Source of the DNA: a virus
Virus record (IMG/VR): IMGVR_UViG_3300020446_000004
Coordinates: 14,570 to 78,569 of that record
Direction: 5' to 3' (one strand)
Length of the DNA: 64,000 nt
The translations under genes were made by a program, and so were the position numbers. The notes below the pieces were generated by a model. The model was not told where the DNA came from. It saw nothing but the letters and a program-made list of their open reading frames with translations, and made no database searches. Numbering within the stretch: the first letter of the stretch is position 1; each line of letters opens with the position of its first letter. Of the stretch, positions 1 through 64,000 are shown one piece after another.

Positions 1-8
1 CAAATATA

Positions 9-263
9 ATGGTATGTAATACATATGATCCAGGAGGATCTAGTCCAGAAGCAGAAACATCAAAATTTGATATGCATATTTTACCAAGTGGAGAAGCGTT
101 ATCTACTACATTGAATTGTGTAGTACGACAGTTAAGTTTACCTGCTGGTGAAACATTTACATTTGATTCTGAAAGGATTGTATTAGATGCAGGAGATAAA
201 TTATCATTTGTTGGTGATGTAAATGGAAATATATGTGCAGTTGTAAGTTTCTTGGAAGTATAA
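9..263 (+). CDS. Small beta-rich fibre connector-like protein, probably 5'-truncated by the window edge
   Basis: Frame is open upstream of ATG 9. C-terminal IVLDAGDKLSF...VVSFLEV resembles 9266..9595 (LILAPSNQMWV...IISYVEIV) and 24958..25278 (IVLDATKQIVC...VVYGIET). Confidence 0.6.
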   Translation: MVCNTYDPGGSSPEAETSKFDMHILPSGEALSTTLNCVVRQLSLPAGETFTFDSERIVLDAGDKLSFVGDVNGNICAVVSFLEV

Positions 264-264
264 A

Positions 265-798
265 ATGAGATTAATGAAAGCTCAAAATACTAACCTACGT
301 AATATCTACGGTAATGGTATAAAGTACGATGTTAATGGTCAAATCATTATGGACAGCACTAACACAATGCTTGTACCTAAAGGCACAGAAGCTCAGCGTC
401 CGACCAGTCCTGCTAATGGACATTTGAGATACAACACTGACGATGATCAGTTTGAAGCATATCAAAATGGAGCCTGGAGAGAACTTAGGTTTAAAGAGCC
501 TAATCAAGATCCTGGTATCACGCAACAAAACCTAGGTAATGGAGATGCAACTGAAACAGTGTTTGGACCTTTAGTAAGTGGTGATGCAGATTATCCTGTA
601 CCTGCGGCCGCACAAAATGTTCTTGTGTTTGTTGAAAATGTTTTCCAAATATCAACAACAAACTATACATTAGAACAAAGTACAAGTGGAAATTTAACAG
701 GACCCAATCAGCCTTATGCTGATGGATATTACATAAAATTTACATCAGCACCTGATGTAGGTAAACCTGTAACCGTATTACATAACTTCGACAAATAA
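265..798 (+). CDS. Tail-fibre-associated structural protein
   Basis: PKGTEAQRP...GHLRYNTD...FEAYQNGAW module, shared with the ORFs at 827, 5461 and 25289 and typical of phage fibre proteins. Confidence 0.65.
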   Translation: MRLMKAQNTNLRNIYGNGIKYDVNGQIIMDSTNTMLVPKGTEAQRPTSPANGHLRYNTDDDQFEAYQNGAWRELRFKEPNQDPGITQQNLGNGDATETVFGPLVSGDADYPVPAAAQNVLVFVENVFQISTTNYTLEQSTSGNLTGPNQPYADGYYIKFTSAPDVGKPVTVLHNFDK

Positions 799-802
799 CC
801 AA

Positions 803-808
803 TAAATA
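803..808 (+). promoter_or_regulatory. T4-type late promoter core TAAATA
   Basis: AATAAATACT in the short intergenic gap before ATG 827; the same core recurs before most structural genes. Confidence 0.65.
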
Positions 809-810
809 CT

Positions 811-825
811 ACTGCAAGGAGCAGT
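811..825 (+). promoter_or_regulatory. Hairpin with the Shine-Dalgarno in its loop
   Basis: ACTGC-AAGGA-GCAGT perfect 5-bp stem directly before ATG 827. Confidence 0.45.
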
Positions 826-826
826 T

Positions 827-3800
827 ATGGCAGTAGGTAGAATATCCGGACCATTATTACAAAATAATCTAGAAAGAAACGGAATTGATCTGACGTTTGC
901 AGATACAAATCCAAATTCTCCATTATTAAAATTAGACGTAACAAATAATAAAGTTATGGTGGCCGGCACCACTTCAACAGCGGATCTTCATGTACACGGT
1001 ACATTGAACGGAGTGATATTAGGCATAACATCGTCGTTCGATACTGGAGATTTAGATTTTTCTGGAAATACTATAACAGCTCTAACAGGACCAATTAATT
1101 TAGATGCTCCTGAAGCTATTGTCTTAAGTGGACTTGCTACAGATAACATACAAATTAATGATAACATTATTTCTTCTCCAAATTCAAATTCTAACATAGA
1201 TTTATTACCAAATGGAACAGGTTCTGTAGAGATTTTTAATGGTTTAGAAGTTTTTGGTAATTTACATTCCAATTCAAATATTACGGCTGACGGTAATATT
1301 ACAATAGGTAATGACAACAACGATAATATCGTTCTTAACGCTGACATTGCAACTGATTTAATTCCAGATCAAAATAACACATTCAACATCGGAGCTGACG
1401 GTAAAAAATGGAATAATCTTGAGATAGAAACTGTTGAAGCTGCAAATGTTTTTGCACAAGGTGTTACAGTTGGAACAACTAGTTTTCATATTCCCCAAGG
1501 CAATATTTTTTATGTTGCTAAAGGTGGAAATGATAGTAATGTTGGCGACAATATGTATGGACCTTTGCTAACAGTAAAACAAGCGTTGGCAAGAGCAGAT
1601 GCTAGTGTGCAAGGTCCTGTAACTATTTTTATATATCCAGGAGAATACGAAGAAATTTTTCCTTTAGAAGTACCTACTAATGTAACTGTAGCAGGCTTAG
1701 ATTTGCGAAACACAATAATAAAACCTACGTCAGCAACAAATACAAACAACTGTTTTTTAATGAATGGCGAAACAACAATTCAAAATTTGACTATAAAAGA
1801 TTTTTATAGTCCAGGGCATGCATTTAGTTTTGCTAACAACACAACCGTAACAACAAGATCACCATATATAAAAAATGTTACAGTAATCACAAAAGGAAGT
1901 GTAACAAGTGTAAGTGACCCAAGGGGATTTGATGCTGGAGATGCAGGTAAAGGAGCTTTAGTCGACGGAGCAAATGTTACAAGCACTAGTGAAGAAGCTA
2001 GTATGTTATTTCATAGTGTGACATTTATTACCCCAGGTGTAGATGCATTAACTATGACAAATGGTGTAAGAGTTGAATGGTTAAACTCTTTTACATATTT
2101 TGCAAACAGGGGGTTGTATGCAACAAATGGAAGTACAGGACATCTTTCTTCTGATGGAAGCACAACTATATTTGGAGCAGAGCTACGGTCAATAGGGTCA
2201 GCAAATGTATATGGAAATTTTGGAGCAGTTGGTGACGGATCGGGCGTGTTATTTTATTTGATACAACACAATATGGCTTACATAGGAGTAGGAAAAAATG
2301 TAACAAATGATTCTAGCCTAGTTATACAAAGCCAAGAAATAAGCAAATCAAATAGTGCAAATATATATTACCAAACTGTTGATCATAGGGGAAATTATCG
2401 TGTAGGCGATCAATTTTTAGTGAATCAAGACACTGGCGAAACAACTATAGTTATAACAGAAGGTCAAGTTGATTCTCTCAATGGTTTGAATATCACTACA
2501 AATAATAGCACTACTATTATAAATGGACAAGAAATTGTTGTAGGACAATTACTTTTAAAAGAAAACACAATTAGCAGTTCAGCAGGTAGAATAGATTTAA
2601 ACAGTGCATCAGGTCAAATTAACTTTTTAGATAACACAAATGTTACTGGAAACGTTAGTATGACTGGCAATTTTACAATAGGTGGTAGTGCAATCGGATT
2701 TGGTAATCAACCAGGAGATACAATAAATTTTAACACACCTTTTAGCCAAAATTTATTACCTGATATAAGCGGTTTATATAACTTAGGAAGTATAACAAAA
2801 ACTTGGAGCAAAGCATTTTTAAGCGAAATACAAGCTGATGATATTAATATAAAAGATAATTATATTACTACTACAGAATCAAATAGTGATTTAGAATTAC
2901 GTGCTAATGGTGCAGGTAGGATTCGTTTCGACGGAAGTACATTAGACATTGATGATCAATTAGAGGTAACAGGTGTAACTAATTTTCAGAACAATGTTTC
3001 TGGTACAGGGACTTTGACACATGTAGGAAATACTTTACAAATAGGTGATAGGTCTACAACAGCTAGTGTTACGGCAACGCAAAATTTAAGATCAGGCGGT
3101 GATCTAGTTTTAGTTGGGAATGTGTTAGATCCTGGATTTTTTTATGACAAAACTTACACGTTAACAGCAAACGGTATAACTTACACATATGGACCTACTG
3201 GCGGTCCGGGAACACCTACAGATTCTTATGAAGGTAATCATTATTCAGGAATTGCCGCTTTGAATGTACCAGGACTTGTATACGGAGTAGCACCTCCGCA
3301 GCCAGGTGGTGGTCCTGTCCCTGTGCAAATTATATATACTCCACAGGCACCAGGAGATCAATTAATATTAGCAAATACTAATGGTTGGGTACATGTGGGT
3401 TTAATGGCAGGAACTTATCCAGTCAATGCAGGAGGTAGTGCAGATTTCAAAGATATTCTTATAGATGAAAATTTTATAACTACCAAAGCTGGTAATCAAG
3501 ACTTAGATTTAAGAGCTCATAATACTTCTATTACAACAACATTAGGACCTTCATTTAGTGTAAATTCTCAAGAAGCAAACCCCAGGGGAATAACGTTTAA
3601 TAATTTTGGTACTAAGATGTTTATTGTAGGTACTTCAGGTGACGATGTAAATGAATACACTCTCTCAGTAGGATTTGATTTAACTTCTACAGTGACATTT
3701 ATTGATAGTTTTTCTGTAACACAATGTCCTAATCCAACATCAGTAAAGTTTAACACTAACGGAAGAAAAATGTTTGTTACTGGCGTAGGTAACAGCAATG

Positions 3801-5314
3801 TACATGAGTATGCATTGACATCTGGATTTGATGTATCAACTGCAAGTTTTACACAAACACTAGTTACAAACACAAGAGATAATGACAATTTTGGACTTGA
3901 TTTTAGCAGTGATGGTACTAAAATGTATATTACAGGAAATCAAAATGACAAAATATACGAATACAATTTATCTACTGCATTTGATATTTCAACTGCAACA
4001 TTTAACCAAGACCTAAATGTAAATTCAATAGATGATGAACCATTTGGAATAGAATTCAGCCCTGACGGGGACAGATTATTTATTGTTGGCACTAAAGGAA
4101 ACGGTGTTGACGAATATAGATTACAAACTGCATTTAATATTGCAACTGCTACCCATATAGGATTTGTACATACAGGCGGAAATCCTTCAGGAATACACAT
4201 TAGTCCAGACGGAACAAAAATGTTTATTGTAGGAAATTCAACTGATCAAGTTAAGGAATATTCATTGAGTGTTCCGTATAGTATCGCAACTGCTGGTACA
4301 GGGTTAGTACTTTTTGAAGACGATGTAAATATTACAAATAATTTGCAGGTAGCAAATATTACTGCAAATAATATTGTTACAAATCAAAATTTTTCATCAC
4401 AGGCTTATGCTACGAATGATATTTTAATTGAAAATAACTTTATAACTACTACAAATTCTAATTCAAATTTAGAATTGAGAGGTACAGGTACAGGACACGT
4501 TAACTTTGAAAACATAGGAGTTATAGATGAAACTATAACAACTAGACACGGAGATAGTTCATTACCTAATTTAGTTTTAACTACAGATGCAAACTTTATA
4601 ATATCTAGCACAGGATCGATACAATTACCTAAAGGCACTACTGCTGAAAGGACAGCAACAGCTGGTAGTTTAAGATTTAACAGCGAAGTGAATGCCTTTG
4701 AAGGCTACGCAACTGATAATCTTTTCTTGGGTGGTATTTTTTCCGCAGACGGACAAACAAGTGTTACAGCTGACGAAACTGCTAACAATATTTTACTTAC
4801 AGTGAATAGTGCAATAGGAGCAATAGATAGCTCAAAAATTGTAGGCGAAATAAATGGTGATGGAATTAATTTACATAGATTAGATGTAGATGACATATAC
4901 ATAGATAGTAGTACAATTAGGACTAGTGTTTCTAACAGCAATTTAGAATTAGAAAGAGATGGCTCTGGAAAAGCTGTATTTGGAGATATTAAAATAAGTT
5001 CAAATACCATATTAAATGACAGCAACGGTAAAGCATCATTTGCAGGCACTAGTGGAATATCAGGAACAGGCGGTCCAACAGGACTTGGTTCTTGGCATAA
5101 ATTTACAGGTGGTACAGGTATTGTAGTTCCTCATGGCACTAACAGCAATAGAGGAACTTTAGGACAAGTAGCTGAAATAAGATGGAATACAGAGGAATCA
5201 ATACTAGAAGTGTATGACGGAGCAGAATGGATTTCAGCGGCTGGAGACACTGCGGGTGTAGATGAAGCATTTATGACAAACTCAGCACAACTTTTTGCTC
5301 TATTATTAGGGTAA
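827..5314 (+). CDS. Large tail fibre/spike-like structural protein (paralog of 5461..9255) with inserted beta-propeller
   Basis: 1495 aa. N-terminus MAVGRISGPLL; YVAKGGND...PLLTVKQA beta-helix cap; repeated NxITTTxSNSDLELRxxGxG units; five GxxFxxDGxKMFIVG...V.EY.L blades at about 3570-4280. Confidence 0.75.
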   Translation: MAVGRISGPLLQNNLERNGIDLTFADTNPNSPLLKLDVTNNKVMVAGTTSTADLHVHGTLNGVILGITSSFDTGDLDFSGNTITALTGPINLDAPEAIVLSGLATDNIQINDNIISSPNSNSNIDLLPNGTGSVEIFNGLEVFGNLHSNSNITADGNITIGNDNNDNIVLNADIATDLIPDQNNTFNIGADGKKWNNLEIETVEAANVFAQGVTVGTTSFHIPQGNIFYVAKGGNDSNVGDNMYGPLLTVKQALARADASVQGPVTIFIYPGEYEEIFPLEVPTNVTVAGLDLRNTIIKPTSATNTNNCFLMNGETTIQNLTIKDFYSPGHAFSFANNTTVTTRSPYIKNVTVITKGSVTSVSDPRGFDAGDAGKGALVDGANVTSTSEEASMLFHSVTFITPGVDALTMTNGVRVEWLNSFTYFANRGLYATNGSTGHLSSDGSTTIFGAELRSIGSANVYGNFGAVGDGSGVLFYLIQHNMAYIGVGKNVTNDSSLVIQSQEISKSNSANIYYQTVDHRGNYRVGDQFLVNQDTGETTIVITEGQVDSLNGLNITTNNSTTIINGQEIVVGQLLLKENTISSSAGRIDLNSASGQINFLDNTNVTGNVSMTGNFTIGGSAIGFGNQPGDTINFNTPFSQNLLPDISGLYNLGSITKTWSKAFLSEIQADDINIKDNYITTTESNSDLELRANGAGRIRFDGSTLDIDDQLEVTGVTNFQNNVSGTGTLTHVGNTLQIGDRSTTASVTATQNLRSGGDLVLVGNVLDPGFFYDKTYTLTANGITYTYGPTGGPGTPTDSYEGNHYSGIAALNVPGLVYGVAPPQPGGGPVPVQIIYTPQAPGDQLILANTNGWVHVGLMAGTYPVNAGGSADFKDILIDENFITTKAGNQDLDLRAHNTSITTTLGPSFSVNSQEANPRGITFNNFGTKMFIVGTSGDDVNEYTLSVGFDLTSTVTFIDSFSVTQCPNPTSVKFNTNGRKMFVTGVGNSNVHEYALTSGFDVSTASFTQTLVTNTRDNDNFGLDFSSDGTKMYITGNQNDKIYEYNLSTAFDISTATFNQDLNVNSIDDEPFGIEFSPDGDRLFIVGTKGNGVDEYRLQTAFNIATATHIGFVHTGGNPSGIHISPDGTKMFIVGNSTDQVKEYSLSVPYSIATAGTGLVLFEDDVNITNNLQVANITANNIVTNQNFSSQAYATNDILIENNFITTTNSNSNLELRGTGTGHVNFENIGVIDETITTRHGDSSLPNLVLTTDANFIISSTGSIQLPKGTTAERTATAGSLRFNSEVNAFEGYATDNLFLGGIFSADGQTSVTADETANNILLTVNSAIGAIDSSKIVGEINGDGINLHRLDVDDIYIDSSTIRTSVSNSNLELERDGSGKAVFGDIKISSNTILNDSNGKASFAGTSGISGTGGPTGLGSWHKFTGGTGIVVPHGTNSNRGTLGQVAEIRWNTEESILEVYDGAEWISAAGDTAGVDEAFMTNSAQLFALLLG

Positions 5315-5338
5315 CTCCTAACATTTTAATAATAACGA

Positions 5339-5344
5339 TAAATA
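5339..5344 (+). promoter_or_regulatory. T4-type late promoter core TAAATA
   Basis: GATAAATACTATTAAT at 5337-5352; the same 16-mer precedes the tail tube gene (57965-57980). Confidence 0.75.
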
Positions 5345-5351
5345 CTATTAA

Positions 5352-5455
5352 TGCAGTAACAGCGACCATTGTTCTGCAGGTACAAACCGTGGTCAACCAG
5401 CGATAGAGGCATAAGTCTAGACAGGTTGGAGGCACAGGATGCCCATATTGAGGAG
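5352..5455 (+). ncRNA. Candidate structured cis-regulatory 5' leader RNA, pseudoknot-capable, family unknown
   Basis: GC-rich intergenic block. TGCAG.AACAG (5352-62) pairs with TTGTTCTGCA (5369-78); loop GACCA is complementary to TGGTC (5390-94); CAACC/GGTTG (5394-98/5424-28); GGCA-CAGGA-TGCC (5431-43); then SD GAGGAG. Confidence 0.55.
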
Positions 5456-5460
5456 AGAAG

Positions 5461-8400
5461 ATGGCTGTAGGTCGCATATCCGGTCCGCTCTTGAAGTCAA
5501 ATCTTTTGCGTAACGGCATAGATCTGGCATTTGAGACAGACCTGCTATATTTAGATGTTAATAACCAGCGTGTCGGTATTAAGAACGCAAATCCTCAATA
5601 TGAGTTAGACGTTAACGGAACAATTAGAGCAACAAATTTAATTGCTGATAACAGCATCCAAATCGATAGTATAGCTGTAAATGGTAATACAATAAGTGCA
5701 ACAACACCTACATTAAATTTAGGTACGTTAGATAATGTAGTATATCAAAATAAAGCAAGAATAGATTCTATTGACATTGAAGGCAATGTAATTAGTACTA
5801 ATGATTCTAATGCAAATTTAGAATTTAGACCAAACGGTACCGGTACTGTTGATGTTCATTCTAATATGAATGTTACAGGCAATATACATGCAACAGGTAA
5901 TATTACAGCAGACGGCGATATTGTTCTTGGTGATGCTGATACTGATAATATAGTAATCAATGCAGACTTTGCAAGTAATATTATACCAGATCAAAATAAT
6001 ACCTATAATTTAGGTAGTCCAACAAAACAATGGAATACTGCCTATGTAAATGATGTAAGAGCAACTACAATTAATACACCAAATCTAGATGTTGGCGGAG
6101 TAGATTTAACACTTAGAGCTGGCAATATAATTTATGTTGCAGAAAACGGAGATGATACACATACAGGAACACATCCTCAAGATCCGGTTGCATCTATAAC
6201 GCAAGGTTTAAGTTTAGCAACATCAGGAGATACAGTTATGGTATTTCCAGGTGCTTATACAGAAGTATTTCCTTTAACAATTCCAGTAGGTGTAACACTT
6301 AAAGGGCATGGTATTAGAACTGTTACCATACAACCTACAACAGCAACACGCTATAATGACGCTGTGCTATTAAACGGTGAAACTACAGTTGAAGATTTGA
6401 CACTAACAGGTTTTTATAGTGGCGGTAACTTTTTTACAACAATAAGTTCAGGGACAGGTACTTTTGTAGTTAATATAGGAACTACAGACCAAGCTCACAC
6501 TTACGTAAGTGGAGGCTCTGTTACTATTGGTGGAACAAGCTATAATGTGCTAGGAGCAACATATACTCATGGAACAGGAGAATTAACAGTTAATCATGGT
6601 GGAGGAGTAGATGCAGGCACAGGCGCAGATGTATTTGTGTCAGGATTACTTTTCAGTTGTAGCAGTGGAAACAAAACATATCCTAATAACGGTTATTCGT
6701 TTCGTTTTGCAACAGACTTTGAAGTAACAACTCGTTCTCCGTACATAAAAAATGTCACAGTAATTACACAAGGTAGCACAACAACAGTGGAAGATCCTAG
6801 AGGATTCAATGCCGGAGATGCTGGTAAAGGCCCTTATGTAGATGGTTCATATGCAACTACAAATTCCAAAGAAGCAAGTATGCTTTTCCATAGTGCAACA
6901 TTTATTACACCAGGCGTTGATGCTCTTACTGCGACAAATGGTGCTAGAATTGAATGGTTAAATTCATTTACGTATTTTGCAAATAGATCTTTGTATGCTT
7001 ATGACAGCAATGACGGAATCAAACGTAACGGTAAAACAAGAATTAGATTAGGCGGAGTATCGGGTACATTTGCCGCAGGAAATACTATTACATTTACCTC
7101 AACAGACAATTCTACAGTAGTAAATGTTACAGCAGAAAGTGTAGACGGCAATATTATTACTGTTGATGGAAGAAATATTAATCTTGTAGGATTTGATACA
7201 ACGCCGGCTAGTATATCTAATGGAGCAGGTGCAACAGCTACATCAATTGAAAATTTAGATTTACAAGACTTTGGCGCAGAAATAAGAATGATAGGTTCTG
7301 CAAGTGTTTATGGTAATCAAGGACTTGTTGGGGATGGTGCAGGAGTAATTGTATATGCTATTGGACAAAATTTAGCATACATAGGCAATGGTAAAGAAGT
7401 TACAAACGATCCAGGAACTGTAGACCAAGCAGACGAAGTTATAGAATTAAATGATGCAAAGGTAAGATATAATTCTGTAGATCACAAAGGTGATTTTAGA
7501 GTTGGTGATTTATTTAGAGTAAATCAGGCAGATGGCACTGTAAACTTTGTTGCAAGTGCATTAAATTTAGACTTGACATCTGGTGCCACTTTTACAACAA
7601 ACGGACAAAATACTTTTATCAACGGCGAAAGAATTGACACTGGAAACTTAAGACTTACAGGTAACACAATTTCAAGTACAGCAGGAGCAATTAATTTAGA
7701 TAGTGCAAGTGGTGTAATAAACTTACTAGACAATGTTGCCGTTACAGGAAATTTAGATGTATCAGGAGATGTTTCTATTGGAGGAAATGTAACACTAGGT
7801 GATGAAACTACTGACAGTATTGCTATTGTTGCAGGAATAAACAGTAATCTTATACCAGATGTTACTAGCACATTTAGTCTTGGTACAAATACAAACACTT
7901 GGGCAAAATTATTTGTATCTGAAATATTAGCTGACGATATAGAAATTAACACAAACTATATAACAACAACTACTTCTAATAGTGATTTAGAATTACGTGC
8001 TAATGGCACTGGTAAAATTGTTATCCCAAACAACAACGTTTTAATTAATAACACTCTTACAGTTGGTAGCACAAGCACTCTTGCTACAACAAATATCACA
8101 GGTCAATTTACTCATAATGGCAATTATTCACAAACAGGCAATTCAACAATCGTAGGTGATTTGACTGTAAGCCAAGATTTAGATATAGGCGGTGTTGCAC
8201 AATTTGAAGAAATCAAAATAGAAGATAATATTATTACAACTACTACTTCTAATAACAATTTAGAGTTACGTGCCCACGGTACAGGAAAAGTTATTATACC
8301 TAATAATAATGTGCAGGTTACTGGAAATTTAACAGTTGATGGAACATTCAATGTAAGTGATATTACTAGTACAGGAGATATTACTGCAAATAGTTTTAGC

Positions 8401-9255
8401 ACAGGTGATATCCGTATAGATGACAATTTTATAGAAACAACGAATTCTAACAGTGATTTAGAACTAAGAGCGGCTGGTACAGGAGCAATACTTGTTGAAG
8501 GATTTACATTCCAACAGAATGATATATCAACCACAGGAGACATGACACTTTCTCCTGGCAGTGAAAATGTAATTTTATCAAGCACAGGTGCTGTAAAACT
8601 TCCTACAGGCACAACTGCTCAAAGACCCACTGCTGTGTCAGGACAACTTAGATACAATAGTGAATTGAACAGATTTGAAGGATATAATGGTGCTAATTGG
8701 ATCAATATTAAAGGCGTGGAAGATCTTGATGCAAATACTAAAGTGACAGCTGAAAACACAGAAGGCGGTAACGACGATACAATTAGATTTATAGTCAATA
8801 ATGCTACTATAGTTGATGTAAATGCAACACGATTGAACGCCCCAAGAGTAACCGTAGATGATATACAGATTGACGGAAATGTGATAAGTACAATAACAAC
8901 CAACGCTGACTTACAGTTTACAGCAAATGGCACTGGTAGTGTTGTAATTGATAATTTTGCTTTCAAAGATAACACAATTACCAACACAGTAGCAGACGCT
9001 GTGACGTTGTTTGAAAAAACAGGTGCAGATGCATATTGGAAGTTTGATGGCACATATGGCTTAGTTATACCTTCAGGCGACGGAGCAACTAGACCAGTAA
9101 CGCCAGAATTAGGAATGATGAGATATAATACATTTGACGAAAGAGTTGAAATTTATGACGGAGTCAGTTTTGTTGGTGTGGCAGGTTCAAGTGCTGGTGT
9201 CAACGTGCAGGAAGCTGAAGATATAGGAATATTACAAGCTCTTATGTTTGGATAA
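5461..9255 (+). CDS. Large tail fibre/spike-like structural protein
   Basis: 1264 aa, colinear with 827..5314 (MAVGRISGPLL, TTRSPYIKNVTVIT, EASMLFHS.TFITPGVDALT, EWLNSFTYFANR); many NxITTTTSNxDLELRA.GTG repeats. Confidence 0.75.
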   Translation: MAVGRISGPLLKSNLLRNGIDLAFETDLLYLDVNNQRVGIKNANPQYELDVNGTIRATNLIADNSIQIDSIAVNGNTISATTPTLNLGTLDNVVYQNKARIDSIDIEGNVISTNDSNANLEFRPNGTGTVDVHSNMNVTGNIHATGNITADGDIVLGDADTDNIVINADFASNIIPDQNNTYNLGSPTKQWNTAYVNDVRATTINTPNLDVGGVDLTLRAGNIIYVAENGDDTHTGTHPQDPVASITQGLSLATSGDTVMVFPGAYTEVFPLTIPVGVTLKGHGIRTVTIQPTTATRYNDAVLLNGETTVEDLTLTGFYSGGNFFTTISSGTGTFVVNIGTTDQAHTYVSGGSVTIGGTSYNVLGATYTHGTGELTVNHGGGVDAGTGADVFVSGLLFSCSSGNKTYPNNGYSFRFATDFEVTTRSPYIKNVTVITQGSTTTVEDPRGFNAGDAGKGPYVDGSYATTNSKEASMLFHSATFITPGVDALTATNGARIEWLNSFTYFANRSLYAYDSNDGIKRNGKTRIRLGGVSGTFAAGNTITFTSTDNSTVVNVTAESVDGNIITVDGRNINLVGFDTTPASISNGAGATATSIENLDLQDFGAEIRMIGSASVYGNQGLVGDGAGVIVYAIGQNLAYIGNGKEVTNDPGTVDQADEVIELNDAKVRYNSVDHKGDFRVGDLFRVNQADGTVNFVASALNLDLTSGATFTTNGQNTFINGERIDTGNLRLTGNTISSTAGAINLDSASGVINLLDNVAVTGNLDVSGDVSIGGNVTLGDETTDSIAIVAGINSNLIPDVTSTFSLGTNTNTWAKLFVSEILADDIEINTNYITTTTSNSDLELRANGTGKIVIPNNNVLINNTLTVGSTSTLATTNITGQFTHNGNYSQTGNSTIVGDLTVSQDLDIGGVAQFEEIKIEDNIITTTTSNNNLELRAHGTGKVIIPNNNVQVTGNLTVDGTFNVSDITSTGDITANSFSTGDIRIDDNFIETTNSNSDLELRAAGTGAILVEGFTFQQNDISTTGDMTLSPGSENVILSSTGAVKLPTGTTAQRPTAVSGQLRYNSELNRFEGYNGANWINIKGVEDLDANTKVTAENTEGGNDDTIRFIVNNATIVDVNATRLNAPRVTVDDIQIDGNVISTITTNADLQFTANGTGSVVIDNFAFKDNTITNTVADAVTLFEKTGADAYWKFDGTYGLVIPSGDGATRPVTPELGMMRYNTFDERVEIYDGVSFVGVAGSSAGVNVQEAEDIGILQALMFG

Positions 9256-9265
9256 GGAAAATTAG

Positions 9266-9595
9266 ATGGCAACATTTTTTAGAAACACAGTAGTTAAAAA
9301 TGTAGGGAAAGTACCTGTAAAAGTATTAGAAACTACTGCCTCACAGAGAGCAACAGTGTTAGGTATAAGTTTTACAAACCTTACTGATAAATTTGTATAT
9401 TGTGATGTTGAAATACAAAGTGACGACAGTGTAAGGGGATTTTATTTGAAAGATTCAGTATTACCTTCAGGCACAAGTTTAAGAGCAGTATCAACTGGAG
9501 AAAAATTAATATTAGCACCTAGTAATCAAATGTGGGTGAGTTGTAGTTTAAATGACGCTGTAGATGTTATTATAAGCTACGTGGAGATTGTATAA
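9266..9595 (+). CDS. Small fibre connector-like protein
   Basis: 109 aa, beta-rich, same family as 9..263 and 24958..25278; follows a giant fibre gene. Confidence 0.6.
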   Translation: MATFFRNTVVKNVGKVPVKVLETTASQRATVLGISFTNLTDKFVYCDVEIQSDDSVRGFYLKDSVLPSGTSLRAVSTGEKLILAPSNQMWVSCSLNDAVDVIISYVEIV

Positions 9596-10032
9596 TGAGT
9601 TACTATATAGGAACAACGCCGCAAGAAGTATCTGCAGGATTTATAAAAAGATATTTTTACGGACTACGCAGAAACGAAGATGGTGAATTATTTTTAGTTG
9701 TTTTAGACCAACTAAGAGGCGGCAATCAAAATGTTGTAATTGTTAACGACTTAGGTATTGCGGCGGAAAACTACCCGGACTTTGAAGAAGGTATTGACTT
9801 TTTAGATGGAATCGATGTTGATCATGAACAACTTTATCCAAATTTAAGATATCAACAGTTTAAGTGGGAAAACAGAAGTTTATTATATTACATAGAAGAA
9901 GAAACAGGATTTTTTGTACAACGTATTTCAGAAGCGTATGAATATCCAGATAAAGTAAGTACACCTGGATACGGCGCAGGCGTAGACAACCAAGTATTAA
10001 CCAAATACAGTTCAGAAACGATAGGATACTAA
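9595..10032 (+). CDS. Hypothetical structural-region protein
   Basis: 145 aa, TAATG-coupled to the upstream gene, Tyr/acidic-rich, no recognised motif. Confidence 0.6.
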   Translation: MSYYIGTTPQEVSAGFIKRYFYGLRRNEDGELFLVVLDQLRGGNQNVVIVNDLGIAAENYPDFEEGIDFLDGIDVDHEQLYPNLRYQQFKWENRSLLYYIEEETGFFVQRISEAYEYPDKVSTPGYGAGVDNQVLTKYSSETIGY

Positions 10033-10033
10033 A

Positions 10034-13000
10034 ATGGCAGAATTTAAACTAGATAGATTTAGATATACGTGGCGAGGTGAGTGGCAAGAAAGTACTGTCT
10101 ATAAAAAAGATGATATCGTTTACAATGGTGGTAAAAGTTATGTATGTGTAACTGCACACACAAGTTCATCTAATTTTGCGAACGAATCTGCTAGAATTTT
10201 ACCTGGTTCAAATCCGCCACAACCTGATCCATATTGGATAGTAATGGTAAGCGGTAAAACATTCAGCGGAGTTTATACACAAGGACAAGATTATGCACCT
10301 GGAGAACTTGTATTTTATCAAGGTACGTTACATCTATGTACTATTCCTCATACTGCAACAAGTTTTGGAGAACAAAGTACTTATTGGGAAGATTTTATAG
10401 ATGGCATAGATTATGTAGGAGATTGGGTAAGCGGACTTGATTACGGTGAAGGCGCCCTTGTAAAATACGGCGGTAATGTTTATAGATGTGTAAAAGCTCA
10501 TAGTGCTGGAGCAACATTAGAGGAAAACGTAAGCACTAATAAAAACATTAACTGTTGGGATATGTTCCATCCTGGAATCGAATGGAAAGGAGCATGGGCA
10601 ACTTCGACATTATATGAAAAGAATGACATTGTAAGTTTTGGTGGAGCAATATATGAATGTATAACCACACATACATCAGCCGGTACACAAATAAGTGCAA
10701 CTGATTTTCAGATTAGGTTCACAGGAACAAAATTTAATAATGAGTGGGATAGTAACACTGTTTACTCTATCGGAGATATTGTTAGGTACGGAGGATTTTT
10801 ATACAGTGCTGTAAACACAAATCAAGATAGTCAGCCATCAGTAGTTACAACATTAAACGCAAACGGAGATGTAATAAAAGAAGCAGTAGGCGGTGACTCT
10901 ACGAAGCATTGGATAATACTTGCAAAAACAAATGATTTTGTAGGAGATTGGTCACTAAGCGGAAAATATCAAACTGGAGACGTAGTACAGCGTGGTGGAT
11001 TTTTATATGAAGCAGTACGTGATATAAATTTACAAGACGGAGATGATAGTTCTGCAACAGATTTAGATCCTGAAGTTTGGTTATTACTAGCAAAAGGACA
11101 AAGATGGAAAGCACAATGGACACCAAATACTTTATACTCTCAAGGAGATACAGTTTATTACCTAGGTAGTGCTTACACTTGTACAAACGAGCATACTTCT
11201 AGTTATCCTACGGCTCCTGGAGATTTTGCTGTAGATTTATATGATTATTGGGACCTTAATGTCCAATCTGGAAGACCTGCCGCACTAACAGAAAAAGGTG
11301 ACTTACTTACCTATGATTATTGGAGGTTTGATAATTATGAAGATGATAGTACATTAGGTGATGGAAGATTAGGCATTGGTGAACAAAATCAGATACTTAG
11401 TGTAACTGCTGAACAAGAGATTTTTTGGAGAAATAGAGATTACGAAAATCAGCTTGTGTTTGTAGCTACAAATGGAAAAGATCAAGAAGGATATGGTCGT
11501 GAATGGGAAACACCTTTTCGTACTATTAGACATGCATGTGAATGGATAGAAGATAATTTTAATCCATTAGTTCCTACAAAAGTTGCAGTAGCCGCAGGAG
11601 ATTTTTACGAAATAGGACCAATTAGTATACCAGCTGGATGTGTTGTAATGGGCGATGAATTAAGAGCAACAACAATACATGCAACAGGTCCAATACCTGC
11701 ATATCAAAATGATTATACTTTTCATACAGCTATATTACAAAGGTTTATTTCATTATCTCAAAACCTTGTGCAAAATATACCTGTAGTTATTAGTACAGGA
11801 AATACTACTGAACAGATTAGGAGTTTGCCTGCAGGTTCAAATGATGCTTTTGTTTTTATGAATTCACAATTCTTAATATACAAAGATAGAATACAATACT
11901 TAATTGCCAGTGGTGACACAAATCCTACTATGTCAGGAACAAATACAAAAACAACAGATACAGGTTTAATTAATTCTGTAGCAATTATAAATGCTAACAA
12001 AGAATTTATTGTTCAAGATTGTTTTGCATACATAAAAAATGTATTTCCTGAATTTACAGGTGACTTAGTTCGTATTAGAAACGACATACAAAGTTTTATA
12101 AGAGCAATGACAAGAGATTTAGAATTTCCTGGTACATACGGAACTTTAAAAGCCGCAGATAGATATGCAAGGGCTGTTTTAGGTTCAGGAACTACAGATA
12201 TGTTTTACTGTAGAGATACAACAGGTTTACGTAATTGTACAATAGAAGGACTTACAGGTGGACTTAATCCGCCAGGCGTGTATGATATATATCAAAGACC
12301 AACAGGTGGTGCATGTGTAAGTTTAGATCCTGGTTGGGGACCAGCAGATGAACGTATGTGGATTATGAAAAGATCTCCATATATTCAAGGTGTGACAAAC
12401 ATAGGCGAGCGTTGTTTCGGTAAGGTTGTAAACGGTGCGTTACATAACGGCGGTAATAAGTCAATGACTTCAAACGATTTTACACAAGTTTTGAGTGATG
12501 GAATTGGCGCACATATCTTAAACAATGCAAGAGCTGAACTTGTGTCAGTGTTTACATATTATTGTGCTGTTGGATATCTAGCAGAAAGCGGAGGTATTAT
12601 ACGTGCCACCAACGGAAACAATTCATACGGTAGCTTTGGTTCTGTCTCAGACGGAAACGATCCAACAGAAACACCAGATGCAGTCACAGTAAACAACAGA
12701 GTAAACGAAGCTCTCGTTGATTCAGCATTCGCTGGTGGTTCATCTGATGAACTATTTTTATTCCAGTACGAAAATGCAGGTGAACAATATACAACTGCTG
12801 ATGCTACAATAGTTGGTGCAGGAGATGATGCAAATATAGAATATACTGACTTCAGAGATGGAGGAGTTTTTGAACCTAGACTAATCAATACAAAAGGGTC
12901 AGGAACTGAAGGAGGTAGCGGATTTAAAGTAGAAGCAAATAGTGCCCAAATAACTGTAGATGCCGCAAGCACTATAAGATTAAACGCAAATACGCCTACA

Positions 13001-15613
13001 CAATTTTTAAGTGATATAAACGGTATGAGAATTATTATTACATCAGGTAAAGGAACAGGACAATACGCTTATATCACAGGTTTCAATACAGTTACTAAAG
13101 ATGCAACTGTAGCAAAGGAATCAGATGATACAGCAGGTTGGGATCATATTGTTCCAGGATCAGACTTAGTAGCAGATTTTGATTCTACAACAAATTATAG
13201 AATAGAAGCAAGGATTGAAGCTACTCATCCTGGATTTGTTGCAGTAAACGGAACATTACCAGCCGCAAGAAACTTCAGAGGAGCAACTTGGGGATACCAA
13301 ACTGTAGATTATACAAATATAGCAATTGGTAATGGAACTGGAGATACATTTGATGACGATCCAATACCTGCAAGATTTAATGTGCAAAGAAAAGGCAAAG
13401 ACTACAATTTGACTAAAACAGTTTCTGGAGCAGGATATGCAGTTGGCGATACCTTTACAATACTAGGTACTGCACTTGGCGGAGCTACACCTGCAAATGA
13501 TTGTACAATTACTGTACTCACTGTATCAGACGATAGTACAAATGCAATAGTAACGTTTTCAAGTTCTGGCACCCCAAGAGGTAAAAGATTTGTTGCTGTG
13601 TCTGATCCTAACTTTGTTGCATATTCAGACGATGGCACAACTTGGACAGAATCTAATTTATCTTACACAGGTGATTTTAGAAAAGTTGTAGCTGGACAAG
13701 ACGCATATGTTGCAATGAGTAATGCAACTAACACTGTTAGTTTTTCATATGATGGAGAGACTTGGATAACTAGAAGTTTACCTACTTCAGATAACTGGGT
13801 TGATCTTGCATTTGGAAACGGTTACTTTATAATGATTGCTGAAGGCAGTAATAATGTTGTAACCAGCCAAGATGGACTAACTTGGACTGCACAAACAATC
13901 CCTGACAGTGACGATTCTACTACAGCACAGTGGCAAAAAATTGAATACGGTGCAGGAAGATTTGTTGCTATTTCAGGAAGCGGAAATCAGTCTGCTGTAA
14001 CATCAAATGGTAGTAGCTGGACTCTATATTTAAATGCATTGCCTGCAGGTGATTATGACTTTAGCGGATTTGCATATGGAGATAATAGATTTATTGCAGT
14101 AACATTTGACGGCAAAACTTTATACTCTATTGATAGAGGACAAACATTTAAATCAGGAACAAACATTCCGCAACTTGCAGGAGTTGATTTGCATGTAAAA
14201 GATTTCAAATATTTACAAGGTGTGTTTATGGCTATAGGAGATCAAAGTGTACCTGGAACAGGAGCACCTAGCCCTGCAGCAGATGAGATTGACAGATGTG
14301 CGACCACTGAAGATGGAATTATTTGGACGGAACGTAATCTAAATAATAATGCAAGGCTTTACAGTACACTCGCAGTAGGTAATCCAAATGGCACTGGTAA
14401 ATTTATATGTATGGGAGACGGAGCAACATCTAACGCAACTGCTATTGTTACTACAGGAAAACGTGCAAAATTTAAGGCAAATGTTTTCCAGGGTTCTTTC
14501 CAAAATATTCTAATTTGGGATAGCGGAAGTGGCTATTCAGAACTTAATCCGTGTGCGTTAACAATTACAGACACAACTGTAGTTGTACCACTAGAAATAG
14601 ATATGAGATACGGCAATGGCGTATTATCTCAACCAGATTTTATTAACAGGGGAGCAGGTTATAGAAGTAGTAGTTCCACAATTACAATTACAGGAGATGG
14701 ATACGCTGATATCATATCCGAAACAAATGAAGTTGTATTTGATGGAGTAGGCACTGTTCCTGGACCAGGTGTACAAATTAGATTTTCTACATTACCTGAT
14801 TTAGATACGGAAGATCCAGATGATTTAAAATTATATACTGGAGTAAAAATAACTGATTTAGGAGATGATGGAAGTGGAAATAATACTAGAACAGTAAGAT
14901 TTACCATTAGTCCAAGATTACGTAATGAAAACAATATGCTTCATGGTACAGCAGCCACATTAAGAAGCGGGTATAGTCAATGTAGAATTACAGGACACGA
15001 TTTCCTCGATATAGGAACAGGTAATTTTGAAGAAACCAATTATCCACAAATTTATGCATCTGGAAACTTTTTTACAGCATCGCCAGAAAATGAAGTTGAA
15101 GAATTAAATGGTGGTAGAGTGTTCTATGTATCAACTGACCAAGACGGTAACTTTAGAGCTGGAGAATTATTTAGTGTCCAACAGGCGACAGGTATTGTAA
15201 CAATTAGTGCAGAATTTTTTGATCTAGATGGATTAAGTTCGTTATCATTAGGAGGTGTTAGACTAGGTGGGTCTGGTGCTGTAATTAACGAATTTAGTAC
15301 AGATGCTACATTTAGTGCAGATAGTAATAATATTGTTCCTACACAAAAAGCTATCGCTACATTCTTAGCAGATAGATTATCTGTTGGTGGTTCAGATCTT
15401 GAAACAAACGGCATTATAGCAGGTAGAGTCAAGGTAGGAACAGATACAAATGAAATAAGCATGACAGACGACTCTTATTTAAATGTTAACACTGTAGTAA
15501 AATTTGATGGCAAAGATGCAAACAATAATTTAACAGGTATACAAGGAACAATAATAAGTCAAATGTTGTTTACTCGTGAATATATATCGGAAGTTCAGGG
15601 TGGACAAAGTTAA
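10034..15613 (+). CDS. Giant virion appendage protein with carbohydrate-binding-like W...Y..GD.V.Y.G..Y.C...H repeats, a beta-helix and an Asp-box propeller
   Basis: 1859 aa. About seven N-terminal repeats resembling CBM5/12; GDELR cap; SNDFTQVLSDGIG...RAELVSVFTYY; S.DG.TW repeats; C-terminal TGHDFLDIGTG...STDQDGNFR. Confidence 0.7.
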   Translation: MAEFKLDRFRYTWRGEWQESTVYKKDDIVYNGGKSYVCVTAHTSSSNFANESARILPGSNPPQPDPYWIVMVSGKTFSGVYTQGQDYAPGELVFYQGTLHLCTIPHTATSFGEQSTYWEDFIDGIDYVGDWVSGLDYGEGALVKYGGNVYRCVKAHSAGATLEENVSTNKNINCWDMFHPGIEWKGAWATSTLYEKNDIVSFGGAIYECITTHTSAGTQISATDFQIRFTGTKFNNEWDSNTVYSIGDIVRYGGFLYSAVNTNQDSQPSVVTTLNANGDVIKEAVGGDSTKHWIILAKTNDFVGDWSLSGKYQTGDVVQRGGFLYEAVRDINLQDGDDSSATDLDPEVWLLLAKGQRWKAQWTPNTLYSQGDTVYYLGSAYTCTNEHTSSYPTAPGDFAVDLYDYWDLNVQSGRPAALTEKGDLLTYDYWRFDNYEDDSTLGDGRLGIGEQNQILSVTAEQEIFWRNRDYENQLVFVATNGKDQEGYGREWETPFRTIRHACEWIEDNFNPLVPTKVAVAAGDFYEIGPISIPAGCVVMGDELRATTIHATGPIPAYQNDYTFHTAILQRFISLSQNLVQNIPVVISTGNTTEQIRSLPAGSNDAFVFMNSQFLIYKDRIQYLIASGDTNPTMSGTNTKTTDTGLINSVAIINANKEFIVQDCFAYIKNVFPEFTGDLVRIRNDIQSFIRAMTRDLEFPGTYGTLKAADRYARAVLGSGTTDMFYCRDTTGLRNCTIEGLTGGLNPPGVYDIYQRPTGGACVSLDPGWGPADERMWIMKRSPYIQGVTNIGERCFGKVVNGALHNGGNKSMTSNDFTQVLSDGIGAHILNNARAELVSVFTYYCAVGYLAESGGIIRATNGNNSYGSFGSVSDGNDPTETPDAVTVNNRVNEALVDSAFAGGSSDELFLFQYENAGEQYTTADATIVGAGDDANIEYTDFRDGGVFEPRLINTKGSGTEGGSGFKVEANSAQITVDAASTIRLNANTPTQFLSDINGMRIIITSGKGTGQYAYITGFNTVTKDATVAKESDDTAGWDHIVPGSDLVADFDSTTNYRIEARIEATHPGFVAVNGTLPAARNFRGATWGYQTVDYTNIAIGNGTGDTFDDDPIPARFNVQRKGKDYNLTKTVSGAGYAVGDTFTILGTALGGATPANDCTITVLTVSDDSTNAIVTFSSSGTPRGKRFVAVSDPNFVAYSDDGTTWTESNLSYTGDFRKVVAGQDAYVAMSNATNTVSFSYDGETWITRSLPTSDNWVDLAFGNGYFIMIAEGSNNVVTSQDGLTWTAQTIPDSDDSTTAQWQKIEYGAGRFVAISGSGNQSAVTSNGSSWTLYLNALPAGDYDFSGFAYGDNRFIAVTFDGKTLYSIDRGQTFKSGTNIPQLAGVDLHVKDFKYLQGVFMAIGDQSVPGTGAPSPAADEIDRCATTEDGIIWTERNLNNNARLYSTLAVGNPNGTGKFICMGDGATSNATAIVTTGKRAKFKANVFQGSFQNILIWDSGSGYSELNPCALTITDTTVVVPLEIDMRYGNGVLSQPDFINRGAGYRSSSSTITITGDGYADIISETNEVVFDGVGTVPGPGVQIRFSTLPDLDTEDPDDLKLYTGVKITDLGDDGSGNNTRTVRFTISPRLRNENNMLHGTAATLRSGYSQCRITGHDFLDIGTGNFEETNYPQIYASGNFFTASPENEVEELNGGRVFYVSTDQDGNFRAGELFSVQQATGIVTISAEFFDLDGLSSLSLGGVRLGGSGAVINEFSTDATFSADSNNIVPTQKAIATFLADRLSVGGSDLETNGIIAGRVKVGTDTNEISMTDDSYLNVNTVVKFDGKDANNNLTGIQGTIISQMLFTREYISEVQGGQS

Positions 15614-15625
15614 TGATGAATCAAC

Positions 15626-15631
15626 TAAATA
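15626..15631 (+). promoter_or_regulatory. T4-type late promoter core TAAATA
   Basis: CTAAATACAG in the intergenic gap before ATG 15650, followed by an ACGGAG SD. Confidence 0.55.
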
Positions 15632-15649
15632 CAGTAACGGAGCAATTAA

Positions 15650-17902
15650 ATGGCAGAATTTAAGTTAGGTAGAATTAGATTTGTATGGAAAAGTAGTTGG
15701 ACAACTGCTACTACATACTATAAAGATGATGTTGTAGAATATGGCGGAAAGTTGTACATCTGTGTTATAGGACACGATAGTTCAGCTGCATTCTTTACTG
15801 ATTTAGATATAGTTCCTACAAAATGGAATATAGTAAGTGACGGACAAAAATGGCTAGGAGACTGGCAACCACAAACTGCTTACATTAGAGATAATATTGT
15901 ACGTTACGGCGCAACAGTTTATATTTGTAAAACTGATCATACTTCTGCAGTTGATTCTAGCACAGGTTTAGAACCAGATATTGCAAAATGGGAAGTTTTT
16001 GCTACAGGTTTAGATTTCAAAGGTGATTGGTCTACAACATTTGATTACAAGGCAAATGATCTTGTAAAATATGGTGGATCAACATATGTATGTAACACAT
16101 ATCACATATCAGCAGCCACAGCAAGTTTAGGTTTAGAAGCAGACCAATCAAAATGGACAATATTCAATCAAGGATTTGATTGGAAAGGTGATTGGGCATA
16201 TCCTATAAGATATAAAATTAATGACGTTGTAAAGTTTGGTGCAAGTTTATGGATTGTAAATACCCATCATACATCACAAAGCACTTTCGCTGCAGATAGT
16301 TCAAAATGGACAAAGTTTGTTGAAGGTTTTCAATATGAAAATAGCTTTAGTATAACAAAAGGTTATCAACCTGGTGATGTCGTACAATACGGTGGCAATA
16401 GTTACATAGCAAGAAATGATACAATTGGCGTCAAGCCAGGAGTAATGGGTGGTGCAATTTCTGGTGCATCACAAGCAACAGAAATTGTAATTACAAGCAA
16501 CTTACATGAACTTTATAATGGAGTAAGAATTAAAATTACAGGTGTTGTAGGTATGACTCAACTTAATAATAACAAATATTATGTTGGTTCAGTAACTGCA
16601 AATACATACAAACTTTATACTGATAGTGCATTATCAACAGCAGTAGATTCAAGTGCATTTTCTGCATATACTTCAGGCGGAAACTGGATAGTAGAAGAAG
16701 CAGACATAGCAAACTGGAGTTTGTTTGCTAGAGGTTTAAGATTTATTGGAGATTGGGGAGCTGATTCTACAAATGTACAATATCTTCCTGGAGATGTAGT
16801 TAGATTAGGCGGATACACATATCGTTGTATAACTGAACATAACTCCAAGCAACCACCAGCAACTACTTATTGGCAAAAATTAAATACAGGATTTAGTTGG
16901 CGCGGAACTTGGTTAGATGACCAAGAATATTTCTTAGGTGATACAGTACGCTATGGTGATAATAGTTATGTATGTGTACTAGGACATATTTCAGAAGGCG
17001 ATGACGGGTCAACTGGTGATCCGGACAATACAGGCGGAGTTTCAGCAGGTAATTCTAGACCAGATCAAGACACAACTGGTACATATTGGAACGTTATTGC
17101 AATAGGCACAGAACAAAGTGTATTAACTACAAAAGGTGATATGGTTTACTATAGTGGTAGTGCACCTGTAAGATTACCAATTGGTCAAGATGGACAGGTG
17201 TTAACTGTTGGGTCAGCTGGAGTTCCTAATTGGGAATTTTTAGGACAAAGCGTTGACGTATATTATGTAGCAGAACATGGCACTGATAATCCTGCTCCTA
17301 TATACGGAAAAAATATTGATAGACCTTTCAAAAGTATTAGGTATGCGGCTCAACAAGTTGAAAGAGGTACAAAAGCACCTGATGCTACAAGACTATTGGA
17401 GATGAATAGAAGATTTATTCAAAGAGAAATTGTTGAATGGACTGAATATCAGGTTGCAAATAATATTTCTCCATTTACATCTAGTTTCAAATATGATAGT
17501 AAAAAATGTGAAAGAGATATGGGTTATATTATAGATGCTTTCATACATGATTTAAGACTTGGCGGAAACGTAAAATCAAGAGAAGCGGCACTTGAATACG
17601 TAACTAATCCTGGAAAGTTTTATACGTTAGGACAAGAAGCAGAAACAGTGGCAAGTATTAATTATGGAATTAGTTTAATTCAAAAAGTGTTGGCGCAACA
17701 AGCACCAGCAACAAATTATCAAACAACAAACGGAGACAATTCAACAAGAATTGTTCCACAATATTTTGAAACTGCATTAGGTGCTCAAGATGCAGTAGAA
17801 TACGAGGGAGTCATCAGCGGTAGTAGTACTGGTGGTACTTACTCAGATGCGACACCTGGAGGAGGCTATAATCCAGGTGGTGGCAACGGCGGAGGTTACT
17901 AA
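15650..17902 (+). CDS. N-terminal part of a split giant appendage protein (CBM-like repeats, FCCH-like insert)
   Basis: 750 aa. MAEFKL start as in 10034; the same W/Y/C/H repeats; HELYNGVRIKITGVVGMTQLNN insert; ends part-way through a domain that continues in 17902..24942. Confidence 0.7.
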   Translation: MAEFKLGRIRFVWKSSWTTATTYYKDDVVEYGGKLYICVIGHDSSAAFFTDLDIVPTKWNIVSDGQKWLGDWQPQTAYIRDNIVRYGATVYICKTDHTSAVDSSTGLEPDIAKWEVFATGLDFKGDWSTTFDYKANDLVKYGGSTYVCNTYHISAATASLGLEADQSKWTIFNQGFDWKGDWAYPIRYKINDVVKFGASLWIVNTHHTSQSTFAADSSKWTKFVEGFQYENSFSITKGYQPGDVVQYGGNSYIARNDTIGVKPGVMGGAISGASQATEIVITSNLHELYNGVRIKITGVVGMTQLNNNKYYVGSVTANTYKLYTDSALSTAVDSSAFSAYTSGGNWIVEEADIANWSLFARGLRFIGDWGADSTNVQYLPGDVVRLGGYTYRCITEHNSKQPPATTYWQKLNTGFSWRGTWLDDQEYFLGDTVRYGDNSYVCVLGHISEGDDGSTGDPDNTGGVSAGNSRPDQDTTGTYWNVIAIGTEQSVLTTKGDMVYYSGSAPVRLPIGQDGQVLTVGSAGVPNWEFLGQSVDVYYVAEHGTDNPAPIYGKNIDRPFKSIRYAAQQVERGTKAPDATRLLEMNRRFIQREIVEWTEYQVANNISPFTSSFKYDSKKCERDMGYIIDAFIHDLRLGGNVKSREAALEYVTNPGKFYTLGQEAETVASINYGISLIQKVLAQQAPATNYQTTNGDNSTRIVPQYFETALGAQDAVEYEGVISGSSTGGTYSDATPGGGYNPGGGNGGGY

Positions 17903-20900
17903 TGGCTACAGTATATGAAACAATACAAGATTTAGGAAAAATAATTACGGATGCTGTAACAGCAGGTAACAGTACAAATATTCCTGCAAGGGCAATACGT
18001 AAAACACTAATCAAAGTAACAACAGGACAATATAGAGAAGTTCTTCCAATTATTGTTCCTGCAGAATGTTGTATAATGGGTGATGAATTACGTGCAGTAA
18101 ACGTACAACCACGTAAAGCAACCAACAGCACTTTGACACCGAGAAGTGATTACAAATATTCAAGTAAAGCACTTGAGAGAATTGAAAAAGTTGTAGGTAA
18201 TGTAGCAGCCGGACTTACAATGACCCCAACTACAGGGAATACATTAACCCAAACAGTAGCATATCCATACGCAGAAACTCCGCAAGCATGGGAAGGTGTA
18301 ACTAGACAGGTGCGTGGCATAAGAAGAAGTATTGATGCACAACTAGGTGACAAACTTTACGCTGAATTGCCTAAGCCTTGGGAAATGACAAACACTAATG
18401 CTGGTAGAGGAAGAGATTTATTTCTTCTAAATAAACAATTTATACAAACAGAAACCACCGCATACATAGCTGAAAACTATCCTAATATGAAATATGGTAG
18501 AACAAAATGTAAGCAAGATATAGGATTTTTGTTAGATGCTGTTGCATATGACCTAACATTTGGAGGTAACTGGCAAAGTGTGATCGCAGGTAATGCATAT
18601 TACACAGGTACACAACTTAATATTCCTGCTGATACTAAAGCCGCTACACTGGCCGCATATGGCTTTTTAAAACAGCTTGTGCAAACTGTACAACGTAATA
18701 TCACTGTGACTCCGTTGCTACAAACTGATGTTGCACAAATTGCTGGCACAGGCGGTACAGCAAGTGAATCTACAACAATAGGAAACTTGTTCGATGATAT
18801 TATTGACATAATAGACAATGGAATAGGTGCTGTATCTATTGTATATCCAAGTGTAGCAAACACAAACGCACTTACTTTTGCAGATTCAAATGACATTGAT
18901 TCAAATAAGGCCGCAGTAGCACTTGATACTATTGATTTTATTAACTACAACTTCGGTAGCTACAAACATGATTCTAGCATATGTCGTAGAGACTTAGAAA
19001 TATTATCTGAAGGCGCACAAAATGATGTACTTACAGGGTCAAACTATAATGCATTACAAGCTGGTAGAGCGTATAATAGAGTTTCAAGCACATATTTACT
19101 TGGAGCACAAAAAACACAAACAGTTGGTGCAATAAGAAAATATAGAGACGAAATAATCGATGATTTGACCGATGCAACATATATTACTAGAACAAGAAAT
19201 TTCTATAATGAAGTAATTGATATTATACAAAATGGTCTAACAGCGGCAAACACTGCAACATTTCCATCGTATAACTCTGCTCAAGATAAACAAGATGCAA
19301 TGACAAACCTCACAGCAAATAAAACTTTTATAGAAGATGATGTGATACAGTATGTTGAAAATACATACAATAATCCTCCAGGATCATTTATATATGATTC
19401 AGATAATTTAAGGAAATATGTAGGCGATGCAGTAGAAGGTATGGCATTTGATATTATGTATGGTGGAAACATAGCACAGGTAAGAACTGCAAAAAGTTTC
19501 TTTGATGAGCCCGGAACAGTTAGAGAAGCATTCCTAATCACAGGCAAAGCAACACAATATGCTGGCGCACTGACACATATGTCAAGTATTTGTCAACAAA
19601 TTGTACAAGAGCAAGCAGTTACAAAACAAACAGGTAATACTCAAACACAAAGCACTGCCGGTTCTCCTGCAAGTGCGACTGAGGCAACACAGGTTAACAC
19701 GTTTTTAACTGAAAGTATAAATGCTTTAAACGCAGGTGTAGCTACTGGAATAAGTTCAATAACAGAAGTTACAAGCACAGAAACAGGACAAACTGCAACT
19801 GATTATGCATTATTTGATACTAACAGGGACAGCATTATTGCAACAGTATTACAATATGTTACTGATACGTATAACGATTTCAAATACAATCACGCAAAAT
19901 GTACAAACGATTTAAGTGATATATTTGATGCGGCTCGCTATGATGCAATGCTTGACACAAATTATGCAAGTATCATAACAGCATTAAGCTATAGAAGAGC
20001 AAATAGTGGTAAAACTATAGGAGATCAAAAAGACGCTACTATCGCAGCACATAAGTTTGCATTTAAACAAATGAAAGCACTTCTGAATGACGGAAGTATT
20101 CGTCAAGAAGCAATGACAAGACAATTAGATGAAACTTTACAATGGATGAACGACATTATGTGGACAGCAAGTCCTGAAGGTGCTAATAAGCAGGTAGCAG
20201 ATCCTGAAATATATAATTCAAATTATCAACTAGAAACAAACAAAGAATGGTTAGTACAAGAAGCTATTAACGAAGCAGATCAATGCTACAGAGCGGCTGT
20301 ATCAAAAGTTGAAGCAAACGGAACTGTTCATGTTGCAGATACAAGTTGGTTGACTCCAAATATGGAAGTTAAGTTTTTTAACTATGATGATAGTACAAGT
20401 GCAGTAGCTGAAATTGGTACAACAACAGAAACAGCATTTTATGTAAAAGAAATTGTAAATGATACGAGCTTTACAGTAAGTACAAGTGTAAACGGAAGTG
20501 CATTTACTTTTGATCCTACACAGTCTGCATATCAATACAACAAAGGAAAATGTCGTAGAGATACAGGATATATTTTAGAAGGTGTTGGTTATGATATTGC
20601 ACTAGGAACAAACTATAATGCTGTTACTAGCGGAAATTTATATAGACAAAGTTATGCAAGCGAAAGTTTTGGAGCTCAACTTGTTCAAACTACAGCTGGT
20701 ATTAATTTTTCCAAAGCAAGGGTAGCTGAACTTTACAAAGTTAGAACAAGCACAACAGGATTATCTAGAGCAAATGCAGCCTTTACAGAAATAGTAGATA
20801 TTTTGAATAATGGCCTAGGAAACGCAAATGCATTAACATTTCCTGTTCCATCTACAACTTCAACAAACAAGCAAAATGCAGTTGCACAGCTAATTGCAAA

Positions 20901-23900
20901 CAGAGCATTTTTAGGTGCAGAAATCACAGCATGGGCAGCGGTCAATCATGGTGGTGTAACATGGACAACTGAACATCAAAATGAAATACTTTATGCAGTT
21001 GATGCTTTGTGTTATGATATTATGTACGGTGGTACAAGTGCAAGTCATAATCAAGCAAGAAATTACGTTATCAACGGAAATAAAAGATATGAAGGTGCAG
21101 AGCAAGGAGCAACACAAGGTGCATTTGATAGGCTAGCAACAGTTGCAAGTCAAGTAATTCAAGAGACCACAGTAACTAAGTCAACTGGTAATTCAGCGAC
21201 TCAAGATACATCAGGTACAGCGGCCACTGCAACTGAAGGCACTCTTGCTCAAACCAATTTACAAATTATTGAAGATGTTATTACATCAGGCAATTTGCCT
21301 ACAGATGCAGCAACTTATCCTGATGTAAATTTTGCAAATGCTGATCTTAGAGCGGCACAAATACAAATCAACAATGAAACAAAAGCTATTGCAATTGACA
21401 CAGTTAGATACTTAGACAATACATATTCTGCATTAGTCCAAGTACGTAGCACATATGATTACAGCAAAACTCTTTGTGCAAGAGATGTAAGAGAATATGT
21501 TTATGCCATGAAGTGGGACGCTCAATATTCAAGAAACTGGAAGACAACATATCGTGCTCCATTGATAGGTATTCCTGATAGATCAGATACAGAAATGGAT
21601 TTCACAGGATGGTATAGATCTGCACTAGCGGCAAGATTGTATGCTAATAGTGTACTAGGATCACAAGAAGAAGACATGTACTATCTAAGAAATGGTACAG
21701 GATTAAGACTTCAGTCCTTGGATGGATTGCAAGGCGACTTACAATCTGAAAATGCATTTGGAACTAGAAGACCAACCGCAGGAGCATACGCTTCACTTGA
21801 TCCAGGTTGGGGTCCAAAAGATGAAAGAGTGTGGATTACTGCACGTTCACCATATGTACAAAACGTTTCAACATTTGGCTACGCCGCTGTAGGTCAAAAG
21901 ATTGATGGTGCATTACATGATGGCGGTAATGACTCAATTGTTTCAAACGACTTTACACAAGTTATATCAGACGGTATTGGTGCATGGTTGCTTAACAACG
22001 GTAGAGCAGAACTTGTGTCAGTGTTTACATACTATGCACACATAGGTTACTTGTGTGAAACAGGTGGTAGAGCTCGTGCAACAAATGGTAACAATTCATA
22101 CGGAACATTTGGTTCAGTCGCTGAAGGTGTTGATCCAGATGAAATACCAGTAACAGCAATAGTTGATAATTCTACACAGTATAATGCAACAATAAGCAAT
22201 GTGTTCACGAATACAGACGAATTGTTAAGATTAGAATATTCGCATGCTGGTAATGATTACACAGAAGCAAAAATTGATATTTTTGGTGCTGGTACAGGTG
22301 AAGAATTAATAGCTGACGAATTTAGAGACGGAGCAATACATAGAATAGAAATTGGAGAAACAGTAGAATCTCCAAGTAATGCAGGTGGTACAAATTATAC
22401 TATTGTTTCTAATACAGCACAAGCAGGAAGTTTAACAGATATCAACTTAGCAGCCACAGATGGTAGTTTGTCAAGTGCATATGTAGGTATGGCAATTTAT
22501 ATTACAGGTGGTGCTGGAGTTGGTAACTATGGTTACATTACATCATATAACTCAGGTAGTAAATTAGCCGCTGTAAGTAACAGATATGGTGTAAGTGGAT
22601 GGAGTCACGTGGTTCCAGGAACAACTATTGTTGCTCCTAATAGTAGTTCAACATATCAAGTTGAACCAAGAATAGAAATACCAGAGCCTGCTAATTCTGC
22701 CGATGCGGCTACAAATATTGGTACTGATACAATCAATAATGTTGAATTTGTAGAAACAGCGGCACAATACACAGGTGTTGCTTCAGAAAGTAATGGTGAT
22801 GGTTCAGGCGCAACATTTAATGTTACACGTAACGGAGCAAAATATTATGTAACAGTCGCTAATGGCGGTACAGAATACACAAGACTAGATACTACAACAA
22901 TATTAGGTAGTAGTTTAGGAGGAGTTTCTCCAGATAACGATATAACAGTTACAGTGACCACAGTTAATGCAACAACTGGAGCTGTAGTAGATTTTGACTT
23001 TGCAGGAATAGGACAAAAAGGTTATTTTGTTGCCCTTGCAGATGGTAATTTTTATTTAAGCACAGATGGTAAAACTAACAACTGGACAAATAGAGTACGT
23101 GCAGGAAATCATTCAAAATTAGCAAGTGCTTTACAAAACGACGGATCAACTACATTTAAACCACACGCAGTTGTAGCAACAGCACCTAGCACAACTACAC
23201 TACAAGTTTCTACAGACGAAACACTCACAACTTGGACATCAATTGATGCAAACGGAATATCCACAGCTGGTACAGAAATGAGTGTAGCACACGGATATGT
23301 AGGGTTAGGAACAAATAAGTTTGTTGTTATAAGTAACGGCGACCAAGCTATTTCATATTCTACAGATGGCGGATCATCATGGACAGGTGTGTCTGCGGCA
23401 TTACCTGCTACAGGATTTAATGCAATAACATACGGCAAAGGATTGTTTGTAGCAGTCAAATCAGGATCTAATGAAGCGGCAACATCAGTAGATGGAGAAA
23501 CATGGACAGCAAGGACTCTACCACAATCTAAAGATTGGGAAGATGTTGTTTGGGGTAACGGAATATTTGTTGCTATAGCATCACAAGCAGGCGCAAATAA
23601 CTTTGCATATAGTATAGACGGAATTACTTGGACATCAGCAAGTGCTCCTGATGCAACAAAGCAACCAAGCGGCCTTGCATACGGACAAGGTGTATTTGTA
23701 GTAACATACAGCGATGACGAAACAAAATTTGCAGAATCATATGATGGTGTTACATGGTTTGACAGAACTGGATTAACAGATATAGGTGAAAGCGTTGCAT
23801 TTGGAAATCCATGCACAGCAGGAGCAACAACTCCAATTGGTAGATTCGTAAGTGTTGAGGATACTAGCAATACAGCCAAAGTAATCTACAGAGGTGCACC

Positions 23901-24942
23901 TGCACTTGGTAGAGCTGGTGTTGCAAACGAAAAGGTATTTGAAGTAAGAATGTTAGAACCAGGAAGTGGTTACGAAGGCACACCTCCTACAATTACTATA
24001 ACAGATCCAGGCAATATTGAAGATGTCGTATTGAATGCAAAAATTGGTAACGGAGCATTGTCTAATCCAACATTTGTAAATAGAGGCGGTAGCTTTATAA
24101 CAGCAAGTGCTGAAATAGATGCGACAAATTCAAATGGTGGAGCAGACTTCTTACAAAGTGGACAGTTTGTTGCTGTAAGAAGATTATCAGCTACTCCTGT
24201 AAACGGATCTAATGTTGTGTTTGACAGTTTACCAAACCAATTCTTTAAATTAGTTAACACTGTTTCACTTGTAGGTACTAACGATGGTTCTAAAACAGCA
24301 TTTTTACAATTATCACCAGATATGAGCATTACTGATGCACCTTCAGACGGTGATGCAGTAACTATGCGTATAAGATTTAGCCAAGTACGACTTACAGGAC
24401 ATGACTTCCTTGATATAGGTACAGGAGGCTTTACATCTACTAACTATCCAGGAGTGCCGGCTATTGCTCCAGATCAAACTAAAGAAACCAAAGACAGTGA
24501 CGGTGGTAGAGTGTTCTTTACTGCAACTGACCAAGATGGTAACTTTAGAGTTGGTGACTTGTTTAGTATTGAACAAGCAACAGGTGTTGCAACATTGAAT
24601 GCGGAAGCATTTAACATTGCAGGACTTCAAGAACTTACACTTGGTGAAGTTACACTAGGTGGTAACAGTGCTTCAGTTACAGAGTTCTCGACAGACCCGT
24701 TCTTTACTGCTAACAGCGATAGTGTTGTTCCAACACAGCGAGCAGTTAAGGCATATATTGAAGCACAAATTGGTGGCGGTGGTGCTACCCTAAACGTCAA
24801 CAGTGTTACAGCTGGTGACATTTTTATAAACACTAATCAAATTACAACGGTTAGTGGAGAACTGATAAATATAAAAGCAAATGTAAACTTCAGCAAGAGT
24901 GTACTTGGTTTACCAATTGCTTTTAACTACTTTTTAAGATAA
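17902..24942 (+). CDS. C-terminal part of the split giant appendage protein (helical KCxRD repeats, beta-helix, Asp-box propeller)
   Basis: 2346 aa. GGAGG SD at 17891-95 and TAATG overlap; colinear with 10034 from GDELR onward (SLDPGWGP.DER.WI, SNDFTQV.SDGIG, TGHDFLDIGTG). Confidence 0.75.
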   Translation: MATVYETIQDLGKIITDAVTAGNSTNIPARAIRKTLIKVTTGQYREVLPIIVPAECCIMGDELRAVNVQPRKATNSTLTPRSDYKYSSKALERIEKVVGNVAAGLTMTPTTGNTLTQTVAYPYAETPQAWEGVTRQVRGIRRSIDAQLGDKLYAELPKPWEMTNTNAGRGRDLFLLNKQFIQTETTAYIAENYPNMKYGRTKCKQDIGFLLDAVAYDLTFGGNWQSVIAGNAYYTGTQLNIPADTKAATLAAYGFLKQLVQTVQRNITVTPLLQTDVAQIAGTGGTASESTTIGNLFDDIIDIIDNGIGAVSIVYPSVANTNALTFADSNDIDSNKAAVALDTIDFINYNFGSYKHDSSICRRDLEILSEGAQNDVLTGSNYNALQAGRAYNRVSSTYLLGAQKTQTVGAIRKYRDEIIDDLTDATYITRTRNFYNEVIDIIQNGLTAANTATFPSYNSAQDKQDAMTNLTANKTFIEDDVIQYVENTYNNPPGSFIYDSDNLRKYVGDAVEGMAFDIMYGGNIAQVRTAKSFFDEPGTVREAFLITGKATQYAGALTHMSSICQQIVQEQAVTKQTGNTQTQSTAGSPASATEATQVNTFLTESINALNAGVATGISSITEVTSTETGQTATDYALFDTNRDSIIATVLQYVTDTYNDFKYNHAKCTNDLSDIFDAARYDAMLDTNYASIITALSYRRANSGKTIGDQKDATIAAHKFAFKQMKALLNDGSIRQEAMTRQLDETLQWMNDIMWTASPEGANKQVADPEIYNSNYQLETNKEWLVQEAINEADQCYRAAVSKVEANGTVHVADTSWLTPNMEVKFFNYDDSTSAVAEIGTTTETAFYVKEIVNDTSFTVSTSVNGSAFTFDPTQSAYQYNKGKCRRDTGYILEGVGYDIALGTNYNAVTSGNLYRQSYASESFGAQLVQTTAGINFSKARVAELYKVRTSTTGLSRANAAFTEIVDILNNGLGNANALTFPVPSTTSTNKQNAVAQLIANRAFLGAEITAWAAVNHGGVTWTTEHQNEILYAVDALCYDIMYGGTSASHNQARNYVINGNKRYEGAEQGATQGAFDRLATVASQVIQETTVTKSTGNSATQDTSGTAATATEGTLAQTNLQIIEDVITSGNLPTDAATYPDVNFANADLRAAQIQINNETKAIAIDTVRYLDNTYSALVQVRSTYDYSKTLCARDVREYVYAMKWDAQYSRNWKTTYRAPLIGIPDRSDTEMDFTGWYRSALAARLYANSVLGSQEEDMYYLRNGTGLRLQSLDGLQGDLQSENAFGTRRPTAGAYASLDPGWGPKDERVWITARSPYVQNVSTFGYAAVGQKIDGALHDGGNDSIVSNDFTQVISDGIGAWLLNNGRAELVSVFTYYAHIGYLCETGGRARATNGNNSYGTFGSVAEGVDPDEIPVTAIVDNSTQYNATISNVFTNTDELLRLEYSHAGNDYTEAKIDIFGAGTGEELIADEFRDGAIHRIEIGETVESPSNAGGTNYTIVSNTAQAGSLTDINLAATDGSLSSAYVGMAIYITGGAGVGNYGYITSYNSGSKLAAVSNRYGVSGWSHVVPGTTIVAPNSSSTYQVEPRIEIPEPANSADAATNIGTDTINNVEFVETAAQYTGVASESNGDGSGATFNVTRNGAKYYVTVANGGTEYTRLDTTTILGSSLGGVSPDNDITVTVTTVNATTGAVVDFDFAGIGQKGYFVALADGNFYLSTDGKTNNWTNRVRAGNHSKLASALQNDGSTTFKPHAVVATAPSTTTLQVSTDETLTTWTSIDANGISTAGTEMSVAHGYVGLGTNKFVVISNGDQAISYSTDGGSSWTGVSAALPATGFNAITYGKGLFVAVKSGSNEAATSVDGETWTARTLPQSKDWEDVVWGNGIFVAIASQAGANNFAYSIDGITWTSASAPDATKQPSGLAYGQGVFVVTYSDDETKFAESYDGVTWFDRTGLTDIGESVAFGNPCTAGATTPIGRFVSVEDTSNTAKVIYRGAPALGRAGVANEKVFEVRMLEPGSGYEGTPPTITITDPGNIEDVVLNAKIGNGALSNPTFVNRGGSFITASAEIDATNSNGGADFLQSGQFVAVRRLSATPVNGSNVVFDSLPNQFFKLVNTVSLVGTNDGSKTAFLQLSPDMSITDAPSDGDAVTMRIRFSQVRLTGHDFLDIGTGGFTSTNYPGVPAIAPDQTKETKDSDGGRVFFTATDQDGNFRVGDLFSIEQATGVATLNAEAFNIAGLQELTLGEVTLGGNSASVTEFSTDPFFTANSDSVVPTQRAVKAYIEAQIGGGGATLNVNSVTAGDIFINTNQITTVSGELINIKANVNFSKSVLGLPIAFNYFLR

Positions 24943-24957
24943 ACGGAGAAAAATAAA

Positions 24958-25278
24958 ATGGCAACTGGAATATTAGGAACAGCAGATTTAGCAGCAGCAG
25001 CAAATGCAACTGTGTACACTGTGCCTGCAGATACGTTTTCAGTAGTAACTGTAAACATTACGAACAGGAACAGTGCATCACGTGATATTAGACTTGCTGT
25101 AGCCGCTACAGGCACACCAACTAATGCTGAATATTTAGAATATGATACTGAACTACTAGGAAACGGTAGTTTAGAAAGAGGCGGTATCGTACTTGATGCG
25201 ACAAAACAAATTGTTTGTTATTCAAACAGTACTGATGTAAATGTTGTAGTGTATGGTATAGAAACAGCAACTACATAA
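24958..25278 (+). CDS. Small fibre connector-like protein
   Basis: 106 aa, TVYTVPA...VNITNR...YLEYD...LERGGIVL; family shared with 9..263 and 9266..9595. Confidence 0.6.
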   Translation: MATGILGTADLAAAANATVYTVPADTFSVVTVNITNRNSASRDIRLAVAATGTPTNAEYLEYDTELLGNGSLERGGIVLDATKQIVCYSNSTDVNVVVYGIETATT

Positions 25279-25288
25279 AGGAGCAACT

Positions 25289-25990
25289 ATGCGTAGAATT
25301 AACACAGGAACAGTAGGAAGACCGCTACTTGCAAGACTGGTAAGTATTGATAATAAAATATCAAGCCTTGTTCCGAATGAAAATATTACAATTGAACCAA
25401 ATGGTTCAGGTGATGTTATAATACCTAGTAATCCTCAACTATTAGTACAAAACACAGATAACTCTACAACTACTGCAACAGGTGGAGCAGTGTTTAGTGG
25501 AGGTATTGGTGTAGCAAATAACATTTATTCGGGTGGTAATATAAATTCCACAGGACATTTAACAACACAATATCTAACAGCGGCAAATTCAACTCATATG
25601 ACTATACCAAGTGGTACAACAGCACAGCGACCTGGTTCTCCGACAGAAGGCATGGTGCGTTTTAACACTGATTATGGACATTTAGAATGGTACAACGGCA
25701 CAAGTTGGACAGTAGGTGGTTTCCAAGATGTTACTGTATCATCAAGCAGAACAACATTAAGTTGGCAAACAAATTGGGTACAAGGAAACTATACAGTTAC
25801 ATTACCAAGTGCGCCGGCAAGAGGTGATAGAGTAAGATTTTTCTTAGTAAGCGGTTCTAACATGACTGTTGCAAGGAATGGTAAATTAATTAACAGTGAT
25901 GCAAGTAATCTAACAGTTACAACAGAGGACGCGGCTTTTGAATTAGTGTTTAACAATGACACATACGGATGGCGAATCTTTACAATCTAA
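25289..25990 (+). CDS. Short tail-fibre adaptor protein
   Basis: PSGTTAQRP...GMVRFNTD module plus C-terminal TLPSAPARGDRV...VARNGKLI...GW domain of the type seen in T4-like long-fibre proteins. Confidence 0.65.
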   Translation: MRRINTGTVGRPLLARLVSIDNKISSLVPNENITIEPNGSGDVIIPSNPQLLVQNTDNSTTTATGGAVFSGGIGVANNIYSGGNINSTGHLTTQYLTAANSTHMTIPSGTTAQRPGSPTEGMVRFNTDYGHLEWYNGTSWTVGGFQDVTVSSSRTTLSWQTNWVQGNYTVTLPSAPARGDRVRFFLVSGSNMTVARNGKLINSDASNLTVTTEDAAFELVFNNDTYGWRIFTI

Positions 25991-26002
25991 TAGGAGTTTT
26001 GA

Positions 26003-26785
26003 ATGGCCACATATGAAAGTTATAAAAAAGTCACAAACGAACAGATTATTGACGGTACTGTTACTGAAGATAAACTTGGTACCGATGTAAGACATAGATT
26101 ATGCACTAAATGGTTAATAGGCAACGCTTGTCGTTGTTCTGCAGGGTGTTGTTGTTTATGGACAGTACCTGCATGTACTAGACGTGTTTATTTTGAACTT
26201 TGGGCGGCAGGAGGCAATGGCCAAGGTGCATGCTCATGTAACAGATGTCACCATTACCAAGGTGCTGGTGGCGGTTCTTACAATTCAAAAATGGTTTCAA
26301 CTACACCCGGATGCCAATACAGAATGTGTGCAGGTGGGGTATATCGTTGCCTAAGTAGAAACTGCTCATCATGTAATGGTTGTATATCTTATGTTTGCGG
26401 ATACAATGCATGTCAACTTTGTACAGTTGGCGGACGTTGTGCAAATGCAAATACAGATTGGACACATTATTGTATGAGTTGTTGGACCTGTTGTATTGCA
26501 CCAGGATGCGGCACAGGTAGAGGTGATTTTCATATTATGAGTCACACTGGGCATTTTAGCGGAATATTTAACTGTCATTGTCACCATCAATATGTAAGAC
26601 CAACAGCGGCTCCTTTCCTAGGAGGAAATGTTGCAACATCACAATCTGTGTGTTGGATACGCTGTGGTTGTTGGATTGCACCTCCAGGACACGGTGGACA
26701 AGGTGCTATGACATCATACTGTGGACGTTGTTGTGGACAAGGTGGTACAGGTGGACCAGGAGTTGTAAAATTAACATTTACGTAA
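26003..26785 (+). CDS. Cys-rich glycine-rich-domain fibre protein 1
   Basis: 260 aa, 33 Cys by manual count; WTVP...ELWAAGG.G...GGTGGPGVVKLTF scaffold. Confidence 0.7.
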   Translation: MATYESYKKVTNEQIIDGTVTEDKLGTDVRHRLCTKWLIGNACRCSAGCCCLWTVPACTRRVYFELWAAGGNGQGACSCNRCHHYQGAGGGSYNSKMVSTTPGCQYRMCAGGVYRCLSRNCSSCNGCISYVCGYNACQLCTVGGRCANANTDWTHYCMSCWTCCIAPGCGTGRGDFHIMSHTGHFSGIFNCHCHHQYVRPTAAPFLGGNVATSQSVCWIRCGCWIAPPGHGGQGAMTSYCGRCCGQGGTGGPGVVKLTFT

Positions 26786-26795
26786 GGAATAATTA

Positions 26796-27575
26796 ATGGC
26801 TACATATGCAAGTTATAAGAAAGTACACGGTGATCAATTCGTAAATGGTACGTTAACGGATAATGACATCAATTCAAATACTTTGAATAATTTTGGTGTA
26901 AAATGGTTTCATGGTATTCCATGCAGATGTTCATCTGGTTGTTGCTGTAATTGGACAGTGCCAACAGGTGTATGTAGAATGACAATTGAACTATGGGGAG
27001 CAGGAGGCAACGGAGCTGGTGCTTGTTCATGTAATAGATGTCATCATTTCAAGGCTGCTATGGGAGGAAGTCATAACACAAAAACCATTGCTACTGCACC
27101 GGGTTGTACATATAGTGTATGTGCGGCAGGAGTATACAGATGTTTAAGCCGTGAATGCACAGGTTGTAACGGTTGTACAACATATATGAACGGTTATAAT
27201 TTAAGCGGATTCTGTGCATGCGGAGGCTATAGATCAGAAGCTAATACAGCATGGTCAAATGGGTGTTTTGGAACAAATGCATATTGTAGATGTCCTACCC
27301 ATAACAACGGAGATATGTATGTGGTATCACAAAATCCTGCATTTAGTACAGCAGGCACATACTGTCATTGTCACCCACAAGAAATTCATCAAGGTGTTGC
27401 ACCTATCATAGGAGGTATATCCAGCCAAGGTATTAGACAATGTTGGATGCGTTGTGCTTGTTGGAGTGTTCCATACGGCACAGGAGGACAGAGTGCAATG
27501 AACACATTCTGCGGACGTTGTTGCGGTCAAGGAGGCACCGGTGGCGGCGGCTTAGTTAGGATTACTTATATTTAG
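26796..27575 (+). CDS. Cys-rich glycine-rich-domain fibre protein 2
   Basis: 259 aa, 28 Cys by manual count; paralog of its neighbours (CRCSxGCCC, GACSCNRCHH, YRCLSRxC, CGRCCGQGGTGG). Confidence 0.7.
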   Translation: MATYASYKKVHGDQFVNGTLTDNDINSNTLNNFGVKWFHGIPCRCSSGCCCNWTVPTGVCRMTIELWGAGGNGAGACSCNRCHHFKAAMGGSHNTKTIATAPGCTYSVCAAGVYRCLSRECTGCNGCTTYMNGYNLSGFCACGGYRSEANTAWSNGCFGTNAYCRCPTHNNGDMYVVSQNPAFSTAGTYCHCHPQEIHQGVAPIIGGISSQGIRQCWMRCACWSVPYGTGGQSAMNTFCGRCCGQGGTGGGGLVRITYI

Positions 27576-27583
27576 GATAAAAT

Positions 27584-28393
27584 ATGGCAAGTTATAGAAG
27601 TTACAAAAAAGTTACAAGCAGTCAAATTGTTGATGGTGCAGTTGATTCAAATAATTTTGTCAACGGTGTACGAGATAATTGGTGTGTAAAATGGACATAC
27701 GGAAATCCTTGTAGATGTTCTGCAGGATGCTGTTGTTTGTTTACTATGCCGTCAAATACTAGAAATGCAACATTTGAACTTTGGGGTGCAGGCGGTAACG
27801 GCAATGGGGCATGTTCATGTAACAGATGTCATCATACAAAACCACCAGGAGGTGGTGCATACACAAGCAAGCACGTACAGACTAATGCTGGATGCACATA
27901 CAGAATGTGTGCCGCAGGAGTTTATAGATGCTTGAGTAGAGAATGTTATGGATGTAACGGCTGTAGTTCTTTTGTTTGTGGATATGGATTATGTGTCTGT
28001 GCATGTGGCGGGCAATTAGGCTGTGCAAACACTGCATGGACTGATCAGTGTCATAGTACTATGCCATACTGTGTTAGACCAGGATGTAACGGTACAAGTT
28101 CAAGTGGAGATTACGTAGGTTATACACACGGTGGTAACTTCCAAGGACAGTCATCATTTATGTATCCTGGATGGGCTTGCCACTGTTGGAAGCATAATGG
28201 GCATTCAACAGGTGCAGTAAGATTAAACACAGGATATGCAGAACAAAATTCAAACGTATGTTGGATTAGATGTGGTTGTTGGATTGTACCCTACGGAATG
28301 GGTGGACAATCAGCAACATCAAACTATTGTGGTAGATGTTGTGGCCAGGGTGGAACCGGTGGTCCAGGACTAGTGAAACTGACGTACTTTTAA
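27584..28393 (+). CDS. Cys-rich glycine-rich-domain fibre protein 3
   Basis: 269 aa, 31 Cys by manual count; same conserved Cys motifs. Confidence 0.7.
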   Translation: MASYRSYKKVTSSQIVDGAVDSNNFVNGVRDNWCVKWTYGNPCRCSAGCCCLFTMPSNTRNATFELWGAGGNGNGACSCNRCHHTKPPGGGAYTSKHVQTNAGCTYRMCAAGVYRCLSRECYGCNGCSSFVCGYGLCVCACGGQLGCANTAWTDQCHSTMPYCVRPGCNGTSSSGDYVGYTHGGNFQGQSSFMYPGWACHCWKHNGHSTGAVRLNTGYAEQNSNVCWIRCGCWIVPYGMGGQSATSNYCGRCCGQGGTGGPGLVKLTYF

Positions 28394-28400
28394 ATAAATA
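28391..28400 (+). promoter_or_regulatory. Overlapping T4-type late promoter cores (TAAATAAATA)
   Basis: Directly upstream of the AAGGAG SD and ATG 28422. Confidence 0.5.
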
Positions 28401-28421
28401 TATTAACAAGGAGAAAACATT

Positions 28422-29150
28422 ATGCCAATGGTACAATTTGAATATACATACGATATACCGAATGAATTGTGTGTTGATCATACGTTTACTGATGGAAAAA
28501 CGCGGACAGCTACATATGACGGTCCAGACAAACTTTTCTTCATTGTAAACAATGCAACGGGCAAAGAAGAATTAGGACCTATTACTGAGATAGAAAAAAA
28601 TGACGGCAGACCAGTGCCAGATGATTGTAGATACGTAGAAATCGACTGCATTAAAAATCCAGTATTATGTCAACTTAGAGGACCTATTATTGACGAAATG
28701 GAAGAGGATCATACTGGAGAAGCAACGCCAACAGGAGCAAAAGATATAACAGGATATGCAAAATTTACATATCAAACACCTGTACTTCCTTATCAATTTA
28801 TAGATAGAGAAAAGATTACGTTTGCCGAAGATGGTACACCTACTTTACCTACTAGAGAACCTAGAGATACTGTCATGGGAATAGACGTTGAAAGAGATCT
28901 TACATGGGATGATGTAAGAGCAAAAAGAGATTCATTGTTAAAAAACAGTGATGCAGAAATTGTTGATGACATGCCAACTGATCTAAAAAATGCTTGGAAA
29001 GATTATAGACAGAGACTGCGTGACTGGCCTAATACAATGCAATCAAATGGCATTCCACCATTGTTTGCTTATTACATGGAACCAATACAAGTTGGTGCAG
29101 ATCCAGAAACAGGAATGATAGATCCAGATACAACATCAATTATTATGTAA
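28422..29150 (+). CDS. Tail fibre assembly chaperone with extended N-terminal domain
   Basis: C-terminal WDDVRAKRDSLLKNSD...DMP...AWKDYRQRLRDWP matches the phage tail assembly chaperone signature. Confidence 0.75.
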   Translation: MPMVQFEYTYDIPNELCVDHTFTDGKTRTATYDGPDKLFFIVNNATGKEELGPITEIEKNDGRPVPDDCRYVEIDCIKNPVLCQLRGPIIDEMEEDHTGEATPTGAKDITGYAKFTYQTPVLPYQFIDREKITFAEDGTPTLPTREPRDTVMGIDVERDLTWDDVRAKRDSLLKNSDAEIVDDMPTDLKNAWKDYRQRLRDWPNTMQSNGIPPLFAYYMEPIQVGADPETGMIDPDTTSIIM

Positions 29151-29154
29151 TGTT

Positions 29155-29180
29155 AAAGCGAGGGTAAGTCTCTCGCTTTT
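29155..29180 (+). terminator. Intrinsic terminator
   Basis: AAAGCGAGGG-TAAGT-CTCTCGCTTT stem-loop ending in a T run, just after the chaperone stop. Confidence 0.7.
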
Positions 29181-29204
29181 ACTCCTTTCCTAAAAATTTA
29201 CCAA

Positions 29205-29241
29205 TAAATATCTTGCATTATCAAATATCTTGTGTTATACT
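29205..29241 (+). promoter_or_regulatory. Tandem late (TAAATA) and sigma70-type promoters for the enzyme cluster
   Basis: TAAATA 29205-10; TTGCAT 29213-18, 17-nt spacer, TG-extended TATACT 29236-41; SD AAGGAG before TTG 29263. Confidence 0.7.
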
Positions 29242-29262
29242 TAACACTATAAGGAGTTTATT

Positions 29263-30285
29263 TTGACAAGATCTACTGCATTTTTTATCAACGGAGGAGC
29301 AGGCAGAGTTATCTGTTCTATTCCTGCATTTGAGCTATACCAAAAAGAAAATCCCAATGATGACTTTATAATTGTTTGTGAAGCAGGTATGGATTTTTAC
29401 AAAGGACATCCTACCCTTCATAACAGAGCATATGACCATTGGCACAAAGGATTATTTGAAGAACATATAAAACATAGGAATTGTATTACACCAGAACCAT
29501 ATAGAATATGGGAATACTACAATCAAAAATGTGATCTTGCACAAGCATTTGATATTGAAATAAATGGAGAAGGTGTTCGCAAATTAGACAAACCAAATAT
29601 CTATATAAACAAACAGGAAATGGTGACTGCGGCATCAATAGTAGATGAAGTAAAACAAAAAACTGGAAAAGACAAAGTTTTAGTTGTTCAACCTTTTGGA
29701 AGATCTACAGAAACACACGGCGATTTTATAATTGATCCTACAAGCAGAAGTTTCCAGCTAAACAATATTGTTGATATAATTAATATTCTTAAAAAAGAGT
29801 ATGGCGTTATTATAATGAGTGAAATACCTGTACCTTTAGAAGAAAGTGAAAACACAAAGTATCCTGTTGCACAACCTCAAATTCCAGAATTAAGAATTTG
29901 GTCAAGCATTATTGATGTAGCTGATCATTTTTTAGGGTGTGACAGTTTAGGACAACATATGGTAAAAGCATTAGGCGGCACAGCAACTATTGTAACAGGA
30001 AGCACATACCCTATCAATATTTCATATCCTGATGATCCTAATTTTGATATTATTGACGTAGGTGAAGGAAAAAGATTATACGCACCTATACGTTTGACAA
30101 TGGAAGAAGAACAAGACAGGCATAACGATGAAGTTATGGAACTTACAGAAAAACAAATAGAAGAAATATGCAACAGTGTAAGAAAAGTTTTAGGAAAAAG
30201 CAGTGTTAGTAAAACTCCAGACACAAAAAAACAAATGTCTAAGTTGATACCAGGTAATAGTAATTTATCCGGAGATAAAAAATAA
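29263..30285 (+). CDS. GT-B glycosyltransferase, GT9 (ADP-heptose heptosyltransferase)-like
   Basis: N-terminal GGAGRVICSIPA, central VVQPFG and C-terminal HFLGCDSLGQHMVKALG correspond to GT9 motifs (G.GD....P, DSG..H.A.A); sits in an ADP-heptose gene cluster. Confidence 0.65.
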   Translation: MTRSTAFFINGGAGRVICSIPAFELYQKENPNDDFIIVCEAGMDFYKGHPTLHNRAYDHWHKGLFEEHIKHRNCITPEPYRIWEYYNQKCDLAQAFDIEINGEGVRKLDKPNIYINKQEMVTAASIVDEVKQKTGKDKVLVVQPFGRSTETHGDFIIDPTSRSFQLNNIVDIINILKKEYGVIIMSEIPVPLEESENTKYPVAQPQIPELRIWSSIIDVADHFLGCDSLGQHMVKALGGTATIVTGSTYPINISYPDDPNFDIIDVGEGKRLYAPIRLTMEEEQDRHNDEVMELTEKQIEEICNSVRKVLGKSSVSKTPDTKKQMSKLIPGNSNLSGDKK

Positions 30286-32090
30286 TGAGTCAATGGATTG
30301 CGGCAATAACAAGAGGTCATAACGGAGGCGTCTGCTTACTTAAGGATGGCAAAATTGTATTTGCAATCGAAGAAGAAAGATTAAGTAGGCAAAAATATGA
30401 TGGCGGACCATATGCAAGTATGGTAAAAATTTTAAATTATACAGATAAAATTGACTTTTTAGTTATTGCACACACTCAGCCACTTGAAGAAACAGCAGGT
30501 AAAGTTGACTTTACTGGTGACGATGTTTATACAGGACTTGCACGTAAACTTGGATTAATTGATAACAGCCCTAGTGTAGATGTGCTTAACCACCCGCAAG
30601 TAGTAGACCTAAGTCATATACATCATAAGTTACATGCGGCCTGTGCATTTTATAGAAGTGGATTCGAAACAGCTACATCGGTTATTGTTGATGGAGCTGG
30701 TACATTTATGCCTGCACAAATGGATGGCTGGGATAATATGTTATACGAATTAGAAAGTATATTTACATGCGAATATCCATATAATATAAAAACTGTTTGG
30801 AAACATTTAGGTGGTAACGGACCATTTAGAGCGGCACACGTTCCAGAAATGACAAGCGAAAAATTTGACGAAGAAGGAACACATGATGTTATTATTGATG
30901 ACGGAGCAGGTATTGTAAAAGCATATGAGGCTGTTACACAATACTGTGGATTTACCGCTATTGAAGCAGGTAAAACTATGGGGCTTTCTCCTTATGGTAA
31001 ACCAAACGAAAACATACCACCTATATATCATAATGCAGGCGGCAAATGGACAGTAGCAAATGCAAATCTTATTAGGCCTACATATCCTAATGGTGCGTTA
31101 GTTAATGAAAACTTTTTTGATGAATTAATTACACCACAAAATACTCCGCAAAATGAATTAGTTGATTTAGATAACAGAAGAGATCTAGCATATGCAGTGC
31201 AGACACAGAGTCAACAACAAGTTTTAAAACTTATTTTGAATGCAGTAGAGCGTACAGGTAACAAAAATATTGTTTTAAGTGGAGGTTATGGACTAAATTG
31301 TGTTGCAAATTATTATTACTTAGACACGTTAAAAGATATGGATATAAACTTGTATGTTGAACCAATATCAAGTGATGCCGGTACAGCAATTGGTGCCGCT
31401 TACATTGCATATCATCAAACAACACAGAACAAAAAAGTATTACCATTTGGCGAAAGTTTATATTTAGGTTTAAATTATGGATATGATAACAAAGAAATTG
31501 GACACCTAGCAGATGACTACAATGCTACATTAGAAAAAGTAGAAATAGAAGATGTAGTAAAATTAATGCGAGAAAAAAATATTATTGCTATGTTTCAAGG
31601 ACGTTCAGAAGCAGGTCCAAGAGCATTAGGTAACAGAAGTTTAATGTACGACCCAACAGATCCTAAAGGCAAAGATCATGTCAACAAAGTTAAGCGTAGA
31701 GAATATTTCCGTCCGTTTGCTGGGACCATTTTAGCAGAACATGCAGAAGAATGGTTTGATATGAGAGGCATGAAAGATTCACCACATATGATGTATGCAA
31801 TGAACTGCCAACCAGGTGTCGAAGAAAAAATTCCAAGTATTATACACGTTGACGGCACATGCCGTATACAGACGGTAACAAGAGAACAGAATCCATTATA
31901 CTATGACTACATTAATGAATTCTATAAACAGACAGGTGTTCCTATTATATTCAACACATCATTTAACTTAGGTGGAGAACCGTTAGTTGAAACATTAGAT
32001 GATGCTTTTAGAACTCTTGCTAATAGCGATATTGAATATCTATACATAGCAGAACACAAAATTTTAGCAAAGGTAAAAAATGTTAGTTAA
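30285..32090 (+). CDS. Carbamoyltransferase, NodU/CmcH family
   Basis: GHNGGVCLL..G.IVFAIEEERLSRQK, HHKLHAA, VDGAG, EAGKTMGLSPYG, SGGYGLNCVAN, DAGTAIGAA, EAGPRALGNRS, VKRREYFRPFA, HVDGTCRIQTV, NTSFNLGGEPLV. Confidence 0.92.
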   Translation: MSQWIAAITRGHNGGVCLLKDGKIVFAIEEERLSRQKYDGGPYASMVKILNYTDKIDFLVIAHTQPLEETAGKVDFTGDDVYTGLARKLGLIDNSPSVDVLNHPQVVDLSHIHHKLHAACAFYRSGFETATSVIVDGAGTFMPAQMDGWDNMLYELESIFTCEYPYNIKTVWKHLGGNGPFRAAHVPEMTSEKFDEEGTHDVIIDDGAGIVKAYEAVTQYCGFTAIEAGKTMGLSPYGKPNENIPPIYHNAGGKWTVANANLIRPTYPNGALVNENFFDELITPQNTPQNELVDLDNRRDLAYAVQTQSQQQVLKLILNAVERTGNKNIVLSGGYGLNCVANYYYLDTLKDMDINLYVEPISSDAGTAIGAAYIAYHQTTQNKKVLPFGESLYLGLNYGYDNKEIGHLADDYNATLEKVEIEDVVKLMREKNIIAMFQGRSEAGPRALGNRSLMYDPTDPKGKDHVNKVKRREYFRPFAGTILAEHAEEWFDMRGMKDSPHMMYAMNCQPGVEEKIPSIIHVDGTCRIQTVTREQNPLYYDYINEFYKQTGVPIIFNTSFNLGGEPLVETLDDAFRTLANSDIEYLYIAEHKILAKVKNVS

Positions 32091-32727
32091 TGGAAAAGAA
32101 GAAAAAGATTTATCAGGCTTTGATTTAGCCGAAGATCAAATGATTGTTATAGATGACTTGTTCCCACAATATGTGATTGAACATGTACACGATCAAGTTT
32201 TTAATACGTATAGTTGGTTTTATGGACATACTAGTAACTATCCAGAGGATCCAAGAACTGATGTAGGAGCAATACCTGATTGGCCAGAAGTTCCTGCGTT
32301 CAAACAGCAAATTTATCCACCTAACAGTCCAAATGCACATGACTCTAGCTGGAACATGATTTATAATGCAGTTGCACAAATGATTCCTTTTGAATTAGAA
32401 ATAGGAGAAATACTTGTAAACGGTCAGCAATGGATTCATAACACTGTTGAACATACAGATTGTCAATGTGATAATGGTATTAGTTGGATATACTATGTAA
32501 ATAGAGAATGGAAAGAAGAATGGGGCGGAGAAACAATAATTAAGTTAGATGGTGAATGGAAAAAAGTTTATCCAAAGCCAGGACGTATTTTCTTATTCAA
32601 AGGTAAAATTCCACATCACGGATTACCACCAAACGATTCTTACAAAGGACTACGTGCAACACTTGTATACAAAACAATGAGAGCTCAACCATTACCACCA
32701 AAAAATAATCAACCTTGGAGAACCTAA
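32080..32727 (+). CDS. 2OG-Fe(II) oxygenase
   Basis: HTD...YYVN.EW..EWGGET...PKPGRIFLF.G.IPH...R facial-triad pattern. Confidence 0.8.
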   Translation: MLVNGKEEKDLSGFDLAEDQMIVIDDLFPQYVIEHVHDQVFNTYSWFYGHTSNYPEDPRTDVGAIPDWPEVPAFKQQIYPPNSPNAHDSSWNMIYNAVAQMIPFELEIGEILVNGQQWIHNTVEHTDCQCDNGISWIYYVNREWKEEWGGETIIKLDGEWKKVYPKPGRIFLFKGKIPHHGLPPNDSYKGLRATLVYKTMRAQPLPPKNNQPWRT

Positions 32728-33254
32728 TGCATTATGATATGTGGGCAATACCGTTCTTTATAGGACAGGTTGATTTAGAAAAAATTAATATCACCCACAA
32801 ATCGACAGAAAAAATATGGTTAAGCGAAGTCGAATCAAGTTTTGGTAAAGAACACGATATATCGCCACAAACTTTTGAATATTTACAAACTGTTATATTA
32901 GAACTTATGCCTGAAGATTTGATAGGACAAAATCCTAGATTTGGTGAAATCTGGCGTAATACATATAGCAAAACAGATTGGCAAGATATACACATACACC
33001 CGAACTGCCAGTGGAGTTTTATAATTTATGAAAGTGTCCCTAAAGGGAAGACAGTATTTATGAATCCTAATTATAGACTTGTACAAAACCAAATAGGATC
33101 GGGAGGTCATCCAAGATTTCCTTTGGACTTCAGACCAGAATGTAAAAAAGGAGACATTGTTATTTTTCCAAGTATGATAGAGCATTTTGTTATGCCTGGA
33201 AACGAAGGATCGACAGTTTCTGGAAACATATATATGGATTACAATTTTTCATGA
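32727..33254 (+). CDS. Putative 2OG-Fe(II) oxygenase, TIGR02466-like (HxH type)
   Basis: W.N.Y...DWQDIHIHP...GDIVIFPSMIEHFV...TVSGN. Start moved to ATG 32727 (GGAG SD, TAATG overlap) from the track start 32715. Confidence 0.7.
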   Translation: MHYDMWAIPFFIGQVDLEKINITHKSTEKIWLSEVESSFGKEHDISPQTFEYLQTVILELMPEDLIGQNPRFGEIWRNTYSKTDWQDIHIHPNCQWSFIIYESVPKGKTVFMNPNYRLVQNQIGSGGHPRFPLDFRPECKKGDIVIFPSMIEHFVMPGNEGSTVSGNIYMDYNFS

Positions 33255-34399
33255 AAGTTCTTGTTATAGGTGATGTAATATTAGACAAGTATTTGTATGG
33301 TACTAGTAAAAGGATTAGTCCTGAAGCTCCTGTACCTGTAGTAAGTTTTACTGAAGAAAAGACTAGTATGGGAGGAGCGGCATTAGTTTATGAAAATTTA
33401 AAAAGTTTAGGAGTAGACGTTACGCTATGTAATACAGGACAGCCTAATAGTGTAAAAACAAGAGTCATATGTGACGGACATTACATAACAAGAATAGATG
33501 ATGACAAACAGGCTGACGGTGATGCTGTTTTACAAATAGTAAAACAATCAGACTTTAGTCCTTATGATATAGTAATACTAAGTGACTATAATAAAGGATC
33601 ATTGACACAAGCAGAAAAAATTATAAAACATATCAATAAATTTGGATGTAAAATTATTGTAGATCCAAAGACAGATATGTCAATATACAAAGATGCTTGG
33701 TTGGTTAAGCCTAACGAAAAAGAATATATTAAATATTTTAAAAATTGGGACGGCAATATTATTACAACTAGAGCTGGCAAAAGTGTCATAGCTAAAATTG
33801 ATAGCAAAGAATATGAAGTACCTGTAGAGACTGTTGAAGTATCAGATGTTACAGGTGCAGGTGATTGCTTTATGGCCGCATTTGTTTATGGATTAACAAA
33901 AGAATACGGATTAAAAAAATGTTTGGAGATTGCTGTCAAAGGGTCTACAGAAAGTGTTAAACATGCAGGTACTTATATACTTAAAAGAGAAGATGTTGAA
34001 CACACTGTAGTATTTACTAATGGTGTGTTTGATATACTACATATTGGCCATTTAAAGCTTCTAAGACACGCTAAAACGCTTGGAAATAGGCTAATAGTGG
34101 GTATTAATAGCGATAGTAGTGTAAAACGCTTAAAAGGCAATTTAAGACCCATTAACGGACAAGACACCCGCAAGGAAAGCCTCTTAGAGCTTGGTTTTGT
34201 TGACGATGTAATTGTGTTTGAAGAAGATACACCATTACAGTTAATAACCAAATTAGAGCCAGATATTATAGTAAAAGGCGGAGATTATACATTTGATACT
34301 GTGGTAGGAAATCATTTAGCAAAAGTTGTTATTTTTCCTACAGTTGAAGGACATAGTACTACTAGGATAATAGATGAAGATATTAATTACAGGTCATAA
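33251..34399 (+). CDS. hldE: Bifunctional heptose-7-phosphate kinase / heptose-1-phosphate adenylyltransferase
   Basis: VIGDVILDKY..G...RISPEAPVPV, LSDYNKG, VDPK, DVTGAGD (PfkB); FTNGVFDILHIGH, GINSDSSVKRLKG..RP, VKGGDY, GHSTT (nucleotidyltransferase). Confidence 0.93.
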   Translation: MKVLVIGDVILDKYLYGTSKRISPEAPVPVVSFTEEKTSMGGAALVYENLKSLGVDVTLCNTGQPNSVKTRVICDGHYITRIDDDKQADGDAVLQIVKQSDFSPYDIVILSDYNKGSLTQAEKIIKHINKFGCKIIVDPKTDMSIYKDAWLVKPNEKEYIKYFKNWDGNIITTRAGKSVIAKIDSKEYEVPVETVEVSDVTGAGDCFMAAFVYGLTKEYGLKKCLEIAVKGSTESVKHAGTYILKREDVEHTVVFTNGVFDILHIGHLKLLRHAKTLGNRLIVGINSDSSVKRLKGNLRPINGQDTRKESLLELGFVDDVIVFEEDTPLQLITKLEPDIIVKGGDYTFDTVVGNHLAKVVIFPTVEGHSTTRIIDEDINYRS

Positions 34400-35177
34400 T
34401 GGATTTATAGGACAAAATTTAATGTCCTATTTAGAAACAAAACACGAAGTTGCCGGATATGATTTTCATCCAGAGAACTTGCCTCTTGTAAAGGATTACG
34501 ACTGGGTCATACATTTAGGAGCAATAAGTTCTACTACAGAAACAGACGTTGATAAAATAATTCTACACAACTATGAATTTTCAAAATGGTTGTTTAATCA
34601 ATGTAATCAGTATAATGTAAACATGCAATATGCATCGAGTGCAAGTGTTTATGGTAACACAAAACATTTTAAAGAAGATGGACCCAGTGATCCTAAAAGT
34701 CCATATGCTTGGAGCAAATATTTATTTGATAGATGGGTAACGGGTATTCACCCAAAAATTATTTTTCAAGGACTTAGGTATTTTAATGTTTACGGACCTC
34801 ATGAAGAACACAAAGGCAATCAAGCAAGCCCTATTACAAAATTTACTAAGCAAGCAGAAGAAGAAGGCAAAATTACTATTTTCACAGATAGCGAAAACTA
34901 CAAAAGAGATTTTGTATGCGTTTCTGATGTGTGTAAAATACATGAAAAAATGTTTGACATAAAAGAAAAAGGCATATATAATATTGGTACAGGAAAAGCT
35001 GTAAGTTTTAAACAAGTAGCAGATTTAATTGCAAAAAAATATAATGCAAAAATAAAATATATTCCTATGCCTGAAAACTTAAAACATCAGTATCAAAATT
35101 ATACTTGTGCTAATTTAGGAAAATTAAATACTGTATTAAAATTTAAGTTTCAAACTATTGAGGAGTATTTAAAATGA
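34374..35177 (+). CDS. hldD: ADP-L-glycero-D-manno-heptose 6-epimerase (extended SDR)
   Basis: ITGHNGFIG, HLGAISSTTE, YASSASVYG, YAWSKYLFD, GLRYFNVYGPHEEHKG.QAS, RDFV.V.DV, YQNYTCA. Confidence 0.88.
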   Translation: MKILITGHNGFIGQNLMSYLETKHEVAGYDFHPENLPLVKDYDWVIHLGAISSTTETDVDKIILHNYEFSKWLFNQCNQYNVNMQYASSASVYGNTKHFKEDGPSDPKSPYAWSKYLFDRWVTGIHPKIIFQGLRYFNVYGPHEEHKGNQASPITKFTKQAEEEGKITIFTDSENYKRDFVCVSDVCKIHEKMFDIKEKGIYNIGTGKAVSFKQVADLIAKKYNAKIKYIPMPENLKHQYQNYTCANLGKLNTVLKFKFQTIEEYLK

Positions 35178-35692
35178 GTACAAGTCTTTTTATAGTTGAT
35201 AATTTTTTACCAAAACCAGATCTTGTTAGAGAACAAGTTATAAAACTTGATTTTCCTACTAGTGGAGAATTTCCGGGCAAGAGATCTCATGCAACAGATA
35301 ATGATTTTCAAATGTACTGCAAAACAAGATTTGAAGATATCATGGGTGTAAAAATCACACAATTCTTAATGGATAGTTTTTGTTATCAATTATGTTACGA
35401 AGGAGAAGAAACATGGGTACACAAAGATCCTTCTATGTGGGCGGGTATATTATACCTTACACCAAATGCTCCTATCGAAGCAGGCACTGGAATATTCAAG
35501 GAAGATAAACAAGGAGAATTTGAACTTGTTGATGCAATAGGAAATGTTTACAATAGGCTTGTGTTGTATAGAGGTGATTTACTACACAGAAGTTTGCTAT
35601 CTGGATTTGGAAACACACCAGAAAGCGGCAGGCTTACACAAGTTTTCTTCTTTGATGTTCGAGAACAACCAGCAGGAGGTTGGGGAGAATGA
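35174..35692 (+). CDS. Putative 2OG-Fe(II) oxygenase (DUF6445-like)
   Basis: IVDNFL..PD.VR, FPGKR, WVHKD, WAGILYLTP, NVYNRLVLY.G.L.H, RLTQVFFF. Confidence 0.65.
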   Translation: MSTSLFIVDNFLPKPDLVREQVIKLDFPTSGEFPGKRSHATDNDFQMYCKTRFEDIMGVKITQFLMDSFCYQLCYEGEETWVHKDPSMWAGILYLTPNAPIEAGTGIFKEDKQGEFELVDAIGNVYNRLVLYRGDLLHRSLLSGFGNTPESGRLTQVFFFDVREQPAGGWGE

Positions 35693-36291
35693 CAACTGAT
35701 GCTATTTGGCCAACCTGGATTTATTCAACTGTAATCGAAAATCATAAAGAAGTTTATGAACAATTTTTACCTATGTTAAATGACGATAATAATTTTGATA
35801 GTCCATGGACATACGGAGATTGTAAAAGTAGTATACGAAATAAAAGCAATGATAAATTTCCGTGGAATACATGGTTTGAAGCAATAAAGCCCTATGTAGA
35901 CGAGCATTTACAATCATTAGAACCTACAATGCCTTTTGTAATACATAGTGATGAGTTTTGGGTAAACGTTTACAGCAAAGGTGATTTTCAAGAAAGTCAC
36001 GAACATGCATTTCCTGGAAGGTCTTTAAGTGCAATTTATATTATGGAATTGGACAAAAATACAGAAGGCGGAGACTTAGTTTTTGAATGTCCTAATTTTG
36101 CAACTGTCAAGTTTAGTGGGTTAAATAGAATTTTCGATAAATGGCAGTATCAACATATCATGCCCAAATTAGAAAACGGCACATTAATTTTATTTCCTAG
36201 TTGGTTGACACATTATGTGTTACCAATGAGATCAGAAAAACGTAGAATAACAATAGCGGCAAATTTTAGTATAAAGGAAGCAAATGAGTAG
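35689..36291 (+). CDS. Putative 2OG-Fe(II) oxygenase, TIGR02466-like (HxH type)
   Basis: WVNVY..GDFQESHEH, LSAIY, LILFPSWLTHYV, RITIAANF. Likely start ATG 35689 (ATGA overlap with the upstream stop). Confidence 0.75.
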   Translation: MTTDAIWPTWIYSTVIENHKEVYEQFLPMLNDDNNFDSPWTYGDCKSSIRNKSNDKFPWNTWFEAIKPYVDEHLQSLEPTMPFVIHSDEFWVNVYSKGDFQESHEHAFPGRSLSAIYIMELDKNTEGGDLVFECPNFATVKFSGLNRIFDKWQYQHIMPKLENGTLILFPSWLTHYVLPMRSEKRRITIAANFSIKEANE

Positions 36292-36646
36292 ATTAAAAGG
36301 TACAGTTGAAAAAGGTTGGGGTAGTGAAACAATATTTGCAACTAACGATTTATATTGCGGAAAATTATTAAATTTTAATACAGGTGCAAAATTTAGCATG
36401 CACATGCACAAAGATAAAGACGAAACATGGTATGTGTTGAGCGGAAAATTTGTTGTAAAAACAATTGATACAAAAACAGCAGACGTTGATGCAGAACCTT
36501 TAGAAAAGGGAGATACATGGCACAATCCTCCAATGCTTCCTCATCAATTGCTTTGTTTAGAACAAGGTACGATTATAGAAGTTAGTACACCAGATAGTAT
36601 AGAAGACAACTATAGAGTTGAAAAAGGAGATAGCCAAGTTGTCTAG
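36284..36646 (+). CDS. Cupin, sugar-phosphate isomerase-like
   Basis: VEKGWGSE...YCGKLL...FSMHMH..KDETWYVLSG...PPMLPHQL...EVST; metal-binding HxH/E/H residues present. Confidence 0.75.
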   Translation: MSRLKGTVEKGWGSETIFATNDLYCGKLLNFNTGAKFSMHMHKDKDETWYVLSGKFVVKTIDTKTADVDAEPLEKGDTWHNPPMLPHQLLCLEQGTIIEVSTPDSIEDNYRVEKGDSQVV

Positions 36647-37448
36647 ATCCCTCTTTATAGGATGTAGTCATACAATGGGATATTTAGATCCAAACCCGCA
36701 CTCAGATGCACCCCCTCAGCCTTGGCAAGATAACAATTACGCAGAATTTTATGCAAAACAAAATAACAAACCTAGTATTATTATGGCTAGTGCTGGAGCA
36801 GGAAACTCTCTATGGCCAAGATTTTTAGCGTATGCGTTCCAAAAATATAATGACATAGATGAAGTATTTGTTCAAAGCACTTACTGGGGAAGATTTGCTA
36901 TTGCAATGAATCCAAATCTAGACGCTTACAATATTTTACCTATTGATTATTTTATAGAAAAAGAAAAAAGTGATGATCTAATTGAAAGATATAGTTTAGG
37001 ATTGTATCAAGATAAGTTTGTAGAATATTATCTTAAACCAGAATCGTATGACTACGACGAACTACCATACAACCGTTATACTGCACCATTTTGTGCTGAG
37101 CCTGATGTCCGACGAAGCAGTCATATGTATATTAGAATGTGGCATTATTCAAACACACATTTAGATCAATATGATTATTTCAAAGATGTTTTGGCATGTG
37201 ATGCTATTTGTAATTATAACAATGTAAAAATGCACTTATGGAATATAAATGATAGATGTTTTATACCAGAACAAACAGGCAATTGGTTAACTAAACTACA
37301 AGCAACTAAAATTGCAAATATAGATGCTATAAGTTTTCTTAAAAAGCATAAGAAAACAATTAAATTAGGTGATACCGAACATTACTCAAAAGAAACACAT
37401 GAGATAATTGCAAAAGAATATATACCTTATATAAAGGACACAAAATGA
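36639..37448 (+). CDS. SGNH/GDSL-like protein
   Basis: FIGCSHTMG near the N-terminus, GAGN, and C-terminal DTEH. Likely start TTG 36639 after an AAGGAG SD. Confidence 0.55.
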   Translation: MSRSLFIGCSHTMGYLDPNPHSDAPPQPWQDNNYAEFYAKQNNKPSIIMASAGAGNSLWPRFLAYAFQKYNDIDEVFVQSTYWGRFAIAMNPNLDAYNILPIDYFIEKEKSDDLIERYSLGLYQDKFVEYYLKPESYDYDELPYNRYTAPFCAEPDVRRSSHMYIRMWHYSNTHLDQYDYFKDVLACDAICNYNNVKMHLWNINDRCFIPEQTGNWLTKLQATKIANIDAISFLKKHKKTIKLGDTEHYSKETHEIIAKEYIPYIKDTK

Positions 37449-38023
37449 AAGACGATTACAACGGAATAGAAGAATATCCTCTTGCATACGAAAAGGATTA
37501 CTGCGACGAAATTATAAAACATTTTGAAGTAATGGCACGAAATGCAGTTACATATAAACAAGATAATCTAGATGTTAATCAAGACGAACGTATTGTTTTT
37601 GATTGGGCACATACACAAAATCAATATCATTATGATTTCAAATTGTGTGATTACTTTTATCAAAGATTGCATGAAGTATACACAAAATCCTATATGGAAA
37701 AATATCAAATGCTAAAAAATAGTGAACAGCATAGTCCAAAAGGTATGAGCATACAAAAATCAAAGCCACATCAAGGTTATCATGCCTGGCATGCAGAAGC
37801 TGCAGATATAGGGTCTTGTTCAAGGGTAATGAATTATATGTTATATCTTAATGATGTAGAAGAAGGCGGTGAAACAGAATTTTTATATCAAGGTGTAAAA
37901 TTAAAACCTGAAGCTGGAAAACTAGTTATTTTCCCCACAAGTTATATGTATCCACATAGAGGAAATCCTATTTACAAAGGAGAAAAATATATAATTACAG
38001 GCTGGTATACATATGATAGATAA
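37445..38023 (+). CDS. 2OG-Fe(II) oxygenase, prolyl-4-hydroxylase-like
   Basis: GYHAWHAE, MLYLNDVEEGGETEF, KPEAGKLVIFP..Y.YPHRG, KYIITGW. Confidence 0.85.
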   Translation: MKDDYNGIEEYPLAYEKDYCDEIIKHFEVMARNAVTYKQDNLDVNQDERIVFDWAHTQNQYHYDFKLCDYFYQRLHEVYTKSYMEKYQMLKNSEQHSPKGMSIQKSKPHQGYHAWHAEAADIGSCSRVMNYMLYLNDVEEGGETEFLYQGVKLKPEAGKLVIFPTSYMYPHRGNPIYKGEKYIITGWYTYDR

Positions 38024-38624
38024 GTATAAAGTCGCTAATGCAACTCCAGTAATTCCTACAAAATGCGTAATAGGTTTAGATAGAGATGGAGTAATTAATC
38101 AAGATTTAGGTAATGAGCAAGGATGTAGATATGTAACTTCGCCTAATGAATTTAAACCAATTGAAGGTAGCTTAGAAGCTGTGGCAAAGATTAGACAACT
38201 AGGGCATAGAATAGTAATTATAACAAATCAAGGCGGTATACAAAAAGGTATAATGTCTGCTGAAGATGTTGATAGTGTTCATGATCATATGCTTGAGTTA
38301 TTAGGGCAAGCAGGTTGTCCTAGTATTGATGCAATATATTATAGCGAAAGTAGCCAAAAAAATGATATGTATGCAAAGCCCAATGCAGGCATGTTTAAAA
38401 GATGCGCCAAAGAACATAAAGATATTAAGTGGAGCCAAGGATTTTTTGTTGGTGATAAAATGAGCGATTTACGTGCCGCAGTCAAAGTAGGTGCAAGACC
38501 TGTATTGGTTAGAACCGGTTATGGACGTGAGACTGAAAAACAGCTAAATAAGTATACATACAAGGATATCAAAAAGAAAACCTATGTATTTGACGATTTA
38601 GCTGATTTTGCAAACCAGCTTTGA
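38013..38624 (+). CDS. gmhB: D,D-heptose 1,7-bisphosphate phosphatase (HAD IIIA)
   Basis: LDRDGVIN, IITNQGGI, AKPNAGM, VGDKMSDL.AA...G..PVLVRTGYG. Confidence 0.88.
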   Translation: MIDKYKVANATPVIPTKCVIGLDRDGVINQDLGNEQGCRYVTSPNEFKPIEGSLEAVAKIRQLGHRIVIITNQGGIQKGIMSAEDVDSVHDHMLELLGQAGCPSIDAIYYSESSQKNDMYAKPNAGMFKRCAKEHKDIKWSQGFFVGDKMSDLRAAVKVGARPVLVRTGYGRETEKQLNKYTYKDIKKKTYVFDDLADFANQL

Positions 38625-38971
38625 TAGGAGAAAAATATATGCCATATGCAGTAAAAAAACCGCATCCAACAGTGGACAACGTTATGCTTTATCACACATG
38701 GGATCCTGATGGTGACGGTTACGAAGAAATTAGAAAATTCCCAGATCAAGAAAAAGCAAACGTATTTGCAGCCGAACACGCAGGCGCAGTCGTGGTAGAA
38801 ATAGGTTACGAAATTGATCAATCAGATCAAATGATAGCTGATAGATATGCACAGTCAATTGATCCAGCAAGACCAGAAGGTAGTATTACACCATCAACTA
38901 ACGCAGAAGCAGAACACAGATTCGAGCCAGGACCACTTAGAGCTTTCACTGCACACGGCATTTTAGGTTAA
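38621..38971 (+). CDS. Hypothetical protein
   Basis: Acidic ORF filling the gap between gmhB and 38982; true start probably ATG 38639 after an AGGAG SD. Confidence 0.55.
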   Translation: MIGEKYMPYAVKKPHPTVDNVMLYHTWDPDGDGYEEIRKFPDQEKANVFAAEHAGAVVVEIGYEIDQSDQMIADRYAQSIDPARPEGSITPSTNAEAEHRFEPGPLRAFTAHGILG

Positions 38972-38981
38972 GGACTAACCT

Positions 38982-40502
38982 ATGGCAATACCAGTAGCTC
39001 CCGTATTCGATAGGATTAGATTAGTACCTCGTCCAACTGACTTTTTGGACAGGAATACAGGAGCCAGTGGCGAGCTTTTCTACGAGAAGGAAACAAAAAC
39101 ACTTCGTGTATACAATGGGTTACAACGAGGTGGTTTTGAAGTTCTCAGCGAAGAAAGATTAAGAATAAACACTGCTAATTTAGAGGTTGCTACAGTAAAA
39201 TATAATACATTTGTAGGCAATGACGGAGTAGGAAACAAATATTATTTTAACAATGATTTTTCAAACTATGCACCTGCTTTAACTTTTGTAGTAGGATACA
39301 CATATAGATTTGATCAATCAAATTATACCAATTTGTTTTATCCTAATCCACAAGGAGGCACGTTAAATCCTCATCCTTTAGAATTTAGTGTGCAAGAAAA
39401 CGGCACATTAGGTGGAGGCGTCCAATATACTGAAGGTGTTGTATATCTTTTAGATGACGCAGAAGTAACTAGGGAAAAATACCTAAATGATTTTACAAGC
39501 TCTACAACTAGGGCAATACAAATAACAATCACAACAAATACACCAAATACTCTTTACTATTACTGTACTAGACACACAGGAATGGGCGGAGAAATAACAG
39601 TAGGTATGCCAGGATCAGGCACAGGCTCCGGCGGAGCAAGTATTACAGCAAGTGATTCGGCACCTACAGAACCTAGTGCAGGAGCACTATGGTATAACAG
39701 TGCAACTGGATATTTGTATGTATATGTTGATGACGGTGATAGTCAACAATGGGTACAGCCTGTTGCTGGTAACGTGTTTAGTGGATTGTATAATGATTTA
39801 TTAGGCAAACCAACTTTCGCTACAGTTGCCAACACAGGCGATTGGAACGATATACAAAATAAACCTACTATACCAGCTAGCCTTACTGATTTAGGAATTT
39901 CCGACGGGACTGCAAACCAAGTTCTAACCACAGATGGTGCAGGCAATTTTACATTTGAAGATGGCGGAGGAGGATCTTCATATGATCAAAGTCTTAACAC
40001 GACAGATGATGTTACATTTGACGAAATTACTGCAACAACAAGTTTAACTGCACCTAATGTAATTACAAATGGTGTAGGCGTAACTAACTTTACAAGTTCT
40101 ACAAGTTTAACACTATCTGCTACAGATGGCGTGTTTCTTTCTGGAATAGCAAGATCTAGCGAAATAGTAAACACACTTACTGGAGCAACTTCAACAGTTG
40201 ACCACAGTCTAAACTTAGGTAGTGTTTGGAACCATACTAGCATTGCCGCAAACTTTACAGCAAACTTCACAAATGTACCAACAACTACTGACAGAACTAT
40301 TTCGGTTGCATTAATATTAAATCAAGGTGCATCACCATATCTTCCTAATGCTGTTCAAATAAACGGAGGCACTGAAAGTATAAACTGGGAAGATGCATCT
40401 GCACCGACACCTAATGCAAACCAAACAGATGTTGTTGTCTTTACACTTGTACGTACAGGCGGTTCATGGAATGTATTAGGGAGTCTAACAACTTATGGCT
40501 AG
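38982..40502 (+). CDS. Virion structural protein with a cupredoxin-like domain
   Basis: TYRFDQS...HPLEFS...LYYYCTRHTGMGG; P..G.LWYNS..G.LYVY..DGDS.QWV linker; C-terminal fibre-type domain. Confidence 0.65.
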   Translation: MAIPVAPVFDRIRLVPRPTDFLDRNTGASGELFYEKETKTLRVYNGLQRGGFEVLSEERLRINTANLEVATVKYNTFVGNDGVGNKYYFNNDFSNYAPALTFVVGYTYRFDQSNYTNLFYPNPQGGTLNPHPLEFSVQENGTLGGGVQYTEGVVYLLDDAEVTREKYLNDFTSSTTRAIQITITTNTPNTLYYYCTRHTGMGGEITVGMPGSGTGSGGASITASDSAPTEPSAGALWYNSATGYLYVYVDDGDSQQWVQPVAGNVFSGLYNDLLGKPTFATVANTGDWNDIQNKPTIPASLTDLGISDGTANQVLTTDGAGNFTFEDGGGGSSYDQSLNTTDDVTFDEITATTSLTAPNVITNGVGVTNFTSSTSLTLSATDGVFLSGIARSSEIVNTLTGATSTVDHSLNLGSVWNHTSIAANFTANFTNVPTTTDRTISVALILNQGASPYLPNAVQINGGTESINWEDASAPTPNANQTDVVVFTLVRTGGSWNVLGSLTTYG

Positions 40503-42090
40503 TGAAAAAGAATATGTGGTTGTTGTACATAGAGGAATAGATTTAGAATCATTTGATGCTGAACTTGCCGCAGAAACAGGCACGGGACCAATTCCAAACA
40601 GAGCAGTAGAAGTAGCAAATCCAAGATGGGGTTCAAAACGCATGACCCATTGGATGCTTAGTGACGCAGAAGCAGAAGAACTTACAAAAGATGAACGTGT
40701 GCTTGCAGTTGAAATACCTGCAGATCAAAGAACAGATATACAAATTGGACTTAATGCTAGACAGACTGGAATTTGGTATAGAGGATCAAGCACAAATAAC
40801 ACGCACGGCAATTGGGCATTGCGTAGATGCATAGAAGTACATAACGATCCGTTTGGAAGTGATACAATACTCACTGGTGATTACACATATCCCTTAGACG
40901 GTACAGGGATAGATTTTGTAGTACAGGATAGTGGTATACAACCTGATCATCCAGAGTTTCAAGATGCAAATGGTGTCAGTAGAGTACAACAGATAGATTG
41001 GTTATCTAACAGTGGCATCGGCGGCGAAACACAAGATGACAACTTTTATACAGACTATGATGGCCATGGCACTCACTGTGCAGGTACAGCAGTAGGTAAA
41101 ACTTTTGGATGGGCAAAAAATGCAAGAGTATATAGTCAAAAACTAGCAGGATTAGAAGGCTCAGGTGATCCAAACAACGGAATTAGTATAGCTAATGCTT
41201 TTGATACTATAAGAATATGGCATAACAACAAAGCAGGTGCAGATGCTAATAGGCCAACTGTAGTAAACATGAGTTGGGGATACGGCACAACAAGAACTGG
41301 TGATCCTACAGATGGTGTTTATAGAGGAACTGCTTGGACATACGGTGTTGATTATAGTGATAGAGCAAGTTTAGAGCAAGCTACAGGTGTGCCTATTATG
41401 AGGATAACATCCGGTGGTGTGCCGGTGGCGGCTAGATTAAGCATAAGGGTAGCAAGTGTTGATGCTGAAATAGAAGATATGATCGATGCAGGCATACATG
41501 TATGCATTGCCGCAGGTAATAATTATAATAAAATAGATACTGGTGCCGGTAGTGATTATGCAAATACAGTAAATTTTAGTGGCAACGTAAGCTATCATCA
41601 AGGAAGCTCGCCATATAGTACTAGAGCGTTTATGGTAGCAAGTGTAGATAGTGCAGTAAACGGATCAGATAACGATAAACCTAGTGTGTTTTCAAGCAGA
41701 GGTCCAGGATGTAACATTTGGGCACCAGGCAGTGATATAATGAGTGCAACAAGTAACGATTATAACAGTGCAAAATTTTCTCCTATTGAATATTTTGGAG
41801 ATAGTAATTTTAAGCAAATGAGTATTAGTGGCACATCAATGGCATCTCCTCAAGTAGCAGGAATTTGTTGTCTTTACTTACAAGTATTTCCTGACCTTTC
41901 TCCTGAACAACTACAACAAAGAATATTAGCAGATAGTAAAGGTGTTATGGATACAACAGGATCAGATACAGATTATGACGATACACAAAACAGTCTACTA
42001 GGACAATCAACACAGTTTTTATACACAAAATACAGCCAAGAAAATCCGTGGACACTTACTGGTCCTTCGAATATATCAATAGGAAGTTAA
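40495..42090 (+). CDS. Subtilisin-like serine peptidase (S8) with N-terminal prodomain
   Basis: VVQDSG (Asp), HGTHCAG (His), AAGN (oxyanion Asn), SGTSMASPQVAG (Ser). Confidence 0.92.
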   Translation: MASEKEYVVVVHRGIDLESFDAELAAETGTGPIPNRAVEVANPRWGSKRMTHWMLSDAEAEELTKDERVLAVEIPADQRTDIQIGLNARQTGIWYRGSSTNNTHGNWALRRCIEVHNDPFGSDTILTGDYTYPLDGTGIDFVVQDSGIQPDHPEFQDANGVSRVQQIDWLSNSGIGGETQDDNFYTDYDGHGTHCAGTAVGKTFGWAKNARVYSQKLAGLEGSGDPNNGISIANAFDTIRIWHNNKAGADANRPTVVNMSWGYGTTRTGDPTDGVYRGTAWTYGVDYSDRASLEQATGVPIMRITSGGVPVAARLSIRVASVDAEIEDMIDAGIHVCIAAGNNYNKIDTGAGSDYANTVNFSGNVSYHQGSSPYSTRAFMVASVDSAVNGSDNDKPSVFSSRGPGCNIWAPGSDIMSATSNDYNSAKFSPIEYFGDSNFKQMSISGTSMASPQVAGICCLYLQVFPDLSPEQLQQRILADSKGVMDTTGSDTDYDDTQNSLLGQSTQFLYTKYSQENPWTLTGPSNISIGS

Positions 42091-42091
42091 A

Positions 42092-45000
42092 ATGCCACGT
42101 CTGACACAATTAGCAGGACTAGTAAAAAAATCAGCAGGTGAAATAAGTTTTGTAAATCCTTATATAGATTTTAGTAGCGGTACAGCACCTACTGCTGTTG
42201 TATCTGAAGGATCTACTATTGAAGCTTTTTTTCAAATTTATGATGGCAGTCCTCAAGCTGGTGAGACAGTAAGTTATAGCATTACAACAGGCGGTGGCTT
42301 TGTGAACTCTGCAGATATTTCGATTCCCATTACTGGAACATGCCCAGTAACAATTAATCAATTTGGCAGAGGAGTTTTTAGTATTAATTTCGAAATTACT
42401 GAAGATATAACAACAGAAGGCGCCGAGGATTTATCAATTACATTTACATATAATTATACTAATCCTTCAACTGGTGCAGGAACTGCTCAATATGTTTATG
42501 ATCTGGGAATTTCTGATACAAGCCAAACACCAGCCAATCCAACATATGTGCTTAACAGAACTACAAGTAGTGCAAATGAAGGTGAAAGTTTTACTATCTC
42601 GTTAGTAACTGCAAATGTTGCAGGCGGCACCACAGTTCCTTACACAATTACAGGTGTGTCCAGTGCTGATATTGGCGGTGTTAGTTTGACTGGTAATTTT
42701 GTAACTGGCACAACAGACGATGTAACTTTTAACGTAACAGCAGATGCAACAACAGAAGGTGCAGAAACATTTAGTCTTGAATTAGATAACGGTGAAGATA
42801 CTATTACAGTAACAATTAATGATACTAGTTTAGATCCTACATATGCTGTCAGTGCAAGTAGGGCAAGTGTAAACGAAGGTGAAAGTTTTACTGTTAATCT
42901 TACAACAACTGATGTACAAGATGGTGTTGGAGTAGGTTATACAATAACAGGAGTATCAAGTGCAGATATTGACGGTGCCTCTCTTACAGGTAGTTTTACA
43001 GTGAGTAGCAATGCCGCAAGTCTAAATGTAACTGTAACTGCTGACGAATCACTAGGTGAGGGTAATGAAACATTTACCCTATCTCTTAACAATGGTGAAG
43101 ATGCTGTAAGTGTAGACATTGCAGATAGTAGTGTAGATACAACACCGACTTATAGTAGCTTGACGCTACAAAGTGCAAGTAGCGTAAATGAAGGGTCTGC
43201 CAGTACGTTTAGAATTACAGGTAGAAACATAGCTCAAAATACCACAATAGACGTTATACTCACAGGAGTTACAGGTACTGTAGCGGCAAACGATTTTGCT
43301 CCTGCAAGTTTAACTCGCACAGTAACATGGACAGGTGCTAGTAATCCTATTACACAATCACAAGATTTTACAGTAACACTTGCTGAGGACGAAATCACAG
43401 AAGGTGCAGAGTCATTCAAATGTGTATTATCAGCTACAGATAGTAATGGAACAGCAACAGGTGGACTTGAATCTCCCACAGTAACAATAGGTGATACTTC
43501 ACTCAGTCCAGTAATAGGACAAGTCGAATTTACAGGACTTACAAACGGTAATGAGGCATTCAGCCCTTGGACAGTGCCTACAGATGTAACAAGTATTAGT
43601 ATTGTATGTATTGGCGGTGGGGGCGGTGGAGCAGGTTGTGCAAATTCCTACGGATACGCCGGTGGTGGAGGAGGCGGAGGCGGCCTAGCATACGCGAACA
43701 ACGTTTCGGTAACTCCCGGAGAAACATTAATAGTTAGAACAGGATATGCTGGTACAGCAGGCGGAAGAGGTCAAAATGGTGGCGACGGTGGAACAAGCAG
43801 TGTAAAAAGAGGATCAACCGAGCTTTGCTCTGTCAACGGAGGCTATGGCGGTTCAGCAAGCAATGTAGGCGGTGATGGCGGTGGAGCCAATGGTACAGGA
43901 ACTAGATACACTGGCGGCGCTGGCGGTAATGGCCAAAGCTATTCGCGTGGTGGAGGCGGTGGTGGTGCCGCAGGATATAGTGGTGATGGTGGTGATGCAA
44001 GAGGCGGCAATAATTTTAGTGCTGGTGAAAACGGTTCAGGCGGCGGCGGGGGCGGTGGTGGTGCGTGTTCTACAAGCCCTGGACAGACTGGCGGCGGAGG
44101 AATACAAAATAAAGGTCAAGGATCTAATGGTGTAGGCGGAAGTTATAACCAAGATGGTAATGGTGGATCTGGAGGTGAAGCAGGACAAAATGGTATTGGT
44201 GGTGCTTTAGGTGGAGGAGGTAGTGGTACATCTTACACTGGAAATCCTTCGCAAGGTAATGGACAACGTGGTGGAGTTGGCAGTGTAAGGATTATATATC
44301 CAGGTACAAGTAGACAATTTCCAAGCACAAGAACAGCTAACGAAGCGGCAGTTAGTGGAACATACGACTCAATAATAAGGAATGATGCAGAAATACAAGA
44401 ATATCCTAGTACTTTGAACGATGCAACTGTAACATTTACATTATCAACTTCAGATGTTCCTCAAGGTACAACAGTAGGATATAGTTTTGTAAATGTTCAA
44501 GGCACTGTGACTGCTGACGATTTTATAAACAGAGATACGCTTTTTACTATAGGCAGTGATGGAACAGCAACAGTAAGTATGCAAGCCACAGGCGACTGGG
44601 CTACTGAAGGCACAGAAATATTTAAAATACAATTGGCGTCAACTGACAGCATAGGTAATGATACAGAAGATTTACAAAGTCCTAATGTAACAATAACAGA
44701 TAATTATCCTGCTACTATTTACAACAGCATAAGTTTAGATAAGTCAAACTACAATGAAGGCGACGAAGTTACCATTTCAGTAGATTATACAAACAATACA
44801 GATAAAGCAATATCAGTTGCATATACAGTTTCAAGTAGTTCAGGATCATCAACAGATTTTGATAACACGTATGGAATATTAAATCTAATAGGAGGAACTA
44901 CATACGAAGGGCCACCTTATGCTGGGACAAAAACTACAATCCTAGCAGATGCAACAACTGAAGGTGCAGAAACTATGACTGTAACTTTGAATCCTACAGA

Positions 45001-46378
45001 TTCAAACGGTAATCCTACTAATAGTAGATCTGCTACTGCAACTATCAATGATACAAGTTTGACGCCAAGAGTGCCAGGACAAAGCCTTGATGGATATATT
45101 CAGCAACCTGCGTATGACGATCAAGTAGGTGGTGCAAGACCTGGAGCAGGCTGGGGAGCTGTTTTAGGCGGAGATGATGATTTTGTAGTTGTAGGAAGTT
45201 ATCTTTCAGCAAGGCCAAGTAGTGCAGGCAGTTACGAGGCAGCTCATGGGCAAGTACACATTTATAATAGACAAACAAAAGCATTATTACACGTTATCGA
45301 AAATCCCCTGACAGGTTCTGCATATGCCAGTGAAAGAACTATAATGTTTGGATCGGGTGTAGGTTTAACTAAAGTAGGAAGCACATATTATCTAGCAGTG
45401 GCAGGATCTAATTTTAAGTACAACGGAGTAAGTTATTATGATCCAAGAATCTTCGTTTATAAATCAACTAACAATTGGTCAACTTACAGTCTACATAAAA
45501 CTGCAAGATTAGGTACATCAGATTCAGGTAATCCAAACACACAAAGTGAGAAAAGATTTAGAGTAGGCGGAGATTATCTAGTTTATGGATATAATAATAT
45601 GTCTAATTCAGGTACTGTAAGGTATATGCAATTAAGTTCAAATGGTACTTCAGATCTTTCAACACCAGTAGCTCAATGGGAATCATTAGCTAGTACTACT
45701 TTACAGCAATATCAAAATTTTGAAGCAGGTAGTACTGTTGATACAGATGGTACATATATATTATATGGAAGTTATGAGAGAGATTATACATCAGGCTCTA
45801 ACACATATCAGAATACAGGAACAGCTCAATTAGCTTTTAATGCTAACGGTAATGGATATAGATATCACGGTGGACAAACTTATGCAGGGTCTACTACTAA
45901 TTGGGCCAATTTTGAATTTGGAAAAGGTGTTGCACTAGCTGGCAACTATTATGCTGTAGCATCTGGTGGAGACGATTACAGTGGAAACATAGATGCAGGC
46001 AGAGTAAGATGTTTTCAACTATCAACAGGAGGCTTAAGAGGAACTATCAACAGACCTGTGTTTAGTCCAGGTATTTCTGGCGGTGGTGGCTCTAAATTCT
46101 ATGGAGGTCAACTATCTGGAAATTCAGACGGATACATAGCAGTGTTATGGCAAGACGTCTACGGCCAAGATAACAACACATTGCGAATATACAATGCGGC
46201 CAATGGATCATTAGTAAATACTGTTCCTCATCCTGGAAATGTAACGTATATACCAAATGTAAATGTAGACTTGTATCATTACAATGCAATACACATTACT
46301 AAAAGCTACGTGTTTACACGAACAACACCCCTCCAAACGCAAGGAGGCTCTGCATATTGCAGGATATACATACATTAA
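42092..46378 (+). CDS. Large adhesin-like virion protein: Calx-beta/Ig-like repeats, Gly-rich domain, C-terminal propeller
   Basis: Repeats of SxNEG...V.YTITGVSSADI...AD.TTEG.E.F...I.DTS; WTVP...GGGGGG...GGVGSVRIIY at about 43570-44300. Confidence 0.7.
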   Translation: MPRLTQLAGLVKKSAGEISFVNPYIDFSSGTAPTAVVSEGSTIEAFFQIYDGSPQAGETVSYSITTGGGFVNSADISIPITGTCPVTINQFGRGVFSINFEITEDITTEGAEDLSITFTYNYTNPSTGAGTAQYVYDLGISDTSQTPANPTYVLNRTTSSANEGESFTISLVTANVAGGTTVPYTITGVSSADIGGVSLTGNFVTGTTDDVTFNVTADATTEGAETFSLELDNGEDTITVTINDTSLDPTYAVSASRASVNEGESFTVNLTTTDVQDGVGVGYTITGVSSADIDGASLTGSFTVSSNAASLNVTVTADESLGEGNETFTLSLNNGEDAVSVDIADSSVDTTPTYSSLTLQSASSVNEGSASTFRITGRNIAQNTTIDVILTGVTGTVAANDFAPASLTRTVTWTGASNPITQSQDFTVTLAEDEITEGAESFKCVLSATDSNGTATGGLESPTVTIGDTSLSPVIGQVEFTGLTNGNEAFSPWTVPTDVTSISIVCIGGGGGGAGCANSYGYAGGGGGGGGLAYANNVSVTPGETLIVRTGYAGTAGGRGQNGGDGGTSSVKRGSTELCSVNGGYGGSASNVGGDGGGANGTGTRYTGGAGGNGQSYSRGGGGGGAAGYSGDGGDARGGNNFSAGENGSGGGGGGGGACSTSPGQTGGGGIQNKGQGSNGVGGSYNQDGNGGSGGEAGQNGIGGALGGGGSGTSYTGNPSQGNGQRGGVGSVRIIYPGTSRQFPSTRTANEAAVSGTYDSIIRNDAEIQEYPSTLNDATVTFTLSTSDVPQGTTVGYSFVNVQGTVTADDFINRDTLFTIGSDGTATVSMQATGDWATEGTEIFKIQLASTDSIGNDTEDLQSPNVTITDNYPATIYNSISLDKSNYNEGDEVTISVDYTNNTDKAISVAYTVSSSSGSSTDFDNTYGILNLIGGTTYEGPPYAGTKTTILADATTEGAETMTVTLNPTDSNGNPTNSRSATATINDTSLTPRVPGQSLDGYIQQPAYDDQVGGARPGAGWGAVLGGDDDFVVVGSYLSARPSSAGSYEAAHGQVHIYNRQTKALLHVIENPLTGSAYASERTIMFGSGVGLTKVGSTYYLAVAGSNFKYNGVSYYDPRIFVYKSTNNWSTYSLHKTARLGTSDSGNPNTQSEKRFRVGGDYLVYGYNNMSNSGTVRYMQLSSNGTSDLSTPVAQWESLASTTLQQYQNFEAGSTVDTDGTYILYGSYERDYTSGSNTYQNTGTAQLAFNANGNGYRYHGGQTYAGSTTNWANFEFGKGVALAGNYYAVASGGDDYSGNIDAGRVRCFQLSTGGLRGTINRPVFSPGISGGGGSKFYGGQLSGNSDGYIAVLWQDVYGQDNNTLRIYNAANGSLVNTVPHPGNVTYIPNVNVDLYHYNAIHITKSYVFTRTTPLQTQGGSAYCRIYIH

Positions 46379-46384
46379 TAAATA
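46379..46384 (+). promoter_or_regulatory. T4-type late promoter core TAAATA
   Basis: AATAAATACAAT followed by a GAGG SD and ATG 46400. Confidence 0.6.
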
Positions 46385-46399
46385 CAATGAGAGGTTATT

Positions 46400-47251
46400 A
46401 TGGCAATAGATTTTCCAAACACACCAGCAGTAAATGACACACATGTTGTAGGAAATATTACTTGGACATGGACTGGAAGTGCATGGGCGATATTAAGCTC
46501 TGTAGGTGGCGGTGGCGGAGTAGGTTCGCAAAATACCTTTAGTACAATAGCAGGCGATACAGGGAGTGTAGCCGCATCGAGTCCTACAGATACACTTACA
46601 ATATCTGGTGGTACAGATATTTCAACTTCAGTAACTGGTTCAATGGTAGAAATAGCTTACACAGGATCCGGCGGTGGAGGTGGTGGCGGAGGTGCCACAT
46701 CATTAAACGAATTATCCGACGTAAATATTTCTAACCCTCAAGACGGTGAAGTTTTAAAATATAGTGCAGGAGAATGGGCAAACGGCACAGATGCTACAGG
46801 TGGCGGTGGAGGTGGAGGTGCATCTAATTTCACTGATCTAGGAGATGTACCAACAGGCTTGACACCTGCAAGTTTTTATGAACATGCTATTGCTACGTTA
46901 AGAGTAGATAATGTAAATGCAGATGCTTACACATTTAATAGTCATTACAGCGGAAATAATCCTACCATTTATGTAATAAGTGGAACAACTATAGCATTTG
47001 ATTTGACAAACATAGGTGGACATCCATTCCTAATACAAGACAGTACTGGTACTAATATAACATCTGGGTTGGTGCATGTAGCTACAAACGGCACAGTACT
47101 CACAGATACAAATGCACAAGGTCAATCAAGCGGAGTATTATATTGGAGGGTACCGGAAACACTAGCAAGTCCACCTAACTATAGATATCAATGTCAATCA
47201 CATACAGCTATGGTTGGACCTATAACAATCAAAAGATTAAGCACCTTGTAA
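46400..47251 (+). CDS. Virion structural protein with poly-Gly linkers and a C-terminal cupredoxin-like domain
   Basis: MAIDFP..P..ND......WTW.G.AW start; L..LSDV.I..P.DGEVLKY; GHPF.IQ...YQCQSHTAMVG.I.I. Confidence 0.65.
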   Translation: MAIDFPNTPAVNDTHVVGNITWTWTGSAWAILSSVGGGGGVGSQNTFSTIAGDTGSVAASSPTDTLTISGGTDISTSVTGSMVEIAYTGSGGGGGGGGATSLNELSDVNISNPQDGEVLKYSAGEWANGTDATGGGGGGGASNFTDLGDVPTGLTPASFYEHAIATLRVDNVNADAYTFNSHYSGNNPTIYVISGTTIAFDLTNIGGHPFLIQDSTGTNITSGLVHVATNGTVLTDTNAQGQSSGVLYWRVPETLASPPNYRYQCQSHTAMVGPITIKRLSTL

Positions 47252-47494
47252 AAAACTTGTCAACTTTGTTCTTATATCTGTGAGGTTAAGCACATGTTGT
47301 CTAAGTGTATGAGGGTCTATGTTACCATCATTATTTGGAGCATGTCCTTCATTAATTATTGCTACTTGATCCTGTAAATCTTGCAATAATTCTTGGGCAT
47401 GTTTTTTATTTTTTTGTATAACAATTTTTGATATTTTACTTTGAAAATCTTGTATTTCTTCTTTGTATCTTTGAGAGTTATCAATAGTAAGCAT
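47237..47494 (-). CDS. Hypothetical helical protein
   Basis: 85 aa, coupled (TAATG) to the upstream cupin on the minus strand. Confidence 0.55.
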   Translation of the reverse strand: MLTIDNSQRYKEEIQDFQSKISKIVIQKNKKHAQELLQDLQDQVAIINEGHAPNNDGNIDPHTLRQHVLNLTDIRTKLTSFLQGA

Positions 47495-47853
47495 TATTCT
47501 TCCTTAAGAACAGGTCTAAGTTGATAGAAGTCATCTTTTTTATCTATGTTACTTGTTTGCGTAATACTGCCTCCATCTACCATACTTTCTAAGCCAACTG
47601 GCATACAAGGAGGTACATGAAATACACTTCCTTCTTTAACTTCTTTTTCATATAACATACCATTGCTTGTGTCTATCCAAGCAATTTTAAAATTACCCGT
47701 GTTAACAAACCAAGTCTTTTCAGTTTGTTTGTGAAAATGCATAGGCAAGCCAGCGCCTACACTATCAAAAACTAAAATTTTAGAAACATAGTTTTCTGTT
47801 TTTGCCCATAATGCTTCATATCCAAAATTACTTTTTTCTACATTTTCGCTCAT
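47494..47853 (-). CDS. Cupin, paralog of 36284..36646
   Basis: FGYEALWAKT.NY.SKIL...PMHFH...EKTWFV..G.F...PPCMP. Confidence 0.65.
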   Translation of the reverse strand: MSENVEKSNFGYEALWAKTENYVSKILVFDSVGAGLPMHFHKQTEKTWFVNTGNFKIAWIDTSNGMLYEKEVKEGSVFHVPPCMPVGLESMVDGGSITQTSNIDKKDDFYQLRPVLKEE

Positions 47854-48284
47854 AATAAATCCATTACTTTAAATACAGTTTCCAATTTAGTTACATTTAC
47901 TTTATTACTCAGAGTATTTTTTAATCCATTATGCAAAGGTTTAGGCCAACTTTTAAAAGTTATCCATGCATATCCGCTATGCTCTCCATTTAATGCAGGA
48001 ATAAATTCTTTATCTACAACACAAAGATATGTATGAAATTGAAATTTGCTATCATTTGAAATAAATGTTTCTAGAGGAACAGTTTTTATTATATCTATTT
48101 CTCCTATTTCTTCAAATATTTCTCTACGTAAGCCTTCCCACGGTGTCTCTGCTTCTTCGTTTGTGCCGCCAACTAATCCCCAAACGTCCTTTGCACGACC
48201 TTGTGTTCTATATAATAATAAGAAACGTTTTGTAGAACGTGCATACACCAAAGCACCACTACAGATAATGGATTTACTCTTCAT
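47850..48284 (-). CDS. Nudix hydrolase
   Basis: WGLVGG..EEAETPWEGLRREIFEEIG Nudix box; LNGEHSGYAW. Confidence 0.85.
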   Translation of the reverse strand: MKSKSIICSGALVYARSTKRFLLLYRTQGRAKDVWGLVGGTNEEAETPWEGLRREIFEEIGEIDIIKTVPLETFISNDSKFQFHTYLCVVDKEFIPALNGEHSGYAWITFKSWPKPLHNGLKNTLSNKVNVTKLETVFKVMDLL

Positions 48285-48297
48285 ACAATTAATTATC

Positions 48298-49776
48298 TTA
48301 AAAGTTTAGATACCAGGTGCCAACTGGATATTCTCCATCATATGATAATATCCATTCATCGTTAACATATTTGTATTGTTTGCCTGTGTTAAGATTAGTA
48401 GTAAAAACTACAGTACTATCATCTTCACTAGCATCAAATACTATATGCCACTTAGAGCCGTCCCATTCGACTATGTCGTTTGCGCCTGCAACAAATTCAG
48501 TGCCGTCTGCATTTTTCCATGCATCAGGACCGTCATAAGTTGCTTCATCGACATTTTCACTTGTATTAATAGCATCTAATATTAATATTCTAGCATTACT
48601 GCCTTTTATTGCTGTTGGATTAGTTTTGTAAGGATTAATTATATAATCTATTTTGTTTCTATCACCTGACGGACCATGCATTATTGTATCAGCAGGTATT
48701 GTATCTGTGTCAAAATTTATTGACAATTCAAATTCATCTAACGGATTTATAGTGACTGTGCCTACAATTTCATTATCTATACCATCTCTTCTAAGATGTA
48801 AATTAGTTACTCCTGCATTGAAATCAAAAGGTAATGACTTAATATATCCTGTCCAAGTTTCTGCGCCTACAACACCAGCCTTTACTAGCTTTGCTGTATT
48901 ACTCATTACAAGCAATGAATAATTATCATGACTTGTATTAATAATTGAATCTACATCTAATTTTACCATTCCTTCTGCAGCAATTTCTGCTCGTATTTGT
49001 CCTGTATTTGCAATAGCTAATCTAGTCTTTGTAGCATTTTCTGGCTTAGGTTTATCGTCGTATGCCTGGTTTGCAGGACGCGATAAATCTAAATCAATAC
49101 TTCCTTGACTCTCATTAAATATACTTGTAATTACTTGTGTGATTACTCCAAGTCTTTTAACTTTTACAGGCGGACTTATAAAAATAGGAGTGTTAAATGT
49201 TAAAGTTGCAACATCTATTTCACTATCTACGCCTACAGGAACACTTCTACTACTAAATGTTAAATTTTCTAAGTTGACTACACTCAAACTTGTCCAATCA
49301 ACATAGTTGTCAGTTGTCTGTATTTCTAAACTAGGATTGAATAACATTAGTATTTGTTCTAATATTTGTAATTTTTGATCAGTATTACTACTCCAAACGT
49401 CTACATTCACTGTTAATGTATAAGGTGTGGGCATTAATCTTTCTACTGTATAGTTTTTTCCTTCTTTGTTTATGTATTCTTTTCCAGTTGAATCATATGC
49501 TTGTTCTCTTATGTTAACTTTGTTTACATAACTACTATCTGCTAACCTAGCAGTATCCATTGCTAAGCCAGTAATATATACAGACATTCTTGGAGCACTA
49601 GGAATTTTATTTTCTGAATTCTCTCTAATAATATTTGCAACTTGCCTTGTCAAGTCACCATACATAACAGGAACTTGTGTAAGGTTACCTTTTCCATCTT
49701 TGTAAGAAAAATTGCTCATCATTCTTACAATTTGAGTTATGTATCTTCTAATTTGTCCATCATAAAAATGTTGCAT
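48298..49776 (-). CDS. gp15: Tail terminator / sheath stabiliser, T4 gp15-like, with C-terminal extension
   Basis: FYDGQIRRY..Q...M.SNF, VPV.YG, PRMS, P.PY.L...V..W.....QKLQILEQIL..FNP. Confidence 0.75.
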   Translation of the reverse strand: MQHFYDGQIRRYITQIVRMMSNFSYKDGKGNLTQVPVMYGDLTRQVANIIRENSENKIPSAPRMSVYITGLAMDTARLADSSYVNKVNIREQAYDSTGKEYINKEGKNYTVERLMPTPYTLTVNVDVWSSNTDQKLQILEQILMLFNPSLEIQTTDNYVDWTSLSVVNLENLTFSSRSVPVGVDSEIDVATLTFNTPIFISPPVKVKRLGVITQVITSIFNESQGSIDLDLSRPANQAYDDKPKPENATKTRLAIANTGQIRAEIAAEGMVKLDVDSIINTSHDNYSLLVMSNTAKLVKAGVVGAETWTGYIKSLPFDFNAGVTNLHLRRDGIDNEIVGTVTINPLDEFELSINFDTDTIPADTIMHGPSGDRNKIDYIINPYKTNPTAIKGSNARILILDAINTSENVDEATYDGPDAWKNADGTEFVAGANDIVEWDGSKWHIVFDASEDDSTVVFTTNLNTGKQYKYVNDEWILSYDGEYPVGTWYLNF

Positions 49777-50582
49777 TAGTTTTTATCCAATTTAGGGACT
49801 ATAGCTCTCCTATAGTAAAAACTTTTTGCAGAAACAGTAATTTTCATAGGTTCGTTTGGAACTTGTTTTGGTTGTGCAGGACCAACAGTTGTAATATGTT
49901 CTCTTGCACCTACTGCATCTATAATCATTTGTTTCATATCATCAAAATCAGCCATTGTTTTAGGAAAGCCTTCATGCTCTTGATAGCCATATTCATCACG
50001 CTTTGGATTATTAGTGTTAATTTTTAAATCAATCATTAGAGCTTGTTTAACATCTGTGACTTCCAAAGTTTTTCCTGTTATCTCAGGATCTGTCTGCGGA
50101 TAGTTAAAAGACACTCCTGTTGGAAATATAGGATCTTTTGCTCTAGTTTCGTGATACCAACCGTCTTTGAATTTAGGATCATCTGTATCTCTAATTTTTA
50201 ATCCACGTAATACAGTTTTTTCCATAGTATTCATTACTAGTCTATGCAAATCTAATACATTTTTCATTGCTTGTTTTTCTATATCAGTAGGCTCAAATTC
50301 TCCTTTATCTGCATCCTTTTGATCTTTACCATCTATTTTATCTTTTTCGATTTTATCTATTTTATCTGCTTCTGTTGAACCAACAATATTCCAGTCTGCA
50401 TATATTTCATTTGGTTTTGCTTTTTTAGCAGCCTTGACAACTCTAGCATCAAAGTCTGGTCTAGTTGTAAGTTCTTTAGGAACATTACGGATTGTAATCT
50501 TTTTTCCGCTTTTAAATTCGACAGCAATAATTACTTTATCTTCTGCTTCACGTAATGCTGTTTTTAATTCTTGCCATCTCAT
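49776..50582 (-). CDS. Hypothetical protein, candidate internal head protein
   Basis: 268 aa, charged; N-terminus MRWQELKTALREAE resembles a cleavable capsid-targeting leader. Confidence 0.55.
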   Translation of the reverse strand: MRWQELKTALREAEDKVIIAVEFKSGKKITIRNVPKELTTRPDFDARVVKAAKKAKPNEIYADWNIVGSTEADKIDKIEKDKIDGKDQKDADKGEFEPTDIEKQAMKNVLDLHRLVMNTMEKTVLRGLKIRDTDDPKFKDGWYHETRAKDPIFPTGVSFNYPQTDPEITGKTLEVTDVKQALMIDLKINTNNPKRDEYGYQEHEGFPKTMADFDDMKQMIIDAVGAREHITTVGPAQPKQVPNEPMKITVSAKSFYYRRAIVPKLDKN

Positions 50583-51646
50583 TGTAAATCCTCCCAGTCA
50601 AAATCCTCAATATCGTCTGGTGTGACAGGTTTTTCTTTCTCATCAGGTTTGACTGTTATATTAGGATTTTGTTCTGTATCTTTTTTTATTTTATCTGCTT
50701 CTTCTTCTTTTTTCTTTCTTTCTTTTTCTAATCTTTCTGCTTCTATACGTTTCTTTTCTGCTTCAGCTTCAAGTCTTGCTTTTTCAGCTTTTTCTTTTTC
50801 AATCCTAGCTTCTTCTGCTTTTCTAAGTGCTTCTTCTTTTGCAAGCCTTTCTTCTTCGGCTTTCTTAGCGGCTTCTTCGTTTGCTTTTCTTTCATTCTCT
50901 GCCGCTATACGAGCTTCTTCAGCTTCTTGTTCATCTGCAATTTGTTGTTCAAGTGCCGCTTTTTCAGCTGCGGCAAGTGCTTTTTTCTTAGCCTCTATAG
51001 CATCTATAGTACCTTCTATATCTTTCCTAAAACTAGGACCAATATAATCTTCAAATCCAGGATTGCCATCAAGATAATTTAATGCACCTTCCCAATCTTC
51101 ATTTTGTAAATAGCTGTTTAATTTTCCTGATTCTGTAGCATAATCAGTAGTTCCTGTGTCAGTATTGCCCGAGCCTTGTGTGCTTTTACCAGTTTCTGCA
51201 TTGCCCTTTCCTGTATTTGCACCAACAACAGCAGTTCCGTCTCCTGGCGTATATCCAGGAATATCACTTGTGCCAGTACCCTTACCAAATCTAGAATTAC
51301 CTGTACCAGTGCCTGCACCTTGACTTTTTGCGTAATCACTGTATCCACCGTCACCTGCAAATCCTTGTAGATCACCTTGTCCTAATTTTCCATATCCGTT
51401 TTTTTGCAGACATGCTTGAATTGCTGAAGCTAATTGCGGGTTTCGATTTCTATATCTTTTTATAGCATCTAAAGCATTTTTTTTCATATTTCTTGCTCTA
51501 GCTGGATATTTAAATCCGCCATCTTTTCGCTTTACGCCTGCTCTTATTAGTCCATTGCAAATGTGTTCGACAGGGGTATTTAGGTATATTTCTTTTTCTA
51601 CCCTATCTTTTTCACTACGTATTTCGTAAAATTCTTTATATCTCAT
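50579..51646 (-). CDS. Hypothetical protein with Gly/Thr linker and long E/K/A coiled coil, candidate internal head protein
   Basis: 355 aa; MRYKEFYEIRSE leader; EEARIAAE/EEERLAKE helical repeats. Confidence 0.6.
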   Translation of the reverse strand: MRYKEFYEIRSEKDRVEKEIYLNTPVEHICNGLIRAGVKRKDGGFKYPARARNMKKNALDAIKRYRNRNPQLASAIQACLQKNGYGKLGQGDLQGFAGDGGYSDYAKSQGAGTGTGNSRFGKGTGTSDIPGYTPGDGTAVVGANTGKGNAETGKSTQGSGNTDTGTTDYATESGKLNSYLQNEDWEGALNYLDGNPGFEDYIGPSFRKDIEGTIDAIEAKKKALAAAEKAALEQQIADEQEAEEARIAAENERKANEEAAKKAEEERLAKEEALRKAEEARIEKEKAEKARLEAEAEKKRIEAERLEKERKKKEEEADKIKKDTEQNPNITVKPDEKEKPVTPDDIEDFDWEDLQ

Positions 51647-52782
51647 TATTCATCTGCCTTTGGTCTCAAAGCATCACTTAGACTTTGTCTTTCTATTACA
51701 TTCTCTCCAGAAATTGTTGCAGAGTTTGTGTTATTTATAAATGTGCCTTTTTGTGTGCTTCTTGAATCTGTCTGTGTCATTGTCATACGCACATTATCTT
51801 CTTGCTTGACCCATCTTGCACCGTCATATCTAAACAATCTGTTAGGACTAAAATCAGTACGTAAAAAATAGTCACCCAAACTTTTATTAGTAGGAAATCC
51901 TATACCATGACCGAAATTAGCACCATTAGTAGGTATACCATCACCTAACAAGTAACCATTATACCCTGATTTATTTGCAGTTTGCATTGTATCTGGTATA
52001 TTGTCTGCATCGGTATCTACAAGTTCAGTATTTCCATCACTGTTTAATTGTAAACTATAATAATGGCTAGTATCATAACCTGATTTGGCCGCATCAGCTT
52101 CTGCTTGTTGCACTACTGCGTTATTAATTTGCATTTCTTTTTCGTAAGTGCTTAACATATTACGAAGTGTGTTTGCACCGTCTTGTCCTTCTTCAGCAGG
52201 CAAATCTAAAATTTCTTTGTATTCTTGAGAATCAACTATTTGTTTTAATTTTAATCTATATAAATGGGGATACCATGTTTGCGAAAACCCTTCTGCGGCA
52301 CGGTTGACGTCTTCAACCACGTAGAATCTTTTTAATGCATAACTTAAATCGTTTAGTGCATATTCGTCTTTTAGATGAGGTAGTTCAATTACATCTCCTG
52401 CAATAATTTTTCTACCTAACGTTTTGACACTACTATTAATATGAATTGTTAAAAATAATGTATCATTGCTTAAAAATAATCCAAATTGGCTTAAATTGAA
52501 ATCAATATCTTGTACATTGTAAATGCCACGCATTGTGTATACATCTGGGTCGTATTTCCTATCTCTATTTTCTAAAAATAGTAAATCTTGTATATTTGTT
52601 TCTTTTACAGCATCATACTTTGGTTGATCTGCTGTAGCTTCACTTTCGCTAGGATTTTCAGCACCAAGAAATTTATGCACATTTATATCTGTACCACCTA
52701 CAGTAAACATTTCATAAACTTGTTTGTCTATAAATGTATAATCATTTCCTCTTTCGGGTCTATATAAACTTAATCTAGGCAT
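51646..52782 (-). CDS. gp14: Neck / head-closure protein, T4 gp14-like
   Basis: True start MPRLSLY (ATG 52782); DLLFLENRDRKY, LSQFGL, GDVIELPHL, FYVVEDV; divergent from the gp13-like gene and upstream of the gp15-like gene. Confidence 0.65.
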   Translation of the reverse strand: MPRLSLYRPERGNDYTFIDKQVYEMFTVGGTDINVHKFLGAENPSESEATADQPKYDAVKETNIQDLLFLENRDRKYDPDVYTMRGIYNVQDIDFNLSQFGLFLSNDTLFLTIHINSSVKTLGRKIIAGDVIELPHLKDEYALNDLSYALKRFYVVEDVNRAAEGFSQTWYPHLYRLKLKQIVDSQEYKEILDLPAEEGQDGANTLRNMLSTYEKEMQINNAVVQQAEADAAKSGYDTSHYYSLQLNSDGNTELVDTDADNIPDTMQTANKSGYNGYLLGDGIPTNGANFGHGIGFPTNKSLGDYFLRTDFSPNRLFRYDGARWVKQEDNVRMTMTQTDSRSTQKGTFINNTNSATISGENVIERQSLSDALRPKADE

Positions 52783-52787
52783 ATACA

Positions 52788-52819
52788 TATTTATCGTTAG
52801 TAGACTAATACGATAAATA
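52788..52819. promoter_or_regulatory. Back-to-back late promoters forming an inverted repeat
   Basis: TATTTATCG (52788-96) and CGATAAATA (52811-19), with inner TTAGT-AG-ACTAA. Confidence 0.7.
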
Positions 52820-52835
52820 CTACGGAGACAACAAA

Positions 52836-53585
52836 ATGGCTTTACAAAAACAAGATATATTTGATTATGTACATACAATGTTAGGTGGAGGAATGGTTGA
52901 CGTAGAACTAGATCCTGTTCACTATGAAACTGCTTTACAAAAAGCATTTACAAAATTTAGACAAAGATCTGATAATTCGGTAGAAGAATCCTATTTTTTT
53001 ATGCCAACAATTATAGATCAAAACGAATATACCTTGCCAAATGAAATAGTTGAAGTAAGAAGAATATTTAGACGCTCTATAGGATCTAGATCTGGTGGTG
53101 GAGACGGCGGAACAATATTTGAACCATTTAATTTAGCATATACAAATGCATACCTTTTATCAAGCTCTAACCTTGGAGGATTAGCTACATACGATATGTT
53201 CAGTCAATACCAAGAACTTGTAGGACGTATGTTTGGATCATTTATTGAATTCAAATGGAACACTCAAACAAAAAAATTAACATTACTTCAAAGACCTAGA
53301 GCAGAAGAAACTTTATTAATGTATTGTTACAATTATAGACCAGATGAAAATTTAATGAATGACTATCTGGCCCAACAATGGATAAAAGATTATACACTAG
53401 CAAGTTGCAAATATATGTTAGGTGAAGCAAGAGAAAAATTTGCTACTATTGCTGGACCACAAGGCGGTACTAGTTTGAACGGTCAAAGCCTAAAAAGTGA
53501 AGCTCAACAAGAAATGGAAAAGTTAGAATCTGACGTTGCTACTCAAGTTTCAGGCGGCGTAGGTTACGGATTTTCCATAGGATAA
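52836..53585 (+). CDS. gp13: Neck / head-tail adaptor, T4 gp13-like
   Basis: LGGGMVDVEL, WIKDYTLA.CK..LGEAR.KF..I.GPQGG.SLNG..LK.EA..E.EKLE. Confidence 0.75.
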   Translation: MALQKQDIFDYVHTMLGGGMVDVELDPVHYETALQKAFTKFRQRSDNSVEESYFFMPTIIDQNEYTLPNEIVEVRRIFRRSIGSRSGGGDGGTIFEPFNLAYTNAYLLSSSNLGGLATYDMFSQYQELVGRMFGSFIEFKWNTQTKKLTLLQRPRAEETLLMYCYNYRPDENLMNDYLAQQWIKDYTLASCKYMLGEAREKFATIAGPQGGTSLNGQSLKSEAQQEMEKLESDVATQVSGGVGYGFSIG

Positions 53586-53591
53586 TTTTTC

Positions 53592-53620
53592 TTGACATTA
53601 CTGATAAATTAGTCTATAAT
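53592..53620 (+). promoter_or_regulatory. Consensus sigma70 promoter
   Basis: TTGACA (53592-97), 17-nt spacer, TATAAT (53615-20), upstream of the dNMP kinase. Confidence 0.85.
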
Positions 53621-53642
53621 AACTTAAACATGAGGATATTAT

Positions 53643-54254
53643 ATGATAATAGGTATTTGTGGACTTATAGGTAGCGGTAAAGGATCTGCCGCAGATATAT
53701 TAGTTGAAGAACACAACTTTACAAAAATTAGTTTTGCAGATAAACTAAAAGATGGGGTTGCTTCTGTCTTCAACTGGGATCGGCAGAAACTAGAAGGTGA
53801 CACTGATTCAAGTAGAGCCTGGCGAGAAGAACCTGATAAATTTTGGTCAAAAGAAGTAGGAAAACCAATTACACCTAGATTAGTTTTACAATTATTTGGC
53901 ACAGATTGTATGAGAGACGGATTCTTTGATGGCATATGGGTTAGTGTTGTAAAACAACATTTACTTCACGATACAACAAAAGATTACGTTATACCTGATG
54001 TACGCTTTCCTAATGAAGCTAATATGATACATTCATTAAACGGACAAGTGTGGCAAGTGAAAAGAGGTGCAGATCCAGTATGGTTTAGGATGTATCAAGA
54101 TATAGGTGTAGAACCAAAAGATGTACATGAATCTGAATGGCGTTGGGCAAACGTAAAATTTGATGGAATTATAAGTAATAATGGTACATTTGATGACCTT
54201 AAAAATCAGGTACAAGATCACCTTGCTTCCACTTTACACCTTGCTTCTGCATAA
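53643..54254 (+). CDS. Deoxynucleoside monophosphate kinase (T4 gp1-like)
   Basis: IIGICGLIGSGK P-loop, SFADKLKD, TPRLVLQLFGT, IPDVRFPNE, HESE. Confidence 0.88.
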   Translation: MIIGICGLIGSGKGSAADILVEEHNFTKISFADKLKDGVASVFNWDRQKLEGDTDSSRAWREEPDKFWSKEVGKPITPRLVLQLFGTDCMRDGFFDGIWVSVVKQHLLHDTTKDYVIPDVRFPNEANMIHSLNGQVWQVKRGADPVWFRMYQDIGVEPKDVHESEWRWANVKFDGIISNNGTFDDLKNQVQDHLASTLHLASA

Positions 54255-54534
54255 TCCGTTGACAGTTTGCACAGATAGTTTTTAAATTCATTACACTACA
54301 ATTATTTAAATCACCGTCTATATGGAAAACATTAAACTGCTCTGTATGTTTACTTTTATAACCACACTTTTCACATACATCCTTTTTTTCATATCCACGT
54401 TGTTTCCATTTTGGTATCCCGTGGTTGACACCATTTCGTAAACATCTTTCACAAAGTTTTCTGTAATAAGTTTTTTTGCCTTTTTTATAATTCACAGCCG
54501 CAGGTCGCTGTCCACATTTACATAAAGGTCTCAT
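54199..54534 (-). CDS. Zn-finger / HNH-like protein
   Basis: CKCG, CERC, CEKCG, FHIDGDLNN...NL.TICANC. Confidence 0.7.
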   Translation of the reverse strand: MRPLCKCGQRPAAVNYKKGKKTYYRKLCERCLRNGVNHGIPKWKQRGYEKKDVCEKCGYKSKHTEQFNVFHIDGDLNNCSVMNLKTICANCQRIMQKQGVKWKQGDLVPDF

Positions 54535-54538
54535 ATTG

Positions 54539-54609
54539 TATTTACCTCACCTTTTTGGTACCTTTTTCATGGTATATATACACACCTTTTCTATTTTAAT
54601 TGCTAAATA
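54539..54609. promoter_or_regulatory. Divergent late promoters flanking three ACCTTTT repeats
   Basis: TATTTA 54539-44 (minus-strand core), TAAATA 54604-09 (plus-strand core), ACCTTTT starting at 54549, 54560 and 54584. Confidence 0.55.
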
Positions 54610-54643
54610 GTAATAGCAAAAAGATTCCAACAGGAGAAATAAT

Positions 54644-57600
54644 ATGGCTTTAACATCACCAGGAGTACAGGTCAGCGTTATAGACGAAAGTTTTTATACC
54701 CCAGCTGAGCCAGGTACAGTACCGATGGTTTTTGTTGCTTCAGCAAGTAACAAGCAAAATGCGGCAGGCACAGGAACAGCACAAGGTACATTGAAAGCGA
54801 ATGCAGGTAAACCATTTTTACTAACATCGCAAAGAGATTTAGCGGACACATTTGGTGATCCGATATTTAAAACAGATACAAACAATAATCCAATACATGC
54901 TGGAGAATTAAACGAATATGGATTACAAGCGGCATATTCATTATTAGGCGTAAGCAATAGGGCATTTGTTGTAAGAGCTGACATTGATTTAGGTGAGCTA
55001 GAACCAACAGCCGATGCACCAGCGGCTAATCCATTAGCAGGTACATACTGGTTTGATACTGACGGTTCAAATTACGGAATACAGCAGTGGAATAGTAATG
55101 CAATCAATACTACAGGCGGACAAACGTTTACTACCAAAGTTCCAACTGTAATCTTCAAGCAAAATGAAGTTGTAGATTATGATGCTGGAAATTATACTCC
55201 TTTATCAAGTATAGGTGCAATTGGTGACTATGTAATTGTTGCAGTTACTACAATGAATAAGTTATGGTACAAAAATGCAAGTGGCACATGGGTTGAAGTT
55301 GGAAGCAACGCATGGACAAAAAGCTGGGCTACTGTAAAAGGTACAAAGGCGAATCCATCATTTGCCGGTACAGCAGATATTACTATTAACGGTTCTGTAG
55401 TATCAGTAGGCGGTAACACTGTAAGTCAAATTGCTACAGCAATTAATTCTGGCATTGGCTTAGGTGGAGAAATATCAGCTGAGGCAGTAGACGGATTTTT
55501 AGAAATATATAGCACAGGAGCGAGTTCAGGTGCAGACGATTCAACATTAGGTGGTCCAATTGTAATTGGTGGTGATGCAACAAGATTATCTGAATTAGGA
55601 ATCAGTGCAGGAACTTATTATCCTCCAGCATTGCAAATTTCAGCACATACTAGTGTGCCAGAATGGAAAAGCGGTGATACATATCCTCGCCCATCAGGTA
55701 GCGTTTGGTTTAAAACAACATTACCTAACGGTGGAGCAAAGTTAGATGTAAAATTATGGAATTCTACAACACTATTATGGGATGACATAGCTACACCATT
55801 ATACGATAACAATGCAACTGCAATTTATAACCTAGATAGCACAGGTGGCGGCAGCAACTTAGCAATAGGTGATTTATATGCAAAAACAAACGTTGCAAAC
55901 GACACACAACCTCTTGCAAACTTTACAATTTATCGTAGACAAGCAAGTGGTGCTACAACAATAACAAGTAGTGCAATTACAGGAACATCTCCAGGTGCAG
56001 GTACATTTACATTTACTATAGCATCTACAACCAAAGGAAGTTCTGCATTTAGTGCTCCAGTTACAGCATCAGTTACTACAACAGGAAGTGCAACAGGTGA
56101 CTCAGTGTTAATTGCAACAGCTATTACATCTGCAGCTTCACAAAATGTAAGTGCTACAGTAGATGCTTCAAATAGAATTGTAATTACACATGCACAGGGC
56201 GGCGAAATAAAATTTGTTGATACAGATGGAATATTAAATGCAATAGGATTTAAACCTTTTGATGCAAATGATCCTACATCAACTGCTAATTTAGCATTTG
56301 TTGATGGAACTACAAATGCAACAAGTCCTAAGCAGTTTCAAGCAACTAACTGGCGTATATTATCTTACACAGCAAGTGCAGACGCTGTTACTTCATTAGC
56401 AAATCAAGGACAATTATGGTACAACTCAATTGTTGACGAAGTAGATATGCTTTGGCACAATGGTACTACATGGGTAGGTTATGGAGATTCTACAGCATAT
56501 CCAAATGCAGATCCAGCAGGACCAATTGTTTCAGCAAGCATGCCTACACAACAAAGTGATGGTAGTGCTCTAGTGTCAGGTGATTTATGGATATCAACAG
56601 CAGACTTAGAAAACTATCCAACAATTTATAGATACAATGTAAACATATCTGGAACAACAGCTCAAAAATGGGGATCACCAATAGATTCAAGTGATCAAAC
56701 TACTGAAAATGGTATACTGTTTGCAGATGCACGTTTCGGAACAGGCGGAGGAACAACAACAGTTGCACCAAGCGGGACAATTCCTGAATTACTTGCAAGC
56801 AATTACTTAGATCCAGATGCTCCAGATCCAGCACTATATCCAAAAGGTATGTTGCTATGGAACTTACGTAGAAGTGGTTTTAATGTAAAACGCTTTGAGC
56901 GTAATTATATAGATACTACATCTGTGAATAAAAGACAAGGCGATGTATCAATGGAAAACTATTATCCACATCGTTGGGTAACAGAGTCTGGAAACCAAGC
57001 TGATGGTTCAGGTAGCTTTGGACGTAAGGCACAACGTAAAGTAGTAGTGCAGGCGTTACAAGCTGTAGTAAACAGCAATGACGATATTAGAGATGACGAG
57101 TCAAGATTGTTTAATGTTATGGCAACTCCTGGATATCCAGAATTGATAGGTGAAATGATTTCACTTAACTTTGATAGAGGCTTAACAGCATTTATCGTAG
57201 GTGATTCACCGTTCCGTTTAACACCAGATGCAACTTCATTAAATGAATGGGCAACAAATGTAAACACAGCAGTAGAAGACAACGATGATGGCCTAGTAAG
57301 TAGAGATGAATACTTAGGAGTATTTTATCCAGCAGGATTTACTAGTGATAACTTTGGTAACAATGTTGTAGTTCCGGCATCACACATGATGTTGAGAACA
57401 ATAGCACTAAGTGACCAAGTTTCTTTTCCATGGTTTGCTCCAGCAGGAACAAGACGTGGCGGAATAACAAATGCAAGTTCAACAGGTTTTGTCAATAGTG
57501 AAGGTGAATTTGTTAGTGTTGCATTAAATGAAGGACAAAGAGATACATTGTACTCAAATAATGTAAATCCAATTACATTTATTACAGGTGCAGGACTTGT

Positions 57601-57961
57601 AAACTTTGGACAAAAAACAAGAGCAAGAGGAGCAAGTGCTTTAGATAGAATAAATGTTGCAAGACTTGTTATATATCTAAGAAGTCAACTTAACACACTT
57701 GCTAAGCCTTACATATTTGAACCAAACGATAAAATTACTAGGGACGAAATAAAGCAAGCCGCAGAAAGTCTTTTACTTGAATTAGTAGGACAAAGAGGAT
57801 TGTACGATTACTTAGTAGTGTGTGATGAGTCAAATAATACACCTAGCAGAATTGATAAAAATGAGTTATATTTAGATATTGCTATCGAACCTGTTAAGGC
57901 AGTAGAGTTTATTTACATACCTCTAAGACTTAAAAATACTGGAGAAATATCAGGACTTTAA
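54644..57961 (+). CDS. gp18: Contractile tail sheath protein with large insertion domains
   Basis: MALTSPGVQVSVIDES start; PWFAPAGTRRG, RDTLYSNNVNPI, FGQKT, ALDRINVARL, FEPND..TR, VVCDESNNTP..ID.NEL..DIAIEPVKAVEFIYI. Confidence 0.95.
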   Translation: MALTSPGVQVSVIDESFYTPAEPGTVPMVFVASASNKQNAAGTGTAQGTLKANAGKPFLLTSQRDLADTFGDPIFKTDTNNNPIHAGELNEYGLQAAYSLLGVSNRAFVVRADIDLGELEPTADAPAANPLAGTYWFDTDGSNYGIQQWNSNAINTTGGQTFTTKVPTVIFKQNEVVDYDAGNYTPLSSIGAIGDYVIVAVTTMNKLWYKNASGTWVEVGSNAWTKSWATVKGTKANPSFAGTADITINGSVVSVGGNTVSQIATAINSGIGLGGEISAEAVDGFLEIYSTGASSGADDSTLGGPIVIGGDATRLSELGISAGTYYPPALQISAHTSVPEWKSGDTYPRPSGSVWFKTTLPNGGAKLDVKLWNSTTLLWDDIATPLYDNNATAIYNLDSTGGGSNLAIGDLYAKTNVANDTQPLANFTIYRRQASGATTITSSAITGTSPGAGTFTFTIASTTKGSSAFSAPVTASVTTTGSATGDSVLIATAITSAASQNVSATVDASNRIVITHAQGGEIKFVDTDGILNAIGFKPFDANDPTSTANLAFVDGTTNATSPKQFQATNWRILSYTASADAVTSLANQGQLWYNSIVDEVDMLWHNGTTWVGYGDSTAYPNADPAGPIVSASMPTQQSDGSALVSGDLWISTADLENYPTIYRYNVNISGTTAQKWGSPIDSSDQTTENGILFADARFGTGGGTTTVAPSGTIPELLASNYLDPDAPDPALYPKGMLLWNLRRSGFNVKRFERNYIDTTSVNKRQGDVSMENYYPHRWVTESGNQADGSGSFGRKAQRKVVVQALQAVVNSNDDIRDDESRLFNVMATPGYPELIGEMISLNFDRGLTAFIVGDSPFRLTPDATSLNEWATNVNTAVEDNDDGLVSRDEYLGVFYPAGFTSDNFGNNVVVPASHMMLRTIALSDQVSFPWFAPAGTRRGGITNASSTGFVNSEGEFVSVALNEGQRDTLYSNNVNPITFITGAGLVNFGQKTRARGASALDRINVARLVIYLRSQLNTLAKPYIFEPNDKITRDEIKQAAESLLLELVGQRGLYDYLVVCDESNNTPSRIDKNELYLDIAIEPVKAVEFIYIPLRLKNTGEISGL

Positions 57962-57966
57962 TCTGA

Positions 57967-57972
57967 TAAATA
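57967..57972 (+). promoter_or_regulatory. T4-type late promoter core TAAATA
   Basis: GATAAATACTATTAAT, then AGGAG SD and ATG 57994. Confidence 0.75.
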
Positions 57973-57993
57973 CTATTAATAGGAGCAGACTAA

Positions 57994-58623
57994 ATGGCAA
58001 TTTCAACATTATCAAAAATTACAGTCCCGTTAGCTAGTGGCGATTCCGCAAGCAATCAGGGACTATTAATGCCCAAACTGCAATACCGTTTTAGGGTATC
58101 GCTAGAAAATTTCGGCATAAGCACACCAACTACAGAACTTACAAAACAAGTTATTGACGTAACAAGACCTAACGTAAGTTTTGAACAAATGACACTAGAT
58201 GTATACAACTCAAGAGTATACCTTGCAGGTAAACATACTTGGGAACCAATCACACTTAATTTACGTGAAGATGTAAACAACAATGTTCAAAAATTAGTAG
58301 GTGAACAATTACAGAAACAGTTTGATTTCTTCGAACAGTCGAGTGCGGCATCTGGACAAGATTACAAATTCGTAACACGTATTGAAATCTTAGACGGGGG
58401 CAACGGTGCTAATGTACCGACTGTCTTAGAAACATTTGAATTATATGGTTGTTACTGTGAAAGTGCTAACTACAATTCATTAGCATATTCAAATTCAACT
58501 GATCCAGTCAGTGTAACACTTTCTATACGCTACGATAATGCTATCCAATCACCACAAGGTACAGGTATTGGTACAGCAGTTGGACGTACAGTAAATACAG
58601 CAGTAACAGGCGGCGGAGCCTAA
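57994..58623 (+). CDS. gp19: Tail tube protein
   Basis: Directly after the sheath gene; PKLQYRFRV, RP.VSFE, AGKHTWEPITL, L.IRYDNA. Confidence 0.85.
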   Translation: MAISTLSKITVPLASGDSASNQGLLMPKLQYRFRVSLENFGISTPTTELTKQVIDVTRPNVSFEQMTLDVYNSRVYLAGKHTWEPITLNLREDVNNNVQKLVGEQLQKQFDFFEQSSAASGQDYKFVTRIEILDGGNGANVPTVLETFELYGCYCESANYNSLAYSNSTDPVSVTLSIRYDNAIQSPQGTGIGTAVGRTVNTAVTGGGA

Positions 58624-58648
58624 TACAAAATCCATTTAGTCTAATTAT

Positions 58649-58679
58649 AGGGGAGCTTTTACGCTCCCCTTTTTCTTTT
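58649..58679 (+). terminator. Intrinsic terminator
   Basis: AGGGGAGC-TTTTAC-GCTCCCCT followed by TTTTCTTTT. Confidence 0.85.
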
Positions 58680-58714
58680 ATATACCTAGTTAATTTACAT
58701 AGATAAATATTAGT

Positions 58715-60001
58715 ATGGCAAATAAATTTAATTCATTACTAGATTCTATTGCGGCAGGAGCATTATCTCCTAAAGGAAATTTAGGTGACTGGCAACATGC
58801 TTCAAGGTTATATGTTGACAGTAACATGCGTCTTGCACCAAGAACTAAATTTAATTATCATGTTCAATTTGTTGTAACACCAGAAGGTGCAAGTCTTATA
58901 CCTAAATTGTTTCAAGGAGGTCCTTTGAATGAAATAGGTATGCTAGTCAAGTCTGCAGATTTACCTAGTTACAGTGCAAACGTAGAACAAAAAAAGAAAT
59001 ATAATAGAATAAAAAATGTACAAACCGGAATACAATATAATCCTGTAAACATAGTATTCCATGATGATAATCAGGGACTAACTACAGCATTATTGCAAGC
59101 GTATTATAGATATTATTTTGCAGACGGCAACCAACGTATCAATAGTGGTAGAGCATATGCAGTAAAACCACATAATACATATCTTGGTACTGAAATGAAC
59201 AAGTACAAATATGGTATGGACGTTTATAATCCAGGCGTACCTTTTTTTAAAGAAATTCGTATAAGCACAATGGCTAGAGGAGAATATGTTACTTTTACTC
59301 TTGTTAATCCAATACTAACTGAATTTAGTCATGACGATGTAAATAATTCCGATCTAAGTGGAACATTGGAAAATAGAATTAGCGTTGCTTATGAAGCAGT
59401 ATTTTACGAAAGTGGAGCTGTGCAAGCCGGTGCTAATGGTTCTCCAACAGGCTTTGGACAAGACCATTATGATACAACTCCAAGTCCTATATCACTTGCT
59501 GGCGGCGGAGGAGGCACACTTGGTAGTGCAATAGAAGGAGCATTTAGCTTATATGATTTTATTGCCAGCGGAGAAGCATATGAAAATCCTTTATTAGCAG
59601 TTTTAATGGGTGCCAATTTAATAGGTAACATACGAGGACTGAGTAAAGAGGGTTTAAGGCAAGAAGGCTTCGGACTAATTACTGGGGCATTAGGGGCTGC
59701 CACAGGAGTAAATGTAAATGGCGTAGCACAAACATTATTTCCAAAAAATGGCGGCAAAGGCGGAAGTAAAGATCTACTTATAGCGGCTGCAGGTGTAGCG
59801 GCAGTAGGAGCATTTACTAAAGGTAAATCTTTACTTAAAAACAATCCTGCCGCTCTTGATAGTGCTATGCAAAAACAATATGTAAAAAATTATCAAGGAC
59901 AAACAGGTGGATCAGTAGCACAGGGTAAAGCGGCATATCAAGCTATAAAAAGTAATCCAGCTGAAATGGCCGCATTAGAAAAAGCAGTAACAGGAACATA
60001 A
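58715..60001 (+). CDS. Baseplate tail-tube initiator-like protein (tube fold, gp48/gp54-like)
   Basis: LVKSADLPSY...YNR...QT.IQY.PVNI.FHDD, LVNP.L..F.HD, I.VAYE; Gly/Ala-rich C-terminus; TAAATA at 58704-09. Confidence 0.6.
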   Translation: MANKFNSLLDSIAAGALSPKGNLGDWQHASRLYVDSNMRLAPRTKFNYHVQFVVTPEGASLIPKLFQGGPLNEIGMLVKSADLPSYSANVEQKKKYNRIKNVQTGIQYNPVNIVFHDDNQGLTTALLQAYYRYYFADGNQRINSGRAYAVKPHNTYLGTEMNKYKYGMDVYNPGVPFFKEIRISTMARGEYVTFTLVNPILTEFSHDDVNNSDLSGTLENRISVAYEAVFYESGAVQAGANGSPTGFGQDHYDTTPSPISLAGGGGGTLGSAIEGAFSLYDFIASGEAYENPLLAVLMGANLIGNIRGLSKEGLRQEGFGLITGALGAATGVNVNGVAQTLFPKNGGKGGSKDLLIAAAGVAAVGAFTKGKSLLKNNPAALDSAMQKQYVKNYQGQTGGSVAQGKAAYQAIKSNPAEMAALEKAVTGT

Positions 60002-60002
60002 G

Positions 60003-60365
60003 ATGAGTAGTCTACCACAACAGCCTCAAACAAATGATAAAAGAGTAACAGAATTTTTTAATAATTATTTTAATGAAAAATTAGCATTTCCTTCTAACGA
60101 AGTTGATGCTGTTGTTGGGTTTTTTGAAAAAAGAGGATTTGAAAAAAATGCCGCAATTAGTACAACAACAACATTATTGAATCAAGCAAAAATAGATGAA
60201 GTAAAAATTTTCGAATTATTAGATACATTAAAAGGACTAGATAACATACAACTTAGTAGTGTAGTAACTGAAGTTTTAAATTACAACAGATTGAATACAA
60301 GCACATTAGGATTTAAGGTTTCTGGCAACAACGATACTTTAGAAAAACGTAATGTAGTGGTTTAA
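60003..60365 (+). CDS. Hypothetical protein (tail/baseplate region)
   Basis: 120 aa ORF tightly packed between structural genes. Confidence 0.6.
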   Translation: MSSLPQQPQTNDKRVTEFFNNYFNEKLAFPSNEVDAVVGFFEKRGFEKNAAISTTTTLLNQAKIDEVKIFELLDTLKGLDNIQLSSVVTEVLNYNRLNTSTLGFKVSGNNDTLEKRNVVV

Positions 60366-60366
60366 T

Positions 60367-60801
60367 ATGGCTAGATTTGCTCAAGGTAAATTTAACTGTA
60401 AATTTCCTGAAAAATATATTGGAACAAAAGTACCAACTTATAGATCAAGTTGGGAATTTGCTTTTATGAACTTTTGTGATTCTCATCCTGCTGTAGCAAA
60501 ATGGGCAAGTGAAGCAGTAAAAATTCCTTACAGAAATCCTTTAACTGGCAAACAAACTATATATGTACCGGATTTTTTTATAGCATATGCTGATAAAGGC
60601 GGCAAACAAAAGGTTGAATTAATAGAGGTAAAGCCAGCAAACCAAGCGTACAGAGAAAAATTAGGTAGAAGTAGGGTAAATCAAGCATCTTGGATAGTAA
60701 ATCAAGCCAAATGGGAAGCCGCATATGCTTATTGTAAGCAAAATAGGATAACATTTCGCATAGTAACTGAGGACGATATTTTTCACAACGGCCGTAGGTA
60801 A
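60367..60801 (+). CDS. gp4: Head completion protein, T4 gp4-like (TnsA-type nuclease fold)
   Basis: GKF....PEKY.G, YRSSWE, WASE...IPY..P, YVPDF, IEVKP..Q, N.AKW.AA..YC, F.IVTE. Confidence 0.85.
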   Translation: MARFAQGKFNCKFPEKYIGTKVPTYRSSWEFAFMNFCDSHPAVAKWASEAVKIPYRNPLTGKQTIYVPDFFIAYADKGGKQKVELIEVKPANQAYREKLGRSRVNQASWIVNQAKWEAAYAYCKQNRITFRIVTEDDIFHNGRR

Positions 60802-60835
60802 CGATAAATACATGTGTAAATAAAGGTTACATACT

Positions 60836-61324
60836 ATGACGAAAAAACTAGAAGAACTTTTAAACCTGCCTGACAGCAAAGAAATGATTCAAGATGCTAA
60901 AAATCAAGATAAGGCAAATTCAGCAGTTGTAGATCAAAAGGATACATTACGTGATATTGCTGAATTTGACAAAATTGCTAGTGCATTGCCTAGTGTTAAA
61001 GGACTAGGTGATAAAGCAGATAATGAATTAAATGATATAGCTGATAGAGCATTACAAAGTTATGAAGACCTAATGGATTTAGGCATGAATGTGGAGAGTA
61101 GATACAGTGGAAGGGTTTTTGAAGTGGCTGGATCGATGCTTAAAACGTCTCTTGATGCCAAAGTTGCGAAAATGGACAAAAAATTAAAAATGATAGAACT
61201 GCAACTGAAAAAAGAAAAGCTGGATCAAGATACGCCATTAGGCGGAGATGTAGTAAATGGTGACGGATATGTTGTCACAGATAGAAATAGTTTATTGGAA
61301 AAATTAAAAAGTATGGATAAATAG
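60836..61324 (+). CDS. Probable terminase small subunit (gp16-like)
   Basis: Helical 162 aa with SGRVFEVAGSMLK resembling the gp16 R..EV motif and a C-terminal DRNSLLEKL; TAAATA at 60805 and 60817. Confidence 0.45.
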   Translation: MTKKLEELLNLPDSKEMIQDAKNQDKANSAVVDQKDTLRDIAEFDKIASALPSVKGLGDKADNELNDIADRALQSYEDLMDLGMNVESRYSGRVFEVAGSMLKTSLDAKVAKMDKKLKMIELQLKKEKLDQDTPLGGDVVNGDGYVVTDRNSLLEKLKSMDK

Positions 61325-61343
61325 TTTATAATAGGAAAACGCC

Positions 61344-61901
61344 ATGAAAACATTTAAATCATTTTTAACAGAGTCTGAAAAGACATATAAATTTTTTGTT
61401 AGAGTAGCAGGTGATCTGCCTGAAGGATTCGTCGACAAGATGGAACGAAACTTGAACAAATATGAATTACTTAAACTAAGTGCAGGAAAAAGGACACCAA
61501 TACAAGAAAAACCGATGGACTTCCCGCAATTACAAAATTGTGAAGTTACACATTATGATGTAGAATTGAAATATCCTGTCACATCACACATATTAGAGTA
61601 TTATCTAGTAAACTGTTGCGATATATCACATAGTCATCTAACAGTTCGTGGCGAACATGATCCTATTGAAAGACAGCAATCTGAAAAAACAGATGAACCT
61701 TACGAATCTATTTTAAACACAGAAGACATGGGCGGCGAATCAGCACAGCAAGATGTAGCTGGTGCAAGAGTTATGGATTTGCTTAAAGAGTTAGAAACAG
61801 CTAGGAAAGAAAGAGAAATTGATCCAATGGAAGGTGCACCAAAAGGTGAAAGTGCAGATATAAGTGATGACGTAAACACTAAAGCAGTAGTAGGTGGATA
61901 A
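61344..61901 (+). CDS. Candidate internal head protein
   Basis: Starts MKTFKSFLTE, close to the T4 internal-protein targeting sequence MKTYQEFIAE; TAAATA at 61318-23. Confidence 0.6.
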   Translation: MKTFKSFLTESEKTYKFFVRVAGDLPEGFVDKMERNLNKYELLKLSAGKRTPIQEKPMDFPQLQNCEVTHYDVELKYPVTSHILEYYLVNCCDISHSHLTVRGEHDPIERQQSEKTDEPYESILNTEDMGGESAQQDVAGARVMDLLKELETARKEREIDPMEGAPKGESADISDDVNTKAVVGG

Positions 61902-61902
61902 T

Positions 61903-64000
61903 ATGAGCGATATCAAAAAACATATTAAGATAGCAGATGCTTTTGGAAAAGATGCTAAAGAATTAGACGAAGGATTTGTTGATTGGGTAACAAGCACTGT
62001 ACAAAAAGTTTTAGGTATTGATGATGCGAAAGCAGATGAAATTGCTGGTCAACTAAAAGGTGATATGACTGCTCAAGAAGAAAAAGCTGCAGATGATGCA
62101 ACAAGCAATGCAGAAACAAAGTCAAAGTCACTTACTAAAACCCAAAAAGACGCTATTGCTGGAAGAGGAGAATTTAAACCTACTGACCAAGAAGGTGGTG
62201 TTGCACAAGGAACGGATGCCGCAGATAAAGCTACTGATGCAGCGGATGATTTAGATGCATTTGGCGGACCAGGACCAGAAGTAGATACAAGCAAAGGCGA
62301 TGCAGAAGATCCTTTAGATGCATTTGGCGGACCGGGTCCAGAAGTAGATACAAGCAAAGGCGATGCTGGATCTAATCTTGCTGGAAAATTAGATGTAAAG
62401 ACAGCTAACTTAATGAAAGCATATAATGATGGTGGCAAACAGGCTATGCCTGCAATTAAGGATTTACAAACAGCGTTAGGTAGACTAGGACATAATCCAA
62501 ACGGTATAGATGGAAAATATGGCCAAGGAACTTATAATGCAGTTGCCGCTTTTCAAAAAGCTAACGGATTAACAGTAGACGGACAAGCTGGTCCTAATAC
62601 CATGAAGAAAATGCAAGAACTTCTGAAAGCTCAAAAACCAGCAGGTGCAGAAAAAGGCACAGATAACAAAGCACAACAGGACGCAACTAATCAAGCATCT
62701 GCAGATAAAGCAATGGATCCAGCAAATGCTAATTTTTCAAACGATGCACAAGCAACAGATCAAGGTACAGAACAAGTTCCGAGCAGATTAAGAATTAGAC
62801 AAGTAATTGCTCCAGAAATTGAAAAGTTGTTAAAAATGGCGGCAGAAAGTGTTCAAGGCATGACTCACTATAGATTTATAGTTGAAAACCGTGCAATAGC
62901 AGAAAAATTAGATCCTCCGCAGTTAGCACAATTACAAAAATATTTAGACCAAATACGTGCATCTGCAAAAAGAGATCCTGAGGTAAGAAAAGAGTTTGGC
63001 GATCTTATCAAGCGTATGGAAAAAGCATTAAATCTTCCTTCGGCCTCACAACAAGCTGCAGATACATATGCAGGCGGAGATGCAAAAGGAGGAGAGTTTG
63101 CTAACGATCCTCAAGCTACAGTTGATCCAGGATTACAAAATCAACGTGGCTTTGATCCAAATGCCAAACAAGGTGTAGATGGTCCAGCAGATGATACAGC
63201 GGCAAAGAATCAAGCGGCTGCAGATGATGCTCAAAAGCAAGGTGATGCAACATATGCCAATGACCCACAAGCAACTGTCGATCCAGGATTGCAAAATCAA
63301 AGAGGATTTGATCCAAATGCAGATAACAGAGACGGTGACGACTTAGGCACAGCTCCAACAGCACCTAAAATTTCTAAAGAACTAGGTGTTAATGTCAGTC
63401 CAAACACTGGTAGGGCAGGTACAAATACTTTTAATATTCCTGATTTTAAATCAAAAGGATTTTATTTAGATGTTCCAGATAGCAAAGTACCAGGATCTGT
63501 AGCTAGATTATATGGTACTAAAGAACATCTAGAACAATTTAAAAAAGAAAGAAAAATAAAAAATAACGTGACAGCAATCAATACACAACAAAGCGGTGCT
63601 CCAGACGCGAATGCAGATGCAAAGGAACGCGGCGTACAAGTTGCAGAAAAGGAGACCAACATGAAGAAAAAAGTGAAAGAAGCATCAATGAATATTTCAA
63701 TGAATGGTGCAAGTTCTGCAGAAGTAGCAGAATTAATTGCTATACTAAAAAATGCTGGCATGGAAGATTCAATGCCGAAAATGCATATGGAACCAGATAT
63801 GCCTGAACCACCTATGGGAGATTCGCCATGTGGAATGGGAGAAGAAGCAGTAGATGAAGAATGGGATAATTCACCAGAAGAAACATATGCTGATCATCAT
63901 ACAATGACAAAGGATTTATCCGGTGGCATAAACAGAGAAAAACCTAAAGGCGCTATACGTGCAAAAGATCCAGCAGTTCATCAAACAGTAGAATCTAGTA
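61903..64000 (+). CDS. Long acidic protein with a peptidoglycan-binding domain, 3'-truncated (absent from the ORF track)
   Basis: Frame read by hand from ATG 61903 is open to the window end; IKDLQTALGRLGHNPNGIDGKYGQGTYNAVAAFQKANGLTVDGQAGPNT at about 62455-62601 is a PG_binding_1 signature. Confidence 0.8.
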   Translation, partial: MSDIKKHIKIADAFGKDAKELDEGFVDWVTSTVQKVLGIDDAKADEIAGQLKGDMTAQEEKAADDATSNAETKSKSLTKTQKDAIAGRGEFKPTDQEGGVAQGTDAADKATDAADDLDAFGGPGPEVDTSKGDAEDPLDAFGGPGPEVDTSKGDAGSNLAGKLDVKTANLMKAYNDGGKQAMPAIKDLQTALGRLGHNPNGIDGKYGQGTYNAVAAFQKANGLTVDGQAGPNTMKKMQELLKAQKPAGAEKGTDNKAQQDATNQASADKAMDPANANFSNDAQATDQGTEQVPSRLRIRQVIAPEIEKLLKMAAESVQGMTHYRFIVENRAIAEKLDPPQLAQLQKYLDQIRASAKRDPEVRKEFGDLIKRMEKALNLPSASQQAADTYAGGDAKGGEFANDPQATVDPGLQNQRGFDPNAKQGVDGPADDTAAKNQAAADDAQKQGDATYANDPQATVDPGLQNQRGFDPNADNRDGDDLGTAPTAPKISKELGVNVSPNTGRAGTNTFNIPDFKSKGFYLDVPDSKVPGSVARLYGTKEHLEQFKKERKIKNNVTAINTQQSGAPDANADAKERGVQVAEKETNMKKKVKEASMNISMNGASSAEVAELIAILKNAGMEDSMPKMHMEPDMPEPPMGDSPCGMGEEAVDEEWDNSPEETYADHHTMTKDLSGGINREKPKGAIRAKDPAVHQTVESS
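62251..62366 (+). repeat. Tandem coding repeat with 63-nt period (LDAFGGPGPEVDTSKGDA x2)
   Basis: Near-identical DNA copies start at 62251 and 62314. Confidence 0.85.
63100..63321 (+). repeat. Dispersed coding repeat (ANDPQATVDPGLQNQRGFDPNA x2)
   Basis: Identical peptide with synonymous DNA differences at 63100-63165 and 63256-63321. Confidence 0.85.

Follow-up and report, generated by a model that had tools for sequence, protein, structure and literature searches.

A covarying, pseudoknotted RNA leader that may control translation of a giant baseplate/fibre gene in marine phages

In the E. coli rpsO (S15) operator (RF00114), the loop of an upstream hairpin pairs just past the start codon, the Shine–Dalgarno sequence (SD) and AUG lie in the connecting strand of the resulting pseudoknot, and protein binding traps the 30S subunit. 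The T4 gene 32 leader, an autogenous translational operator, carries an H-type pseudoknot near the 5' end of an mRNA that encodes a single-stranded DNA-binding protein and is made from an early/middle promoter. More generally, 5'-terminal stem-loops stabilise bacterial and T4 mRNAs. To our knowledge, the operators described in phages serve early or replication genes, and very few structured leaders that control a late structural gene have been described for T4-type phages. A survey from 2023 mined 8,495 unnamed structured-RNA candidates, the DNAVirus_N set, from IMG/VR, and the candidate gp32 leaders of that database, too, have no Rfam entry (PMC10690425). Here, we describe a conserved RNA domain of an uncultured marine giant phage, about 190 nt long and cis-acting. 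We put the chances that translation of the giant baseplate/fibre gene behind it (gene 5461) is under its control at about even.

The element begins in an intergenic gap of 146 nt (5315-5460) upstream of gene 5461, in the 64,000-nt stretch of DNA that we analysed (the window). The length and GC richness of this gap, both pointed out in the original prediction, were reproduced, with a GC content of about 0.50 in 5351-5500 versus about 0.35 in the flanking DNA. The gap is framed by the following features:

5337..5346, + strand: late-promoter-like motif GATAAATACT, resembling the T4-type late promoter TATAAATA
5461..9255, + strand: gene downstream of the leader, encoding a 1264-aa baseplate-wedge/fibre-like structural protein, paralog of ORF 827-5314

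The sequence ATAAATACT at 5338 is late-promoter-like, and ATAAATAYT precedes ORFs 827, 52836, 57994 and 58715 as well as the leader of 5461. Among these five plus-strand sites in the window, that of the leader alone lies 123 nt from its ORF, the other four being 12-28 nt away, and ATAAATA is invariant across all aligned relatives. Motifs like TATAAATA are properly spaced before late structural genes, as in a T4-type late transcription unit, with the promoter itself a prediction; going by T4 late-promoter geometry, the transcript would start near 5350. The upstream paralog gene stops only 23 nt short of this promoter. Logan contigs from RNA libraries hold relatives only, at 85-95% likeness, and cannot show a start site or an expression level. 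The product of gene 5461 matches PHROG 13163 and 32294 (“baseplate wedge subunit”) and is about 41-49% identical to ORF 827 across aligned blocks. Its nearest cultured matches by tblastn are distant cyanophage gp7 proteins, which align with only part of the query at 36-49% identity; blastn with the region found nothing among cultured phages, and Pfam and PDB searches with the protein returned nothing useful.

The gene has at least 570 relatives in IMG/VR, and more than 200 leader copies were checked. The element is present in at least 200 IMG/VR contigs with one copy per contig, and it remains single in a complete 357.6-kb record. When we scanned with the motif only, 120 of 120 matches sat 12-19 nt upstream of a gene beginning M(S)A[VIL]GRISG; these genes span 350-2108 aa and belong throughout to one structural gene family, the leader and N-terminus staying constant while the length of the remaining protein ranges widely. 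A locus search with a single divergent family protein recovered only that member itself. Leaders are 69-149 nt long among relatives (n = 159) and diverge down to about 68% mean column identity. Their lengths also bear on whether the region encodes protein, since a mechanical ORF list includes a minus-strand ORF at 5271-5519 (82 aa). Protein coding, be it by this ORF or as an upstream peptide, is refuted by leader-length phase (no mod-3 preference, 65/49/45), by the rarity of open runs in relatives (a stop-free minus-strand run of at least 80 aa in only 11% of 159) and by an in-frame TGA at 5449-5451, and we assign a negligible probability to it.

The whole element occupies about 5350-5541, from its promoter-proximal end into the coding sequence. 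From 5' to 3', the late promoter is followed by a hairpin (P1), a pseudoknot formed by S1 and P2, an optional P3, P4, a strong SD and the ATG:

5352..5378, + strand: P1, 5'-terminal hairpin; stems 5352-5356/5374-5378 and 5358-5362/5369-5373, loop 5363-5368 CGACCA
5383..5393, + strand: linker CAAAC, S1 5' strand (5388-5390, CGT) and L1 (5391-5393, GGT); columns nearly invariant
5388..5402, + strand: S1, 3-bp pseudoknot stem pairing 5388-5402, 5389-5401 and 5390-5400
5394..5428, + strand: P2, 5394-5398 with 5424-5428; encloses a conserved GCGA and the optional P3
5407-5410 with 5415-5418, + strand: P3, optional hairpin, missing from short-form leaders and covarying where present
5431..5443, + strand: P4 hairpin, GGCA 5431-5434 with TGCC 5440-5443, loop CAGGA
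5450-5455 and 5461-5463, + strand: SD GAGGAG, of which AGGAG is conserved, and start codon

The 10-bp hairpin of the original prediction at 5352-5378 is P1, and it forms in all 51 of the first relatives, beginning in most of them 7 nt past the promoter motif. Despite this set position its sequence varies freely, and all 10 pairs change on both sides. In about 85 of 109 unique leaders its loop contains GACC or one of the variants that wobble pairing would accommodate (GACU, GGCC, GAUC). The loop of S1 contains the 5' strand of P2, which makes the pair an H-type pseudoknot. Across 87 distinct sequences S1 is 100% paired: its first pair is UA in 69, AU in 10, CG in 8 and never unpaired, its second is an invariant G-C, and its third is U.G in 79, C-G in 6 and U-A in 2. 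Because the alignment model did not include S1, the alignment was not fitted to it, and because such frequent G.U pairs would be A.C on the opposite strand, it is the sense transcript that folds. A fourth S1 pair, G46:N54, was rejected as only 52% paired. All five P2 pairs change on both sides, with 96.9% of cells paired, and P2 is visible in a plain MAFFT alignment too. All four pairs of P4 likewise change on both sides; P4 reads GGGA/UCCC in most relatives and GGCA/UGCC in the window's clade, is replaced by another hairpin (CCGUG-AAA-CACGG) in type-2 leaders, and ends 17 nt before the ATG. AGGAG lies 5-7 nt ahead of ATG or GTG in all members.

Covariation among homologous leaders, the check put forward with the original prediction, is heavy and extends over hundreds of related phages. 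Overall, 94% of cells are paired, and for 23 of the 27 pairs both sides show changes; none of 500 shuffled controls reached the observed covariation, and slid controls gave 36-45%. Five helices contain compensatory changes, and P1, P2, P3 and P4 are supported by comparison. P1 was missed by RNAalifold on the raw MAFFT alignment owing to length variation, and was recovered with a seed model and re-alignment. The folding energy is no better than that of shuffles (z = -0.03 for 5315-5475 and -0.66 for 5350-5545), and the element is therefore invisible in this sequence alone. A constant leader and N-terminus before a protein of such variable length is also the pattern of a module junction, so that the locus could be a DNA-level element, or be conserved apart from any RNA function, as a recombination boundary of fibre genes or a recently spread mosaic segment. 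The compensatory changes in five helices, the strand-specific G.U pairs and the low identity indicate long structural selection, however, and make this explanation highly improbable.

The original prediction of a structured, pseudoknotted cis-acting leader therefore stands in outline, while its exact pseudoknot gives way to S1+P2 and its competing pairings mostly fall. It had paired GACCA of the hairpin loop with TGGTC just downstream, but GGU stays fixed when the loop changes or disappears, and the loop stays fixed when GGU changes; the L1 GGT is retained even by members without P1 or without the GACC loop. A TGG/CCA pairing is likewise unsupported. The rival CAACC/GGTTG pairing proves to be P2, located at 5394-98/5424-28 and covarying. 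For ATGCC, two partners had been offered: GGCA 5431-34 with TGCC 5440-43 is P4, while GGCAT 5408-12 lacks support, as G5409 is A in the nearest relatives. S1 (5388-90 with 5400-02), the loop partner at 5470-74 and a hairpin within the coding sequence were all absent from it. A second pseudoknot, between linker CUGU and P4-loop ACAG, finds no support, with a C.A at that site in leaders of the window's clade and another hairpin in place of P4 in those of type 2.

With the near partner set aside, the P1 loop most likely pairs beyond the start codon, judging from comparison of the leaders:

5470..5475, + strand: codons 4-5, GGT CGC, reverse complement of GCGACC 5362-5367 and proposed long-range partner of the loop

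The loop GACC would pair with GGUCG at nt +10 to +14. GGT serves as codon 4 in 103 of 105 sequences, and AGR never occurs at codon 5; at Gly19, by comparison, all four glycine codons are in use. In members L189 and L111 a GUCC loop co-occurs with GGAC, which amounts to one compensatory double transversion. GGUCG was lost in four of seven clades that have no loop motif, whereas every one of about 150 sequences with the motif keeps it; clades L249, L266 and L117/L125 have no loop motif and nonetheless keep GGUCG. The median loop-codon duplex energy is -8.9 kcal/mol, versus -1.6 and -3.8 in controls. No covariation was found when this helix was extended to the third base of codon 5. The case for the pairing, made up of one compensatory clade plus correlated loss, is thus put less firmly than that for the helices of the leader.

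The original prediction had also noted that the first codons of 5461 are more GC-rich than those of its paralog 827, and had suggested that constraint extends into the coding sequence. This is borne out, as synonymous sites are constrained; the same residues are AT-rich-coded in 827. In paralog 827, as in 28 of 31 AGR-type relatives, the leader measures just 16-20 nt and the same residues have AT-rich codons, and the three AGR-type relatives that do have the leader all lack the GACC loop, an outcome predicted before inspection. Further into the gene, codons 8-27 appear, with moderate confidence, to form a hairpin of their own:

5483..5541, + strand: P5, imperfect hairpin in the coding sequence (codons 8-27); 5483-5487/5537-5541, 5488-5490/5533-5535 and 5493-5496/5528-5531

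P5 begins at +23, emerged from a mutual-information scan and also appears in the fold predicted for the window itself; no local hairpin in the coding sequence was returned by RNAalifold on -30 to +120. P5 has 84% of cells paired and a single covarying pair, nt +28 with +75 (C:G 117, U:A 17, U:G 1, other 5). The covariation recurs in several clades, and the closely related L215 and L216 are one instance of it. P5 would account for the low-entropy synonymous codons 8-12, 24, 25 and 27. Since the first 27 codons belong to the RNA structure, the tie between the leader and a conserved N-terminus is confounded.

The most likely function of the element is the gating of translation initiation. If the transcript begins 1-2 nt ahead of P1, the mRNA 5' end and the initiation region would be brought into one compact fold. 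The loop-codon pairing would then fall within the stretch occupied by the 30S subunit and could gate initiation on an otherwise strong ribosome-binding site, with the balance tipped by a trans factor. Candidates for this factor are the gene's own product before assembly and some other protein of phage or host; a small molecule is less likely. The amount or timing of the 5461 protein would in this way be set relative to its leaderless paralog, and a regulatory or switching role in the “amount or choice of fibre”, as originally proposed, may follow from this. A conserved partner for the SD was found neither by RNAalifold on -30 to +120 nor in the mutual-information scan, which gave only a weak association of the SD or spacer with codons 10-11, and no mutually exclusive alternative fold is supported by covariation, the scan included; a true switch is therefore unproven. 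The loop-codon pairing could itself act as an expression platform, and no competing partner for it is supported. A terminator was searched for at the leader and not found. A weak SD would be a simpler route to low translation, however, and this reading does not say why the fold should be so elaborate.

An SD that is always unpaired and a single fold could also mean that the element is a constitutive stabilising 5' domain, which would shield a late mRNA of at least 3.8 kb from 5'-end-dependent decay by RNase E/RNase J and involve neither switching nor a direct effect on initiation. The placement of P1, 7 nt past the promoter motif and 1-2 nt from the inferred 5' end, and its freedom of sequence fit this well. 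We nevertheless consider it unlikely: a simple hairpin would suffice for the purpose, while the invariant junction nucleotides of the pseudoknot, the selection of codons 4-5 to match the P1 loop and the restriction to this gene alone among the late genes of a 357-kb genome would go unexplained, and members L117 and L125, in which P1 is absent, retain the pseudoknot.

If the pseudoknot core instead sensed the state of the host by binding a small molecule or ion, and so altered access to the initiation region, the leader would be a riboswitch. It is a conserved, structured 5'-UTR domain with covariation, and its compact core, invariant junctions, variable or optional peripheral stems and H-type pseudoknot are typical of aptamers. 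We give this reading only a small probability, as the element is linked to one structural gene family (120/120) and not to metabolic or transport genes, an expression platform with mutually exclusive pairings was not found, P4 is replaced wholesale in type-2 leaders, and none of 4227 Rfam models matches. Quite unlikely, too, is the idea that giant marine phages have here an allosteric translational switch of a new class, in which a signal bound by the core would free the P1 loop from codons 4-5 or lock it there, tuning production of a receptor-side baseplate/fibre protein to the state of the host. The signal might be a host-state metabolite, an alarmone or the ACCA 3' end of uncharged tRNA; the last is proposed because the invariant UGGU resembles the tRNA-end site of T-boxes and the ACCA of the P1 loop mimics the tRNA end.

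Conserved junctions beside freely varying stems, together with pseudoknots and a phage setting, where small ribozymes are common, would also suit a self-cleaving ribozyme or RNA-processing site that trims the 5' end or splits the cistron from read-through of the upstream paralog, and such read-through transcripts are likely given how closely that gene ends before the promoter. Rfam 15, searched with window 4800-6000 at E up to 10, returned five chance-level matches, none above 20 bits or overlapping the element on the plus strand, and no match to hammerhead, twister, twister-sister, pistol, hatchet, HDV-like, hairpin or glmS consensus. Twelve representative loci of both leader types, searched at E up to 1, had no match either. 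This agrees with the original prediction, which had recognised no riboswitch or ribozyme in the leader. As the promoter directly in front would make 5' trimming needless, and constraint reaching into codons better suits control of initiation, we regard cleavage as very improbable.

An abundant, strongly covarying, multi-pseudoknotted RNA that reaches into the coding sequence would add a clean new family for work on RNA structure and mechanism. It appears to shape which synonymous codons are used at positions 1-27 of the gene for a giant virion protein, so that what looks like N-terminal “protein” conservation in the gene family would partly be RNA conservation. The same N-terminus with and without the leader in one genome offers a natural paired control, and the system makes it possible to test how paralogous baseplate/fibre proteins, which probably bear on host recognition, are balanced or chosen between in giant marine phages.

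We found no described motif of this kind in the literature. The leader may well already be among the 8,495 DNAVirus_N candidates, which come from the same data source and likewise rest on intergenic conservation and covariation (PMC10690425). The text of that paper mentions no baseplate or tail gene motif, and as its pipeline took intergenic regions only, pairing with the coding sequence would escape it (PMC10690425). The SAM-II, preQ1-II and fluoride aptamers resemble the element in being compact H-type pseudoknots with invariant loop or junction nucleotides that adjoin the ribosome-binding site; the present element, however, matches none of their models and has no metabolic gene association. 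The T4 gene 32 leader is similar in its pseudoknot near the mRNA 5' end, in belonging to a T4-type phage and in the translational control that we propose here. It differs in acting on an early/middle gene for a single-stranded DNA-binding protein, whereas here a late promoter serves a late structural gene; here, moreover, no long unstructured A/U tract separates the pseudoknot from the ribosome-binding site, additional hairpins and a pairing with the coding sequence are present, and autoregulation is conjecture only. In the geometry proposed here, the element would share with the rpsO operator a hairpin loop that pairs just past the start codon, with SD and AUG in the connecting strand. The two are alike neither in sequence nor by covariance model: the sole rpsO match in our searches lies on the opposite strand (E 2.9, 13.7 bits versus a threshold of 39.5 bits), and the present element is much larger, has a second, separate H-type pseudoknot and precedes a phage structural gene. 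What it has in common with rpsO/T4 gene 32-type operators is a structure adjoining the initiation region and a probable pairing past the start codon.

The 146-nt gap that precedes the giant baseplate/fibre gene ORF 5461-9255 holds a conserved RNA fold, which occupies a fixed site between a late promoter and the gene, occurs in one copy per genome and reaches into the first codons. The original prediction had singled out this gap for its GC content (about 0.50 locally vs. about 0.35 in the background), for a hairpin at 5352-5378 and for several complementarities, all of which are found in the sequence, and had placed its end close to ours; the element extends to about 5541 because a hairpin within the coding sequence, P5, spans 5483-5541. 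On the single sequence, neither 5315-5475 (z = -0.03) nor 5350-5545 (z = -0.66) folds better than chance.

Features of the element (window coordinates)
5337-5346, + strand, late-promoter motif
5352-5378, + strand, hairpin P1, loop CGACCA at 5363-5368
between P1 and S1, + strand, linker CAAAC
5388-5390 with 5400-5402, + strand, S1, a 3-bp pseudoknot stem
5391-5393, + strand, loop L1 (GGU)
5394-5398 with 5424-5428, + strand, helix P2
5407-5410 with 5415-5418, + strand, helix P3
5431-5434 with 5440-5443, + strand, helix P4
5450-5455, + strand, Shine-Dalgarno sequence GAGGAG, 5-nt spacer
5461, + strand, ATG
5483-5541, + strand, P5, an imperfect hairpin in the coding sequence (codons 8-27)

The source is a 78.6-kb IMG/VR viral record, 22% complete according to CheckV; a related complete record measures 357.6 kb. 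The genes around the leader form a T4-type structural module of tail sheath, tube, baseplate and fibre proteins. ORF 827-5314 and ORF 5461-9255 encode paralogous giant "baseplate wedge" proteins with 41-49% identity across long blocks and the same N-terminus, MAVGRISGPLL, and the cultured sequences closest to them are cyanophage gp7 proteins (36-49% identity over part of the query only). The upstream paralog has its own late promoter (motif region 802-826) and an 18-nt leader, and uses GGT AGA and GGA CCA TTA TTA for the same residues. Genes of this type occur in 28 loci among L300-L340, with 16-20-nt leaders and AT-rich codons for these residues, and it seems usual for leaderless and leader-bearing paralogs to stand in tandem. 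Behind a shared leader and N-terminus, the proteins of L082-L201 vary in length between about 350 and 2108 aa. The leader and first ~30 codons behave as a constant head with exchangeable bodies, as expected of modular fibre/baseplate genes.

Among relatives collected as IMG/VR matches to the N-terminal 400 residues, virtually every locus has a gap of 120-157 nt before the homologue, with GC above its surroundings. In their alignment the late-promoter motif is invariant, and near-invariant blocks alternate with stems that change in a compensatory manner. In a set of 87 distinct sequences, pairing holds in 94% of cells, and both sides have changed in 23 of the 27 pairs, values that none of 500 shuffles reach; moving the partners by 1-3 columns lowers pairing to 36-45%. 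The covariation that the original prediction had proposed to seek in homologous leaders is strong. S1 was spotted by eye and was absent from the model used for alignment, so the test it offers is free of bias. The first pair reads U:A in 69 sequences, A:U in 10 and C:G in 8, with none unpaired, and the third reads U.G, C-G or U-A. The 5' strand of P2 sits inside the S1 loop, so the two helices together make a true H-type pseudoknot. The frequent G.U pairs show that it is the sense strand that folds; an element acting only as DNA fits poorly with compensatory changes and strand-specific wobble pairs, and we regard it as a very remote explanation. The third P2 pair (columns 98/169 of alignment A5, window 5396/5426), A-U or G-C in other members, is an A.C opposition in about ten (UAACC with GGCUA), perhaps a mismatch that is tolerated or a protonated wobble.

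A different pseudoknot had originally been proposed, between the P1 loop GACCA and TGGTC at 5390-5394. The two are complementary, but comparison lends no support: GGU at 5391-5393 is invariant in members lacking P1 (L117, L125) or the loop motif (L178, L206, L281, L249), is kept where the P1 loop is GUCC (L189, L111), and is altered in L029, L044, L052 and L123, where the P1 loop is the same. Similarly, relatives do not conserve the GGCAT suggested as an alternative partner for ATGCC.

A covariance model of ten members scores 99.7 bits at 5345-5466, its single match in the window, and finds one copy each in the related loci, the whole source record and five large records, including the complete genome. 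Scanning IMG/VR with the RNA core only gave at least 120 matches; in all 120 listed, a start codon lies 12-19 nt downstream and opens a protein of 350-2108 aa beginning M(S)A[VIL]GRISG. An N-terminus profile yields at least 570 family relatives, and the best 78 of these with enough flank comprise 61 type-1 leaders and 17 type-2 leaders, the latter keeping the pseudoknot with a different P4 hairpin. Type-2 members (L230, L253, L259, L265, L267, L277-L283, L285, L288, L289; ATG at 301 in each) retain P1, S1 and P2 (GGUAAACC...GGUUA), with linker GAG and P4 swapped for CCGUG-AAA-CACGG, a hairpin that itself covaries (CGGUG/CACCG in L285). Since type 2 replaces GGGACAGGAUCCCC, which is near-invariant in type 1, that stretch is type-specific and not essential.

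In another sub-family P1 contains an additional hairpin whose loop is purine-rich and GGAGAGA-like (L084, L114, L173, L176, L195, L200, L229, L231, L247, L250, L252, L257, L269, L276); these members retain AAGACCA on the 5' side, with GTG starts and a shorter AGGAG spacer. L117 and L125 have a 69-nt leader that lacks P1 and retains the pseudoknot, P4 and GGUCGC, so the pseudoknot core can exist without the 5' hairpin. True RNA copies also occur in contigs binned as bacterial MAGs (L293, L294, L297-L299) of Neomarinimicrobiota (L293, 335 kb; L298, 153 kb), Dehalococcoidia, Chitinophagales and Crocinitomicaceae; most likely these are giant-phage contigs binned with cells, and they are not host evidence. 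A protein-coding leader was excluded (length 69-149 nt, no mod-3 bias), and a minus-strand ORF overlapping the leader (5271-5519, 82 aa) persists in just 11% of relatives and is a side effect of the high local GC.

Constraint reaching into the coding sequence had also been suggested, and synonymous choice is indeed restricted in the early codons. Among 105 unique starts, GGT encodes Gly4 in 103 and Gly8 in 98, CCG encodes Pro9 in 87, CTC encodes Leu10 in 89, and Arg5 is never AGR; at Gly19 and Leu15, by contrast, every possible codon occurs. The P1 loop GCGACC (5362-5367) is the reverse complement of codons 4-5, GGTCGC (5470-5475), and three lines of evidence support a pairing between them. 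The sole clade with a GUCC loop carries GGA at codon 4, a double transversion that preserves pairing. GGUCG is lost in 4 of the 7 leader-bearing clades without a GACC-type loop and in none of about 150 loop-motif sequences; the L312/L316 case was foretold before inspection.

Replacements of GGUCG in clades without a GACC-type loop
GGG CGU: L178, L203
GGG CGC: L206, L210
GGA AGA: L281
GGU AGA: L312, L316

When the family was scanned for AGR at codon 5, 28 of the genes recovered were leaderless and 3 had a leader; the loops of all 3 lack GACC. The median loop-to-codon duplex is -8.9 kcal/mol, vs. -1.6 for other 12-mers of the coding sequence and -3.8 for shuffled loops. Counter-examples are L249, L266 and L117/L125, which lack the motif and retain GGUCG. 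Further downstream, a mutual-information scan picked out nt +28 (Leu10 position 1) with +75 (Glu25 position 3), as C:G in 117, U:A in 17, U:G in 1 and otherwise in 5, with variants spanning several leader types, including the close pair L215/L216. P5 matches exactly the codons of low synonymous entropy and is present in the minimum-energy fold of the window; as +28:+75 is its only covarying pair, the hairpin is moderately supported.

A full-text literature search found no description of the element. A 2023 survey mined 8,495 unnamed candidates from IMG/VR intergenic regions (PMC10690425), and the leader portion of the element may be among them. Public RNA libraries gave assembled contigs of relatives only, which show neither start site nor level. 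In line with the original prediction, the window element matches no known class in Rfam 15, and models of known riboswitch and ribozyme classes match neither leader type. This weighs against a small-molecule riboswitch, which we think improbable, and against a ribozyme or processing site, which seems very improbable indeed. The transcript would start near 5350, which would make P1 its 5'-terminal hairpin; that this domain is purely stabilising is unlikely, though less so than a riboswitch. The simplest reading, held with about as much doubt as conviction, is that the element gates translation initiation and that a trans factor could open or lock this gate. The P1 loop would contact nt +10 to +14, within the 30S footprint, the strong Shine-Dalgarno sequence would stay open between P4 and P5, and the gene's output or timing would come to differ from that of its leaderless paralog. 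While we claim membership of neither group, the nearest system in geometry is the rpsO/S15 operator and the nearest among phages, in spirit, is the T4 gene 32 leader.

Follow-up and report, generated by a model that had tools for sequence, protein, structure and literature searches.

A candidate fibre-tailoring module linked to Cys-rich tip genes in a marine T4-like cyanophage

Cys-rich tip genes and flanking virion genes

The locus described here lies in a 64,000-nt window of the IMG/VR virus record IMGVR_UViG_3300020446_000004, and all its features are on the + strand. A preliminary description of positions 26003–38624, made from the sequence alone, proved accurate as an inventory: every gene that it listed was found where it had been placed, including the Cys-rich fibre genes, a fibre chaperone and the virion genes that resume after the cluster. 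The tip genes are preceded by the genes of a small fibre-associated protein of 106 residues (24958–25278; phrog_11338 tail fiber protein, E 4e-11), present at the same site in nearly all related loci, and of a 233-residue virion or fibre-like protein (25289–25990), which is syntenic in related loci and whose many PHROG matches include virion structural proteins. The three paralogues encode Cys/Gly-rich putative fibre tips of 260, 259 and 269 residues (26003–26785, 26796–27575 and 27584–28393), with cysteine contents of 12.7, 10.8 and 11.5%, respectively; the first and third match phrog_4205, with family alignments as further evidence for the first, and the second was characterized with AF2 and Foldseek. 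The AF2 model of this second paralogue (pLDDT 84) adopts a glycine-rich fibre domain fold, the fibre of cyanophage Pam3 being its best Foldseek match (7ypx, E 5e-7), with the Bxb1 tail tip and the TG (glycine-rich) domain of ALK/LTK next, and its BFVD matches are to a glycine-rich domain and tail fibre proteins. The model thus suggests that the Cys-rich proteins fold as phage fibre/tail-tip domains, a point in favour of tip decoration. Next comes a tail-fibre assembly chaperone (28422–29150), which contains a PF16778 Phage_tail_APC domain (E 2.8e-11) and matches PHROG tail fiber assembly families. On the far side of the cluster, fibre-like genes resume at 38982 with a fibre or baseplate-like structural protein (38982–40502; phrog_708 baseplate wedge subunit, phrog_9729 tail fiber protein).

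A GT9-like transferase and an O-carbamoyltransferase

The first gene of the cluster (29263–30285) encodes a divergent, heptosyltransferase-like GT-B glycosyltransferase of the GT9 family (phrog_8954). A Pfam search with the protein itself gave no match; PF01075 is matched by 20 of 45 members of its family. Its AF2 model (pLDDT 80) retrieves 3tov, WaaC, TibC and WaaF with Foldseek (E 4e-9 to 1e-6), and VIA-align gives Z-scores of 21.3, 19.1, 17.5 and 17.1 to GT9 enzymes, as against at most 12.3 for other GT-B folds, so that the assignment proposed beforehand is backed by a fold that matches GT9 enzymes alone at Z 17–21. Since WaaC (Z 17.5) and TibC (Z 17.1) are tied, structure does not separate a protein acceptor from a glycolipid one. 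Its DSxGQH motif can be aligned with WaaF and WaaC. GGAGR seems to stand where WaaC has its N-terminal GD catalytic motif. Altogether, the modelled fold and the motifs show the product to be a soluble GT9-type transferase. GT9-fold enzymes can heptosylate proteins, as TibC does; we know of no DNA precedent for a GT9 fold combined with an ADP-heptose pathway.

The next gene (30285–32090) encodes an O-carbamoyltransferase of the NodU/CmcH/TobZ type (NodU/CmcH had been proposed), both Pfam domains (PF16861, E 1e-59; PF02543, E 1e-27) scoring above their cut-offs and the PDB matches being 7xb6, TobZ, NovN and GdmN. At the family level, sequence comparison shows it to be a TobZ/NodU-type enzyme.

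Heptose-synthesis genes, oxygenases and other members of the cluster

The three heptose-synthesis genes named beforehand match NCBIfam equivalogs, all below the curated cut-offs. They encode a fused HldE-like bifunctional heptose-7-phosphate kinase/heptose-1-phosphate adenylyltransferase (33251–34399; PfkB and CTP_transf_like domains; NF008454, E 1e-82, 278 bits for a cut-off of 521), an HldD-like ADP-glyceromanno-heptose 6-epimerase (34374–35177; PF01370; TIGR02197, E 4e-72, 243 bits for a cut-off of 274.6) and a GmhB-like HAD phosphatase, or heptose 1,7-bisphosphate 7-phosphatase (38013–38624; NF006506, E 3e-40, 137.6 bits for a cut-off of 178; TIGR00213, E 2e-24). At the level of family assignment, HldE, the GmhB-like phosphatase and HldD make up an ADP-heptose pathway. 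The small cupin (36284–36646), likewise anticipated, matches Cupin_2 and the C-terminal domain of MannoseP_isomer and accompanies HldE and HldD in every genomic context, and no SIS-domain protein was found in five related genomes; we infer that it is a candidate sugar-phosphate isomerase acting in place of the missing GmhA.

Five 2OG oxygenases had been announced, and the families recovered are Oxy_3 (two), Oxy_5 (two) and DUF6445 (one). The first Oxy_3 protein (32080–32727; PF13640) is FlmC-like (NF052475, E 3e-15, below cut-off). The Oxy_5 proteins lie at 32715–33254 (PF13759, E 3e-10; TIGR02466-like) and 35680–36291 (PF13759, E 7e-15), the latter with weak PDB matches to the uncharacterised 3bvc and 2rg4. 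The DUF6445 protein (35174–35692; PF20043, E 6e-10) is 2OG-oxygenase-like, and in Sf-FS3 the homologous protein carries the annotation P4H/2OG dioxygenase domain protein. The last oxygenase (37445–38023; PF13640, E 3e-14) is prolyl-4-hydroxylase-like; its PDB matches are Bacillus anthracis P4H (3itq/5hv0, E 1e-9) and PBCV-1 P4H (5c5t, E 6e-5), and this closeness to peptidyl-prolyl 4-hydroxylases argues for protein hydroxylation. The presence of such enzymes is weak evidence, given that cyanophages carry 2OG oxygenases and halogenases at scattered places in their genomes (PMC3037559).

The remaining gene, for which an SGNH-like identity had been put forward, encodes a 276-residue protein (36618–37448) without matches in Pfam and NCBIfam searches. 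That identity was not confirmed: the protein has a GCSHT motif, the Atlas gives a lead to DUF6071 and one relative has a sub-threshold Lipase_GDSL_2 match (E 0.009), which point at most to a possible SGNH/GDSL-like protein.

Operon organization and promoter

The 12-gene cluster is indeed overlapping, neighbouring genes sharing 1–29 nt throughout this operon, and no membrane segment was found in any protein of the module. A 116-residue protein without a family match (38621–38971), whose gene overlaps the GmhB stop and follows GmhB in close relatives, is probably encoded by the last gene of the operon. The cluster was said to have its own promoters; there is one clear promoter region in the 29151–29262 interval, and the plural was not borne out. 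There, a terminator-like hairpin read from the sequence (29155–29180; GCGAG/CTCGC stem, then TTTT) follows the chaperone gene, and related loci have comparable hairpin and T-run arrangements in front of the transferase gene. The promoter region proper (29203–29241) opens with AATAAATA (29203–29210), a match to NATAAATA, the cyanomyovirus late-promoter motif defined in PMC2984593, and continues directly with sigma-70-like elements, TTGCAT (29213–29218) and, after 17 nt, TATACT (29236–29241). ATAAATA is rarer than expected in the window (16 copies versus 34.7), and the copies mostly sit just upstream of + strand gene starts. This sequence is kept in 68 of the 91 distinct upstream regions of homologous genes, and the conservation of NATAAATA after a terminator hairpin suggests late timing; as the late motif is overlapped by a sigma-70-like promoter in the clade of the window, early expression is conceivable as well.

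Conservation of the locus

About 130 related loci from several cyanophage genera display the order Cys-rich tip(s), chaperone, GT9-like gene, carbamoyltransferase gene wherever the flank allows. The tip/chaperone linkage upstream of the GT9-like gene holds in 52/52 loci with enough upstream flank (50 by BLAST, the remaining two having a 14.6% Cys ORF in the same place), and the carbamoyltransferase gene directly follows in all 70 loci with enough downstream flank. The order is also kept in every Cys-seeded locus with room, in isolates S-SSM7, Sf-FS3, P-SSM2 and S-CAM3, and in AG-345-P14 and O18, where BLAST no longer detects similarity in the 9–11% Cys proteins. The Cys-rich family is confined, in a set of 50,697 phage records, to phages with the GT9-like gene. 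These loci are not independent, however, since most of the linkage was seen within a single viral family, whose structural genes keep a conserved order.

The proposal that the cluster decorates fibres is thus supported in part: its corollary, that cluster and Cys-rich genes should co-occur, holds for the GT9-like/carbamoyltransferase pair, which lies next to the tips and chaperone, but not for the heptose-synthesis genes, which vary independently of the fibre genes. When the 28 loci flanked by 9 kb on either side are compared, 8 have HldE/HldD on the same strand, 8 have them on the opposite strand and 12 lack them within 10 kb; across related loci, the heptose-synthesis genes are moved, inverted or about 20 kb distant, and the oxygenases reshuffle too. 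In S-SM2 and P-TIM68, the heptose genes belong to large, non-tail glycan clusters close to hli genes; these clusters include other glycosyltransferases but lack this GT9-like gene, which implies that cyanophages use heptose for at least one other purpose. Related loci also carry tryptophan-halogenase-like, 4Fe-4S and GDSL-like genes. Finally, distant GT9-like homologues (22–28% identity, E 1e-7 and 5e-14, a weak homology) are found between tail-fibre genes in Aeromonas myovirus HJ05 and Vibrio N4-like phage SBP1, where the adjoining tail proteins contain 4.1–4.4% Cys and the heptose genes are absent.

Discussion

Our preferred reading, with a probability of about 0.45, is that the locus is a virion-fibre tailoring module of a marine T4-like cyanophage, which would add carbamoyl-heptose, and possibly hydroxyls, to the fibre tips. 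ADP-heptose would be made by phage enzymes, the cupin isomerising sedoheptulose-7-phosphate in place of GmhA, and the hosts would not supply it. The GT9-like enzyme would act in the cytoplasm, ahead of chaperone-assisted assembly or while it proceeds, and transfer heptose to the Cys/Gly-rich tips encoded upstream or to neighbouring fibre proteins. The carbamoyltransferase would then cap the heptose, as in the carbamoyl-heptose of the Pseudomonas LPS core; the P4H-like and other 2OG oxygenases would hydroxylate fibre residues or the sugar, and tryptophan-halogenase-like enzymes may bring further changes in relatives. The late-promoter motif, the soluble enzymes, the absence of heptose and Kdo from the hosts and the presence of a P4H-like protein hydroxylase together fit decoration of proteins.

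An unlikely reading, and nonetheless a serious rival, is the traditional one that the GT9-like enzyme places (carbamoyl)heptose, from ADP-heptose made by the phage, on a host glycolipid or surface polysaccharide, blocking superinfection or keeping progeny from sticking to lysed cells, the tail-module position providing merely convenient late co-expression. The top structural matches of the GT9-like protein (3tov, WaaF and WaaC) favour it and, to our knowledge, the biochemically defined GT9 enzymes all act on LPS cores, except TibC and AAH. Further support comes from the glycan clusters of S-SM2 and P-TIM68, which hold the same heptose genes among multiple glycosyltransferases, from the annotation of such genes as LPS genes (Sullivan 2010) and from the carbamoyl-heptose of the Pseudomonas LPS core, made with the carbamoyltransferase WapO (PMC8005017); that carbamoyl-heptose is documented in LPS cores alone (PMC8005017) counts against the fibre reading. 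However, neither heptose nor Kdo is present in the LPS of the marine Synechococcus strains CC9311 and WH8102 (PMC4515613), the latter the host of Sf-FS3, so that the canonical GT9 acceptor is missing, and membrane, flippase, lipid A and Kdo components are all absent from the module. Moreover, the GT9-like/carbamoyltransferase pair never separates from the tips and chaperone, whereas the sugar-synthesis genes do, distant homologues likewise lie in tail modules, and the late-promoter motif is a poor fit because exclusion should act early.

It is rather improbable that the transferase, carbamoyltransferase and oxygenases, joined by halogenases in relatives, instead tailor a soluble heptose-containing natural product, a small molecule or peptide, late in infection, with the virion not being the target. 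Antibiotic tailoring is the role of TobZ, NovN and GdmN, to which the carbamoyltransferase is closest among solved structures, all the enzymes are soluble, and the halogenase-like, 4Fe-4S and GDSL-like genes of relatives form a mix typical of secondary-metabolite tailoring; but no NRPS, PKS, RiPP maturase or aminocyclitol synthase was seen as scaffold enzyme in the cluster of the window, and the invariant tip/chaperone adjacency and the tail-module position in unrelated phages would be left unexplained. Oxidation of methylated bases is in principle within the reach of 2OG oxygenases, a point for a role in DNA modification. Such hypermodification, in which the carbamoyltransferase and glycosyltransferase act on hydroxymethylated bases of phage DNA, is nevertheless very improbable: 5-carbamoyloxymethylcytosine is made from 5hmC by a phage enzyme of the same carbamoyltransferase superfamily (PMC8670742), but four complete cassette-carrying relatives lack a ThyA-type hydroxymethylase (a TET/JBP search of the same four genomes gave no match but carries no weight, since its control matched nowhere either), the oxygenases are of the P4H, Oxy_5 and DUF6445 types, and the late-promoter motif and tail-module position are ill-suited to replication-time modification.

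In conclusion, comparative sequence analysis strengthens the idea of fibre decoration without demonstrating it; if it is true, the receptor-binding tip is chemically decorated. Several of these genes were described as cyanophage "LPS genes" of unknown role (Sullivan 2010), and the novelty lies not in the genes themselves but in the linkage of the tip genes and chaperone with the GT9-like and carbamoyltransferase genes: the products of genes long labelled as LPS genes may serve to decorate the fibres of the phage itself.

Genomic setting of the module

The source of the window is a T4-like marine cyanomyovirus, represented by a 78.5-kb IMG/VR fragment at 22% completeness. Judged on the transferase protein, its nearest isolates are the Synechococcus phages S-SSM7/S-SSM6a and Sf-FS3 (60–63% identity), followed by S-CAM1/S-CAM3 (50%) and the Prochlorococcus phages P-SSM2/P-SSM5 (47%); a megablast search with the cluster returned nothing among the phage records available, which may not include the closest ones. 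The module (26003–38624) sits in the tail-fibre portion of the structural module, with giant fibre genes upstream (10034–24942; phrog_9851 and related families) and fibre or baseplate-like genes downstream (38982–47251). All the genes listed in the preliminary description were found on the plus strand of the window: (i) three Cys-rich paralogues (26003–26785, 26796–27575 and 27584–28393), whose products contain 10.8–12.7% Cys and the motifs WTVP, ELWGAGGNG and CGRCCGQGGTGG; (ii) a chaperone gene (28422–29150), coding for a PF16778 tail assembly chaperone domain; (iii) an operon of 12 genes (29263–38624), each overlapping the next by 1–29 nt, which opens with the GT9-like transferase (29263–30285) and the carbamoyltransferase (30285–32090). 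A 13th small gene (38621–38971) overlaps the operon end. The GC content is 41.6% in the Cys-rich tip genes (26001–28000), the highest of the region, versus 32–35% in the enzyme operon (32001–38000); this contrast may reflect different origins or codon constraints. Among the downstream fibre genes, the 531-aa product of 40495–42090 matches the PHROG protease family phrog_3677 (E 3e-31), and its P-SSM2 counterpart is annotated with a subtilase domain.

Linkage of the fibre-tip and transferase genes in related phages

The preliminary description had proposed that the module decorates virion fibres with a modified heptose and had named the co-occurrence of the cluster with the Cys-rich genes in relatives as a comparative check. 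We compared 80 IMG/VR loci seeded on the transferase (61–99% identity) and 78 seeded on the Cys-rich family, mapping the window proteins onto each. Upstream of the transferase, BLAST detected the Cys-rich gene(s) and the chaperone in 50 of the 52 loci with at least 4.5 kb of flank, the remaining two having a 287-aa ORF (14.6% Cys) at the equivalent place. Downstream, the carbamoyltransferase gene comes next in 70/70 loci with at least 4 kb of flank (median gap 108 nt, inserted genes up to about 2 kb). The transferase was likewise present in every Cys-seeded locus with enough downstream room, the apparent exceptions all reaching the contig end, and among 50,697 phage records three divergent Cys-rich queries matched only phages with the transferase. 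The core order is identical in isolates of different genera, namely S-SSM7, Sf-FS3, P-SSM2 and S-CAM3. It recurs in two single-cell contigs, AG-345-P14 and O18, whose transferases are 38–39% identical and whose neighbouring proteins (9–11% Cys) lack BLAST similarity to those of the window.

The heptose genes behave differently. Of 28 loci flanked by 9 kb on each side, eight carry HldE/HldD on the same strand and eight on the opposite strand, and 12 lack them within 10 kb; in larger contigs they lie some 18–25 kb off. The oxygenase content also varies among loci, and tryptophan-halogenase-like, 4Fe-4S or GDSL-like genes are present in some lineages. In S-SM2 and P-TIM68, the heptose cassette is part of large glycan clusters close to hli genes; these clusters encode other glycosyltransferases but not the GT9-like one. 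Since the core is constant while the heptose genes shift, the invariant unit consists of the tip(s), the chaperone, the GT9-like transferase and the carbamoyltransferase, and the sugar-donor cassette is a movable supplier. The expected co-occurrence thus held for the transferase/carbamoyltransferase pair but not for the heptose genes, which are placed independently.

Outside cyanophages, a transferase homologue was detectable in only two isolates, the Aeromonas myovirus HJ05 (28% identity, E 5e-14) and the Vibrio N4-like podovirus SBP1 (22%, E 1e-7). The HJ05 homologue lies directly 3' of a fibre-like gene and 5' of the tail sheath gene, and that of SBP1 is flanked by genes annotated 'tail fiber protein' and 'tail family protein'. 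No heptose genes were found near either homologue, as would be expected if the hosts supply ADP-heptose. Because the homology is weak, both cases are supportive rather than decisive. The tail proteins beside these homologues (5300–6979 of the HJ05 locus L165 and 7742–10519 of the SBP1 locus L166) contain 23 and 41 cysteines (4.1–4.4% Cys, against 0–2% in their neighbours), which echoes the association with Cys-rich proteins in cyanophages. Note that the HMM of the Cys-rich family detected neither these tail proteins nor the Cys-rich proteins of AG-345-P14 and O18, so that all four are linked to the family by composition and position only. A related-locus search with two single distant members of the transferase family returned none.

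The GT9-like transferase

The transferase sequence has no match to PF01075 at E 0.01 or better, nor to any other Pfam family, and PDB searches with the sequence and with the close-family profile returned noise only; its assignment therefore needed the fold and a wider alignment. The top matches of the AF2 model (pLDDT 80) are exclusively GT9 enzymes: Foldseek retrieved the Veillonella protein 3tov, WaaC, TibC and WaaF (E 4e-9 to 1e-6), and VIA-align gave Z scores of 21.3 for 3tov, 19.1 for WaaF, 17.5 for WaaC and 17.1 for TibC, compared with 12.3 at most for other GT-B proteins. When distant members are included in the alignment, 20/45 sequences match PF01075 (best E 1.2e-8); the family profile itself reaches only E 0.02–0.07 against WaaF and WaaC. 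The family carries the C-terminal nucleotide-sugar motif of GT9 (D-[ST]-G-x-x-H), aligned to WaaF and WaaC. More specifically, the wide alignment shows no variation at D227 and H232 and almost none at S228, and the D227-S228-x-G-x-H232 stretch aligns to DSGLMH of WaaF. The family also has a conserved N-terminal loop, GGxGR (GGAGR in the window protein), which, compared at the level of the motif, may stand in place of the GD motif of WaaC, whose N-terminal catalytic Asp is Asp13. Altogether, the 'GT9-like' identity is well supported. A weak NCBIfam match to the PlsC acyltransferase (E 2e-4) was dropped after the fold result.

WaaC and TibC tie in structure score, so that the fold does not separate an LPS-type from a protein-type acceptor. 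The wide family alignment contains no invariant or nearly invariant Cys that could form a Cys4 site, and the model matches TibC only from residue 91 on (264 residues), the N-terminal extension of TibC being absent; the family is thus not a member of the TibC/AAH group. An exhaustive HMMER search of 1.84 billion proteins yielded only 515 cluster representatives, so that the family is a small, mostly viral offshoot; in IMG/VR, the transferase is encoded on over 570 contigs.

The Cys-rich proteins

A model of one Cys-rich protein was obtained with AlphaFold from 61 homologues (pLDDT 84). Its best fold match is the fibre of cyanophage Pam3 (7ypx, E 5e-7, TM 0.58–0.60), followed by tail-tip proteins of mycobacteriophage Bxb1 (9d93, E 1e-5) and then by the glycine-rich TG domain of ALK/LTK. 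In BFVD, the model has 210 matches, mostly glycine-rich domain or tail fibre proteins, and alignments of the family display a WTVP...EIWGGGG motif. These matches to fibre and tail-tip domains indicate that the three paralogues are fibre-tip domains with an exceptional cysteine content. The 1428-aa structural protein encoded by 42092–46378 harbours a Cys-poor variant of the glycine-rich motif (IVCIGGGGGGAG), so the window codes for both Cys-rich and Cys-poor forms of one type of tip scaffold.

Enzymes of the operon and the heptose pathway

The carbamoyltransferase contains Carbam_trans_N and Carbam_trans_C domains well above the Pfam cut-offs (97.9 and 200.9 bits vs 24 and 27), and its PDB relatives TobZ, NovN and GdmN (E 1e-44 to 1e-59) are sugar or hydroxyl O-carbamoyltransferases. 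This enzyme, a fused HldE, HldD, a GmhB-like HAD phosphatase and a cupin were all identified at the family level, in agreement with the preliminary description, and the five oxygenases that it listed were recovered as four Pfam 2OG-Fe(II) oxygenases and one DUF6445 protein; the 'SGNH-like' label of the 276-aa protein (36618–37448) was not confirmed and stays a lead. The oxygenase encoded by 37445–38023 is closest to the peptidyl-prolyl 4-hydroxylases of Bacillus anthracis and PBCV-1, i.e. to protein-modifying enzymes. A search for membrane-like segments found none in any product of the module. In related loci, genes coding for tryptophan-halogenase-like (flavin-dependent) and 4Fe-4S proteins are inserted so that they interrupt or follow the run of chaperone, transferase and carbamoyltransferase genes (16708–18186 of locus L065; 8695–9921 and 13576–14364 of locus L073; SSSM7_125 of the S-SSM7 locus), which points to a wider set of possible tailoring reactions.

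HldE, GmhB and HldD have NCBIfam equivalogs as best matches (E 1e-82, 3e-40 and 4e-72, respectively), with scores below the curated cut-offs, as divergent members of these families. A SIS domain (GmhA) was found neither in the cluster nor in five related phage genomes, the control being positive in 9/14 genomes. HldE and HldD are always accompanied by the cupin, whose signature resembles that of mannose-6-P isomerase and which could be the isomerase that replaces GmhA. HldD is carried by all complete cyanophage genomes with the transferase gene, and HldE and HldD are on the contig of the transferase in four of five large contigs; the presumed donor of the transferase is ADP-heptose. A separate matter is the 'phosphoheptose isomerase' of relatives (T4-GC306, about 110 aa; SSSM7_130 at 22708–23043 of the S-SSM7 locus L001, with equivalents in P-SSM2, S-CAM3, S-SM2 and P-TIM68): it matches the HAD-type capsule biosynthesis phosphatase family TIGR01689 (E 9e-6) and is not isomerase-like, so that its label is probably an annotation error of long standing.

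Expression signals

The gap that separates the chaperone gene (stop at 29150) from the transferase gene (start at 29263) contains a hairpin with a trailing T-run (29155–29180), the late-promoter match AATAAATA (29203–29210) and a sigma-70-like element (TTGCAT, 17 nt, TATACT; 29213–29241). The published cyanomyovirus late promoter is NATAAATA (PMC2984593). In the window, ATAAATA is depleted (16 copies found vs 34.7 expected), as is TATAAATA (1 vs 9.6), and the plus-strand copies of ATAAATA lie almost only in short gaps just 5' of plus-strand genes, mostly at structural gene starts (e.g. 802, 5338, 28394, 29204, 46378, 57966, 58703, 60804 and 61317), as expected of a late-promoter word that is avoided elsewhere. 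The late motif is kept in 68 of 91 distinct regions upstream of homologous transferase genes, with CTAAATA in several others. The hairpin and the late motif together suggest that the operon is a separate unit with a late-type promoter; the additional sigma-70-like element, found in the clade of the window, may also allow early or 'middle' expression. A full sigma-70 consensus (TTGACA, 17 nt, TATAAT; 12/12) is present within HldD on the plus strand (34954–34982), about 190 nt before the start at 35174, and could drive the distal half of the operon as an internal promoter. The literature that we found on P-SSM2 contains RT-qPCR of three marker genes outside the module and no genome-wide expression timing.

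A candidate module for tailoring of the fibre tips

The family-level gene identities, fold assignments, conserved linkage and promoter motif observed here lead us to favour, with a probability of about 0.45, the reading that the module tailors the fibre tips. The GT9-like enzyme would transfer phage-made ADP-heptose, the presumed donor, to the Cys/Gly-rich tips, the presumed acceptors; the tip-bound heptose would then be O-carbamoylated, with hydroxylation alongside, and the cupin would act in donor synthesis. The decoration of virion proteins put forward in the preliminary description draws strength from the linkage of the transferase/carbamoyltransferase pair with the tips and loses some from the independent variation of the heptose-synthesis genes. 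A fuller version of it, which we advance somewhat more tentatively, is that a late module adds carbamoyl-heptose to the Cys-rich receptor-binding tips of abundant marine T4-like cyanophages, the attachment sites possibly being hydroxylated residues or even cysteine; some lineages would hydroxylate or halogenate the tips further. The published virion proteomes of S-SM1, S-PM2 and Syn9 concern phages without this module.

Remodelling of a host glycan has the precedent of the enzyme family behind it, as well as the glycan clusters of S-SM2 and P-TIM68; it is a serious alternative, if less likely than fibre tailoring, and leaves unexplained the strict linkage with the tips, the soluble-only enzyme set and the position in the tail module of unrelated phages. 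If the acceptor were a host glycan after all, the linkage with the Cys-rich tips would still need explaining. Production of a soluble tailored metabolite, with which the mix of enzymes would fit, seems more doubtful still: the module encodes no scaffold-forming enzyme, and the linkage with the tips is again left aside. Finally, DNA hypermodification, for which a real phage carbamoyltransferase precedent exists (PMC8670742), is very improbable given that the ThyA-type hydroxymethylase (PF00303) is absent from four complete relatives, with a positive control, and that the oxygenases are of other subtypes. Searches of the four complete relatives for TET/JBP (PF12851) gave no match, but the control was matchless everywhere too, which makes this negative uninformative.

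If the tips are tailored as we propose, the module would be the first of any T4-like or marine phage to glycosylate virions, and its transferase the first protein-directed GT9 enzyme beyond the autotransporter heptosyltransferases, extending protein heptosylation past enterobacterial adhesins. Host range and adsorption in the ocean would be directly affected: host recognition by widespread phages would hinge on a post-translational chemistry that is invisible in protein sequence, which bears on host-range prediction, on models of phage–host coevolution and on how heptose and 2OG-oxygenase 'auxiliary metabolic genes' are interpreted. The soluble transferase and carbamoyltransferase would also form a pair for glyco-engineering. 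The question is directly testable, as carriers of the module are in culture (S-SSM7, Sf-FS3, P-SSM2 and S-CAM1/3).

Comparison with known systems

The gene content of the module has long been known; the core linkage is the new comparative result. These genes have been listed since 2005–2010 as cyanophage 'LPS genes', possibly 'stuffer DNA', with no purpose assigned. The families correspond to T4-GC 302–308 of Sullivan et al. 2010 (PMC3037559), who called GC304, 305, 307 and 308 'LPS genes', found these four together in three phages, considered a functional link between them probable, and left open whether they are functional; genome announcements use the label 'heptose-related LPS synthesis' (PMC7378029). 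The same gene families make up the module and the large clusters of P-SSM2, S-SSM7, S-SM2 and P-TIM68, but Sullivan et al. 2010 neither separated the tail-embedded GT9-like/carbamoyltransferase core from the mobile heptose cassette nor noted the linkage with Cys-rich tips.

With the LPS heptosyltransferases WaaC/WaaF and with 3tov, the transferase shares the GT-B fold, the C-terminal D-S-x-G-x-H motif and an ADP-heptose pathway alongside. Unlike WaaC/WaaF, it is encoded in a phage tail-fibre module, belongs to a mostly viral family and operates in hosts without Kdo/heptose acceptors: heptose and Kdo are both lacking from the LPS of the marine Synechococcus strains WH8102 (the host of Sf-FS3) and CC9311 (PMC4515613). 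This leaves no canonical GT9 acceptor, and an ADP-heptose donor plausibly has to come from the phage itself. In the LPS core of Pseudomonas, GT9 heptosyltransferases and WapO (PA5005) produce 7-O-carbamoyl-heptose (PMC8005017). There too, a heptosyltransferase is paired with a NodU-type carbamoyltransferase and the product is a carbamoylated L-glycero-D-manno-heptose, as predicted here; unlike in the module, this sugar is borne by the Kdo-lipid A core of the bacterial envelope. The pairing thus supports the predicted product while also keeping the glycolipid alternative alive.

Glycosyltransferases encoded among the structural genes of mycobacteriophages reportedly decorate virion proteins (Freeman et al. 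2023, Cell Host Microbe, a work cited in PMC12801897), to our knowledge the only established bacteriophage precedent for a system of the type proposed. The phages concerned are siphoviruses of Actinobacteria, with other glycosyltransferase families and with capsid and tail-tube targets; we know of no dedicated nucleotide-sugar pathway, carbamoylation or Cys-rich fibre tips in these systems.

The logic proposed for the module is that of TibC/AAH, which O-heptosylate TibA/AIDA-I: these enzymes have the same GT9-like GT-B fold (TibC tying with WaaC) and use ADP-heptose on a surface adhesin encoded beside the enzyme gene, just as fibre-tip genes, coding for the putative protein acceptors, always adjoin the transferase gene in loci with room. 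Unlike TibC/AAH, the phage family lacks the Cys4 iron-finger and the N-terminal extension that supports the dodecamer, its putative substrates are glycine-rich fibre domains instead of autotransporter repeats, and a carbamoyltransferase is always alongside. Acting as proposed, the module would belong with phage virion glycosylation and protein heptosylation, and not in a category of its own.
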